Positions 1-64,000 are shown, counted from the stretch's first letter. The stretch is 64,000 nucleotides of DNA from Selaginella moellendorffii (GCF_000143415.4 NW_003314375.1:248001-312000), one strand, 5' to 3'. The notes: generated by a model from the letters alone, not told the origin. Translations and numbers: made by a program.

Positions 1-1392
1 TTTCTCGCTCTTGATCTGGAAAGAAGCTTTCGGCTGCAATACTTTCCTTTTCCTTTCAAGTGCCTTCTTCGCTTTGGCCTCCCTCTTCGAGCATGCGTTG
101 TTTGTTTGCACCTTGCTTGCTACCTTGAAAGTGCTTGTTGTTCCCTTGGAGCTGTGTGACAAAGGGATTGGCAAAGAAACGTCAAGAAAAGGTTCCAAAA
201 CTGACGAAGAATGGCCGCACTCACAGCAGGTAACCGTGCTCGCAAACTGTCCGCCGAAGAGATGGTCGACGAACGTATGATCTTCTTTTCCGTTGGCTGA
301 GTTCTTCTCCTCCGACTCTTTATGTTTCCCCTCGACCTGAAGACCGTCGAGAAGGCATCGCAGCAACTCGTGGCTATCCTGTTGGTGATAGCCAGAAAAC
401 CGAGAAGACTTCGAACACAGCGCTCCAAACAAACCCTTCGGATTATACGTAGTATAGTCGCGATGCCGCTTCTTGGCATTCCCCGAGAACGCTTCCAGAT
501 TGTCACCATTGATCTCGAGGAAGAACCTCCTCAGCGCAGACGTGAGAGGTCCCTCGGAAGCACCAGCAGCGACAGGATTGAGAAAGTAGTCCTTCAAGTA
601 CCTGACCGCGAGCAAGTTTTGCATGACCGAGTTGAAGAAGCACGTATTCCCCAAGTTGACGAGACCCCGGACGATCCCATTCTTCGGTGACGAGCACTCC
701 ACTGAAGTAGAAGTAGCGGAACGAGCAGCACTCACGCTCTCGTTCTCCTCCTTTCCTTTCCCAGCACCATCACTTTCACTCATCCAGCTCTCCTGGATCA
801 GCCTCACTGCCTGCTGCAGAAGCTTTCCCCTGGCTCCGAGACCAGGAAAACCACCTATGATCGAAGCCTGCGTCGCGATACTTCCCTGACAATCCAAGCA
901 CCATATAGAACTCACATCCCCGCATTGAAGAACGAAAGGATGCCTGTTCCTCCTAAAGTGCTCGATAGCATGACCATGTCCGAGAGGGAGCTGGACTGCC
1001 GACGAAGTCTCCTCCACAGACTTAGCACACCCGACGTGAGCACAGGCCAGGCAAAACCACAGCGAGGAGGAGTCCTCGTTCTCTTGCTGGTTCTTCTTTC
1101 GATTCACCGGCTTCTTCTTCCCATCCTTTGGCTGCTTCTTAGAGCAATCCAGGCAGTTCTGCGAGGCGGCCTCTCGCAGCTTCTCCCCGAGCTTCTCGAC
1201 ATCCACCCCGCGGGTGAAATGCCGGCACTTGACCGCCTGTTCTAGCTCCAATCCATCGCCATTCCTATGCTCGACAGGAGCTGATTCCACTGCTGGAGAT
1301 GGAGATTCATCGCTACACTCACCAGAGGGCTGCTGATCCGGCCGCGGTGGACGAAATCGCTGCTGCGGCCTCCTCTTCGCTTTTTTGGGCAT
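1..1392 (-). CDS. Ubiquitin-specific protease (UBP1/UBP2, USP16/45-like) with zf-UBP; runs off the left edge
   Basis: Manual minus-strand translation from ATG 1392: MPKKAKRR...KCRHF...CLDC...WFCLACAHVGC...GHAIEHF (zf-UBP), Cys box RGLVNLGNTCFFNSVMQNL, YHQQDSHELL, FGGQFASTVTCCECGHSS...EPFLDVSLP. Absent from the ORF track, presumably because no stop is reached inside the window. Confidence 0.93.
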   Translation of the reverse strand, partial: MPKKAKRRPQQRFRPPRPDQQPSGECSDESPSPAVESAPVEHRNGDGLELEQAVKCRHFTRGVDVEKLGEKLREAASQNCLDCSKKQPKDGKKKPVNRKKNQQENEDSSSLWFCLACAHVGCAKSVEETSSAVQLPLGHGHAIEHFRRNRHPFVLQCGDVSSIWCLDCQGSIATQASIIGGFPGLGARGKLLQQAVRLIQESWMSESDGAGKGKEENESVSAARSATSTSVECSSPKNGIVRGLVNLGNTCFFNSVMQNLLAVRYLKDYFLNPVAAGASEGPLTSALRRFFLEINGDNLEAFSGNAKKRHRDYTTYNPKGLFGALCSKSSRFSGYHQQDSHELLRCLLDGLQVEGKHKESEEKNSANGKEDHTFVDHLFGGQFASTVTCCECGHSSSVLEPFLDVSLPIPLSHSSKGTTSTFKVASKVQTNNACSKREAKAKKALERKRKVLQPKASFQIKSEK

Positions 1393-1433
1393 AATCCCTA
1401 GGGCCAAGACCCTAAAAAAAAAGAGAGTAAAAT

Positions 1434-4327
1434 ATGAGCTCCTCTATTATGCTGCTAGCGGTGTTCTTCGTCTTCGCATTCGTGGCGCCGCGAGCGATCG
1501 ATGCCGCCGATCTCGTCATGCGAGTGGATGCTGGAAGCGCTGGCCGGAGGGATTCCATCCACGCTGTTTGGAGTGTTCTTCGAGGTCTGAGCTGCATTTT
1601 TTCATCGATTTTGTCTGAAATTTCGATCGATCGCCCAGGAAATCAACCATGCAGGGGGAGGAGGTCTCTGGGCCGAGCTCGTCAGTAACAGAGGTGATTC
1701 TTTCTTTCAAATTCGTCTCCCGAGATGGATTTCTTTACCTTTTCTCGAAGAGCGATGCTTGGCTTTGTGATTCTTTTCTATCTTCTTGTCCATGGAATTT
1801 GATACGATTTTTCTCTATAGGATTTGAGTCTGGGGGCCAAAACACTCCATCCAACATAGCGCCATGGTACGCGATTGGTGACGAGTCCCAGGTGTGGCTG
1901 GAGTCGGAACGATCCTCTTGCTTTGAGCGAAACCCAGTTGCTTTGAGGATGGAAGTAGTTCGAGAGGTGGAAGGTGGGGTGGGAATCGCCAATCCAGGCT
2001 TTTGGGGAATGGTGATCGTCGCAGTTTCTTGCATGCAAAGCTTGGAGCTGATCATGTTTTGTTTCTAGGACATTCGAGCTGGGAACACATACAAAGTTTC
2101 TCTCTGGGTACGATCTCTCGATAAAGTCAATCTTTCCATTGCGTTTACGTCAAGAAATGGAACAACAACTTTGGCTCAAAGTGATCTCACGTAAGTCTCT
2201 TTTTTTATTTCCTAGCTCTTCCTCTCGTTCTAATGCACACTCTGGAAAGATTGGACGCTTCAGAGGCAGAGGAATGGAGCAAACATGAGATGGTTTTGGA
2301 AGCTTTTGACACCGATCACTACGCTCGACTTGCTCTGACAAGCATGCACAAAGGAGTGTTATGGCTCGACCAGGTTTCAGCGATGCCTGAAGAGACGTAC
2401 AAGGTAACTCGTGCATCGGAACATACGTTTCCAATATCTTCTGCGCAGGGACATGGATTCCGAAAGGAGCTTGCGCTCATGCTTGAAGATTTAAAGCCAG
2501 GATTCGTTCGTTTTCCAGGTGACGAAATCTATCAGGCTTTTCAAGCTAATCACAACTCTTTCCAGGCGGATGTTATGTTGAAGGTGGAAGCCTGCGAAAC
2601 GCGTGGAGATGGAGAGATACAGTCGGCCCCTGGGAGGAAAGGCCTGGTCATTTTGGTGATAAGTGGAATTATTGGTCGGATGACGGGCTCGGGTTTTTTG
2701 AGCTTCTCCAGGTACTCCCTTTTTTTCAAGCTTCGCGACGTAGTTACTCAAGTGATGAAGCTTTTAGCTTTCAGAGGACCTGGAGGCCTTGCCTGTCTGG
2801 GTTTTCAATAACGGTACGTTTTTGGAAGCTTGGAGCAGTATTTTGAGCTGTTGCATGTTTTGTTCTTGCAGGGATCAGTCACTCGGACGAGGTTTTACCG
2901 GAGCTTCTTGATCCTTTCATTCAGGTTTGGATCACTTAAGAAAACCTGGTGGTCTCGTGAAATACGTAAAATACTTTTACACTATCAGGACATTCTTGAC
3001 GGTATTGAGTTTGCAAGGGGACCTATGACTAGTAAATGGGGTCGAGTTCGCGAGGCTATGGGACATCCCGAACCTTTCCCTCTTTTCTACATGGCTATTG
3101 GTAATGAGGACTGCGAGAGGCAGTACTACCACGGTGAGCTCCTTATTTGGATACTCCATTGTTTAACTTATTCAGACTTTGGCCGCAGCGAACTATCTAA
3201 AGTTCTACTATGCGATAAAGGAAGCATATCCAGATATCCATCTGATATCTAACTGCGATGGAACACTAAAACCTCTTGGTCACCCGGCTGATCTGTTCGA
3301 TTTCCATGTACGTAAAGCCTGTTTTTATCTCGAATTTTGTTTTACGCTTTCTCTTTCAGATCTATACGTCTGCAAACACTTTGTTCTCGATGGTTCATAA
3401 ATTCAATCACGTTTCCAGGGATGGTCCGAAGGTATCAGATGTGATTACAAGCACCGGTATATTTATTGCAATGTGTATTCTACAGGTTTTTGTGAGCGAG
3501 TATGCAGTTGTCAAGAGCGACGCAGGACAGGGAAGCTTTCTTGCTGCTCTTGCGGAAGCAGCATTCCTGATTGGTATAGAGCTCAACAGGTTTGATCAAG
3601 CATTCTTCTCTTTGTCTTGTCCTGCTAATAAACGAAGCACCTTGGCAGTGACATAGTCGGAATGGCAAGCTATGCTCCATTGTTTGTCAACACAAACAAC
3701 AGGCGGTATGGAAAATCTATTCTAAGTTCTCAAATTTTTACTGAAAAGCTTTGGTATCTTGTCTAGATGGAATCCCGATGCTATAGTTTTCGATTCATGG
3801 CAACAGTATGGAACACCAAGCTATTGGATGCAGCACTTCTTTAAGATGTCAAACGGGGCAAAACTTTTACCGTTCGTGGTCGAGAGTTTAAACACAAGCG
3901 CAGTACCCGTAGTTTTATCTGCTGTACGCATAGAAGATGGAACCAGCCTCGTGTTAAAGGTAAAGAATTCTCTTCGCATAGCATGCTAACGAGTGATTAC
4001 GTCGAGCAGGCTGTGAACTATGGACAGTTTCCAGTAGAGATTCGAGTGTCTCTGGAGGGAGTTTTGTCCAACGAGATCGATATTTTTGCTTCGACCATCA
4101 CAGTTCTTTCTAGCGAAAGCCTCATGGACGAAAACTCGTTCCAGAATCCTCACAAGGTAAGCCAAGTCCATTCTATTCACGATCGAGCAATAGAGAATTT
4201 TTTACAGGTGGTGCCTATAACGAGCTTGTTCCTTAGCGCGGCAACCGACATGGAACTCTCACTGCCGCCTTACTCCATCGTTGCGCTTGGTCTTCCACTG
4301 TTATCTTCCTCGAGAGCTGATATATAG
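1434..4327 (+). CDS. Alpha-L-arabinofuranosidase (GH51, ASD1/ARAF-like), multi-exon, with a 1-nt frameshift in exon 1 near 1551
   Basis: Signal peptide MSSSIMLLAVFFVFAFVA; exons give IPSTLFGVFFE|EINHAGGGGLWAELVSNR|GFESGGQNTPSNIAPW, KPGFVRFPG, GNEDC, VFVSEYAV, WNPDAIVFDSWQQYGTPSYWMQHFF, ENSFQNP. The signal-peptide frame and the IPSTLFG frame differ by one base. Confidence 0.92.
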
Positions 4328-4363
4328 TGTACGTAAAGCTCTTGTTAAAAAAACGCAAAGGTT

Positions 4364-5757
4364 TTAGGCTGACGGTCTTTGGAGCTGAGCTTCTTTCAAT
4401 CTTTCTCTCAGAGTAGAGATTCTTCCGGATGATGGCTGGCCCAGGGCGATCAATGCACGCCTCACTGCCGCTGCCTCCATAGCATCAATCTCATCGGCTG
4501 TGAGTGGCGCTGAAAGAGATTTCGGCAGTGGAGGTGGTGCTGGCTCTGAGCCACCAAGCATCCTTGGAGGTGCTTTCCATGGCATTGCCTTTCGTGCCTG
4601 GACACATCAACGTTAACATGAGAAGAACGATTTCGAGCAGCGATACCTGTGAAACGAGGCTTTCAAGCTCTTTATACGTCGGCTGGTTTGGAAACTTTCC
4701 AAGGAGCTCGCTGTTTCCATCCCAGGACATCAAGTATACCTGTTTCCACCCACCAAAAAACCATGAGGACGATTTTTTTTTTCGTAGGCCTAAAGCTCAA
4801 ACTTACGTGCCAGTCGTAGGAATAACATTTTAGAAGCCGGACCACTCCTCCAGTGGAAGAGGATGTAACGTTTGAGGCTTCTCCGATTCGTTGCTCAATG
4901 AGGCTGTAGACTCTCTCGAAATTTTCCAAGAATTCCTCAGCTTTCCTGTAAATATGATTATCAAAAGTCGATGAAAAACATCTCAAAAACCAACCTTTTC
5001 CATGGTCCAAATCCAAAGTCCGAAACAACTTGGCCCGATGCTTTCCACTGTGGATTTACCAGAAGAAGTGGCCTTGTTGGATCGCTCTTGACCAAAGATC
5101 TAATCTGCCATGAGAAAGCTTTATAATCGAAAACCAAGGATTCGAGAAAGAGGAACTTACCTGGTTGAGTGTCTCAGCTATAGGAAAAACAACGGCTGCA
5201 ATGGTCTTCGACGAAGGATAGATTAATCCGACTGGATCCATCTCGTTCTCAACTTCGCCAATTCTTCGTGAATCCACTGCTTGGCCTTCTTGCATTCCAC
5301 AAAAAATTGCGGTGACCATTTTGCTGCAAGCCTGGAATTCCTCTCCAACACCACAAGGATAGTCCCTGCTCGAGCAAAAAATCTATAGGTAGCTCTGGAA
5401 TTATAGAACATAGAAAGTACCTCGGCTCCGTGTCGAGAAAATTAAATTCTCGCTGGTTCACCGGGAGTAGAAGCTCTAGCTGCTGCGTTTTCTTGCCATC
5501 GTCCACGGCTCTTTGGATTGCTTCTCTAGCCTGAACCGCGGCGGTAAGTCGCAGAGCGAACATCGAGAGAATACCTGATCGATCGAATCCTCGAGGGTTT
5601 GGGGATTGGCGCAAGGCCCATCGATGACGAGCGCCCCTACAATGCAGGACTTCTTGGATGCTCGAGCTGCTGCATGGCGCCTTTCTCGAAATATTTGACA
5701 TGATCGTCGTCGCGAGCAAAGTGGCGGAATGGGAAGGAACGCACTAATGACCGCCAT
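4364..5757 (-). CDS. DUF1995-family (LPA3-related) putative chloroplast protein with a C-terminal SAP-like motif
   Basis: Transit-peptide-like N-terminus; AVQAREAIQRAVDDGKKTQQLELLLP, RPLLLVNPQW, SDFGFGPW, EEFLENFERVYSL, VRLLKCYSYDWH, QPTYKEL fit DUF1995; ends VRRALIALGQPSSGRISTLRERL. Confidence 0.75.
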
Positions 5758-5942
5758 AGCTCATCCATAGGAAATGGACGATCTGGATGCTTTCAATGGC
5801 AACGAACGGCGGGGATGACTATTAGAAGTTAAAGGTCAGTGGCGGGTTTTTTAAAATCTAGGGCTAGACATTTCCTTAATCTCGTGGACTTTCCATCCGG
5901 AATGACCACCAGATGAGGTATATAAGAAATGGAGGGACGTTA

Positions 5943-5950
5943 AAACCCTA
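5943..5950 (+). promoter_or_regulatory. Telobox (AAACCCTA) upstream of RRM-LOTUS-RING copy 1
   Basis: Exact motif 10 bp before ATG 5961, with TATAAGAA at about 5921; the same arrangement is kept in copy 2 (23754-23761). Confidence 0.6.
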
Positions 5951-5960
5951 GAACAGAGTG

Positions 5961-7157
5961 ATGTTAGGCCTTAGGCGCCCGAGCGATCGGGCCAAATGCG
6001 GGAGTAATTCGCTCATCCAGCAGCTGTCGAGGTCAGGATCCATCTCGAGTGAATGCGCAGCGCTGGCGGGCTCCGATTCGCGCAGAATGAAGAAGGTTCT
6101 CTTCTCCGGCTTGCCTGAGTTCGTCGATTCGGGTAAGCGCTCGCGCTCGCGATCGAAATCCCTCTCTTCTACGCAGATATTTCCATCGATCGCCTCGTAA
6201 TCTCGCGCATTTGTCTGCAGAGGCCCTGTTTTGCTTCCTCGAGGAGAATTTCGGCCCGGTCTTGGACGCGGTCGTGCTTCCATTCCATTCGGCCGACGGC
6301 CAGCGAGGGAGGTTTGGCATCGTGACATTCAGGAACAAGAACTCTTTCCTTGAAGCGACCCGGACGAAGAGCGGGTACATCTATGGAAAGAGGGTACGCT
6401 GCTGAAAATTCTCCCAAGCTTCATTCTTTTCCATGCCTGGCAGACTATGATCGACGTGCTGGACGCTCGTGTTGCCAAAGACTTACTCCCCCAAGCCGAT
6501 GACATCTCGAAGAAGGAAGACGCTCCTCCGGCAAGCCTGGTGAATTCTCCATCGCTTCCTCCCTGGGCTCAGAGGTTCCGAGACTGGCTGCCTGGTTTTC
6601 TGACCGAGGTTTCCAAGCGCCTCGAGGAAGGGGAAGCTTATCCACTCTGCTCGCTCAAAGGAGACTTCCGGGCAACCTGTGGGCTGGAGATCGACCACGC
6701 AGCACTTGGTTTCGAGAAACTGAGCGACTTCATTCGTGCGTGGCCGGAAATCTGCGAGCCGAAAGTCGAGCCAGTGGGTTTGGGACCAGCGACACACGTA
6801 GTCCTCAAGAGTGTCCCGCCGGCCACCACAGAGGCTACGAAGCTCGAGCAGGCGAACAAGTTGCCAGAGCCACGGCCGTCTCCAGCTCTGCAGCCAAGCG
6901 ACACCTTCCAGGACTCCTTGTTCAGCCGCAACATATTCCTGGACAACGTCGAGAACATCCCGCCATCTCTGAACCAATGCAGTGGGGTGACGTGCAAGCT
7001 CTGCAAGGATTGCGCAGCTTCGGCTCGATGGTTTGCCATTCCTTGCGGGCATCTGGTTCTGTGCGACTTGTGCAAGGAGAGCGTCGACAAGTGCGCTCAG
7101 ACCTGGAGCATCCCGTGCCTCGTGTGCTGTGACGCCGTCGAGACGTGGATCGCGTGA
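5961..7157 (+). CDS. RRM + OST-HTH/LOTUS + C-terminal RING protein, copy 1 (3 exons)
   Basis: KKVLFSGLP (RNP2), RFGIVTF (RNP1), YPLCSLKGDFRATCGLEIDHAALGFEKLSDFIRAWPEIC (LOTUS), CKLC...PCGHLVLCDLC...CLVC (RING-HC). Two GT-AG introns join the frames cleanly. Confidence 0.85.
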
Positions 7158-7798
7158 CAACAGCTTCGTAATCAGCAAAAGGTATGGCTTTTGTGGATCA
7201 CTTTGGTACTTCCCAAGAACAGTCTAGCTCTAAGCTCCATTCTTGAAAGTTTCCCGTTCTAACTCGTGTTGCTTGCAGGAAGACTTTACTACTATTTGCG
7301 ATTGCGTTACGAAAAATAAAAAGCAAGCCAATGCTGGACTTCGAGCTAGGTTCTCCCTCATGGAGTAATATCCTCGCGCGACCTTCTCATGTAAGTCTTG
7401 ATCAAGCTGTGACACCGTCTCAAATTTCTCTTGGCACGCAAGTTTTGCAGGTGTGCCCAAAGCTATAAAGCTCGATGGTGTTGATACGCTGCCTTCATTG
7501 CCATTAACGACAACTCCGATTCCATGGAGGCCGCAAAGTGGCGAGGTTCTAGAGCAGCATCGCGAACTTCTCTTCACTAGCGTAGAAGTTGGGCTTTTGG
7601 AAGCTTTGGTCATCCACCAATGGCCACACAGCGGCATATAACTCTAAACCGCCAGGGAAAGCCAAGCTCCTCGATCTACATCGCGATTGTCGGGGTGGAG
7701 GATCAAAGGTGGCCATCTCAAATCTTCTCTGTAAAAACATTCCTTGTGAATAGATCACGTATGTTTGCTTGAAGACTCGTCAGTTCTTGTTGAGGTCT

Positions 7799-7842
7799 TC
7801 ATTGATTTTCTTCTTCATCTTCTCCTTCATCGTCTCGTTTTC

Positions 7843-7873
<31 letters not shown>

Positions 7874-8571
7874 GTCTTCCTCCTCTTCTTCTTGTTCTTC
7901 TACTTCTTCTGGTCCTTCTTCTTCTTCGGATTCTTCTTCTCCAGTGTCTTGCTCGGCGGAATCACTTGAGTCGCTTAGAAGCTCCGGTTGATCTTGGACG
8001 CGGCCGCCCACTGCTTGCTGTGCTGCTAAAATGGCTTCCGGCGTGTAAAGTTCCGTGACTCCGAGTGCCAGGTCCTGGATATTCCAAATCCGGTCAGTGG
8101 AAGCTCCCAAAGTTCACGTACCATTCGAATGTGAGGAGCTTCTTCTCCATTTGTCAAGTGCTCTATGTCTAGTTTCGCTGAGCCTTTCTCCTGGATTTGT
8201 GCAAAGAGCAAAAGGTAAATCCCAAAGAAGAAATCACACGAACAAAAACCTGATCATCCGAAGAAAGCTTGCGATTTGCCGTGTCTATCAAAGGTAAAAA
8301 TTCTTTGACCCTGCTCAAGACTGACAGACGATCAGAAGATTGTTCCGTTGGATTTTCCCCTTCATTACATACACGCAATCTCTTTTCTAGTCAAAATCAA
8401 AAGAGCGCATTTGACCTTGAGGCGATCGATCCGTGAAAAAAATAAACGCTTACCCAGAGGAGTGATGCGCTCCAGACCCAGCAAATCCCCAGAACGCTGC
8501 AAAGAAAATGCGCGAAGGCAATGGCTCTAGAAGGAAAACGAATGCGGTCGCCATACCTTGCTTCCTCCCAT
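7799..8571 (-). CDS. DUF4598 / NOPCHAP1 (C12orf45)-like protein with an acidic tail, multi-exon
   Basis: MGGSK|RSGDLLGLE...SVLSRVKEFLPLIDTANRKL...LDIEHL...PHIRM|DLALGVTEL followed by poly-E; telobox next to the ATG (about 8576-8583). Confidence 0.7.
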
Positions 8572-8637
8572 GGCAAAACCCTAAACCCGGAAATTATCAA
8601 AATTTGGTTCGAATTTAAGCGCTAATGTCCGTACGAA

Positions 8638-9067
8638 ATGGAACACGCACAACAAGGTATTCCTTCAATTAAATATTTGTAGCATGAACTTGAATATATT
8701 CTGATAGGGACCAGAGGAGCCAATCAAGCGTCATGGAGGATGGAGCAAACAAGAGCATATGGCCTTGATATGTAAGCAGCAGGAACACTTGCAGAGCCCA
8801 GAAGAAAGGAGGAACTTGTCTCATAAAGCTGTATGGGAGGAGATTATAGAGAACATCCAAGATAAAACTGGCAGCCAATGCTTCCGTCAATGGAGGATTC
8901 TTGTTTTAATGTACAGGAATCTAAGGTGTCACTTCAGTAAGCACCCTGAACAGTATTTCCCACTTTCTAGAAAACAATATTATGACTATGGGATCCTCAA
9001 ACATATGAATAGAGATATTTTTGAGGTAGTGGATGCTTTCATTCGATACAAGATTAGGTGGAACTAA
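8638..9067 (+). pseudogene. Myb/SANT-like (trihelix) domain gene, probably frameshifted in exon 1
   Basis: GWSKQEHMALIC...KAVWEEI...KTGSQCFRQWRILVLMY (W-W-W trihelix pattern). Near-duplicate at 16188-16623; exon 1 here is 1 nt longer than in that copy. Confidence 0.6.
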
Positions 9068-9165
9068 ACCTAGCCAAAACTAAATCTTTCTTTTCAACCT
9101 TGATCGTGCATGCTTTATTCACGAGATTCACGTGCTTTAAAAAGCATAAAATTCTAAGATGAAAA

Positions 9166-9247
9166 CGTGAGCGGCAGGATTCGAACCTGCGCGGGCAGAG
9201 CCCACATGATTTCTAGTCATGCCCGATAACCACTCCGGCACGCTCAC
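9166..9247 (-). tRNA. tRNA-Ser(AGA)
   Basis: Reverse complement GTGAGCGTGCCGGAGTGGTTATCGGGCATGACT-AGA-AATCATGTGGGCTCTGCCCGCGCAGGTTCGAATCCTGCCGCTCACG: 7-bp acceptor stem, A and B boxes, long variable arm, downstream T run. Confidence 0.97.
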
Positions 9248-10144
9248 AATTACGTGATGTCAAGAGAAAAAGATTAATATGTGCATAGACTTTGATTAAT
9301 ATCAAAGCCATAACGCATATTCCCCATAGAACCAATCACGCTTTTGGAACACGTTGAAAACCGCTTGGCTTTTGCATGCGTACTCGCCGTGAAGCTACGA
9401 GATTAGAGACTTAAGGAACAACCACTTTGTATCTTTTGCCGTGTCCAAGGCAACCCAATCTATTTGGTCCCCAGCTTTTCTGGAAAATTAAAATACTTCT
9501 ACTATCAATCTGGTTGGCTGCTAAAAGAGGACCAAAGGATTCCCACGGACATGCGAAAGCTGCGTTTTAGATCTGTAATTACTTCGTAAGTTGCGTTACC
9601 GTGTCAAAGTTGATTCTAAAGCTCCTTGACTTACAGACTAATTAATGGCTAGAACCTTAGCGGCTTCCCCGACAATGAGATTGAGAAACTATTAGTGCTT
9701 GAAACATTTACCCTGTTATTTGAAGACAATTCCCTTCTCCCGAACTTTCAGTCCTTACAGCAAGAATCTTTGAAGTTTCACAAGTCTGAAGGATCTAGCA
9801 ACACTTAACAGTAAGCCCACGCTACAGCGTTTTTCCGTAATCGAGCATTGTAACTTGAGCTAATGTGGAAAGAGATCTCCCCGTGAACTAAACTGATGTA
9901 ATTCTATTTGTTATGAAAGTTCAATGCATTGTGCTACTTTCATCCCTTGAAACACTGCACGAAGATAAACTCAGATTAGAGCAATTTAGCTTGGGTTCTT
10001 ACTTCCAGATTAAACCGGTTTCCTGGCGATTTCTTGTAGTCACTGTAAGAAGCGATTTCCTGATACGAGCTTGCCTTCGTCACCACGTTGTACCTACACA
10101 CATTGTCACGTTAATAGGATTAAAATTGAGATAACGAAAGTTTC

Positions 10145-11838
10145 TTATGCTTGCCTCTTCCTTTTCTGAGGAGCCCTTTACGAACAACAGGGACGCGAGC
10201 AAAGAACAAAACACAATGGTCAGAAAGATAAAGTCCCCGGAAGTAGCAAGCAAAATATAAACACGAAGAAACTGTGGAAAGAAAAGAGGCAAATTTGCGA
10301 AAAGAAACTCTAATCCACCCGCGCACCTCCAGATCAAGTTGTTACCCCTTGGCCACAAAAATATGAGTCCTGCCAGTAGCGCTGCTCCACTGATAACCTG
10401 TAAGCTAGTAAACACGGACTGAATAAACTGGAACACAAACGAAAAGCTCTCAGGTGGCCGGTTTACCTGCTTAACCAATCCACCCACAGAAGTTTGATTC
10501 TTGCACTCGGGAATTCCCTCTGTCAATTCCACTGGAACTCCTTCAAGTTCAAACTGCGAAGAAGGCACGAAGACTTAAGCGAGAGAAAAGTAAACATATA
10601 ATTACCTCTTTTTCTTGGTCTGGCTGTGCACCGTTTTTTCCTGCGAGCTCCCATTCTTCATCCTCGAAATTATCCGGTTCCACTGGCTCATCTCCACGGT
10701 TTAGTCCGGGCAATAGCTGCTCGGAAACGTTTTTCACTTCGTCGCCTGTTTCCGGGACCATGGAGGACTCTTCACTGTTAGCTTGCGAGCTTTGGCACTC
10801 GCTAATGACAGTTTCCGGCGCTTGAGACGGGAACGTCGCTGCCTGGCTTTCGAATCGACCGAGCTGATGGATTGGCCTCGGTGGCTTCTCCTCGCACAAA
10901 CTCAGCCGCTTTATTCTTTGCTGCACTTCCTTAAAGTTTGGCACTCCTCCCTCGTCAATGGCAACAGCTGCGGCAGCTCCACGTCTCAGACCCTCGTGAA
11001 CTCTTCTGTTTTTCACTTTCGTGAGCGGAGAATTCAAGCGGTCTAGCTCCTGTGCGTACAGCAATGTTACAAAGGTAAATGAAACCTGTTTGAACTGTTT
11101 TACCTGTCGGAATGAATTCTCAAGTGCTTCTATTCTTGCTCTGATCTTCCCAGAAATCGTTCGCCTTTTGCGTGTCCTTGGAACCGGTCCAATGCCACAA
11201 GCTTGCGAACTGGCAGCCGAGTAGTACTTGTGACCCCCGGAGTTATGTTGAGTTCTCTCCGAGAAGCTGACGCAAACATGCTCGCTAAACTGCATGCCTC
11301 GCTTCGTCGATGCGTCAGCTTGTCCAGTTTTCGGAGGCATGTCCACAGTTATCCATTCCACCAGCGAGCACGGTACCGAACACGTATCGTCGGATTGTTT
11401 CTGATGGCCAGGCACGTCCACGGAAATCCATCCTGTGTTTTCTGGCGATTTTGCGAGAGTGTCTTGATCGTAGACGATAGAAGCAGCTTGATCTTCTGGT
11501 TTAACCGGAGCTGGGATAGAAACCCAGTCACGCTCTTTGGTGTCAACGTTTCCCAGCAAAGAGGCACCCGGATCATCAATGATCGTCGAGGCATGCATTC
11601 GATCTTCCGAGGGAGCTTCATCCACTTCGATCATTCCAGACTCCTCGATGAGTTTGGTTGCCTCGCAAGAGTGGTCTCCTTTAAGAAGCTCAAGGATTTC
11701 GTCTGGTGAAGCATTAAGGCAGCCACTTTGATCCTTTTCTGGAGCATCAAGAGCCTTGCTTTCTTGTTTCGAGGCTTGCGGAAATGCGAATTCATGGTCG
11801 GTGTCCACAGCACTGTAAGACGAAGTGATTTCAGCCAT
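10145..11838 (-). CDS. Uncharacterised acidic, probably disordered protein with a short coiled coil and a C-terminal TM helix
   Basis: Long ORF 10549-11847 split by plausible short introns; KIRARIEALENSF; TM-like VISGAALLAGLIFLW followed by basic residues. The 3' end is uncertain. Confidence 0.6.
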
Positions 11839-12735
11839 AGCCAACACCGCCTCTGAAAAAAATAAACAACTATCACCATCATGTCAAGAGATGAAAAATA
11901 CTTACACGACCCGGGTGTGTTCTTCGGAGCTTCCTAAAATTCGCTGAAGAAAAGAAAGAAAAGAAGAAATTTAGTCAGCAACTACTCAAACGAACTGAGA
12001 TTTCTCGATGCTTTAGCGATTAGAATGCCGCTGCGTGAGAATGAGAAATACGGGACGACAATAACATCACTGATAGAAACCCTGGAGAGAAGAACTCGAA
12101 TGCTGCATTGAGAGACAATCACAATCTAAACAATTTTTCTATGGCGCGCAGCAATCGCGGAGAGCGGTTACCGATGGAAGAAGGAAGAACCACCGCCCCG
12201 CCATAACGTTTTTAGGGCTCTTCGCAGCAAGGAAACAGTTAATACAAAAGTTTCCGAATCTCCACGTGGCAGACACTTTTTACCACGAATAATCTGTAGG
12301 ATAATGGGAATAATGTTTTAATATAGTCTACCATCTAACAGTTAATATGCAATTAGATTAACATGTCTAGGATTTTTAGTAAATTCTGACAGTTTAGTTT
12401 TTATTTTTATATTTGAAATTGTTATTTTCTCTCCAACAATATTCAACAGTAACATAATCTTTCTGGAGATCTTCATTGGATGATGCCTCACAAAAACCTT
12501 AGTTAGTGACCTCTTAAGAATTCACTTGAGGAAGGAAAATTGCAAAATTATAAGTATATTATTACATTGTCTTCTTTATTTTTTAATTTCTTACTTACAC
12601 ATCATCTCATACTTCAATTTCTTGCAAGAATTACAGTGGAACACAATGGATTCTCTTTTGTTTATACACATACATTAACATCATCACTCTTTTAATTGAT
12701 GAGTTTGGTTTACAAAGCTATACCAATGGATTTAA

Positions 12736-12741
<6 letters not shown>

Positions 12742-12766
<25 letters not shown>
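12742..12766 (+). repeat. (CT)n microsatellite
   Basis: Visible dinucleotide run. Confidence 0.9.
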
Positions 12767-12817
12767 TACTAAATAATAATAATTGTTATACTATGTTATA
12801 TTGTTTTAAAATTATTA

Positions 12818-12991
12818 TGCGAGGCCCAAGTGTACACCTATAGTGCTGTATACTAATATTAATATAGTAGGATTTTGGTAGCTGTAAGGTTAATTTCGAT
12901 TCAGACCACTCACTTTTGTATATAAACTAAAGTTTTTGAGCTAATTGATATGCACATTTTGTATTTCATTTTCATATTTTGTGCACTCACA
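12818..12991 (+). mobile_element. Diverged LTR of the same family as the 28.2-33.3 kb gypsy element (truncated 5' end or solo LTR)
   Basis: TG...CA, aligns along its length with 28222-28397; followed by PBS-like TAATGGAGATGAG. Confidence 0.8.
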
Positions 12992-14229
12992 TTAATGGAG
13001 ATGAGAAGCATTACAATTTATCCTTAAAGGGCAAAATTTTTTAACAATGTTTTACTTTAATATTTGGGATTGTGTTTTTTGTTTTTATTCCTTCATTCTC
13101 TTTTAGATTTAGATGTGTATTAGTTTTTTGCAAAATCTAGAACTTTAGCTATTATTGTGGTTAGATTTATTCTTTCTTATGATTTTCATTGCATTCTCTT
13201 CTTCTACTATGCCATCCTATCATCAATTAAAAAGTATGTCACTTAAGGCTATTAATACTATTCTGTTGGATTGAACTTTTTATACTGTGAAGTGTGATTA
13301 TATTGGTGCTATATTCATCCTTGGTGTGTTACCATCTCCAACTTTTGTGGGATATGATTATATGGTTTGTCCTATTCTACCATCTTTGGTTAATATGAAG
13401 CATAATTGTGATATCGATTGGCAAGTTATAGATGATAAAGTCTAATTTTTGGAAAATATTCAAAGATCAAATTTATGGGAAGACGATGTGTATAAACCTG
13501 AGTGGATTCCAAGTCATTTTGACAAACTTAATTATTATGAAGATAGTTTTGGAGATGAAGTGGAGATTTCATGAGGTAGGTGTTAATCCTTCAATCTGCC
13601 ATTTGATTATTTCTCTTTACCTTTTACTCTTTCTTAACCTTTTTTTATTTATCAGCTTGAGCCACATTTTCATGTTTCTAGTATTTCTTTCTCATCTATA
13701 GTGTTTTCTTCTTTTTGCACATTGATCATTTGTGACTCTTATGATTCTCATTTTTAATCTAGTGTTGAGTTAAGTGTTTTATGTCCTCATATTAGTCTAA
13801 ATGTTACATATGTGCATGAAGTTGAGAATCTTACTTTTGTTTCATTAGTAGAGTTTTTGATTAATTTTGGTGTTGAATATTCCCTTGTTCCCAGGGTTAA
13901 ATCACTTTGGCTAGAGTTTTAGGTTGAGTGTATATCCTTAATTTTGTTATTGAAAATCTTTGTTTTATCATTATTGCTAAGGAGTTTATTTGTTCCTTTA
14001 GGAGTGTAGATATTTTTATTAATTTTTCTATTGATCAATGTGAGTTATATGTCAAAAAGGTTAGTTAGAAAAGGGGGTGCACTTTTATTCATAAACCCTT
14101 TCCCTTTATATTTGAATCCTATGGATTATTTTTCAAATCATTCTCTTTAGTTACTTATAATAAAGAGGATGTAGAGGATAAATGGAGTGAGTTCAATTTC
14201 CTATATACAATGCTAAGCAAATACGAAAA

Positions 14230-14800
14230 GGTAAATTTTACTTATGGTCATGAGTCTAAATTAATGCTGGTCTTGGAGGATCGTCAACAAATAAACTTAG
14301 AGATGGGATATATTATTTTTTGCAATGGTGCTTTATAGATTGCAATGGCTCTTAAAGTCCTTTATTTTGGTTTCGATATTGATTTAAGCATTTAGTAGTT
14401 GCACATGGAGTTGTAATTGGTTCATCGGGATTCTATAGTTGACTGATGCTTATGCCATGACTTTAGGTTTTGTTTCAATTATAGTTATCAACAATTTTTT
14501 TAGTAATTTTGTAAGAGTTTCAGATTCTTATAGTAGTTTGTAATCATCCAACAAAAACTCTAGATGTTCCATTTAATTTATTGCCATCACTTTTTCATCT
14601 TCTAGAGAGGAGGATGGTATAATGTTTATAAATATATGTATGTATATACATTTATTACCCTGTCTAAGTAGTACACTAATTATAATACTAAAACATATAA
14701 ACTGTATATTTCAGACTGAATGTAATCCATCCATTTTTGTATATAAGCACGGGTCTAAACCTCAATTAATATACCTATTCCTATATCCCTAGCACTCATA
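14230..14800. repeat. Degenerate TE-derived repeat; inverted homolog at about 33360-33790
   Basis: For example CAATTAATATACCTATTCCTATATCC here versus GGATATGGGAATAGGTATATTAATT at 33364, and 14400-14520 versus the reverse complement of 33470-33600. Confidence 0.6.
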
Positions 14801-14989
14801 GTTAAATTTATTCTCACTAAGAAAAAATATTTTATAATATATATTTCAATAATAATTATTTATATTCAACTTAAAACTTGAAAACTAAATAATAGATTTA
14901 TCCAAGAGACATATTTAATAATTACTATAGTTGACCCTAAATTAAGTTCTTTTAATTTCTTCATGTTGCAATAGAAAGTGGGAACAAGG

Positions 14990-16080
14990 CGATGACAAGG
15001 ACCAGAGCAGCCAATCAAGCAGACGAAAGCAGATTATATAGCCTTAGCACCATGCATACTGGCTGTGCCAGGAAGAAAGGAGAAGCTTGTTGTTCTATGT
15101 TCAATGGCAGGACAAGATGGAAGGTCTAGTTGTCACATACAGTACTATTGCAGACTATGGTCATGGGTGATCCTTGTGCATATGGACCAAGAGATTTTTG
15201 AGGCAATGAATGGTTTCCTTGATAAGGAGCAGGAATTGCTTATGGACATCCTCCTGCGAATGCGAGTGCCTAGTACCACATTCTTTCCTCTCGCTCGTTT
15301 CTAGATCGCCACGGGAAGAAGCAGCATCATGGCATTCCCTGGGTGGTCCGGATGATTCTCTCCCGTGGCGCCCAATCCACAGTCCTCTAGCGCCCTTTCT
15401 CCAGCCGACCACTCAAGCCATAATCGCTGCCTCTCGGCCCGCCTGGAGTTCCCTCCAATGTTTGAGAGCCATGTCATGGCAAATGGGTTCGTTTGTGGCA
15501 CGCTTGCTGGGTGGCCGGAGACGGAAGGCACTCACGGTCTCTGGCTGTGGGCAATCCGCTCACAAACTCTTGGAAGGTGCTCCAGTGTACTGAGAAGGTT
15601 TTCTTGATCAAGGCAACGGATGTGGATCTTGAGATAGGGATCTATCGGATTGTAGTGCTCAACATCACTGATGAAGAGGATTTGGCCTACATTCTCTATT
15701 ACAATTCTGGCTCCAGACGCTGGGTGCCTGTTCGATGTTTTCAAGAGGAAGAAGGATTATGCTTGTTCATAGGGAAGGTGACAGATATGGGATACAAAGA
15801 GCTGCTCTAAGCATGCTAGAGAAGGATGAAGAGGCTCACACTCAGCCATACTCTCATCTGGGAAATACTTGGTGGTGAGTGGCCACTTGGTGAAATTGAC
15901 ATTCATGGTGAAGAGTGGATGGCCCATCTAGCAGGTGATGTGATCGTTGTCTCCAACCGCATGTATCCTCTGTTAGTGTTTCAATTGTGGCCACTTGGAC
16001 GAGGAATTGGTCTTCTTTGCCAGTCTTAACTATAGGAGATCTGAATTCTTAGACATTAGGGCATACACCTTCGCGGCCAT
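14990..16080 (+). pseudogene. Chimeric Myb/SANT C-terminal fragment fused to an F-box(-associated domain) pseudogene
   Basis: HMDQEIFEAMNGFLDK runs in frame into ELLMDILLRM (F-box start); then NGFVCGTLAG, SRSLAVGNPLTNSWKVL, DLEIGIYRIVVLN, EEWMAHLAGDVIVVSN in shifting frames with stops. Confidence 0.7.
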
Positions 16081-16187
16081 GAATCAAAGAAAAGATGGCT
16101 TCTATATGTATATGTATAAGTATAAACTTTTGTGTTTCTTATTAATAATAGCTGGGTTTATAAAAAGGTGGTACTTGGCTGGGTGCA

Positions 16188-16623
16188 ATGGAAATGGAAC
16201 GCCTGCACAAGGTATTCCTTTGATTAAATATTTGTAGCATGAATTTGAATGTATTCTGATAGGGACCAGAGGAGCCGATCAAGTGTCATGGAGGATGGAG
16301 CAAAGAGGAGCATATCGCCTTGATACGTAAGGTCCAGGAACACCTGCAAAGGCCAGAAGAAAAGAGGAACTTGTCTCATAAAGCTGTACGGGAGGAGATT
16401 GAAAAGAACATCCAAGATAGAACTGGCAGCCAATGCTCCCGTCAATGGAGGATTCTTGTTTTAATGTACAGGAATCTGAACTGTCACTTCAGTGGGCATC
16501 CTGAATAGTATTTCCCACTTTCTAGAGAACACTATTATGGCTGTGGGATCCTCAAATATATGGACCAAAATGTTTTTGAGGCAATGGATGCTTTTCTTTA
16601 ATACAAGATTAGGTGGAACTAAA
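16188..16623 (+). pseudogene. Myb/SANT-like gene, duplicate of 8638-9067, with premature stops
   Basis: MEMERLHK|GPEEPIKCHGGWSKEEHIALIRK...QWRILVLMYRN...HPE*YFPLS...DAFL*. Confidence 0.7.
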
Positions 16624-17479
16624 TATTTTAACATGAATAATAAAATCTATATCATTAAGTTTAAATATGGTCCATACATTCATGTATATAAGCATCTTTA
16701 TCCCAATTAATAGCACTCGCATTGGTGGATGAGAGGGGCACTATATAAATTGTCACTGAAGGGAAAGGTGCTAGTAAGTTCTTTGCTTTAATTTATGGAT
16801 TATGCTTTCATTCTTATTTTCTGATCTAAATCTGTTATAGTGTTTCATTAGATTCTTCTGTCAATCTTCATTGTATTTTTTGTTTCTACCATGTCTTGCC
16901 ATTGTTATGTTGTTGGAGGCTACAATTCATGCATCGTTACCCTCACTATTAATATAATAATATTAATAATGCTAATTTGATAATAATAATCATATATTGT
17001 AAATTATTATTACTATTATTAGTATCTGGAAATTTTGTTTGCTAGATATAAATTTCAACATGTAGCTAACCTACAGAGTTTGACTTTAAACCTCTCTAAT
17101 ACCATATATAACCTCTTTAATGTGAACTTCTTAGTATAGAACCCAAGATCCAAGTGTTTAACTAATTCATATTTAATTGAAGACCTTTAATAGATTAGAA
17201 AAAGGGTGCACTCTTATTTATAGGCTTTTTCCTTTTATATTTAAATCCAGGCATTTTTTTTGCTTATATATAATTATTTTTATTTATCTTTTGCTCGTTT
17301 CCTAGCTATTTATTTTTTATTCTAAGCCACCTTCTTGTATTTAGTGATTCTTCCTCATCTATAGTCATTTTTTCTTCTCTTGGCATATTGATCAATTTTA
17401 ACTTTTATTATTCTCTAAATCTAATGTCAAGTTTAGTGTTTTTTATTCTCCTTAAAATTATTAAAACTCTATAATAGGG

Positions 17480-19700
17480 GAATGAGAAAACTTTGCAACA
17501 ATAATAAATAATTTTATTTTACATTCTATATTAGTCATTTAACCACACATTTGACCACTTAAAGGAGTTTCATTCACAACCTCCATAAGTTCTTATCCCA
17601 ACTTGGAAAATTTACTAGACTTCAATAGTAATTTTAAAGCCATCCCAACGTTACACTTGATCCAAGTGCTTTACATATTTAGTCTCATTTCAAACATTCA
17701 AACGTACCTATAATGTATTAGCCTCTAAAACTAAAATTATATCCATTCTCTTTATTGTATTGGTAGTCTAAGACCAATACCATAATCTTGTCTTTTCAAG
17801 ATTGGGGCATTTATCCATGTGTGGTTATCTCATAACTACACTTTAGCATCCTTAGAATGCTTTAAAACATAAAGAACATAATCCCCCAATATAATCATAT
17901 CTTTAATTACCAAACAAAAGGATCATTCCTCTTCCTTTTAAAGGTTTAGGACTTTTGGATGACATTTCAAAACACTGTAGCCTAATGTGAACTTTGTGGG
18001 TACTCCCCCCACTTTCTGCCACTAGGGTGCCCCAACCATTTGGCACATAAGATATCTTAAGATATCTTATGAACCACATAAGATATCCAAATAAGTAGTG
18101 TTATCCACATTTACATTAAGAGTATTAACCATTTAATCTCCTAAAGGAGTTAGAATTAACTATTGAATACTTCACTAAACTACCCTATTTCTCCATCTAT
18201 GTTTATTCTAACTTTAAACTCCCTAATAATTATATCATCACGAGTGTAACCTTCCTTAGTCATACTATTCTTTTCTGACCCCACTAGTTCTATTGGAGTC
18301 CTCCTCCTACTATCCTATAGGGACTTATAAACCTTCTAGATGATGGAGGTAGGCTTTCACTCTCGGACTCAAACTTAGACTTGGATTTGGAGTTGGTCTA
18401 AGTCTTAGTCTTGAACCCAGTCTTAATCTTGGTCTCAGACTCAGACTCCATCTCAGATCTAGTCTCAGCCTACCTCTAGGACTCGGCCTCATATTCAGAC
18501 TTAGCCTTGGACTTGGTCTCAAACTTGGTCTCGACACTTCCATGTGTCATTACACATGCCATGTATTAATCCTTCTTGTCTCCCTTTCAATCACCTCACT
18601 ATCAATTGCCTCATGCTCGTTTGAGAGTTCCACTCTTGTTCTCAACTTTCCAAGTTGTTTAAATGTGTTACGCTTGTTGGATTTTTGTTTCAGTCATTGC
18701 TATATGGCATACTTTTAGCTCTACTTTAGGATTTAAGGAATTGTGTTTTACAACTTTACCACCTATAAACAAAGTTCAATATCTTTATCAAATGATAAGT
18801 TATTTTTTAAAATAACCTCATTATGAATTACCATTTTTATCTTTTGCACCAAACTACTATTCATCAATAGTTTATCACTGAATGTTCATCATGCCTTCCA
18901 CATCTTCTAAAGAGGATAGACCTTCCAACTTAAAGACTCATTAAATCACTTATAATGGTTCTCTCACTTTGTTGGTTTAGATCCTACTAAACCCTTTAAA
19001 AACACCTTCTTTATCTTGATCTTACTACTCATTCTAGAGTGTTAAACCATATCAATATAACTTATAACTTTTGACTTTTCATATTGATTTTCTAGATATT
19101 TATAACACTTTCCATTGCACATGTAATGCAAATTCTACTTTTCCATCCTAAAGAGTTCTTTACTTGAGGATATCACTATTATCTATTTTATTTCATGCTA
19201 ATTTAAGCATTAAATTCCACTTATCTATAATTTGTATTAGGGTTATTTTTGGCCTTATCATTTGACTATATTGTTGCTAGCTTTCTATAGCTTTTACCTT
19301 TTGTTAAATTAGAGCATCATACCTTAGAAACCTATTACTTTTCTCACAATCCATTAGCAAAACTTATCATTTAGATCCCCTCCAATAATTTTTAAGGCCC
19401 ATTTTTTCCCACTAATCTTTTACTCTTATCCTTCGATTATTACACCAAACAACCCAAGATTGCTACTTCCTCCTTGAGGTATCCTTTTTGCTTCATAACA
19501 AACACTCAAATCCAAAAGGTGTTCACCCTTAGTAAGTCTCTATAACATTTCTATTGTTTGCACTATTTATGGCTCAATCTTGCAACCTTCCTATAGGTCC
19601 TTTCTTGGAGACTATTTTCTTGGACTCACAATATTATTATATTGTTATATATCATTTCACTTGGGTGTCCTTCCCACTTGGTCATCTTGATTAAGTCATT
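17480..19700 (-). mobile_element. Highly degenerate LTR-retrotransposon remnant(s)
   Basis: AT-rich, stop-riddled sequence with faint integrase zinc-binding-like wording on the minus strand near 17600-17700 and a purine tract at about 18005-18011. Confidence 0.35.
18362..18770. repeat. Degenerate 6-bp tandem array (CTYRGW, about 29 units) plus unique tail; copy 1
   Basis: Unbroken hexamer phase ctcgga ctcaaa cttaga cttgga..., followed by GACACTT...ATGTGTCAT; the block recurs at 19718-20180. Confidence 0.8.
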
Positions 19701-19717
19701 TCGCTCTTTTTTTTTAT

Positions 19718-20180
19718 CTCAGTCTCAAAATTGAATATGAACTAGTTGCGGTCTCAGTCTTGGACTCATGCTCAGTCTCAGTCTCAAAATTGGACTCCAT
19801 CTCGGCCTACTCTCAGACTTAGCATCAAACTCCATCTTAGACTTGGTCTCGAACACAGTCTCAAACTCGACCTTGAACTCTATCTTAGATTTAGTCTTAG
19901 ACTTAGTTTTGATTTGATCTCAAACTCGGTCTTGACACTTTTATGTGTCATGACACTTGTTATATATCAATCCTTTTTATATCCCTTTTTAAAGATTTAT
20001 TATTGATCATTTCGCACTTGTTTCTCGAGCACTTCTTTAGAAGTTCCACTCCCACTCTCAACTTTCTAAATTAAATTTTTTGATCTAAATTGTTATGCTC
20101 ATTGGCCACTTTGACCATTGCTGTATGGCACATTTTTTGCTCCACTTTGGATATAAGGGATTTATGTCTTACACACTTAT
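19718..20180. repeat. Degenerate 6-bp tandem array plus tail; copy 2 (direct repeat)
   Basis: Same hexamer periodicity and same downstream sequence (AGTTCCACTC...CTCAACTTTC, TTGCT.TATGGCA) as 18362-18770. Confidence 0.8.
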
Positions 20181-21774
20181 AATTAGGGAAATATATTTAA
20201 TTTAAAATGTTAATTTTACATATGGAATACTAGAAATATTAAGAAAATTTTTTGCTACATTTTGAGTAAGATAATTTATTAGATGTTAATCTCAACATGT
20301 TGTGTGATTTCTTTACACAACTAATAGAGTCAGACTTAATACTTCCTTAATAACAAATCTAAACTTTTGAATTTGGGTTTCTTAGGAGGTCATTCATCCC
20401 AATACTACTAAAACCAAAGGATATATAACTCCATGTAGTTTAAGACGTTTAACTGAATAGACAAAAAAGTACACTTTTATTTATAAGTTTTTCCTTTTAT
20501 AATTGAAGTTTAATGGACCATCTTTTAAATTGTTTCTTTTTGTTACTTATACTTCTTTATTATCTAGTTTTTAGGATCTTTTATAGCATGAGGTCCTTTA
20601 TTTGTTAAGATTCATGCATATTTAATTCCTTTTATTTTTATATTTCCTCATAAGAAATAGTGAATTTTCTCTTCTAGTACTTTATCCATTTTTTCTTTTC
20701 CCACATTCCTTTCTCCTTTAATTTTATTTATTTTTTCCTCTTTTCTCTAACACTCTAAACTTTTTTTCTTTAAAGGAGGGTGTAAATGGGACAAATAGGA
20801 GTATAGCCATGATGATGGAGTGAATATGAGTTATAATGGTATTAAAGTGAAGACAAAAAATATAAATTATGGAGTGAGGATAAGTATAACAAGTTATAAA
20901 TTATAGAACATTGATGATGTGACATCAAGTAGATATGATAATAAAGTGAGGACAAAGATGAGGACAAAGATGAGGACAATTATAATTAGTTTAAATAAAA
21001 ATATTATCTTAGAATTTTTTTTATGTTTGAGGAGAGGATAAAAAAAATATGGAAAATTTCTTACATTTAATGTTGAATAAGGAAGAGGATTGTAAGTCCA
21101 ACCTAAAGCAAATTTTAAATGAAAGCCAAAAAGAAGATGGTTAAAACAAGGTTTTCTAGATTGAAGATGTAGAAATAGAATTTTTCATTTGTAGTGGTTT
21201 TTTGTGGAATGTTCTTTACTTTGATTCAAAGTTGTGGTTTTTAAGTTGGTTCAAATATTTTGCAATTGCTCATATATCCCGCTCTGTTGAGTTAAATTTT
21301 ACTTTATGGTTACTCTTTAATAATTAATTTAAAAGCTGAATACCACTTCTACCAAACCAATATTTGTAAATAGTACTTTTACAACCACAATGATTTGGAT
21401 TTCTAAGCACTCAATGTATTTTAGCAAAAAGAACAAATTTGCTAAAATTGTATATGAATCACCCTCCCACAAAAGAACCATTTTGTTTATCTCTTATAAG
21501 GGACTCCCTCATTAAAAAGCACAAAAATGAAATGAAACACTCATCACCTCTTAAAAAAAGTATATTTACTCCTTTATATTTCCTTTATAACAATGGCTTT
21601 GTTAGAAGGATGCAAACTTTCAATACCCACAATCACATTTACAACACTTTGCCTCATTAAGGAAGATTGATCTCTTAGAGGTTCTTCTCACATGAACCTC
21701 AAGAAATTCATAGAAAGTCTTATCTCATTCATTCATAGAAATTTAAATCACTATAAGATTCTGCTAGCATTTCA

Positions 21775-22176
21775 ATGCCAGATGATGGCCCTTTAAACTG
21801 GCTTGTCCAGGGATTCTTGTATCAAGGTTGGAGGATTCTAATTGTCCACAAAGAAGGAAACAAAAATGATGTTCGCAAAGTTTCTCTTAGCATGCTTGAG
21901 AAGGACAAGGAGGGGAAGTGGCTTGTGCTATACCAGAGCTGCATCCAAGAGATTGTTCCTCTATTGGCATTTCATTTGGCAGAGAAGAAGTGGGAGTGTT
22001 GCGGCCACACGGATCAGGAGCTTGCAGAGTTTGCACTCCACTGGCCCAAATGCTGCCCAAGCATCCATGCCTATATGGAAGAGGACATTGTGTTGGAGGC
22101 CATGAACCGAGTGAGTGGAAGAGGAGATTGTGTTAAGGATTACAAAATTAGATTCCAAATCATGGGTTATTGCTAG
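21775..22176 (+). pseudogene. F-box-associated fragment fused to a Myb/SANT-family tail
   Basis: NWLVQGFLYQGWRILIV...VSLSMLEKDKEGKWL matches NWPIWGFLYRGRRILVG...ALSVLEDDEQKRWL at 43.4 kb; AYMEEDIVLEAM resembles the Myb-family tail. Confidence 0.5.
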
Positions 22177-22384
22177 GAAAGTTTGGGTCACTGATGAAAA
22201 TGAAGTTATGGAAGAATACACACTTTTTTTTGCATGGCTTAGTTTCAGGAGAAAAGCCTCATAAAACTAATTGTAAGGAGTGATTTGTACTTTTTTATGT
22301 CAATGATCATTTCTGATGTTTATTACATGGAATGTGGGGAGTAGAAACACATCAGTAATTTAATGGATTTTTGTTGTTGTAATG

Positions 22385-22778
22385 ACTCATGTCATGTCAA
22401 GATCGTAGAAGCCGTCTTTTTGCTTTTTGGTTGTAGCCAGGATTGCATCGCATTATCCCACTGTCTATGGACACCTAATTTCCCGAGCCAGAATTGTATT
22501 GGAGAATGAAGCTAGTGTCGGTGATTCACTGTCTTGTTATTAAGCACTGCAATCCGGTAGATCCCTGTGTCGGGGTCCACATCCGTCCGTTCGAGAAAAT
22601 CGTCCGGACCACCCAGGGAATGCCAGGATGCTGCTGCTTCCCATGGCGATCTAGAAACGATCGAGACGTAAGAATGCGGTACCAGGAGCGTCCGAGCGAC
22701 GCTGTGGACACCGAGTAGCAGGAGGATGCCCACGAGCATCTCCTCCTCACAAAGCCGAAAGGCAGAGCCGATCGCCAT
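22385..22778 (-). pseudogene. F-box family pseudogene, internally deleted
   Basis: MAIGSAFRLCEEEMLVGILLLL...SWHSLGGPDD...DPDTGIYRIAVLNNK then stop; matches the 15.3, 34.7 and 43.1 kb copies. Confidence 0.7.
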
Positions 22779-22960
22779 GCTAGCTTATGCCCTCTTTTGA
22801 TTATTTCTTTCATTACCTTATTGCTAAAGGAGCCTATTAATTCAAAAATATTCCGAATCTCCACCTGCGAATATACAAGTCATAAGGTCAAAAGTACTTA
22901 ATCAATTTAACATTCTAAATTGAAGAATGCAACCTTGTCTTCTTTCTAATCAAACTTTCT

Positions 22961-23422
22961 ATGGAAATTCTTCTACTTTTCATACTCCTAAATCGATTTG
23001 TGACAGCACAGGTTTCTTGCTTAGAACACAAAAGGATTTACTCTAAATTCTTTTGTTTTTTTCAGGAATGTGGCTTCTTTTCAAGGACATGTCAAAACTA
23101 TAGAATCTCAAAACTTGGTTACTTCTGGGCTACTTGCTATAAAGAAGATCGCGCTTACACAAAACATTGGTTTATTGTTCTCAACGAGTATGTAGAGAAT
23201 GTGAATGGAGAGCTCAAACCTGGGGGTTCGGAGTTTTCAAGGACATGTAGCCAGCTACGAATCATTAGATTCCACACAGAATCTTCTGATCTCAATCGGG
23301 TGGGAATTGGAGGCTATTGCAAAGATTTTCATGGAACACCAACTTGGTCCCAATTGGATGTGGACTCCCATGTAAAGAATGTGGATGGATACCTCAAATG
23401 GTGTGGTCCTTGGACATGGTAA
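22961..23422 (+). CDS. Secreted cyanovirin-N homology (CVNH) lectin-like protein, 2 exons (intron 23012-23065)
   Basis: Signal peptide MEILLLFILLNRFVTA, then two internal repeats FSRTC...ATC...VLNEYVENVNGELK and FSRTC...GYC...SQLDVDSHVKNVDGYLKW, the CVNH pattern FSxSC...A.C...S.IDLN..I.N.DG.L. Confidence 0.88.
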   Translation: MEILLLFILLNRFVTAQVSCLEHKRIYSKFFCFFQECGFFSRTCQNYRISKLGYFWATCYKEDRAYTKHWFIVLNEYVENVNGELKPGGSEFSRTCSQLRIIRFHTESSDLNRVGIGGYCKDFHGTPTWSQLDVDSHVKNVDGYLKWCGPWTW

Positions 23423-23772
23423 CGAAAAACAGTCACTGGTAAGTTACTGATTTTAACATGAAAATATGTTAAGTATAACATTTATTCCAGATGGCCTAGA
23501 GTTATGTTTAGTAAAATCGTGATTATTCAATATTTATCCATCATATGCCGAAACTCAAGGTTTGTTGAATCAAAAATCATGGGAAAAAAATTATGAATGT
23601 GATGAACAAGCATTAAAACAATAGTATTACGGTTTTAAAAACCACGAAACTGTTTTAAATGTCATTCATAACCATTAGATTAAAGACTCTCAAGGAGAGC
23701 CGTTAGATGACTTATAATGGATTTGCTTATAAGAATGGAGGGAGTGGAGCCTAAAACCCTAAGAACAGAGCG

Positions 23773-25146
23773 ATGCTAGGTTTTAGGCGCTCCGGCGATC
23801 GGTTCCAATGCGGCAAGGATTCCTCCATCCAGCAGCAGCTGCCGCGGTTGGGATCCACCTCGAACGAATGGACGCTGGCGAGCTCCGATTCTCGCAGAAT
23901 GAAGAAGGTTCTCGTCTCCGGCTTGCCCGACTTTCTCGATTCGGGTAAGTCCTCGCGCTAGCGATCTCTTCCGCACGGATATTTCGATCGATCGCCTCAA
24001 AAATCTCGCGTCTTTGCTCGCAGAGGGCCTGTTTTGCTTCTTCGAGCAGAATTTCGGCCCGGTCTTGGATGCTGTCGTGCTCCCATTCCATTCCGCCGAT
24101 GGCCAGCGAGGAAGATTTGGCGTCGTCACATTCAAGAACAAGAACGCGTTCCTCGAAGCTATCCGGATGAAGAGCGGCTACATCTTTGGGAAGAAGGTAC
24201 GCAGTCGAGTGAAATATGTCTCGAGCAAGCTTGATTCCTTTTCCATGCCTGCCAGGCGATGATCGACATCGTGGAGGCTCGCGTTTCCAGGGACTTGCTG
24301 CCACCAGCTGACGAGAATTCCAAGAGACAGTTTGGAGAAGACGCTCCTCCGGCAAGCCTCATGCATTCTCCTTCGCTTCCTCCCTGGGCTCAGAGGTTCC
24401 GGGACTGGCTGCCGGGTTTTCTAGCCGAGGTTTCCAAGCGTCTGGCGAAAGGCGAAGCTTATCCTCTTTGCTCGCTGAAAGGCGACTTCCGGGCAACTTG
24501 TGGGCTGGAGATGGATCACGCGTCACTTGGTTTCGAGAAACTGAGAGACTTCATCCGTGCGTGGCCAGAAATCTGTGAGCCGAAGCTTGTGCCAGTGGGA
24601 TCGGGCCCAGCGACACACATTGTTCTCGAGCGAGTGATGCCAGACACAGCAACAGAGATCCAGCAGCGGGAGCCGACTTTCGGATTGGGACCACAGACAC
24701 GCAGTGAGAGTGTGTTGCCAGCTACCGAGACTGTGATCCAGCAGCCAGACCCGGGGCCGTCACAGCCACCTCAAGCTCCACCAAGCGATGTTGTCCAGGG
24801 ATCGTTACTCAGCCGCAACGTTCTCCAGGATCTGTACAACGAGAACATCCCGACACTCCGCCGCAACGTGCTTCAGGATCTGCACAACGTGGAGAACGTC
24901 CCACCACCACCACCCAGCACCGGTACGATGCGCAACGTCTTTGACAACGTCGAGCACAACACTCTACCACCGAGCACCGGTGTACTGTGCAACATTTGCA
25001 AGGAGGAAGCGCTGTGGTCCGGCATTCCGTGCAGGCATCTTGTGCTCTGTGACTCCTGCAAGAAGTGCCTCGACAAGTGTGGTCAGACCCGGGGGATGTT
25101 TTGCCCCGTGTGCCATGATCCGGTCGAAAGCATGGTAAGCTTGTAA
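23773..25146 (+). CDS. RRM + OST-HTH/LOTUS + RING protein, copy 2 (3 exons)
   Basis: Paralog of 5961-7157 with the same intron positions, a longer linker with internal repeats, and CNIC...PCRHLVLCDSC...CPVC. Confidence 0.85.
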
Positions 25147-25204
25147 ATTCTGCTTCAAGTGTTTTTCTCACTATTACGTTGCTTTTACTAGGACATGCTG
25201 CGAT

Positions 25205-25470
25205 CGGCTGGCAAAGCGCCGAAGATGATACGTGAGGACGACGCTCCGGCAAGCCTCGAGGGACTTGAATTCGAGAAATTGAGTGCCTTCATCCGTGCTT
25301 GGCCAAAGTCGCAGCTTGTGCCAGTGGGACCGGGACCAGCGATCGATCGTGTGCTCCCAGACACAGCACCGAAGATCCACCAGCCTGAGACTCCAGCTCC
25401 GCCGGCCTACATGCTCCGCCGCCAGTCCGCATAGAGTGCTTCCACCATCTCTCACCGAAGGCCCGGTACT
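25205..25470 (+). pseudogene. Internally deleted tandem remnant of the LOTUS exon
   Basis: EDDAPASL//LEFEKLSAFIRAWPK..LVPVGPGPA..RVLPDTA matches 24337-24660 with deletions. Confidence 0.75.
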
Positions 25471-25849
25471 CTTTTAGTTTTCTGCTTTGTTGATACTTTC
25501 GATCGATTTTGCTGTACAGAGTTAGAGCTAGTCGAGACAATTTCGTTTCTGACGAGGAAGTGTACATTCGTATTCGTGGTCCATGAAAGTGTTCTTTTCC
25601 GCAAGAACTCAAGTCTCGATCTTCATAAAGGTAGTTTGGTCTCTTTTTCTTTCTAGCACGTTCTTCGTGCGAACGTTCTGAACGGCGGTGATCACGCCAT
25701 ATGGACCAAAAGCTGACGGCTCAGATGCTCTCTATCTTACGAACCTAGGGATCCACTCACTTCCGGCTTGCTGCTCACACTTGCGAGCGTTGGCGATGGC
25801 GGTTCCAACGCTCGAGGTAAATATTTAATCCATTATAGCAGCAGTAGCT

Positions 25850-27182
25850 ATGGCGAAGAGCTTAGTTAGCGCCAATGCAAGACTAGCAGTAGAGCAGGCT
25901 GATAGAAAGGCAGGGAGCAGCGCTCATCGCTGTTCTAGCAGCAAGCCTTCTAGCATAGAGCGGATTAGAGGACCCGGGGCAGTGCATTTCGAGTTGGGAT
26001 ATGGCAGGAAGCCGGTGCTATCGACGACGAATCCGCTTCCGCTACTCCATTGGTCATCGAAGTGGCTCCCTCGGACTCCATTGAATCGTCTCCACGCGGA
26101 CTACTTGTTAACTTGCAGCTCCAATGCCGTCTCCAGTGACGATTCCAAGGCCGTCTCTGAAGATGGTGAGGGTGATGGCTTAAGTTCTAGCTCTTCCAGC
26201 AGGAAAGTTGTAGAGGAAGGAGGAGAAGTTTCTAGCAGTGGTCGTGGTGGGGAGGGAGGGAGGAAGGAGGAGGAGGAGTCATCCAAGTTTCGCTGGATGC
26301 CTGAGTGGCTCAACCTTACAAAAGACGATGCCAAGACGATCGTGATTGCGTTTCTAGCGTCGATGCTGTTTCGGTGGTATGTTGCGGAGCCGAGGCTTAT
26401 TCCATCGTTGTCGATGTATCCTACTTTTGAGGTTGGAGATAGAGTGGTCGCTGAAAAGGTACAGGCATTTTTTTCCCCCTTTGTTTTCTTTCGTGCGTGA
26501 CTCCTCTCTTGTTGCAGGTCTCGTACTACTTTAGAAGTCCAGACGTAAACGACATTGTCATCTTCAAAGCTCCGGATGTTCTCCAAGTGAGTGTGTCGAT
26601 GGGAGATATTGTTTGTGCTGAGGCGGGTTTCGCTTTTTGTTTTCCACAGGCCAGGGGCTACAGTGCTGGAGACGTTTTCATCAAAAGAGTCGTGGCTAAA
26701 GAAGGAGATGTTGTAGAGGTAATCAAACGCTACTGCGCAAGAAGTGTTAAAACATTTGTTTTCTTTCGTGACAGGTTCGCAATGGAAGGCTTGTCTTGAA
26801 CGGAGTGGAAAGAATGGAGAGTTTCATTGCCGAGCCACCCGATTATGACATGCCTCCAGTCGTAAGCATTCCTTGTATTCTAAAGCTAAACTCCTCGCTT
26901 ACGTTTGCTTGCCAAACTGCAGACCGTTCCCGAAGGCTACGTTTTTGTCATGGGCGATAACAGAAACAATAGCTACGATTCTCATATCTGGTAAATCTCT
27001 TTCATTTCAGCGTTTTCTCGATGTTGAGACTCGCTCGCTCTTTCAGGGGACCTCTCCCGGTTAAAAACATCATAGGAAGATCGGTGCTAAGATACTGGCC
27101 GCCAACGAGGCTGGGCAGCACAGTACTGGAGGAAGCGCCACAACTGTCGTCACATCGTGCGTTGTTAGAGAGCTCAAGTTGA
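25850..27182 (+). CDS. PLSP1: Plastidic type I signal peptidase / thylakoid processing peptidase
   Basis: [36 protein letters not shown] (catalytic Ser), VFIKRVVA (catalytic Lys), [33 protein letters not shown]. Confidence 0.93.
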
Positions 27183-27344
27183 AAGCTCCGTATCGACACT
27201 ATCTCTTTTTTTGTTCGAGGGGCTCACTTGCGATTAATTTAAGCAATGCCGGAAGCAATCGCGTTTGTTTTGTGAGCAATTGGCGAGAAAACAATTCTAA
27301 TATCTGATAGAGAGACTAATCAAAGGTTTCTTTCACTGTCAAGC

Positions 27345-27660
27345 TCACGGCATCAGCGGTCTAATTGCACTGAGGGTTATGTTGATCCCGCAGTTCAACG
27401 CTTTGCGATTACTATTACCTTGCAACTAGACTGTCTTCCATGTATGATCTTCCCAGCATGGGCGACTTTGAGAATGCTAAGCTGCTGAGTTTCAATTGCG
27501 AGGATACTCCGGCGAGCTCCTGGTCTCGAGGATCACGATCCGTAATACAGCTTCCACGAGAAGAACTGCTCGAAGTATGTGATGAACACCAAGAAGCTGC
27601 TAATGAGGTGGTCGTGGTTGTGATCACTATAGAGCATTTCAAGATGGTTACGAGTGGCCA
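27345..27660 (+). pseudogene. Fragment homologous to the 39.2-40.0 kb permuted-papain-like pseudogene
   Basis: GDFENAKLLSFNCEDTP...EDHDP*YSFHEKNC.KYVM..KKLLM parallels GDFTNAKLLNFDCEDTP...EDHDPQYSLHDKNCWEYAM. Confidence 0.7.
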
Positions 27661-27889
27661 CAATGGTGGTTGCCAAAGTTGCCATTTCTGCTCTTGGTGG
27701 TTGTTCTGTATTACTTGCTGATTAGCCTCATGGTTCTTCAAGTTGGCAGGCAATAATTGTACAACGTCCATTCGTCTTGAAACTTGACTCAGCAAAGTAT
27801 GAGCTAACCTTCCAACATGAAAGAATTGAATAATAAATAATTATTATAGAAATTTTCCACAGTGCTGGATGCTGCATTGCAACTCATAC

Positions 27890-28090
27890 AATCAATGCCT
27901 TTCGAGCCATCCATTGCCTCAAAAATATCTTGATCCATATGGAAGCAAGTAGAAACCCATTCTCTAGAAAGTGGGAAATAACATTCAGGGTGCTGAACTG
28001 AAGTAATTGTACATGAGCACAGGAATCCTCCATGTACAGCAGCATTGGCACAAGTTCCTCCTTTCTTGCAGGGTCCATATGAGAATACAT
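27890..28090 (-). pseudogene. Myb/SANT-family fragment
   Basis: Reverse complement contains GGAGGATTCCTGTGCTCATGTAC, TTTCCCACTTTCTAGA and ATATTTTTGAGGCAATGGATG, shared with the 8.9 and 16.5 kb copies. Confidence 0.65.
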
Positions 28091-28221
28091 TACAAATATT
28101 TAATGCCTAAGTTTTTTTTATCTTTTAGAAGTTGTGAAAATACAAATATTTTAAACAGATACCATCTAATTTAATTAAATTAATCTTGTATTATAATTTA
28201 TAAACTTTTATAAACACTTTT

Positions 28222-31200
28222 TGTGAGGGCCAAATGTACGGTTACGATGCCATATATTAATATTAGCATAATGGGATTTTGGTAGCCATCGAATTGGTTT
28301 CAATTCGGACCACTCACTCTTGTGTATAAGCTAAGGTTTTTAGGTTAATTGATATGCACATTTTTTATATTCCCTTTCTATATTCCAAGCACTTACATTG
28401 GTGGAGGTGAGAGGCACCTTTGATTGTCCTTGAAAAGTGCTTGAATTTGGGATTTTGGTTTAGATCTAACTTCTGTATCATTTAAATCTAGTTTTTTCCA
28501 TTTCTTCTCTTTTGTTCTTCCCTTTCAGGATTTTGGTTTAAATCTAACTTTTTGCATTGTCTAGATCTCCCATTTCCTTCTCACTTTTTGTCGTTTCTCT
28601 TCTTTTGCTCTTTCTTCGTCCCTTTTCATAGCAGATCAGCAATCTCCTCCTTTGACTTTGGAGCAACAATTGATACAATTGCTTGATGCTATGCATTTGC
28701 AATTGACTAACCAAACTTAGTTGATAGCGGCGTTCATGGCACATGGTACAATTCCTCCTGCTCTTGGTGCTAATCCTCGCATTCAGCCGGAGTTCTTTCG
28801 CGGGAATCCTGGGGATGATGTGTACTATTGGTTCGATTACTTCACGGTGATTGCCACATATCATTCTTGGGATGATGTTTGACGTTTGCATGAGTTTCCC
28901 ACGTGTCTCCAAGGGACGGCATTGCAATAGTACAATGGTCTAAGCACAGCCACTCGTGGGGATTAGAGTGTTCTCCTGGATGTCTTCAAACGTGCTTTTG
29001 AACATGCCGACGACTATGATGATGCCTTCCAACAATTGCATCGTCTTTGCCAATGTCCATTTGAGTCGGTGATGCAATTTGGCATTTGTTTCCGAAGTCT
29101 TTTGCTTCGTGCGGAGCCAAATATGTCGAAGCGGATCAAATTAAGAATGTTATGGCTAGCACTTCATCAAGATTTTGTCGAACTTGTGCATGCACTTGCT
29201 CCTGTGACCCTTGATGATGCCCTTTGCCTGGCACAATGTTATGAGACATCGCTTCTTCCACTTCTTGCTGCCCGTCCTTCACCTCCCCTTCCTGTGGGTG
29301 ATGGTCCTATTCCAATGGAGGTTGATGCTGCTGCTGCTCGAGTCCAAGGACAAGGGCGAGGACGTGGTTGTGGCCGTGATGTTTGCTGCTGGGCGTGTGA
29401 TGAAGTTAGTCATACTTATTAGCGCTGTCGGCGTTTTCCGGATTGGCGACCTCCATTTCTTGGGTGGAGACCTTAGCATTAGCAATGTCCTGTTGGTGCT
29501 GCTGCAGTGGAAGGTTTGGACACTGAGATGCATCCGAGAAATGAGGAGTTGCACAAGTAACAAAGGAACTTTGCGCGAATAAGTCAATGACCCCTCCATC
29601 TTTCTTTCGGGAGTATCATCAAAGGGTTCACTCGGCACCGGTTCATCCAGTGTTTACTTTCCAAACTCATTTATATAACAAGAGGTCTCTTATTATTCTC
29701 TCCGTGTTAGTTGATACAAGTTCGAGTTTATCTTCTATTGCTCAACTTATTGCCACACATTGCCATCTACACTTACATTGTGTGATGGAACCAGTTTTCA
29801 TTCTTTATGGCAACGGCCGTACACATGCATGTGCACGGGATGAGGCGGACCTGGTTGTGTGTGTAGGCAATCTTGAGCTTGAGTTGTAGTCATTACGGGT
29901 GGTGCTGAGTCAAGCTTTTGACCTCATTCTTGGTATGGATTAATTGCAGCACAATCATGCTAAGTGTGACTTTGAGGCTTCTCCCCTTTGTCTCATACTT
30001 CCTTATGCTTCATCCATTCCTTTCACTTTTATACCTCTTCATCCCTCTATTTCTACCTCTGCTTCCATTACTTTTGTTCCCCCACTATTTCCTCCTATGT
30101 TTTCGTCTTGTTTTGCTCTTCCCTTTTTCAATCCCTTCGACAGTCTTTGTGTTGTAGCATTTGACCAGCTCATGAAAGAGTATTCTGATCTCTTTGAATT
30201 TGACCTATCGTATGAGGCCAAAATTGCCACACATCATCCGATTCCAACCAAGGATGCTTGTCCAATCAAGGTTCTTGTTCGTCATCGGTCACCTAAGGAA
30301 ATCAAGATTTTACATACTAACGTCAAAGAGATGTTGGAGAAGGGTGTTATTCAGAAGTTATGGAGTCCTTGGGCATGTGAACCTCATCTTGTGACAAAGT
30401 CTGATGGGAGTATTCGTTTCTGCATCGACTATCATCCGTTAAACAAAGTGACGATCCCAGATGTGTACCCTCTTCCTCACACTGCTGATCTTTTGGATCG
30501 TCTAAGGCGAAGTCGTTAGCTCACCAAGCTAGATCTTGCTTCTGGGTACTGGCAAGTACCTATGGCCGAAGAAGATATTCCCAAGACTGCTTTTTGTACA
30601 CCGTTTAATTTGTACGAGTTCTTGGTGATGTCGTTTGGTTTGAATAATACTTCAGCAACTTTCCAACAGATGATGGACGAGGTCCTTTGCGATATGCCAA
30701 AGGTCACTGTTGACTTCATTGATGATGTCTTGATCCACTCGGAGGGGACATGAGAGGAGCACGTTCATGATGTTTGTAAAGTGTTGGATCAACTATGCGA
30801 CGTTAGTTTAAAGTTGAAGCAATCAAAGTGCATGTTTGGGTCTAAGGACACAACTTATCTTATGTACCATATTTCTCATAAGGGTTTGTAAGTTGATCCT
30901 GACAAACTTGTGACTATTCTAAAGTTCCCTACTCTGAAGTGTGTGAATGATGTGCAGCACTTCTTGGGCAAGGTGTAGTATCTCGGTCATTTTGTGGATC
31001 ATCTTTCTGATCGCACTGCACCAATGCGAGCGTTGTTGAAGTCATAACGTCATCTTTCATCTAGTCTCCAAATTGTGAGCGGACGTTCGTGGATCTCAAA
31101 GAGCTATTAACGACTCTTCTAGTTTTGGCATATTCTGACTACACTCGACCTTTTATTTTGCTCATGGATGTTTCTGACATTGGTCTTGGAGGTGTGTTGA

Positions 31201-33293
31201 TACAAGAGAGCTCAAGTGTGCCTGGACAGCACCATCCCATTGCGTATATAAGCCGTACATTACAACTAGTGGAGATGAACTACTCCATGATAGAGAAGGA
31301 GTATTTAGTAGCAATCTAGGGTTTCGAGAAACTTCATGCATATCTATATGGTTCTTGAACGTTACTTGAAGGTGATTATGCTGCTGTTACTTCATTATTG
31401 AAGTGGAAGAACCTCACGGCCCACCCTTTTTGAAGTTATCACCTTCAACTAGGGTATTTGTTCCCCCGACTTGCCAACCTCACTTGGGGTTGGTCGTACT
31501 GCTTGATGGGCTTTGAAGCTTCAAATATATGATTTTGATGTTGTTCATCGCCCAGGGAGTTTTATGGCTGATGCTAATGCCCTTTCTCGAGCTCCTTTTC
31601 CTTCTCCACTCTTTTCTCAAGTATATTATTCCAACCTCTATGGATTTTCTAGACAAGGATTTTGTGCCATCAGCAATTGCTATATTTGACGTTCAATGTC
31701 CACAAGGTGCAGAGCAAGATCTACCTTCTCTTGATGAGGTTCGTGAGGCTTAAAAGATTGAGCCGTGGATTCGAAGGCTTCGAGATGGGTTTGAGAATCC
31801 TGCATCACTTGCTAATGATTTGCCTTTCCGGCATTTACATTCTCAATATCACCTTGAAGATGGCCTTCTTTATTTTGTGGGGATGAATCCTAATGATCAT
31901 TTACAACTGGTGGTGCCTTCTATCTTTATTCTGCGGTTTTTCCATGCCTACCATGATTCTCCTGTTCTAGGTGGGCATATGGGACATTGTCGTGTAACCG
32001 AGAAGCTTCATAGGTCTTTCTATTGGCCGAAGATGCGACGTGATATTATCCAGTATGTACGTAGCTGTGTTTGGTGCCAAGCTCGTAATGCTCCCCCTCG
32101 GGCTATGGAAGGACGGTTGAAGTCAATTGCAGTTTCCTATTTGTTTGAATTGGTGGTGTTTGATTTTATGGGACTTTTTCTACGGTCGACTGCTGGCAAT
32201 GAGTATGTTATTATTGCTTCTGACTACTTGACTCGTTGGGTGCAAATTGGTGCTCTTGTTAGTGCCTCTGCAACTGCTGTTGGATACTTCCTCCTCAATC
32301 GAGTGGTGTTCCAGCATTCTTTTCTAGAGCGGATTCTTTCAAATAATGGTCCCGCATTTATGGCTAAGGCATTTCATGTTTTGACATCTCAATTAGGGAT
32401 ATGCCACACTTTTAGGAGTGCTTATCATCCACAATCAGACGGTCTAGTGAAACGGCTCATTCAGACATTCAAAGGGATGATTGTGAAGTATGTGAACTTT
32501 TAGCATTCGGATTGGGATGGCTATTTGTCATCTCTTCGGTATGCGTATGTCACAGGGGTTCAGAGTTCTGTTGGTGCTTCACCATATAAACTCCTATATG
32601 GTCATGATCCAATATTACCAACAAAGCTGGGTTTACCTTCGTGATTGCCACGAGTTGCCGATGCTAAGTTGTGGGATCAATATTTGATAAGCATTCTTCC
32701 ACTTGTCCAAGCAGAGTCTGCCGAACACTTAGGCCCCGTACAAGTGGGACAACAACAGTGCTACAACTCCCATTATCGTCCACCTGCGGAGTACAAAGTG
32801 GATGATTTGGTGTTAATCCGTTTTCCCCATCTTACGGTACGTGGTTTATCTAAGGGGCTCCTTGTGCAGTGGAAAGGACTGTATCGTGTGTTATGGCGAG
32901 TTGGACCACAAGTTTATGAAGTTCGGCATGACGTTCAACAGGTTGATCCTCCAGAGATTGTGCATGTGCAGCGGTTTAAACTCTTCTTACAAAGGGATCT
33001 AGAGCAGTTAATACCACCTACAGATCCGCCGATGCCTCCTCTTGACATTCCTCCAGATCCCGGCCTATATACAAGAAAACCCTGATGGTCTTCCATTATT
33101 TCGAGAGGAGGGGTTGATGTGATGGCCAAATGTATAGCTATGATGCCATATACTAATATTAGCGTAATGTGATTTTGGTAGCCGTCGGATTGGTTTCAAT
33201 CCGGACCACTCACTCCTGTATATAAGTTAGGATTTTTGGGCTAATTGATATGTACATTTTCTGCATTCCCTTTCCATATTCCAAGCATTCACA
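28222..33293 (+). mobile_element. Full-length degenerate Ty3/gypsy LTR retrotransposon (about 5.07 kb)
   Basis: 176-bp LTRs 28222-28397 and 33118-33293 (TG...CA); PBS-like TGGTGGAGGTG; PPT GAGAGGAGGGG. Gag PIPMEVD plus CWACDEVSH knuckle, protease VLVDTS, RT DLASGYWQV and FIDD, RNase H DVSDIGLGGVL, integrase HDS..GGH..CVWC, DFMG and YHPQSDG, in RT-RH-IN order with many stops. Confidence 0.95.
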
Positions 33294-34269
33294 TTTTGAA
33301 ATTTATTCTATTGATATGTAATAAGATTAATTTTGTATTTAAAAATTATAAATATGTTTATATGGATATGGGAATAGGTATATTAATTACATAAGAATGA
33401 ATGGACTAGATTCTGTCCCAAATGGATGGTTTACTATAGTACTGTAATTAGCATGTTATTCTTGTTGTGTTACAAAAACTTGAAGTTCCCACAAAATTAT
33501 TAATGTAGTTATTGACAACCATAACTGAAAGAAGTCTAAAGTTATGATATATAAACATTAGTCAATTACAAAATCTTGATGAACCATTTACAACTCTGTA
33601 TGCAATTACAAAATATTCAAACCAACTTTTAAGTGATAACTTTAAACCAAAGAAAAAGACTTTTTTAAAAGCCACTACAATCTATTAAAGTCATTGCAAT
33701 AAATAATACATCCCATTTTTAAGTTTGTTTATTTATAATCCTTTAAGACCACTATTAATTAAGACTCATGACTATAAATAAAAGTTACCTCCATGCTTTC
33801 CTTTCAATCAACATCTGGGATTTGTGTTAACTTTGGCTTATGATTTTTTATTCTTGTCCTCAAACATGGACAGTCAAACTCACTTCATTCATCTTTCACA
33901 TCCTTCTAAAATTTTGTAAACCATGTTTCCACACAAGATCTCACTCCTATAGTCAAATGTTAAATTAAAAATATATTTTTCTAATATACTAATTATATAC
34001 TTATTCACATATGCACCTTCTACAGGCCCTATTGGTAAGAGGAAATAAATATAGGAGATTTGACTAAATGTTTTTATTCCATATTCATTCTTAAGAACAT
34101 ATGACTTGCCATACTTGAAAAGCAGAGCCACCTAATTATGTCATAAAGATGCCTAGATTAATCTAAAATGACTAACAAATGTTAGAATATTTTAAAATAT
34201 TTTAAATATATTACCATAATAAGTTTAGTTAAGCAAACAAAAAACTAATAACACAAAGTTTGTAAATTT

Positions 34270-35090
34270 GATTCTCCAATTTTGAGGTTGGAGCAAATGT
34301 ATGCAGACTCTTCTTCCAAATGACCACAATACTCCCATTTCTTCTCCACCAGATTAGAACACAAAATTACCCATACAGCTGGAGACAACGATCACATCAT
34401 CCACAAGATGAGCCATCCATTCTTCACCTCCCATGTTGATATCACGAGGTGGCCACTCGTATTTCCCGGATGCGACCATGGCTGAGTGTGAGCCATCCTC
34501 ATCCGTCTCTAGCCAGCACGCTTGTACCAGTAAAATCCTCACACAATACCTCCCAGTAGGCGAATGGATCCTGGCTCACCACTTGCCGACTCCATTGCAT
34601 GGTGTTCAGATCATAGAAGCGATCCTCTCCCTCACTGTAGCCAGGATTGGACAAGTCGTGGATTCCCCCAGCTTCCGGAGCCAGAATTGTACCGGAGAAG
34701 GTAGACAACAAACTCCCGAAACACTCCCTACCATCACTGTCTTGGTGTTGAGCACGGCAATCCGATAAATCCCTGTCTCAGGATCCACATATCGTCTCAA
34801 TGCTATCAACTTCCTCAACAGAGCATCTTCCAAACTGTTTGTGAGCGGATTGCCCACAGCCAGAGACCGTGAGCGAGCACTTCTCCATTCCGGCCACCCA
34901 TCCATTTGCCGTGAAATGGCTCGCAAACATTGTAGACAGGCGGGCGAGAGGCAGAGAAGTGGGCTCGAACGGTCCCAGAGAACATACAAAAGAATGCAGT
35001 ACCAGGAGCGGCGCCACCACTCGCATCCACATCGAGTCGCAGGAAGATGCTCATGAACAATTCCTGGTACGCCTGCTTCATCAAGTTATC
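34270..35090 (-). pseudogene. F-box family pseudogene
   Basis: ELFMSIFLRLDV, FTANGWV, SRSLAVGNPLTNS, DPETGIYRIAVLN, FYDLNTMQW, EEWMAHLVDDVIVVSS across several frames. Confidence 0.75.
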
Positions 35091-35782
35091 TATCTAATAT
35101 AGCTGACAACAGAATACGGCCCTGTTGGTTCGATCACTCGACTTTTGGGGCACAAATCACGTTGACGCTGCCACGTCATTCTACGGACGATAGTGACTCG
35201 GGCAGTGATGTGGATTAGAAGGCGATCGCGAAGAAGATGTCGTCCTCGCCAGATAGCACTGCCTTGAACACCAACAGGTGACACATGTAGCTTCATGGAC
35301 ACCTGCTGTGTTTATACATGGGCTGATGGCAGCGCATGCACTTCCTTATCACTTTCATCGACCTCATCATTCTGAGCTTTGATTGGATCTTAGATGTTTG
35401 TTGTGATAAGCTGGAACTTTTACTCTGTGAGTTGTGTTTATACGGTTGCTGTTCTTGCTGTCCAGATCTGCGAGCTTGCGCATCCTATATGGAGCTGCAT
35501 CCCTCGTTTGTTCATCTTATTGTAGGCTCGACCTGGTTGGGAGTCTCACTGACAGAGCAAAGAAACTGTAAACTAAGAGCGCAAGATTCCCAGCGCTTAC
35601 TTGATTGCTCTTTCCACTTTGGTTCTCAACAAATTGTTGCTGTTTTTATTTCCTGATACACGCATGGGAGTCTAGAACCTCGGATAGCAAAGAAACGACC
35701 GAAGAATAGTTTGTCTTCCAAGCTCAGACATACCGTCCTATATATATATTTCTAGTTTTTCTTGAGAAGATTTAAAGTGCGC

Positions 35783-36166
35783 TTAGCAACCAGTGACATA
35801 ATCCGCCTTGAACTGGCAGCCGTCATTGTAAGTCTTGATACCACACTTGGCACAGTTGCGAGCACGGAGTTCGTCAAAGGCAGTGATCATCTCGGAGCCA
35901 TTGAGGTCGCAGTTGGAGCCAGAGACAAAGAGGCCACAGTGGCCGGAGCAGACGCTGCTGGAGCCTTTGTTGCTGCCGATGAAGTAGCGGTTGCTAGGCT
36001 GAATCTGGCGGCAAGCAGCATCACAGTCGCTCTGTGCGAGGTCCCTGCACAGTGTAGAGCCAGCGCACGAGTAGGAGTCCTGAGCATGACAGCCCCGCAA
36101 CAACATGATGATCATGACATTCACAAGTAAGACATTGAGAGCTAGCGCCATGTTCATCGACTTCAT
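35783..36166 (-). CDS. Secreted KP4 killer-toxin-like protein, copy A (intronless, 127 aa)
   Basis: Signal peptide, then SCAGSTLC...GSEMITAFDELRARNCAKCG...FKADYVTGC, paralleling KP4 NCRGSSQC...GTEACRHLTNLVNHGCRVCG...LTVNYVNSC (KP4 sequence recalled from memory). Carries 11 mature Cys. Confidence 0.8.
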   Translation of the reverse strand: MKSMNMALALNVLLVNVMIIMLLRGCHAQDSYSCAGSTLCRDLAQSDCDAACRQIQPSNRYFIGSNKGSSSVCSGHCGLFVSGSNCDLNGSEMITAFDELRARNCAKCGIKTYNDGCQFKADYVTGC

Positions 36167-36420
36167 GGTTACTAAGTTACTATGTATCTCCAATTTGCAC
36201 GAGTAGCTAACATAAAGCTCAGCCCCTGGTTTGGATATAAGAGATCTAAGGGAGGAGATGCAAGGCAAAAAGAGCAAATGTGAGTCATTAATGCAAGTAA
36301 CAAACTAATATTGATATTAGTTATTTTCCTACAGAACAATTTTGAAAATTTCACATTTAATAGCACATAAACCCAATCCCCACATTAAAATCTAACAAGT
36401 AAAAGTATAACACATCGGAT

Positions 36421-36458
<38 letters not shown>
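36421..36458 (+). repeat. (CT)n microsatellite
   Basis: Visible dinucleotide run. Confidence 0.9.
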
Positions 36459-36461
<3 letters not shown>

Positions 36462-36597
36462 ATTCACATAAGCGGCAAAGAAATAGTTATTAGAGAAAGT
36501 CCACAAGCACATGAGAGGAAGGATCAAATGTGGCAAGAAAGACAAACCGGGAGACCATTTAAATACGAAAGATTCGGTTTGGGCGAGTCGCATAGCA

Positions 36598-39141
36598 ATG
36601 GCCAGCATTGTGGCTGGAACTTTTCATCAGGCTACTCCAAATCTCTCCCCTGTAGCAACAAAGGCATGTCAAGGTATGAATTGCATACTCAATCATGGAA
36701 TTGTAGCTCAACATAGCTGCAGCATCATCGTCATATGGACCTGTGCCAGTTACTGGAAATGGAGCACTTGCTACACGAAAGGTGTGATGTATGACTCTTA
36801 GCAGTTCGTAAATCTTCGCTTTTGATCAAGGTTCCCCCTTTTCTCAAAAGCTTGTTCCACACTAGTAGAAACAAGTTTCTTGATGTGCTTGTGGATGCTC
36901 TATACAAACCAGATAAGGAACGGAATATTTATTACCAGGTAAGATACTGAAAACTTTCGCAGATATTTTCTGAATAAATTCCTTCTAGGAAAACTTTTCA
37001 CCCGTGGAAGAGGTGGGATCTTGGACACCAGTTCAAGTTATTGATGGAGAAATACCTCAGGATTTCCCAGCAGGAACTTACATAAGAAACGGTGCGTTTA
37101 AAGAAATGGTGTTTTGGCAGTGGTTTTGCTCATGATTTTGTGTTCTGAATTCATTGGTTCTATTAATTTTCTTTTTTCTACCTTTAAATCAGGTCCAAAC
37201 CCTTACCTCCTTGATGAAAGTATTCTCATAAGTCCTTTTGGGAAACTGTATTGTCACTGGTTTGAAGGTGATGGAATGCTTCATGCGACCAGGTTTGATC
37301 AAGGTGGCAAGTTCATCACATATAAGAACAAATATGTTGATACTATGGCACACAAAATCGAAAAGAACACGAAGAAAACCTCATTCCTAAGAGCTGTGGA
37401 GGGAGATTCTTTGGCTATCTCAGCAAGTTATCTTCTAAACTTCGTAAGGCAATTGCATTTATTTTGTTTTATTTTCCTTAGCTACAATGTGCAGCTACGT
37501 TTTGGGAAAGTTAATGGGCCAACATGCAATACGCACGTTTTCAAGCTTGCTGGGAAGTTGTATGCAGTCGCAGAAGCAGATATTCCTCATGAAATAGATT
37601 TATCAAGCCTCAACACTCTTGGCACTCTTGATTTTAGTGGTAAATGGAAAGGACCGTTCACATCTCACTCCAAGGTATGGTTGATCACAAAGTGACGCTA
37701 TTATTGAATTGTGTTCTTCTACTTTAAGTTTGATCTGGAAAAGCAAGAGCTCGTTATCTTTGGTTTCAATGCAAAGTCGCCATACTTGCAAATTGGAATC
37801 GTTTCCAGTAAGTGACTGTATCAAAACACAAACTTCTGCTCACTCTTTTCATCCAGAGGATGGAGACTTGATACAAAAGACAGATCTGGAGCTTGATCGT
37901 GCATGCTTTATTCACGAGATTTCAATAACGAAAAAGTAAGTAGCATTTCATTCATGAATCGAGTTCTGGATTCTCGTGTGAGTTCTTTTCCAGTTACACC
38001 TTGATTCCTGATTTTCCACTCACGATCAACATGAACCGATTGCTGAAAGGATCAGGAAGGTAGTTGTCATGTTGTGTTTTAAGGCTTTTAATCTGAGCCC
38101 ATGTCTCAGGCTGGTCGAGTTTGAGAACAACTCTTCTTCCAGAATAGGAGTTATGCCTCGTTATGGCGATTCTAAGTCAGTAAGGTGGTTCGAAGTAGAG
38201 CCTGGATACAGCTTCCACGCTGTAAATGCCTTTGAAGACAGTGATGAAGTAAGTAAACTTCAGCTAAAAAGGAATTTCAAAAAATTGTTTTGCTAACTAA
38301 ATATTATCATGTGATAAACAGATTGTGTTGCATGCTTTGTTTTCGAAGATTCCATTCTTTCCCACGCCAAATGGTGTGGACAGACGCGAGTGGTTTGCTC
38401 GGGGCATAACACCGACTGATCCAAGAAATGCCAGAGACCCTCAAGTTGATGGTGCCCTCTTGGCCAATTTGCGGGAATGGAGATTCAATCTTGACAAAGG
38501 TTTCGTTTGTTTCTATAGAGTGAACTGAGTTTTGGTTTATGAGTTTGCTGAGCAGGGACGGTGGTGGAAAGGAACTTGACATCGTTGGAAACTTGTGGAA
38601 TCGAAATGCCAAAAATCAACAAGAAATTTACAGGAAGGAAGAACCAATTTGCCTATGCCCAGGTGGTGGATGTGGAGGCTAGCAAAGTTGTAGGTAAGTT
38701 TCAATGCGTTTTTTTGCTCATGTACTTAAGATTTGCTGTTTACAGGCATGCCAAAGTATGGCAAGTTCATGAAAGTAAAACTTCCGGAATCTTGTGAAGT
38801 ACGCCATTGCGAGTTATCAATCAGCTAATTGTTATATCTCTGTAGGATGAAATTGATGTGAAGTACCACGATCTGGGAGCCAACCGATACGGATCGGAGC
38901 CTTTGTTTGTGGCGAGACCCCACTCAACAGATGAAGACGACGGGTGGATTGTGAGCTATGTCCATGACGAGGAGACAAACAAATCCGAAGTGAGTGCATA
39001 CTGTAAGAGAGTTGGCAAGTGTAAAATTTGTACTTGCAGGTGTACATATTTGATGCACAAAAGTTTCAGGATCAAGCTGTAGCAAGAATTGGTCTCCCCC
39101 AGCGAGTACCTTATGGATTCCACAGTGACTTCTTCTTTTGA
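36598..39141 (+). CDS. Carotenoid cleavage dioxygenase-like protein (RPE65/CCO family), multi-exon
   Basis: ENFSPVEE, GEIPQDFPAGTYIRNGPNP, HWFEGDGMLHA, four Fe-binding His (FTSHSK, FIHE, SFHAVN, YGFH), EMPKIN, GSEPLFVAR...EDDGWIV, LPQRVPYGFH. The 5' exon structure is tentative. Confidence 0.9.
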
Positions 39142-39214
39142 AACTAGAAAAATGGAAAGTAGACGATAAATCACGTGCCAACTTGAGGCTAGTCAACGAT
39201 TGCAAACGTGGTCG

Positions 39215-39991
39215 TCAACTAGGAAGTATTATTGGGGAGCCAGCGTACATGGCAATCGTTGCCACTCGCGCAAGCACCATGAAATATCGACTGCTGATAC
39301 CTCGGGCGTGTTCTATAGTGATCTCACCCCCGACCACCTGGGCCCGCTCTCGAAACTGGGCCTTTCCACTCCTCCGGTGGCACTCCATCAGCAGCTTCTT
39401 AGCGGTGCTCATCGCATACTCCCAGCAGTTCTTGTCGTGAAGGCTATACTGCGGGTCGTGATCCTCATGAGCTCGCGCAGTTCCAGCGGCGTATCCTCGC
39501 AATCGAAATTCAGCAGCTTGGCATTGGTAAAATCGCCCAGGCTGAGAACGGGGGTGATGTTGATCCCGCAGTCACCGCCAGGGCCACACTTCTCGAAAAG
39601 GAAGAATTGCTCCACGCCCCCGACGATCAGCACAATCACCAGGAAGTCGTGGTTGATGGTCGACTTTGGATTGATGCAGTTAGTGCTGGAATCCCTGGAG
39701 GCGGTGGAGAGGGCGGCTGTTGCTTTGCTGCCGCCCTGCAAAGCCCTTGGTGAAGCTCCTGGTGAAGCCGTTTGTGAGGCCGGATTGGCAGTAGACGATG
39801 GCGCGGAGGAGCGACGTCAACGTAGCCATCGGGATCATTGTGCTTGAAGTGGTTTCTGATCTTGCCTGGAATTTTGGCTGACGAGAGACCACTCCAGAGC
39901 TGTGGAGCAGCCTTTTGCTGCCATCGTTCAAGACCGGCGCAACATGAGTCGATCTAGAGCTCTTGGCCACCGACTGGGAGATTTTCCACAT
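39215..39991 (-). pseudogene. Frameshifted permuted papain-like (PPPDE/LRAT-type H...NC) gene
   Basis: Three successive frames; INHDFLVIV...FFLFEK followed later by QYSLHDKNCWEYA (Y.L...NC motif); intronless. Confidence 0.5.
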
Positions 39992-40649
39992 TGTTGGAGA
40001 TGGAGCAAAAAAAAGCTCAGGAGCTCTTCATTCATTCTTTTGATCTTGTTCTTCATAATCCCCGGCACGGATTCCATGATCGTGCCAAGAAACTTCCAAT
40101 TGATCAATAGACACAACAGTACAAGAATAATTTGGGTATAAATTATAAACTTGTTTATAATTCAAAAATACAAGTTTAATCTAAATATATATCAACCGTT
40201 AGATAAAATATATTAGAAGCATCTTAAACAAAACAGTTTTACATAAATGTAAGTAAAATTATACTTTTAAAAATTCATCTAAGTCAACAACTAAGACACA
40301 AAATTAAGTGAGAAAGGAAAAGAATGACAATCATTGAGTGACATCTGGGTCGACAGCCAGCTAGAACATGCCGAACCTGTCGTATGCCACCTCCACCAGC
40401 TCTGCTCCAACCAAATATTATGATCAAAATGAGATTGGGCCATCGGCCTGATGGACGCAATGGCTCAGGTTTTACACTCGGTCAATTGGGCCATGTCGAT
40501 CAAGCTTGATATATGTTAACAACCAAAGAGCAAAGTTTAACAAAGAAAAATGGACTTTCAATAAAATACAGCTGAAGCCTTCTATATACATGGCGGGATC
40601 TTTCTTCTACGTGTCCATCTATGCGAACAAGTCGCCGTCTAAACAAGTT

Positions 40650-41390
40650 GTGACCTGTAAAGCAAGGTTAGACACGCTTCTCTGGGCAGGGCCATGCAAT
40701 TATAAATGGGTTCCTCCTTGACCGCCTAAGTTTTGGAAGTCTTGCTGGGAGCAAAGCTATAGACCCGCTTCTGTGCCCGCCCACACCATATAAATAATGG
40801 GCTCGAGATCGTAACTGCAAGGCAAATCCTTATGAACCGGGAGCAAAACGTTATTGTAACTGCAGCACAACTTAGTGGTGTGAAGAGAATGTTGCCCACA
40901 CAAACACTTGATATGCACTATGGTTGATGTTGGACACAACTTGTAACTTGGGTCACTAGTACACATGCATAAAAGAATAGTGGTGGTAGCTATATTACCA
41001 AAGCTGCCACATGTTTTCTGGATGAGCCAGATCATGCCATGTGGCACCCAATTTAATTTATTTTACTATTATAGTAATGTTAATAATAGATGTGGACCTC
41101 ACACATGGATATATAATATTAATGCGGGATCATGTTGGTATTGCGACAATTAAGTCGTGACAGTCACTGTCTGGACAGGTGACCAGTGGAGCAAAGCTAG
41201 ACACGTTTTTCTGGGTAGGATCACGATCACAATGGGGGGTTTAATATTGTGTCAATACAGCAGTTCTCCTTGACCACCTAAGTTTGGGTTCTTCCTTCTT
41301 GACCGCCTAAGTTTGTGTTGGAAGTCAGGCTGGGAGCAAAGTTAGACACGCTTCTGTGCCTTCCCATATAAATAAGGGGTTCGATATCTA
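40650..41390 (+). promoter_or_regulatory. Tandemly duplicated promoter module of KP4-like copy B with W-boxes and TATA
   Basis: TTGACC at 40718, 41270 and 41299 (plus GGTCAA at 40480); TATAAATA at 40789 and 41367; block 40650-40810 is repeated at 41180-41390. Confidence 0.65.
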
Positions 41391-41409
41391 TCTCAGCAAC
41401 TTAGCAACC

Positions 41410-41790
41410 ATGAAGTCGACGAACATGGCGCTAGCTCTCACATATGTTTTGCTTGTTGTGAATCTCATGTTGTTGCGGGGCTCTCATGCTCAGGACTCCT
41501 ACTCGTGTGCTGGCTCTACATTGTGCAGGGGCCTCGCACAGAGCGACTGTGATGCTGCTCGCCGCCAGATTCAGCCTGGCAACCGCTACTTCACTGGCGG
41601 CAACAAAGGCTCCACAGGCGTCTGCTCCGGCCACTGTGGGCTCTTTGTCTCCGGCTCCAACTGCGACCTCACTGGCAATGAGATGATCACTGCCTTCAAC
41701 GAACTCCGTGCTCGCAACTGCGCCAAGTGTGGTATCAAGACTTACAATGACGGCTGCAAGTTCAAGGCGGATTATGTCAATGGCTGCTAA
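41410..41790 (+). CDS. Secreted KP4 killer-toxin-like protein, copy B (intronless, 126 aa)
   Basis: MKSTNMALALTYVLLVVNLMLLRGSHA|QDSYSCAGSTLC...LRARNCAKCG...FKADYVNGC; 10 mature Cys; close paralog of copy A including the 3' UTR. Confidence 0.82.
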   Translation: MKSTNMALALTYVLLVVNLMLLRGSHAQDSYSCAGSTLCRGLAQSDCDAARRQIQPGNRYFTGGNKGSTGVCSGHCGLFVSGSNCDLTGNEMITAFNELRARNCAKCGIKTYNDGCKFKADYVNGC

Positions 41791-42785
41791 TCACACTTTC
41801 TTGTAGTTAATCTTCTCAATAAAGCTATGACGGTATGTCTGGGTTTGGAAGATGATGATTCTTCGGTCGTTTGTTTGCTATCCGAAGTTGTAGGCAAGAA
41901 AAGTGGAAACAAATCAACAATTAAAAAGCAAAACAATTTGATGTGAAAGGTTGATTTGCCATTCCTTTCAGCATCATGAGCTTGGCTTTGGACTCAAGCT
42001 GCTCTTTTCTTTGTATTGGAGCGTCTTTATGTAATTTCTTTTGCTTAGTTTTCTTCAACAATAGGAAAATGAGATGATTGCTAAGCTTGCAAGTTCTGAG
42101 AGGTCGTGTTTGGGGAGATTACACAACAGCCTGATGATCAGTATGAGCAAGATTTTGAAAAATTTAGGCAGAATAAAAGTATCTAACTCTCACTTGTCCC
42201 TTGGCATGATGTCTCATGATGCTCCAGTTGTTCCATCCTTTAGTCTTCTCTTGGCTATACTCAACATGAAGATGACTCTACTCTGTTGCATCTTCCTTTC
42301 TTGCTTGGCTTTTTGAGTTTTGCAGCAATTTCTTCATGTCAATTCATAGAAAGGATAGTAACTTAATTTCAATAAATAGCTTACAAGTAGTTTTTAAGCA
42401 AAACTAGGATGATAGTGAATATACCTAAAATATGCTTGGATATTTTAGGATATTCTACCATTTAACAGTTGTTATTCATTTAGATTAATTTTGTATTTAT
42501 AATTATAAACATGTTTATAATTTATAAACTTTCTTAAACCCTTTCTAATATATTCTTTTTTATTCTATTATATACAATAAGATTAATTTTGTGTTTATAA
42601 ATTACAAACATGCATATAAATTATAAATTTTATTTGATTAATTGAATTAATAAATCGGAATAACACTACTATTAAGCAAACCAAGCGTTACTACATGCAA
42701 TTATTATTAAACATCATGGTTTATTAAAACAAAGAAATTTTCCCGCGCTTTAGGGTTTAACATTGCATTTTTAGGGCTAGGGCTA

Positions 42786-43771
42786 AGATATCTTCGATCG
42801 GCTCGGGGAGGACTTGCTGATGGAAATTCTTACGCGGCTAGACACTGATTGTGTGCCGTGGATCCAAATCCACAGCTGTGGCGCCCTTTCTCCGGCGAGG
42901 CTGTCAAGCTCAAGCACATTTCTCTGCCCATTGGCCCGCCTGGAAAGAGCTCCGTCTTTGTAGGGCATTGCTCGTCCAATGGTCTAGTGTGTGGCACGCT
43001 TGCTGTAATACACCGTCCCACCAGTCCTTGCTCACGGTCTCTCAGTGTGGCCAATCCTCTTACGAACACTTGGAAGGTGCTCCGGTGTACCGAGTGGGTC
43101 GAGATGACCGAGACAATGGATTTGGATCCTGAGACGGGAATCTATCGAATTGCAGTGCTCAACAACAAGCGTATCGATTCAAAATACGTTGGCGAAATTC
43201 TCCAGTGCAACTCTGGCACTGGACGCTGGGTGGCAGGGGACGTCATAACAAGTGATCTGATAGAGTGCAACCCTGGCTACAACCGAGGTAACGGTGACGA
43301 TGGTTTCTACAACCTGGATACACTCAAATGGACGACTGAGTTCACAGAAGAGAATCCCAGCATTCGTGAGATCGATGACGAGACTTGCAAGAATTGGCCT
43401 ATCTGGGGATTTTTGTACCGCGGCCGGAGGATCCTGGTGGGAACGATCCATGACGACCTTCACGTTGCACTCAGTGTGCTGGAGGACGACGAGCAAAAAC
43501 GTTGGCTCCCCTTGTCCAAGGGTCGTGTGCGGGATATAGTCGGGGAAGGATGGCGTGTGATCACTGGGTGGCACATCTAGCAGGCGACGTGATAGTGCTC
43601 TCCAGCTGCACTTGGCCTCCACTTGCGTTTCATCTGATCGACGAGCAATGGGAATTGGGCCTTTCGGAACAGGAACTGGCATTCTATGCTAACCTCGACT
43701 GGTCCAAAGGCTGTCCGGCCACCATTCGCGCCAGCTACACGTTTGTTCCAAGCTTAGCAGCACGGCCATAA
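42786..43771 (+). pseudogene. F-box family gene, the most complete copy, with two frame breaks
   Basis: DIFDRLGEDLLMEILTRL (F-box start), frame change near 42850, 243-aa ORF with SSNGLVC and VANPLTNTWKVL, frame change near 43550, ending YTFVPSLAARP. Confidence 0.75.
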
Positions 43772-43862
43772 ATCTCCCTGTTGGACTCAAGATCAGCAAG
43801 AGAAAAGAAACAAGAAAATGTACCTTTCGCTCAAGTTGGTATATCTGTAAATCAGGCTCCTG

Positions 43863-44561
43863 TTAGTTCATATCCAGATCTGGTGTCTTAGCTGTTCCAA
43901 GTAAGCATTTGATGGCTGGAACTGAGGGATGTTCGCGTCCTGCGTTGGACTGTAAGATAAAGCCAACAAATGAAGAACTTACAACAGAGGCTGGCGGCAG
44001 CGTTGGAGCAACTTGTTGCTCAAGCTCGTCCGGCCTTTCCCACTGTAGAGAGATATTAAAATGCGCCTAAATCTAAATCTTAACGTTGTTACCTTGCTTT
44101 CGGATGTGATACTGTTGTAATAGTATTTATATCCATCTGGCGAGACGTGTTCCGTCCAGTTAGATGTAGCTGGCGCTACTACAGCAGGAGGCAATGCCGG
44201 AGTTGGAAGCAAAGATTGCACAAGCTGTGTAGGCGCCGACAACAACCAAGAAGGCGGCTAAGTAAAATGAGAAAGGAAGAATTTTTAAGAGAAAAAAATT
44301 CAGAAGCACGAAATACCTGTTGTGCAATGCTCCCTGGCTGGAACACCTGTAACAAAATCCAATCCAGACATGAAGCACAAAATGCAGAAGGAGAGCGTAC
44401 CGGTGGATGCTGTTGTTGCTGCGGAATATTTTGCAAGTGAAGAGCTTGATGGTTGTGTAAAATGAGTGACGGTTGGTTTATGGATGCCAGGGGTTGCGTC
44501 AGCTGTAAAAATTGTGATTGTTGCGATGGTTGTGGATTAAACTGCTGAGGTTGGAGATGAA

Positions 44562-44594
<33 letters not shown>

Positions 44595-47060
44595 GTAGTT
44601 GCACATACTGATGCACAGCTTGTTGTCCAGCAAAATTTTGTCCAGCACGCTGCAATGCCGTTTGGATAATCTCCTGCAAAGATTTAAAAAAAAATTGGCA
44701 TAAGTAAACAAAGAGGTGGAAAGAACCTCGGTCGGAAGTCCAGCTGCATGATGCCGTTGAGCCTGTACAATGTATGGGCCTTGCGAGTGGTTAGGAGATG
44801 CCTGGAAGAAATTGACCGTGTCAATATAAAAGAATAACCAAAGAGCAGGAACATACTGTTTGTGAAGGGCTTAGACAGGGAATTACTGCTGGAGGAAATG
44901 GAGGTTGTCCAGTTTGATGCAGTTGCCGCAAACTCAATGCATTTGCTTGCCTCCAGCTAACTGGAGAAGCACGTCCACTGTGGCCACTAGATCTGAGAGC
45001 AAACATGTCAGTAGCGCTGGTAATCTCAATAAGGATCACCTGTTGTTAGAGCCGGATCCGTGATGGCGGGGACTAAAACTGTTCCTGTAAAACACTCTCA
45101 CGGTTGAGGTTATCTTGCAGAAAATATATCAAGTAAAAGAAAAGAAGACCTCGAGTCACCAGTTTTAGGCCGTTTTGGGTCAGCAAATCTCACAGCCAAA
45201 GGCTGATCACAACCCTGTCATACAAAAATGAAGGAACAAGTTAAGAAAAAAGGAAAAGCGAAAATCAGAGTCACTCACGCGCATAATGTACACATCGTTA
45301 AGAGCAGCAATGGCTGCTTGTGCCATGTCCCTTGACGGGTACTTTATGAAAGCACAACCTGCAAACAAACGTCACTTGAAGTACTCCCTGCAATGCAGGC
45401 GCTTTACCTCTGCTTTGTTTGTGCTCGTCTCTCATGACGTATATATCGTCAACTCTTCCGTACGGACTAAAAACCTGCACTTGAAAGCCATCAATAGGAC
45501 ACCAGAGACAACGATAAACAATTTTACCTCTTCAATTTCTCTCTCACTAGCGTGCTTGTTTAAGCATCCTACAAACAATTTATGCTCTATTGCCCCTGCT
45601 AAAAAATATAAAGAAAATGGAAGTTGAGAGAAATGAAAGAGATAAAAAACGTCCTCACCTAAGCGCTCTCTTTCACCATCTGCGTATCTAACTTGTACAG
45701 GCGAAGCTCCCTGTCCAGCGTAAACAATCAAACCATCAACTAGAAAAACGGCCAAAATCTTACTCCTGGTAAAGTCCGCTGGTTGTTTAAGCAACGTATA
45801 GCTCGGTCAGCTTCGTCCCTCGAGGAGTACTTGACGAAACAACAACCTATACGGCATAAAAAGTAGAACAGAAACACAAATTAGCGACTATACTCGAGAA
45901 AAAACTAAAACAGAGAATGAAAGGAAACAAAAAAAAAAAAAAAAAAAAACAACAACAACAACACAAGCATCGTGCCCGCCCGGATATACTGCGGAACAGA
46001 TTGCATCCACCATCAAAACTAGTCCGCCACCATTTTGGTTTTCGTTCTCAAGCCATTCATCCTCGGTCTCCAGTCCATGTCAGAGTCACAACCAGAGTTT
46101 TTGTTGATCCCTGTAAGTGGGAACTTAACCCACAGCATTCATCTCCAAAGTTGTTCCGAGTTTCAAGTTTGGATCCAGTCATCACTAAGAACGAGTAGTG
46201 GCCATCGATTGGATAGTTGCCACCAGTTTCCAAGGAAGAGTATCATGAACTAATTCCCGGTGAAGCATATCTGTTTGTCGCGGATCATCAACGGACGGGC
46301 AGTGCTGTAGTGTCTGATATCCATATATCCACTCAAAAATCCATTCACATGATGTCATACGTTTTCTTGCTGGAACATTCACCTAAGCCAGAGTTAAATT
46401 ACCATATGGAAAAGAGAGAATAAAAGACGGAACGATGATCCTAACGATGCAATGCAAGCAAACAAAGAACAAAAAAGTCTGTCCTCGATCGAACCAGGAA
46501 AAATAAATCCAGACATTCCAACCGTGCAGCACAATCTATCCAAAGCTTTGGACCACCGCAACACACCACCTAGAAGGAAAGCAAGCCAACAGTAAACCCA
46601 ACAAAGATTCGATTATGGGAAAAAGAGAAGATACAACAAAACATGCCTTGTTGGTGCCCCGTTCTCCTATCCTTTATAATCGCAACCTCAAGAACTTCTC
46701 CATATTCCTCGAACATTGATCTTACCTGACAAGAAAAAGAATGCGCAGAGGGAAGCGAACGAAACGAGTTAAAAAAAAAAAGCAAGAATTTGCAGACTGA
46801 GAACGCACTTGTTGTTCAGTAATTGTCCTGGGAACAGAGCCCACAAAGAGTTTCACATAAGTGTGTTGTCCTCCTTCACTAGAATCTGGACAAGAAGAAT
46901 ATTTCGATTCATAGTACGAATGAATTGAAATGCGGCAATACGAGAAGAAGAGCAGAAATCACTCACCAGAATTGTCGCGCTCGCGCTTGTGGCCAGCAAC
47001 GCGCCAAGAACTGCTGCTGGGATCTCCGTGATGAGGCATTTTCTTCCTCTCCGAGACCAT
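43863..47060 (-). CDS. FCA: Flowering time control protein FCA-like (2 RRM + Q-rich + WW)
   Basis: KLFVGSVPRT, IKDRRTGHQQ|GCCFVKY, PVQVRYADGERERL, EHKLFVGCLNK, LAVRFADPKRPK, WTEHVSPDGYKYYYNSITSESK|WERP. The last exon is tentative. Confidence 0.93.
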
Positions 47061-47283
47061 CCCACTGCTCCGCCACTGGCGCTGCTACTGCTCTGCTCGA
47101 TCTTGGCGCTCACAATGCAATGTAGCAGCCGGCCATTCCTCCTCCGCCGCGCATTCTCCCCAGGAACACGAAATCACACACGACACACGTACAAACCCTA
47201 GAGCTGGAACTCCACCTTCCCACCGGCTACTGCCGGTGAAAACCGATAAGTACGAACGCCACATCCCGCCTTGTACGGGATTT

Positions 47284-48060
47284 TTAAAAAAGTATTTCGA
47301 AATCAGGTTTAGGGTTTATGGCGTTTAATTTTATGACTTTTAGGGTTTTCGGATGAATTTCCGTTGGGAGTTGAAGGTTCGCGTGGCGGTACATGCGCTC
47401 TTCATGCTCAGCATCTTCGACATCTACTTCAAGTCGCCGATCGTTTATGGGATTGATCCCGTCGCGCCTCGGATCCAAGCGCCTGCCGTGCTGTTTGTCG
47501 GTAATTCCCTTCCCTGCTAGATTTTCACGGATTGATTGAAATATTAGATCTATTAGCTGATCCCAGGAGCTCATTTTCTACACAATGTGATGCACGGGGC
47601 GTGTTCTTGAGTTTTCTCATTTGTTTTTGCGGGCAGGGATGTGATGCTTCGGTCCTCGTTTCGTCAACTCCTGGCAACAAGGCTGAAAGAGACGATGAGA
47701 TAAATCACTCATTAGCCGGAGACGCCTTTGATGCAGTTCATCGAGCCGGTGTGGCGCCTGCGCTGATATTCTCGCTATCATCACGTGGAGAAAGAAGGAT
47801 GTAGCGAGGAGCTTAGAAAGCACTGCGAGGATTACCAGATAGTGCCATCAGCGATTTCATTGAGGGAAACAGCATGGTTAATTCGTTGATAGATGCTTTG
47901 TAAGTGTGAAGATGGCGGCCGACCCAGAAAACCTTCCATCTTTACGGCCTTTCCTGACTTCCCGGAAAGGACCGCCAACTAGCCAGTGATCTACAACTTC
48001 ATCATGAACCGGAGCTTCCTCGGCGAACTAACATGGTACCCTTCCAGTTCGACATTAGTT
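47284..48060 (+). pseudogene. Deleted duplicate fragments of PIG-N exons 1-2 and of the class III peroxidase
   Basis: 47383-47600 copies 49644-49935 with deletions; 47605-47790 copies 53762-53972; 47987-48055 copies pieces of 54257-54403. Confidence 0.85.
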
Positions 48061-48169
48061 TTGGGTTAAATTAGAATAACAATAATTAAGAACAGTTTAA
48101 CTTATTTTCAATGTCGGGACTATTCTCAATAATTTCCGGAGCACTCTTGCAATGGCACTGAAAACGTAC

Positions 48170-48460
48170 CCGTCTATTGGTGTATGAGTGTCCACGGTAT
48201 GCATCCATTGCTCGATACATGTCTTCATCCATCTTAGCCAGGGACGGAAGATCCCATGTACGCTCTTCTTCCGTGACCGGGAAATTGATTGCAGGGTGAA
48301 CCGTTAAGTAATACTTAACTGGTGGTGCATGATGCAGAGATCATTCCAAGTAAGCTGGCAGCTACTAAGACTTCGGCCATCCATCTTGTCCACAATCTCC
48401 TGCCATCGAGCATCTCGGTTTAGGGTACTCAACTTGTGCGTTGAGCCCATTGAGCTTTTT
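48170..48460 (-). pseudogene. Diverged Myb/SANT-like gene fragment
   Basis: RDARWQEIVDKMDGRSLSSCQLTWNDL...HPAINFPVTEEE...AKMDEDMYRAMDAY parallels the 8.7-9.0 kb protein; contains a frameshift. Confidence 0.55.
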
Positions 48461-48479
48461 CGGATGTGGCTCTGCGCTC

Positions 48480-49480
48480 AAAAGCTCGTCCGGCTTTTCC
48501 CACTGTAGAGAGAAACTTGAATGCGCTTCACATCTAAATCTTAACGTTATTACCTTGCTTTTTCGGATGTGATACTGTTGTAATGGTATTTATATCCCTC
48601 AGGCGAGACGTGCTCCGTCGAGTTAGATGTTGTTGCTACAGCAGGAGGCAATACTGGGGTTGGATCCAAAGATTGCACAAGCTTTGTAGGCGCCGGCTAA
48701 GAGAACGAGAAAGCTTTTTTAAGAGAAAAGAAAAAGAAATATACCTGTTGTGCAATGCTCCCTGGATGGAATACCTGTAGCGAAATCCAATTGAGACATG
48801 AAGCACAAAATGCAAAAGGACAGCGTACCGGTGGATGCTGTTGTTGCTGCGGAATGTTTTGCAAGCGAAGAGCTTGATGCTTGTGTAAGATGAGTGACGG
48901 TTGGTTTACTGATGCTATGGGTTTCGTCAACTGTGAAAATTGTGATTGTTGCGATGGTTGCGACTGTTGCTGCTGCTGCTGCTGCTGGAGTAGGCAACAT
49001 ATACTGATGCACAGCTTGTTGTCTAGCAAGATTTTGTCCAGCACGCTGCAGTGCCGTTTGAATAATCTCCTGCAAAGACTTAAACACATTGGCAAAAGTA
49101 AACGAAAAAGAGGTCGAAAGAACCTCGGTCGGAAGTCCAGCTACATGATGCCGTTGAGCTTGTACAATATAACAAAAATGAAGGAATACGAACCTAAGAA
49201 AAAAAGGAAAAGCGAAAATCAGAGTGACTTACGCACATATAATGTACGTTACGAGCAGCAATGGCTGCTTGTGCTATATCCCTTGCAAACAAACGTTGAA
49301 GTACTCTCTAAAATGCAAGCGCTTTACCTCTGCTTTGTTTGAGCTCGTATCTTTTCCGTACGGACTAAGAACCTGCGGTTGAAAGCCAGAGACAACGATA
49401 AACTCTTTCAATTTCTCTCTGATTAGCGTGCTTGTTTAGGCATCCAACAAAAAATTTATGCTCTATTGCCCCTGCTAAAA
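48480..49480 (-). pseudogene. Deleted duplicate of FCA (WW, Q-rich and RRM2 exons with introns)
   Basis: Colinear, intron-containing match to 44023-45603 with many deletions and frameshifts. Confidence 0.9.
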
Positions 49481-49607
49481 TAGTCCCAGAAAATGGGAAA
49501 ATAACGTCCAGAAGAGAAGACCCACCGGCTACTGCCGGTCAAAACGGAAAAGTACGCGAATTTTAAAAAAGTATTTCGAAATCAGGTTTAGGGTTTATGC
49601 CGAGAGA

Positions 49608-52600
49608 ATGGAGAGCCGAGAGGTGAAGATCATCGTCCTGGGAGTGGCGGTCCATGCGCTCTTCATGCTCAGCATCTTCGACATCTACTTCAAGTCGCCG
49701 ATCGTTCATGGGATTGATCCCGTCGCGCCTCGGATCCAAGCGCCTGCCAAGCGCCTTGTGCTGTTTGTAGGTAATCCCCTTCTAGATTTTCACGGATTCA
49801 GTGATTGAAATGTAAGATCTATTAGCTGATGGCTTGCGAGCTGACAAATTCTTCGAGCTCAAGCCGGATGGATCGCCAAGAGCTCCTTTTCTGCACAATG
49901 TGATTCACGAGAAGGGAAAATGGGGCGTGTCTCATGCTCGCCCTCCAACCGAGTCTCGTCCCGGGCACGTTGCTATAATCGCTGGTTTGTATGAAGATCC
50001 AAGTGCTGTAACCAAAGGTAACTTTTACCTTTTGACTGTTTGTAACGTTCTTCACGTCTGGAGATTTCAGGATGGAAGGCAAATCCTGTGGAGTTCGATT
50101 CCGTCTTTAACAGGAGTAAGGAAGTGGTCGCTTTTGGAAGTCCAGACATTGTTCCCATTTTTTGTGGCAACATTCCACAGGCAAAGTTCTCCGCATACCC
50201 GCACGAGTATGAAGATTTTGCAACAGGTTCGCCTCGTTTGTTCGATTCTAGAAGAATGTATGGTTTTTTTCTGTTTGCAGATGCGTCTTTCCTTGATACT
50301 TGGGTTTTTGATCGTTTTGAACAACTGATAAATAGTTCCAAAAGAGATGCTGTGGTCGAAGAGACTCTACAAAGTGGAGAGCTTGTTGTTTTCTTGCATC
50401 TATTGGGATGTGATACCAACGGCCACGCACATCGTCCATATTCTCCGATATACTTGAACAATGTGGAGGTCGTTGATCGCGGAATAGAACGGGTGTTCAA
50501 GCTTATGGAAGAGAAGTACTCTGATGGACGAACTGCATACGTTTTTACAGCCGACCACGGGATGAGTGATAAAGGTCTGTCTCGTCGAGGCTTTCTTGCC
50601 GGTTCAATACTGACTTTTCTTGCTAGGTAGTCATGGAGATGGAGAACCAGAAAACACGGAAACACCACTTGTTGCTTGGGGTGCGGGCATCCGAGGTCCC
50701 AGTCCTGCAAAACCTGAAGACGACGAAGACGATGGTTTTAAGTTTGTCGATCAGCACACACACCACATGGTGACGCCTCACAGTTGGGGACTTCAAAATC
50801 TCGAACGCGTTGATGTCAACCAAGGGGACATTGCACCGCTTATGGTAAAGACAAGTTTTTCTGCTCTCACTCTTTTACGCTGAATGTTTCTTTCAGTCGG
50901 TACTTCTTGGACTTCCATGTCCTTTAAACTCTGTTGGTGTGCTGCCAAGAGGCTACTTGCTTTTAAATAAGGTGATATGAAGCTTGCTTTTGTGCTTTGT
51001 CAAACCCTTGCATCGTTTTTCAGGCTGACGAAGCTGAGGCCGCTTTCGCGAATGCAAAGCAATTACTCAACCAATTCTTGCGAAAATCACGTATCCTAAG
51101 ACATTTTGGTGAAGTCCAGGAGCTCTCCTTAACGGATCTATAAGATATCAAGCAGGAAACGTCGCTCTTTTTCAGGCCATTTTCCTCTCTGAAAAATTAC
51201 GAGGAACTTACGAGCCGTATACAACAACTTATTGGTCTACAGCAATACCAGGCTGCGTTGGACTTCTCACAGAAATTGATCAGTTTATCTTTGGATGGCC
51301 TGCATTATTTTCAAACGTACGACTGGTGGTTTTTGATGGGAACCATTACGTTTGGCTACGTAGGATGGATGCTGTACGTAATCCTACACTTGTTGAGGCA
51401 TTATGCCAGTTCGCCGCTGTTCCAACGTAAACAAAGGAAAAGTTCTCTGGTATGCAAACTTCCTTTGGTTATCATTTCTGTAATCAGTTCCTTTCAGGGT
51501 AATTTTGCCATGGGAACCTTGTCGGCAGCGCTGTTTATGGTGCTGATGTTCGAAAAGTCGCCTATACTATACTTTCTCTATGTCGGTACTGGAATCTTCC
51601 TCTGGCAGCGTGTACTCGCCAGTCCGAATGATTTTACACGCATTTGGATCGCAGTAAGAACAGGAAAGGTTTCAAAGTTCCAAATTCTATTCGCAAGCAT
51701 GCTCTCTTCCGTTATTGTTCAGCTTTTGGTAATGCTCGTCTACGTTTAGAAATTTTGTTGATCTTTCTGCAGGTTTCAAGTTTTTTCAGAAGAGAAGTGT
51801 ACACAGGCTTTTTCTTTGCTGCTGGTGTGATAGGAGCTGTAACAATCTCCATGAACCTTCCTGGACTTTCAATGATCCCAGCCTTCGTCTGGGCATCTTG
51901 CTGGTTTCTTTCAGGATTCACACTGATGCCTCCACAAATTCCTGAACACGTTTCACTGGTGTAAGTTTCAGAATTTCTTTCTTGATCCACCTGCAAATGT
52001 TTACAGTGTCGGAAGTGCTTTCCTGGTAGTAGCACTTGCATTCGCTGCTTGGTGGATTGACAAAATTGTTCCCAAAGAACCTATTCTACGACAACTAGTG
52101 CGTGATAAAAATCGCTCCGCTGAACGAGATGTACTTTTTGTTGTCCAGGTAGCGTCTTATCTACAACAGTTGTTTCCTGACACTCTTTTCTGCAGATAAT
52201 TCTTGTTTGTTTTTCATCATTCATGGTATGGGTCACGACTTCTTACAGAACCCATAGGAGACAGCTACCTTTGACATTCCAGGTCGTCAACTGGTCCCTT
52301 GCAGGTACTTCAAATTCCTCGGCTTGTTTGTTTGGATGTAATCTACCTACTTGTCTTCAGGGGTAGCAATTCTTCTCCCTCTAAGATCTCCGCCAACAAT
52401 AATTGCCAGAGTTTGTGCAATTTTTCTTGGATTTGCACCTCCATTTCTACTTCTCTCAATCGGGTAAACTTTTCCTTACGGTTAAGGCAACACTAACAGT
52501 GTTTCGTCTTCAGCTACGAGGCACTTTTCTATAGTGGTTTGGCTAGCGTATTGTTCTCCTGGATTCTGGTGGAGTCCGCTATCACTTTCTCGTCTTTTGG

Positions 52601-53374
52601 ACGGAATTCCTTTACCAACGAGTTTTCGGCCAGTGAACGGCTCATCCAATGGACTGCATTTGCCAAAGGCGAACGACATGTTTCCTGGAGGTCTTTGAAA
52701 CTCACCGACGTGCATGTAGCGCTGTGTTTTGTAAGCCTAACAATCATTATCCTTCATGGACTTACGATGTTTTAACTGCAGCTTATTTTGATCAATGTGG
52801 CGTTTTTTGGAACTGGAAACGTCGCAAGCATCGCGAGCTTCGAAATCTCCTCTGTGTACAGATTCATCACCGTTTTTGATGTAAGGATATTGCTTACTGA
52901 AGTGGTTGTGATACGACTAACTACGGGGTTTTCCAGCCATTTATCATGACAGCTCTTCTCCTTTTCAAGCTCTTCATACCGTTCATCCTTGTAACGTACG
53001 CTCTTTTGCTGACTCTCAGTTATGCGTTCTGACGTGGTTGTGATTGCAGATGCGCATTCAGCATTGTCGTGAAGATCATGAGCCTACCTCGTCTTGGTTG
53101 TTACTTCATGGTTTTAATTCTCTCGGACATTATGACGATCCGTTTCTTTTTCCTTGTAAGTTTCTGATGGTGTTGGTGCCTTTCTGACGGCATACAATTT
53201 TCTGTTGCTCGTAAGGTCCGGAACACGGGAAGCTGGATGGAGATTGGCAACAGCATAAGCCACTTCGGTATCATGAGCGCGCAAGTTGTCTTCGTGTTAC
53301 TACTATTTGGGCTAAGTAACATATACACCAGGGATGTGAGGATCAATGTTGGGCAGACATCCAAGCTTTTCTAG
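49608..53374 (+). CDS. PIGN: GPI ethanolamine phosphate transferase 1 (PIG-N/MCD4)
   Basis: [118 protein letters not shown]. Confidence 0.96.
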
Positions 53375-53533
53375 TCAACGCGGTAACGTAGTTTCCGTTA
53401 TTGCATGCTTACCATGTGTCTGGTATTTCTTTCACATGCCCATGCATTCCAGTGCTTGGTCTTCCAGCTGCCGAGCATACGAGGTTTCTCCTCTTACAAG
53501 AAATCGAAGAAGGGAGAGAAACATGTCCGAAGT

Positions 53534-54618
53534 ATGGTTTCATCTGGCCTGTGTTTCAGCTTAACCGTGTTACTTCTGCTCATGCTTGTAACTTCAGAGC
53601 TGACAGTGGACTACTACAAGCGGACTTGCCCGCATGCCGAGAGCATTCTCAGACAGGTGATGGTTCAAAAGATAAGGGAAGCACCAACAACAGCTGGAGC
53701 AACACTGCGACTCCTTTTTCATGACTGCTTCGTTGACGTGAGTTGTCCTTTCTCCTGAGGTTCTTGAGTTTTCTTATTTGTTTTTGAGGCCAGGGATGTG
53801 ATGCTTCGGTCCTCGTTTCGTCAACTCCTGGCAACAAGGCTGAAAGAGACGAGGAGATAAATCATTCATTAGCGGGAGATGCCTTTGATGCAGTTCATCG
53901 AGCTAAAGCAGCAGTGGAAAAGATTTGTCCCGGTGTGGTCTCTTGCGCTGATGTTCTGGCTATCATCACGAGGGATTTGGTTCAGCTAGTTGGCGGTCCT
54001 TTCTGGGAAGTCAGGAAAGGCCGTAAAGACGGAAGGTTGTCTATGGCTTCCCGGGTCGGCCGCAATCTCCCGACTTCCACAGCATCTATCAACGAATTAA
54101 CCAGGCTGTTCGCTTCCAAGGGCCTCAATGAAATCGATCTGATAGCGCTCTCTGGTAAGCACTCTCTCAGTGCTTTTTAAGCTGCTCGCTAATCCCTCGT
54201 TCTTCTTCCAGGTGCTCATACAATCGGCTTTGCACACTGCACGGAATTCACGAACAGGATCTACAACTTTAACGGCACCAGAGCCGGCGATCCAAGCATG
54301 AATCCGAGCTTCCTCGGCGAACTACGACGAGCTTGTCCTCCGCGAAATGGAAATCCCGATGTGGTAGCAAGCATGGACGCAGCAACACCCTTCCAGTTCG
54401 ACAACTCCTACTACCGGAGCATGCAGAGAGGTCTGGGCCTTCTCACCTCCGACCAGGAGCTCCTTACAAACGCAAGAACTCGCAGCGTCGTGGACGCATT
54501 TGCCAGCAGCCAGGATCTCTTCTACGAAGTCTTTGCGGCTTCCATGGACAAGCTGGGAAACGTCGGTGTGAAGAACGAGACGAACGGGGTGGTAAGAAAA
54601 GAGTGCCACAGAACTTGA
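53534..54618 (+). CDS. Class III secretory peroxidase
   Basis: Signal peptide, LRLLFHDCFV|GCDAS, CPGVVSCADVLA, GRKDG, LIALS|GAHTIGFAHC, FDNSYY, GLLTSDQEL. Confidence 0.96.
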
Positions 54619-54687
54619 AGAATCAACACTGTCAAAATAACACAAGCTCACCAATTCTTTTCCTCGTTCCTCGCAAGCTTTTCAGCT

Positions 54688-56541
<1,854 letters not shown>

Positions 56542-56556
56542 CTAGGTTATCTCGCA

Positions 56557-58281
56557 ATGGGGACGAAGCGGCTGAGGGAAGACGATGGCGAGGGCAAGAA
56601 GCCGTCCCTGATCAGGAACAAGGAGCGCCGATCGGAGGCGTTCGCGCAGCTCAAGCGCGAGAAGAAGAAGGCGAAGAAGCTGCGAATCAAGGCTCGGGAT
56701 GCGCGGGAAAAGGAATGCATTGAGCTCGGAGAAGCTGTAAGTAAGATTAATCTCTGGGGAATCTCTCTGAATTGTTTTCTTGGCAGCCTCCTCCGAGAAA
56801 AACGCCACGAACGATTGAGAATACTCGCGAACCGGATGAGACGATTGTCCGACCCGATGACGATGAGGTGGAAAAACTCACTCCTTTCTTTTTGTGTTAG
56901 TCCTGATATTCTTCTTGTGTAGCTGCTTGCGGACATCGCGACGGATGAATTCGCGGAGCATTTTAACCGGGACAAATCTCCGAAGCTCCTGATAACAACT
57001 TGCAGGAAGTGCTCAAAGGTAAACATCGAAAACTCTACACGCATTGCTGTTTTAACTTGAGGTTGCGATTCTTTTTTTGTTTTTTTTTTTCCAGAGAACT
57101 TTCAAGCTGATATTGGAGCTCCAAAGTGTCATTCCAAACACGGAGTACTACAAGCGGAATAAACGCAGCCTTAAACAGGTGTGAAGTTATGTTTGTATTT
57201 CATCTCCCTGACTCTCCGCTGTACAGCTTGTGAAGGATGCTACTGAACAAGACTTTACAGCGATAGTTGTGATTCATGAGAACCGCAGAGAGCCCGGTAT
57301 CAAAATTTCAGTCATTTTCTGCTTTACTTCGTGGATTTATTTATTGTTTCGCTCGACTTTTCAGATGGAATGGTGATTGTTAATTTACCCGAAGGACCTA
57401 CGGCCCATTTCAGGCTCTCGAATCTTGTACTAAGAAAGGAGATTAAGGCACGTGAATCTGACTCCCCTTCTTTTTCCATTGTAAGTGTTTGGATTGATTG
57501 ATTCAGTGTAGTGTGTGACCTGACAGAATCATGGACGGCCAACGAGTCATCTCCCAGAGCTTATTCTTAACAACTTCACAACCAGCCTGGGCCATCGAAT
57601 TGGAAGGTGGTGTTTATATTTGTTTGACACTTCTCTTCCTAGATTTGCCTTTGTGTTTATGCTGTTTACTAATGTGTTTGTTTCTGTGGCAGGATGTTCG
57701 CATCCTTGTTCTATCAAGATCCCAACTTTCGCGGCCGCCGTGTAGTCACTTTTCACAACCAGCGCGACTACATATTTTTCCGGCATCACAGGTGCGACCA
57801 TTAATTTATCTCCTTGCGTCTGTATAAAAGGCCAAGTTGCGCGTGCATTTTTCCAGGTACGTGTTCGAGCCGAAGGAGACGAAGCAGAAGGGAGAGCAAA
57901 AGAAGAAAACTGCTGTGATTGCTCGGCTCCAGGTGAGTGGGGTGCACAGTCCGCGGCCCTCCTTGCGAAAATGTTTGCTTTTTTTGTCGTGGGCTGTGTT
58001 GTCTCACAGTCTTTTGTTTTTACGCAGGAATGTGGCCCACGCTTCACACTCAAGTTGCTAAGCTTGCAGCACGGCACCTTTGATACAAAGCATGGCGAGT
58101 ACGAATGGGTACACAAGGTGAGTGATCGAATTTATATTCCTGAACAACAGGAGATTGCTCTTTATTAATTCATCACGAATGAGTAACTGACGAGGTACTA
58201 AATGGTTTTTTTTTTTTTTTCCTTTCTTTTTCATGTTTCCAGCCAGACATGGACACGAGTCGCAGGAGATTCTTCCTTTAA
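56557..58281 (+). CDS. RPF1: Ribosome production factor 1 (Brix domain)
   Basis: [94 protein letters not shown]. Confidence 0.95.
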
Positions 58282-58542
58282 GCAAAGAAGGCGAGAAAAA
58301 GAGAGAGCGGAAGAACTGTTCTTCCGAAAGATGATCCATTTCTTCGTGGGAGTTGTACGGAGATGGAGAGGCGAGCGTGCGGCCCAGATGCGAGGATCCC
58401 CCCCTCTAATAACGTAATTATTGGAATGCCCGGAGAGAGGGGGCAAGATGACGCTCGGAATTTTTTGTTTTTTACCTCCATGGTTAAAAAATTTTGCAGG
58501 GAAGAGTTTACCACGCATACAGAAGACGTAAAAAAAGTGCTA

Positions 58543-58565
58543 CACACACACACACACACACACAC
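58543..58565 (+). repeat. (CA)n microsatellite
   Basis: Visible dinucleotide run. Confidence 0.9.
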
Positions 58566-58876
58566 TCTTACTACTAGGTAGTAAGGCGAAAGAGCTCCCC
58601 CCCAGTGATGGTGTAGCTCGGAGAGAACTAGGGTTTTTGGCGATGGCGATGGCGACGGCGGCTCCAGGTATGGATCGTCCCCGGCTGGTAAAATCATCAA
58701 GACCTAGCTGGCTGCGGATCCACGGCCATTGAGCAGCGCCAGCGACAGTGGTGTGCTTGGGGAGCTGCGATTTCGCGACGACGAGGATTTATGTTTCGGT
58801 TACAAGGGGGATGGAAGCTTGGCATTCGGGGGTTTAGCGCGAGGCGGCCGTCGCAGAGAGGAGAGCATTGTGACAA

Positions 58877-61050
58877 ATGTCCCGGGAGGGTATTGCATGT
58901 AAAAGCAGGAACTTGGCGCTGGTACCCACGACCTTCATCTGGCCTCATGGGGGCGCACAGGTCCTTCTCTGCGGATCCTTCACAAGGTGTGATTTTTTTC
59001 CTTTCTTTTCCTTTCGTGTTCTCGGGATTGAGCAGCACTGCTTCTCGGGGTGATGAGCATTCCTGATGAATTCTTTGTTTTTGCAGCTGGCTCACAACGC
59101 TACCAATGACTCCTCTCGAGAACTGTCCAACCGTGTTCCAAGGGACCTTCAACTTGCCTGTTGGCTATCATGAGGTAGATCGTGCTGCTTCGTCTCTCCT
59201 TTGTTTTTGATGGATCTCTCGTGTTTCGATTCCAGTACAAGTTTATTGTGGATGGACAGTGGAGATGGGATCATCAAGGGCCCGTGGCACACGATCTGCA
59301 CGGAAATGTAAATAACTGTGTTACTGTGAAGATTCCAGAGCTTGCATCGTCCCCAAACGGGGACGGTGGAACGTCGGGATCGAACATGGACGTTGATCAA
59401 AACTCCGGCCACCACATGGTAAAAAGAACGCAAGTTTGTGTTTGTAGATTTGGTTCTAACATGTTACTCTTCTCTACTTTTGTGTTTCAGATAGATTTGC
59501 AAGATGGCCATCAGCAGCCACGACCGCAAGCCATCTCCGCTGGTGAGGTTGAAACCTCCAAGCAGAGGCTTGCGGAATTTTTGCTCAATCATACTGCCTA
59601 CGAATTAATTCCTGAGTCCGGCAAGGTGGCTTTACTCTGATGGTTAATCTCTGTGCATTCAACTCACTCCTTTTCTTCTTTGGTTGTCAGGTGATTGTCT
59701 TGGACGTCATGCTGCCTGTAAAACAAGCGTTTCATATTCTTTATGAGCAGGTATGATACACTGTTTAATCTTAAAAGTCTGATCGTTTTTATGTCTGTGC
59801 AGGGTTTGACCGTAGCTCCTTTATGGGATTCTGAAAGGCAGCAATTCGTTGGCATGCTTAGCGCATCTGACTTCATTATCATTTTAAGACAGCTTGGAAA
59901 CTTAGGATCTATGCTATCCGAGGAGGAGCTTGATACTCATACCATCGCTGTGTGGAAAGACGAGAAGTCCACTTTCTTCAGAGTTCGTCGACAAAGACAC
60001 CTTATTTCTGTAAGCTGATATGCCTTGAGTAGTTTTGACGGACTTCTGATCTATTTCGCAATCCGTTTTCCAGGTTGGCCCTGATGATTCCTTGAGACAA
60101 CTCACGGACAAGCTACTGATGAACGAGGTCGCAACGCTCCCAGTGCTAACTCACGTAGCACAGGATGGATTCGTCCCACAGGTGTTACATCTCGCGACGC
60201 TCTCAGACATTCTAAAATGTACGATGGCAGCGTTTTTTTTCAATCCGATAAGATTTTGCTGACTTGAATGCTTGCTGTTATATGCAGGTATGCTGAGGCA
60301 TTTCCGGCATGTTCCTTCGTGGCTGCCTCTCCTGCTGCAGCCTTTGTATGCACTGCCACTGGGAACATGGAGTCCCGAGGTCGGCGGTGCAAATTGCCGA
60401 CCTTTGGCAATGCTCCGGGCGAGCGCACCTCTCAGCGCCGCGTTTTCGCTTCTCCTGCAAGGTAAATCGGAAAAAAAGAGTCGTCTTTGCCTTAAAATAG
60501 TTGCTGGAAACTTTGGCAGCCAATGTGAGCGCGCTACCAATACTTGACGACAATGGTTCACTTATTGACGTCTACACTAGAAGGTATGCCTTTGCAGCGA
60601 TGGTGGTGTGGGGATTTACGTTTTTTGTTTGTGACATGATCGAACAGCGACATTACGTCGTTAGCAAGAGACAGAGCGTATGCAACTGTGCATCTTCACG
60701 AGATAACAGTCGGACAAGTAAGAGTGTTTCTCAGCTTTCGCTCCACTTCACACGTTTTGATTTCGTCCAGGCTTTGCAAATGGGCCAGGATAACAACAGG
60801 ACCGGAGGATCATCCGTTGGGACTCGGTGTCATATGTGCCTACGCTCACACACGCTCCGAGACGTGATTGAGCGGCTCGCAACGCCAGGTGAAGTGGATC
60901 ATTCTTCCAGTTTTTGCTTTCGTTTTTCTTCTCTAAGCATTGTCTCGCTGTTTCTCAGGCGTCCGGCGAGTGATTTGCGTTGAAGCTGGCAGCCGACATG
61001 TCGAAGGCATTATTTCTTTGCGGGATGTTTTCAGATTCTTGACGTCATAG
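58877..61050 (+). CDS. SNF4: SnRK1 beta-gamma subunit (CBM48 + CBS domains)
   Basis: [96 protein letters not shown]. Confidence 0.95.
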
Positions 61051-61368
61051 CGAGCTTTTCTCACGGACGAGACGACGAAGCAACGAGAAAAATTCACGAC
61101 GACAACTTCCACCCCTCTCTGTATTAGTAGCACCATCAAACTAATTCACGACTCCTCGGACCGGTTTCTTTTTAGGAGGTGCCATGCCACAAGGAAGAAG
61201 AAAGGAAGGAAAGGAAAACACAACAGAGGCCTCTCTCATTCTTGTTTTTTCTATTCTCTTTTCTAAGAACGTGAGGAAGAACAAAGACGTTTTGGGTTCG
61301 AGTCTCTTCCAGCGTGAAGTTACTTATGTTCTTGGAGCCCTAGAATTTTTATTTCGCTCGCTCGTTCG

Positions 61369-64000
61369 ATGGCGCCGCTGGATGCCGAGGCGGGGAATGC
61401 CGTGGATCAGCAGCCGCCGGCAACGAATTTCGGCATCCTAAGCGGCAGCGATCGCAGGCGATCCAGCATTTTGGAGACGCTGACCAAGACATTCTCGTCA
61501 TCGGCGTGGCAGCACAACCTCAAGCACATCAATGTCAAGGCAAGTGTGCTCGAGACGTATCACGATTCGTTTCTCTTTGGGAGCGTGCCTCGCTCGGTGA
61601 GGCTGAGGATCTTTCTCCGGGGCGGTGCTCTTGGCTATATTTTATATCTGGTATGGTTGTGAATCAATTGCTTGAGGATTTCTCAGTTTCTTTTCATATT
61701 TTGCGTGTTTTGCACAGACGGAGTTCATTCTTGCGGTTCTCTCCGGTGTTCTCTATGTCTACTCGACGTACGTAAAGCAGTGTAGATTGAACAAACAATG
61801 CACAGGTTGATGAACGTAGATGGCATTGGAGTTCATGCTAAATTTTTCGTGTCAATAGCTACGGGACTGCTGGTTCTTGGGTCACACACTTACAAAATGC
61901 CATCAGTGTTGCTTTCCTTGCCGACTATGTTTTGAGAATTTACAGGTAAACCCACAAGCTCGTTTCCAAACTTAAAAGTGTGTTTTTGCTGATGTTGCTG
62001 CCAGTGCAGTGAGCCTGCTCGGCTTTTCTACATTTTCTCCTTGTCGGGTCTAGTGGATCTTTTGAGCGCTATTCCCATTTTCAACGTTTTCAGGTAAACT
62101 GTTTGAGATGTTTTTCAACGGATGAACTATGATTGTGAATCAACTCAGGTATCGCAAAGCCGGCGGTGATGTTTATAACTTGCTTCAGTTTCTTCGCATT
62201 GTAAGGTACTCTTATGCGATTGGTAATTATGGCAGTTCGATAACTTTTTCGGTTGTTACAGAATATCATCTTGCATTACGAAGCTAGGAATGGCTGGAAG
62301 CACGTTAACCCAACAGATTATTCTATTAATCTTCTCCACTGCTGGCGCAGGTTTTAAATCAACTTGAATTTATTGATACTTAATCTGTTTCTATACAGTC
62401 GTTCTTGTTGCTGGTATTATTCAATGGCTGGAGTATCATGGTGCTTCTGAAAAAACCAAACGGATGTGTCCCCTAGAAGGGTGCATGTCTTTCTGGGACG
62501 CATTCTATTTCGTCATTGTTACGGTATGTTGCACGCTTGTTTTGAACTTCAAGCAAGAAACGTCTTTCTTTTTAATAGATTGCGACTGTTGGATACGGAG
62601 ATGTTGTTCCCGTAACAATTCAAGGCCAGGCTGCTATCATCATCACAATTATGATTGCCGTAGCCATTCTTCCCATACAAGTGAGCAGGATCAGTACTCT
62701 TGCATACAATAGGTACAATGTTTGTGTTTTATCTTCTCTTCTTTCTTACGGGGCATCCCGTCCCAGACCTTACGGTGGTACTTTCAACTCAAGAAAGGTG
62801 CTCGGGTCACGATTTCTGATTATAGGCGGCAGCATAGAGCTGCGCGTGATTCAGATTTTTCTTGCAGAACTTTATAATCCTACCCATGCTGAAGGTGAGA
62901 GAATGCTTTAGTCGCGCAGCTGTTAATATTCGGACTTACAGCTCGGATGATTCTCAGATCTAGAAATCTATCCTATGCACGTTATTATTCTCGCGCCATT
63001 TACTCCATCGTAAGAGCTACGTTTTCAAACTTGTCATACTTAGCTGTTCCATTTTTGTAGATTCGAGTTGCAGCAGTTGCTGTCCCTTTACAATAATCAA
63101 GTGGAGTTCTACGAAGGGTGCCCGTCACAGACATCAGACCTGGATCGTATTAGCGCAGACAAGGCGTCAGCTTTTTTCCTTTTGGCGGACAAGGAGACAT
63201 TGGTAATCTGATTTTATATTCGGTAACAAAATTGCTATCTCAAGTGGCTTTGCAGGATCCAAGAACAGAAGATCATACTCAAATTTTTAGAGCTTTGGCT
63301 GTAAGCCGTTATTGCAAAGGTCGAGTTCGGATAGTTGTTGAAGTACTAGACCCTGATGCTCTGAGATGTAGCGTTTGGGATAATGCTTATGGGCAGGGGA
63401 TTGAGGTTATTTGCCAGACAAAGCTGCATAACAAGCTACTAGCTCGCAGGTCCAGTTCAATTCACATTTTTTATGTGTCAATTCGACTATATCGTTCTTT
63501 CTTGGTTGCAGTTGTACGATCAAGGGTCTCTATACTTTTATTACAAATTTGTTTACGTCCGAAATTCAGCTACATAATATACCTTCGATGCGTCACATAG
63601 TTGAGTATAATCACAGTTTTGACAACGAAGTGTATCCATTGATTTTTCCAAGCGCTTTTCACGGTCTGCTTTTTGAAGAGGCAAGTATTTTTCTTTTTCC
63701 ATCCTTATACTGAATCATGTTGTTTTTGTATGCAGGTTACGGAATTTATATACTCTTCGTTCAATATAACACTCTTTGCGTTAGACACAAGTGGAACGGT
63801 TTTGCTGCACCCAAAAGGACATAGTATCTCCTCAAATGACATTGGTCTTGTGATGGCAACGAGCCTCAATACCGTCTACAGCATATCTAAGTTCGAAGGG
63901 ACTTGCTCAAATCCTCAAAGTCGCGAGCGTAAGCTCTTGGAGTCTGTGAGCTCCCGGTGGAAGAAGCTGGGTTCAGTGGCCTCTTTTAAAAGACAGGAGA
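61369..64000 (+). CDS. BK/Slo-type calcium-activated K+ channel alpha subunit-like; runs off the right edge
   Basis: S4-like LQFLRIVRI; pore FWDAFYFVIVTIATVGYGDVVP; post-S6 RPYGG; RCK1 motifs YEGCPSQTSDLDRISADKASAFFLLAD, EDHTQIFRALAV, VIC...KLLARSCTIKGLYTFITNL. Confidence 0.9.

Follow-up and report, generated by a model that had tools for sequence, protein, structure and literature searches.

The window, by which we mean the whole 64-kb stretch of DNA that was analysed, is part of Selaginella moellendorffii scaffold GL377679.1 and has no N; a probable lycophyte had been proposed as its source from the sequence alone, and the species confirms this. A second scaffold, GL377687.1 (459 kb), is collinear with it, with the same gene order and 96.3–96.8% identity. 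Two small genes, here called copies A and B, lie head to head in divergent orientation, with start codons 5.2 kb apart and a carotenoid cleavage dioxygenase gene between them. The features of the locus are listed here by position in the window.

34741–34881: remnant of a duplicated 3ʹ flank, ~0.9 kb downstream of copy A, pairing in inverted orientation with 43023–43169
35672–36181: left arm of an inverted duplication, comprising the copy A coding sequence, ~110 nt of 3ʹ flank and ~15 nt of 5ʹ leader
35783–36166, minus strand: copy A coding sequence, intact and intronless, 127 aa plus stop, from the ORF list and counted from the first ATG
35786–36082, minus strand: copy A mature domain
36083–36166, minus strand: copy A predicted signal peptide
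36598–39141, plus strand: carotenoid cleavage dioxygenase gene (Pfam RPE65), multi-exon, 584-aa public model
41367–41374, plus strand: TATA-box-like motif read from the sequence, 36–43 nt upstream of the copy B start codon
41395–41893: right arm of the inverted duplication, containing copy B
41410–41790, plus strand: copy B coding sequence, intact and intronless, 126 aa plus stop, from the ORF list
41410–41490, plus strand: copy B predicted signal peptide
41491–41787, plus strand: copy B mature domain, 99 aa with ten cysteines
41818–41823, plus strand: AATAAA hexamer resembling a polyadenylation signal, 28 nt past the copy B stop, putative
43023–43169: second 3ʹ-flank remnant, on the copy B side, ~1.2 kb downstream of the gene
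43868–47060, minus strand: RRM/WW-domain gene, public model of 508–510 aa, the right-hand neighbour and a plant-gene anchor

Neither copy has an intron or an internal stop, and their stop codons fall exactly on the bounds (35783–41790) that the earlier note had given for a divergent pair of intronless ORFs of about 126 aa. The two proteins are 82% identical (E = 1e-72). Each begins with a predicted signal peptide, called from residue composition and hydropathy, plus a helix in the structural model: one basic residue and a 15-residue stretch with a mean hydropathy of 2.5–2.6 are followed by small residues at positions -3 and -1, directly after which both copies read Q-D-S-Y-S-C. Residues 5–21 form a low-confidence helix in the AlphaFold model. 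The mature domains are cysteine-rich, with 10 or 11 cysteines, in keeping with the architecture that had been proposed. Copy B has the ten cysteines already counted in it, all of them in the mature domain; copy A has 12, of which 11 belong to the mature domain and one to the signal peptide.

The pair arose by segmental duplication at the DNA level within the Selaginella lineage, with a dS of about 0.16. The inverted arms are 86% identical over 513 nt, with a 353-nt core at 90%. The 3ʹ-flank remnants outside them are 74% identical over 148 nt and have a counterpart downstream of a third S. moellendorffii locus (L003), which lies elsewhere in the genome. The duplicated unit was the gene with its flanks, inverted around an unrelated dioxygenase gene, and the duplication is older than the haplotype split. 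Two copies at this locus and a third locus elsewhere also bear out the suggestion of local amplification. The dioxygenase gene was delimited by mapping the public model from the second scaffold, and the one exon searched (ORF 37114–37695) matches RPE65 with an E-value of 2.3e-26. The third Selaginella locus and other plant loci examined were checked for linkage to a dioxygenase gene, which none of them shows, so the adjacency is incidental. We rejected the idea of a retroelement carrying copy A, since a putative LTR pair (28222–28399 and 33118–33295) and an integrase ORF (31820–32503) lie 2.5 kb beyond copy A and do not enclose it.

To which family do these proteins belong? MU117, the “meiotically up-regulated gene family”, is named for fission-yeast Mug117 and its meiotic up-regulation. 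Both proteins match its profile (PF15474) over positions 1–105 of 105, copy A with 62.8 bits and copy B with 65.9 bits against a gathering cut-off of 30.4 bits, and are full members by score. They share the ten-cysteine domain of ~100 aa that marks MU117 (ten cysteines in copy B, ten plus one extra in copy A), and most plant and fungal relatives likewise have ten cysteines in 99 aligned columns. The secretory N-terminus expected of MU117 is predicted in both from hydropathy. The earlier note had called the genes KP4-like and named the Pfam Kp4 profile (PF09044; gathering cut-off 27.8 bits) as a check; neither protein matches it, even at E ≤ 10. Among relatives, 7 of 29 plant proteins (best E = 7.5e-4, sub-threshold) and 15 of 94 fungal proteins (best E = 3.4e-8) do match Kp4, with scores of only 14–20 bits. 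Judged by these profiles, the link from MU117 to Kp4 is remote. PDB sequence searches started from one protein and from the family profile returned neither KP4 nor any other true match.

Since there is no match to the Kp4 profile or to a PDB sequence, the relationship to KP4 rests on predicted structure and a moderate TM-score. KP4, the toxin of Ustilago maydis virus P4, is a secreted protein with ten cysteines. The AlphaFold model of copy B has a pLDDT of 84.8 (85–97 per 10-residue block in the mature domain), and its best match in a Foldseek search of the PDB is the solved KP4 toxin (1kpt_A; E = 1.8e-4, probability 1.00, 105 of 105 residues aligned, 21% identity, TM-score 0.60 by query and 0.70 by target). 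The predicted model thus has the KP4 alpha/beta-sandwich fold, and the ten-cysteine mature domain is close in size to the toxin (99 aa versus 105), with a cysteine count that fits the five disulfides of KP4. In this predicted form, the KP4-like fold suspected earlier finds support. The second match is Zymoseptoria tritici Zt-KP4-1 (8acx; probability 0.84–0.93), which we group with the ECP2/HCE2 effectors and which is likewise small, secreted and cysteine-rich; its TM-score is 0.45–0.53, its identity 8–12%, and it carries an HCE2 domain and belongs to structural Group 2. The anchor motifs that had been lined up with KP4 are real conserved columns: C33, G35, S36, C39, C104, C107, G108, Y122, V123 and the terminal cysteine are invariant or nearly so in 29 plant relatives. 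Their alignment to KP4 holds at the level of the fold only; at the sequence level KP4 gives no match.

These proteins also differ from the toxin in their genomic setting, since they are encoded at a nuclear plant locus present on two scaffolds and not by a dsRNA mycovirus. A Foldseek search of the viral structures in BFVD gave nothing meaningful, and a scan of 2.9 million viral contigs for family patterns turned up 60 pattern matches and no confirmed relative. In a 2025 study (PMC12382754), which divides KP4 structures into Groups 1–4, representatives of PF15474 fall in Group 3. On profile score and predicted structure, then, the window proteins are members of MU117 and, as such, of a distant branch within the superfamily of the KP4 killer-toxin fold. 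We have high confidence in the identity and genomic reality of the gene pair.

MU117 has a restricted distribution. A profile search made without a word index, against 1.84 billion representatives, found only 139 matches. All 18 named non-plant clusters are fungal, as the proposed fungal affinity would predict. The plant members form one tight clade that spans liverworts, mosses and ferns and includes scattered eudicots, some of them parasitic, and the acquisition by lycophytes in particular that had been envisaged is not upheld. Mature domains are 83–92% identical among the lycophyte, liverworts, a fern and eudicots. The fungal members are far more diverse (25–50% identity, versus 57–95% in plants). 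Many of them carry a pro-peptide or occur as fusions with GH18 chitinases, GH71 or chitin-binding modules, whereas the plant proteins are compact, consisting of a signal peptide and the domain. Such fusions suggest a link between the fungal MU117 domain and the cell wall.

In a neighbour-joining tree (a distance method, 99 columns), plant sequences form a clade nested within fungal ones; the bootstrap value for the split that holds plant plus fungal-type sequences is only 0.59, and hence the tree does not settle the direction or number of transfers. Two fungal-type relatives (P0028 and P0030), among the nearest to the plant clade, carry a signal peptide and a pro-peptide whose terminal dibasic site coincides exactly with the start of the plant mature domain. 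We consider it probable that the plant MU117 genes came from a fungus. This transfer is likely to be old, since synonymous sites in the bryophyte copies have reached saturation. Our preferred reading, to which we give a probability of roughly 0.7, is that copies A and B are paralogous nuclear genes of a land-plant clade within an otherwise fungal family, fungus-derived and encoding secreted defence or signalling proteins. Our literature search found no paper that names the Selaginella or Marchantia locus tags and none that joins “meiotically up-regulated” with plant horizontal transfer, and the land-plant MU117 branch is not described in searchable papers.

The two paralogues are not equivalent. 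Copy B, the canonical paralogue, keeps the family residue at all 52 columns that are at least 90% conserved. Copy A is the diverged paralogue: its upstream region is lost from ~25 nt before the ATG, one of its loops is altered and it has an additional, odd cysteine. The TATA-like motif of copy B lies in an upstream stretch of ~115 nt that aligns with the third S. moellendorffii locus, and a search at copy A for a counterpart of this region found none. A TATAAATAAGG-type motif common to Selaginella copy B, the third locus and eudicot promoters was set aside as too short and too near the generic plant TATA consensus. A product identical to that of copy B is annotated on GL377679.1, and the copy A allele on the second scaffold is annotated as a gene. 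All five copies analysed from the species are intact, and they differ from one another at 5–14% of nucleotides. Values of dN/dS are 0.03–0.15 against other plant lineages and 0.24–0.67 among local paralogues, the latter from few changes; the value between the haplotype alleles of copy B, 0.77 from nine changes, is compatible with weak constraint.

Several alternatives to this reading have to be considered. A family that is otherwise fungal, genes that are intronless, and a gene GC content of 0.54–0.55 (GC3 0.68–0.70) that exceeds the 0.40–0.48 of the surroundings could all indicate contaminating fungal DNA or an assembly artefact. However, the window is free of gaps over its 64 kb, a multi-exon plant dioxygenase gene separates the copies, and genes for RRM/WW, DEAD-box and LOTUS-RING proteins flank them. 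The independent 459-kb scaffold has the identical order at 96.5% identity, and the window proteins lack the fungal-type pro-peptide. The absence of gaps and the matching layout on both haplotype scaffolds argue against contamination and confirm that the genes are embedded among plant genes, and we consider an artefact extremely improbable. It is also improbable, if less so, that MU117 is an old native family, either inherited from an ancestor shared by fungi and plants or arisen in plants and passed to fungi, and then lost repeatedly, with no fungus-to-plant transfer. The broad distribution in land plants, from liverworts to eudicots, and the weak deep support in the tree would fit such a history. 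Against it are the nesting of the plant clade among fungal sequences, a fungal diversity in identity and domain fusions much deeper than that of plants, the lack of introns in all plant genes examined, and the absence of any named match outside fungi and land plants among the 1.84 billion representatives. A different doubt concerns whether the copies still function. One or both could be silent relics, copy A in particular being a decaying duplicate with a residual open frame. In addition to the missing upstream region and TATA box, copy A has changed at 4 of the 52 conserved columns and carries an unpaired extra cysteine, has no gene on record for its product on GL377679.1, and shows a dN/dS of 0.62–0.68 against its closest paralogue; furthermore, no local copy has a transcript-derived contig in the indexed read-run assemblies, the exact products occurring in the genome assembly only. 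On the other hand, the frame and all ten family cysteines of copy A are intact on both haplotypes, its two alleles differ by a single codon, its four changes cluster in one loop with no scatter, and copy B shows no sign of decay. We judge silence to be possible but the less likely state.

A further alternative is recent acquisition from another plant, in which Selaginella or eudicot copies were exchanged as a promoter-to-3ʹUTR cassette after the lycophyte–euphyllophyte split, and are not vertical heirs of one ancient fungal transfer. In synonymous sites, promoters and UTRs, the eudicot copies resemble one another more than vertical descent would allow, which hints at plant-to-plant spread. A single cluster of proteins at ≥90% identity includes sequences from Ranunculus, Euphorbia, Apium, Tanacetum and Rhodiola. 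Four-fold sites are 74–84% identical among Artemisia, Euphorbia and Ranunculus, where 31–35% is expected (P = 1e-9 to 1e-11), and dS between Artemisia and Ranunculus is 0.23. About 90–110 nt of promoter and 60–270 nt of 3ʹ flank can be aligned across eudicot orders. The family is also present in three Orobanche species and in Cuscuta, and spread through host–parasite contacts is therefore possible. (A paper on “Pytheas” transfer between Cuscuta and Orobanche is unrelated.) For Selaginella itself, the mature domain of copy B is 91–92% identical to eudicot copies, and its four-fold sites are 50–69% identical to theirs, where 39% is expected (P about 0.01), and saturated relative to liverworts. 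However, this synonymous signal comes from ~40 sites and could be inflated by shared codon preference, and between Selaginella and eudicot loci the coding sequence alone aligns, with no flanking similarity. Copy B is equally near, at 92% protein identity, to Riccia fluitans, a liverwort with saturated synonymous sites, so extreme purifying selection alone can yield 92%. Three diverged loci on two haplotypes also indicate long residence in Selaginella. Recent plant-to-plant exchange of the Selaginella or eudicot copies appears rather unlikely. We hold just as loosely the wider idea that a compact cassette of core promoter, intronless coding sequence and short UTRs moved horizontally more than once, from a fungus to early land plants and then between vascular plants. 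The Selaginella copies would then stand near the lineage that seeded the eudicots, and the pair would be one stop of an unusually mobile and extremely conserved gene for a secreted protein. If this were true, the patchy eudicot distribution, unsaturated synonymous sites and shared promoters would make the family a clear case for the study of nuclear plant-to-plant transfer.

What might these proteins do? Returning to our preferred reading, in which they are fungus-derived and secreted, they would be exported into the apoplast and serve there, locked by disulfides, in extracellular defence or signalling. Analogy with KP4-fold proteins suggests that they could inhibit fungal growth, perturb Ca2+ flux, or both. 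KP4 has Ca2+-channel activity, and Zt-KP4-1 was shown to inhibit fungal growth (PMC12382754). We found no demonstrated activity for any PF15474 member in searchable papers, and we regard an antifungal or Ca2+-directed function as a tentative proposal, somewhat less likely than its absence. The high conservation in plants suggests a specific and strongly constrained target, which would make the family a good candidate for a conserved apoplastic component of defence or signalling.

The fungus-derived KP4 genes discussed in plants so far are those of mosses, and they belong to the Pfam Kp4 branch. The PpKP4 genes of Physcomitrium patens are considered ascomycete-derived (Yue et al. 2012; Guan et al. 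2023), the moss proteins reportedly cluster with KP4-like proteins of Fusarium (Guan et al. 2023), and PpKP4 is reported to alter Ca2+ gradients and protonemal development (PMC12382754). Like them, copies A and B are plant nuclear genes of the KP4 superfamily. The moss proteins, however, are in Pfam Kp4 and structural Group 1, as opposed to Group 3 for PF15474 (PMC12382754), and the nearest fungal relatives of the window proteins are members of PF15474. The MU117 clade described here also occurs in mosses (Sphagnum and Ceratodon), as a lineage separate from moss KP4. The Selaginella locus thus represents a second branch of the KP4 fold, MU117, that has been fixed, duplicated and kept intact in a vascular plant.

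Plants also have a native antifungal cysteine-rich domain, that of Ginkbilobin-2 (DUF26, PF01657), which is marked by a C-X8-C-X2-C motif. Its alpha/beta fold is distantly similar, and PMC12382754 places it together with KP4-like plant proteins. We rejected membership in this family: there is no Pfam match, and the Foldseek matches are weak (E = 0.2–0.6, TM-score 0.3–0.4). The window genes themselves are already public, as hypothetical proteins with an MU117 domain.

Copies A and B are a real pair of genes for secreted proteins of the MU117 family (Pfam PF15474) with the KP4 fold, and they form an inverted duplication in S. moellendorffii. The features of the pair are:

35783-36166, minus strand: copy A coding sequence, an intact intronless ORF of 127 aa counted from the first ATG
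41410-41790, plus strand: copy B coding sequence, an intact intronless ORF of 126 aa
35672-36181 versus 41395-41893: inverted-repeat arms carrying the genes, DNA identity 86%
34741-34881 and 43023-43169: second, weaker arm pair, ~1 kb downstream of each gene
36598-39141, plus strand: multi-exon carotenoid cleavage dioxygenase gene (domain search on one exon)
41367-41374, plus strand: TATA-box-like motif of copy B, within the upstream stretch common to a third locus

The copies are divergent, with the dioxygenase gene between their start codons, and their proteins are 82% identical. Each N-terminus has a secretory look: a basic residue precedes a highly hydrophobic core of 15 residues, small residues occupy -3/-1, and the signal segment is followed by a mature part of ~99 aa. 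All 10 Cys of copy B belong to its mature part. To the same ten, copy A adds one in the mature part and one in the signal segment. Our ORF list, protein and DNA comparisons and Cys count thus confirm what the earlier note had read from the sequence: two intronless, divergent ORFs, each with a signal peptide and a Cys-rich domain, and 10 Cys in copy B.

The earlier note also took the proteins to be KP4-like. Both copies match the whole MU117 profile, at 62.8 (A) and 65.9 bits (B) against a cut-off of 30.4; the Pfam title of this profile is "meiotically up-regulated gene family". Neither matches Pfam Kp4 (PF09044), even at E<=10, and sequence searches of the PDB with the single protein and the family profile did not find KP4. 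A confident AlphaFold model based on 29 plant relatives (mean pLDDT 84.8; 85-97 per block in the mature domain) has the KP4 toxin, 1KPT, as its best Foldseek match among solved structures (E 1.8e-4, probability 1.00, 21% identity), with all 105 of 105 residues aligned and a TM of 0.70 normalised by the toxin. The next-best solved structure is the Zymoseptoria effector Zt-KP4. The DUF26/ginkbilobin plant fold matched the model weakly, and a viral structure library gave no structural match. Sequence bridges exist as well: below-threshold Kp4 matches occur in 7 of the 29 plant relatives (14-20 bits, the best with E 7.5e-4, and collinear along most of the profile length), and among 94 fungal relatives found with the plant profile, 85 match MU117 and 15 match Kp4 (best 3.4e-8). 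KP4-fold proteins have been sorted into four structural groups, with PF15474 representatives in Group 3; Group 1 takes in UmV-KP4, the KP4-like proteins of Fusarium and the KP4 proteins of mosses, all of them Pfam Kp4 (PMC12382754, 2025). Together, the Pfam, structural and sequence-bridge results show that "KP4-like" is correct for fold and remote homology, but incorrect as a family name.

Could the locus be a contaminant or an assembly error? The exact product of copy B is encoded on S. moellendorffii scaffold GL377679.1, which bears out the lycophyte host. A second scaffold (GL377687.1) matches 31.5-47.9 kb of the window collinearly at 96.3-96.8% identity and has the same gene order: MU117 (-), dioxygenase (+), MU117 (+), RRM/WW gene (-). 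We take it to be the other assembled haplotype. Since there is, in addition, no N anywhere in the 64-kb window, contamination, which the earlier note had argued against, or misassembly is very unlikely. Long antisense ORFs traverse both coding sequences (35762-36130, plus strand; 41431-41634, minus strand), and on GL377687.1 a public 232-aa plus-strand model overlaps copy A in antisense. Were plus-strand transcription to read through from antisense A to sense B, the RNA could fold into a 500-bp hairpin.

The third locus, on GL377712.1, is a single MU117 copy adjoining a purple acid phosphatase gene; with the inverted pair, it accords with the local amplification proposed before. At synonymous sites, A and B have diverged by 0.16 and B and the third locus by 0.17, against 0.08-0.10 for A and the third locus. 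Hence, the duplications are recent relative to the family, and the smallest distance is that between copy A and the third locus. The loci remain similar into their flanks, for ~480 nt downstream of A and, at B, for ~115 nt on the upstream and 100 nt on the downstream side, with more distant flank remnants also in common, so the duplications were DNA-level segmental events. A and B are not equivalent. Copy B agrees with the family at 52 of 52 columns that are at least 90% conserved, and an AATAAA hexamer is present past its stop codon. For copy A, similarity ends ~25 nt before the ATG, the TATA-box-like motif of copy B is absent, and 4 of the 52 conserved columns deviate, all within one loop, with one odd Cys gained; on GL377679.1, copy A has no gene call. 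Its frame and ten family Cys are intact on both haplotypes, the alleles differing by one codon. dN/dS is 0.03-0.15 across lineages, indicating strong constraint, and 0.24-0.67 among the local copies, on few changes, indicating moderate constraint. Local duplications also occur in Riccia fluitans (L005:8070-8367, plus, and 14190-14486, minus; ~6 kb apart and convergent, unlike the divergent pair of the window), Artemisia (two tandem copies in L004) and Apium (cluster AgCh_040245/040248/040249).

A word-indexed search yielded 29 proteins, every one of them PF15474 and either from a plant or unnamed: two S. moellendorffii matches (95% and 88%) and others from Artemisia, three Orobanche species, Apium, Cuscuta, Ranunculus, Adiantum, Marchantia, Riccia, Sphagnum and Ceratodon. 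Cluster look-ups added Euphorbia, Rhodiola, Tanacetum and Orobanche minor. A profile search free of word index and length window gave 139 matches among 1.84 billion representatives, and all 18 named non-plant clusters are fungal, from both ascomycetes and basidiomycetes. Some fungal members are long, with the domain C-terminal on GH18 chitinases, GH71 or chitin-binding modules. Two read-run contigs (P0028 and P0030) come closest among sequences of non-plant type; they encode a signal peptide and a pro-peptide whose dibasic end directly precedes the residue at which plant mature domains start, an architecture that secreted proteins of fungi typically have. A neighbour-joining tree built on 99 mature-domain columns splits the plants, together with P0028 and P0030, from 39 fungal sequences (bootstrap 59%) and has the plant clade nested amid fungal sequences. 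All plant genes examined have a single exon. We infer that the family reached plants by fungus-to-plant transfer, and fungal ancestry of the pair is probable. Synonymous sites are saturated between Selaginella and liverworts and between liverworts, so the transfer is old. Nor is it lycophyte-specific: of the horizontal acquisition in a lycophyte suggested earlier, a fungal source is made likely by the fungal relatives and the tree nesting, but the clade also occurs in liverworts, mosses, a fern and eudicots. Public databases already list the pair's genes as hypothetical proteins, and fungus-derived KP4-superfamily genes are known from mosses; among the papers searchable, none describes a plant MU117 branch.

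Vertical inheritance does not seem to account for the eudicot members. A single cluster of >=90% protein identity covers Ranunculales, Saxifragales, Malpighiales, Apiales and Asterales, and mature domains are 99% identical between Euphorbia and Apium and between Ranunculus and Rhodiola. Four-fold sites in Artemisia, Euphorbia and Ranunculus are 74-84% identical versus 31-35% expected (P 1e-9 to 1e-11), and the promoter (~90-110 nt) and 3' flank (60-270 nt) can be aligned across these orders at 80-89%; such identity is unexpected for vertical descent. The aligned units, which begin ~100 nt ahead of the start codon and end 60-270 nt beyond the stop, are:

L004:7895-8662 and 10414-10918: Artemisia annua
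L009:7931-8624: Ranunculus cassubicifolius
L011:7910-8470: Euphorbia peplus

The eudicot loci lie on chromosome-scale scaffolds amid retroelement remains, and the parasitic Orobanche and Cuscuta also carry the family. Identity to these eudicot proteins stands at 91-92% for Selaginella copy B, with a weaker synonymous excess (50-69% versus 39% expected; P about 0.01, ~40 sites) and no flanks in common with the eudicot loci. Plant-to-plant spread is a lead here, not a conclusion on the window. The Ranunculus gene (L009:8001-8420) is directly 3' of same-strand LINE-like ORFs (zf-RVT, RVT_3; L009:6611-7646, plus), and a 200-nt segment adjoining the Artemisia gene (L004:8660-8888) occurs three times around the Ranunculus one. 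A retroelement may have carried the gene; common element termini were not found.

What might the two proteins do? After cleavage of the signal peptide, a compact, disulfide-locked protein would be exported to the apoplast, where it would act on a conserved extracellular or membrane target. Among known KP4-fold proteins, UmV-KP4 blocks Ca2+ uptake, Zt-KP4-1 inhibits fungal growth (PMC12382754), and Fusarium KP4-like proteins affect wheat roots. In fungi, the fusions of the domain to wall-degrading enzymes suggest an action at the surface of fungal cells. By analogy, an antifungal or Ca2+-directed function is conceivable for A and B; we hold it only tentatively because the papers searchable report no PF15474 member with demonstrated activity. 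The main functional alternative is a role in development or signalling of the kind reported for moss, where PpKP4 alters Ca2+ gradients and development.

Elsewhere in the window, 178-nt direct repeats (28222-28399 and 33118-33295; 86% identity, 4.9 kb apart) flank an integrase-domain ORF (31820-32503) in a probable Ty3/gypsy-type LTR retrotransposon. We rejected this element as the carrier of copy A, as it lies 2.5 kb beyond the gene and does not enclose it. Two plus-strand ORFs ~18 kb apart (6447-7157 and 24259-25146), each with OST-HTH/LOTUS and a C3HC4 RING finger, are probably paralogous genes. A tandem duplication (42847-44770 versus 48700-50700; 83-94% identity) overlaps the 3' part of the RRM/WW gene, with the following repeats:

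44313-44688 and 48741-49084
45531-45620 and 49407-49496
47383-47498 and 49644-49759

Positions 12001-22000 are AT-rich (GC 0.30-0.39, versus 0.42-0.55 elsewhere in the window), with strongly negative GC skew (-0.31) at 18001-20000. A DEAD-box helicase (DEAD and Helicase_C), a single 608-aa ORF at 54688-56514 on the minus strand, is an ordinary plant gene.
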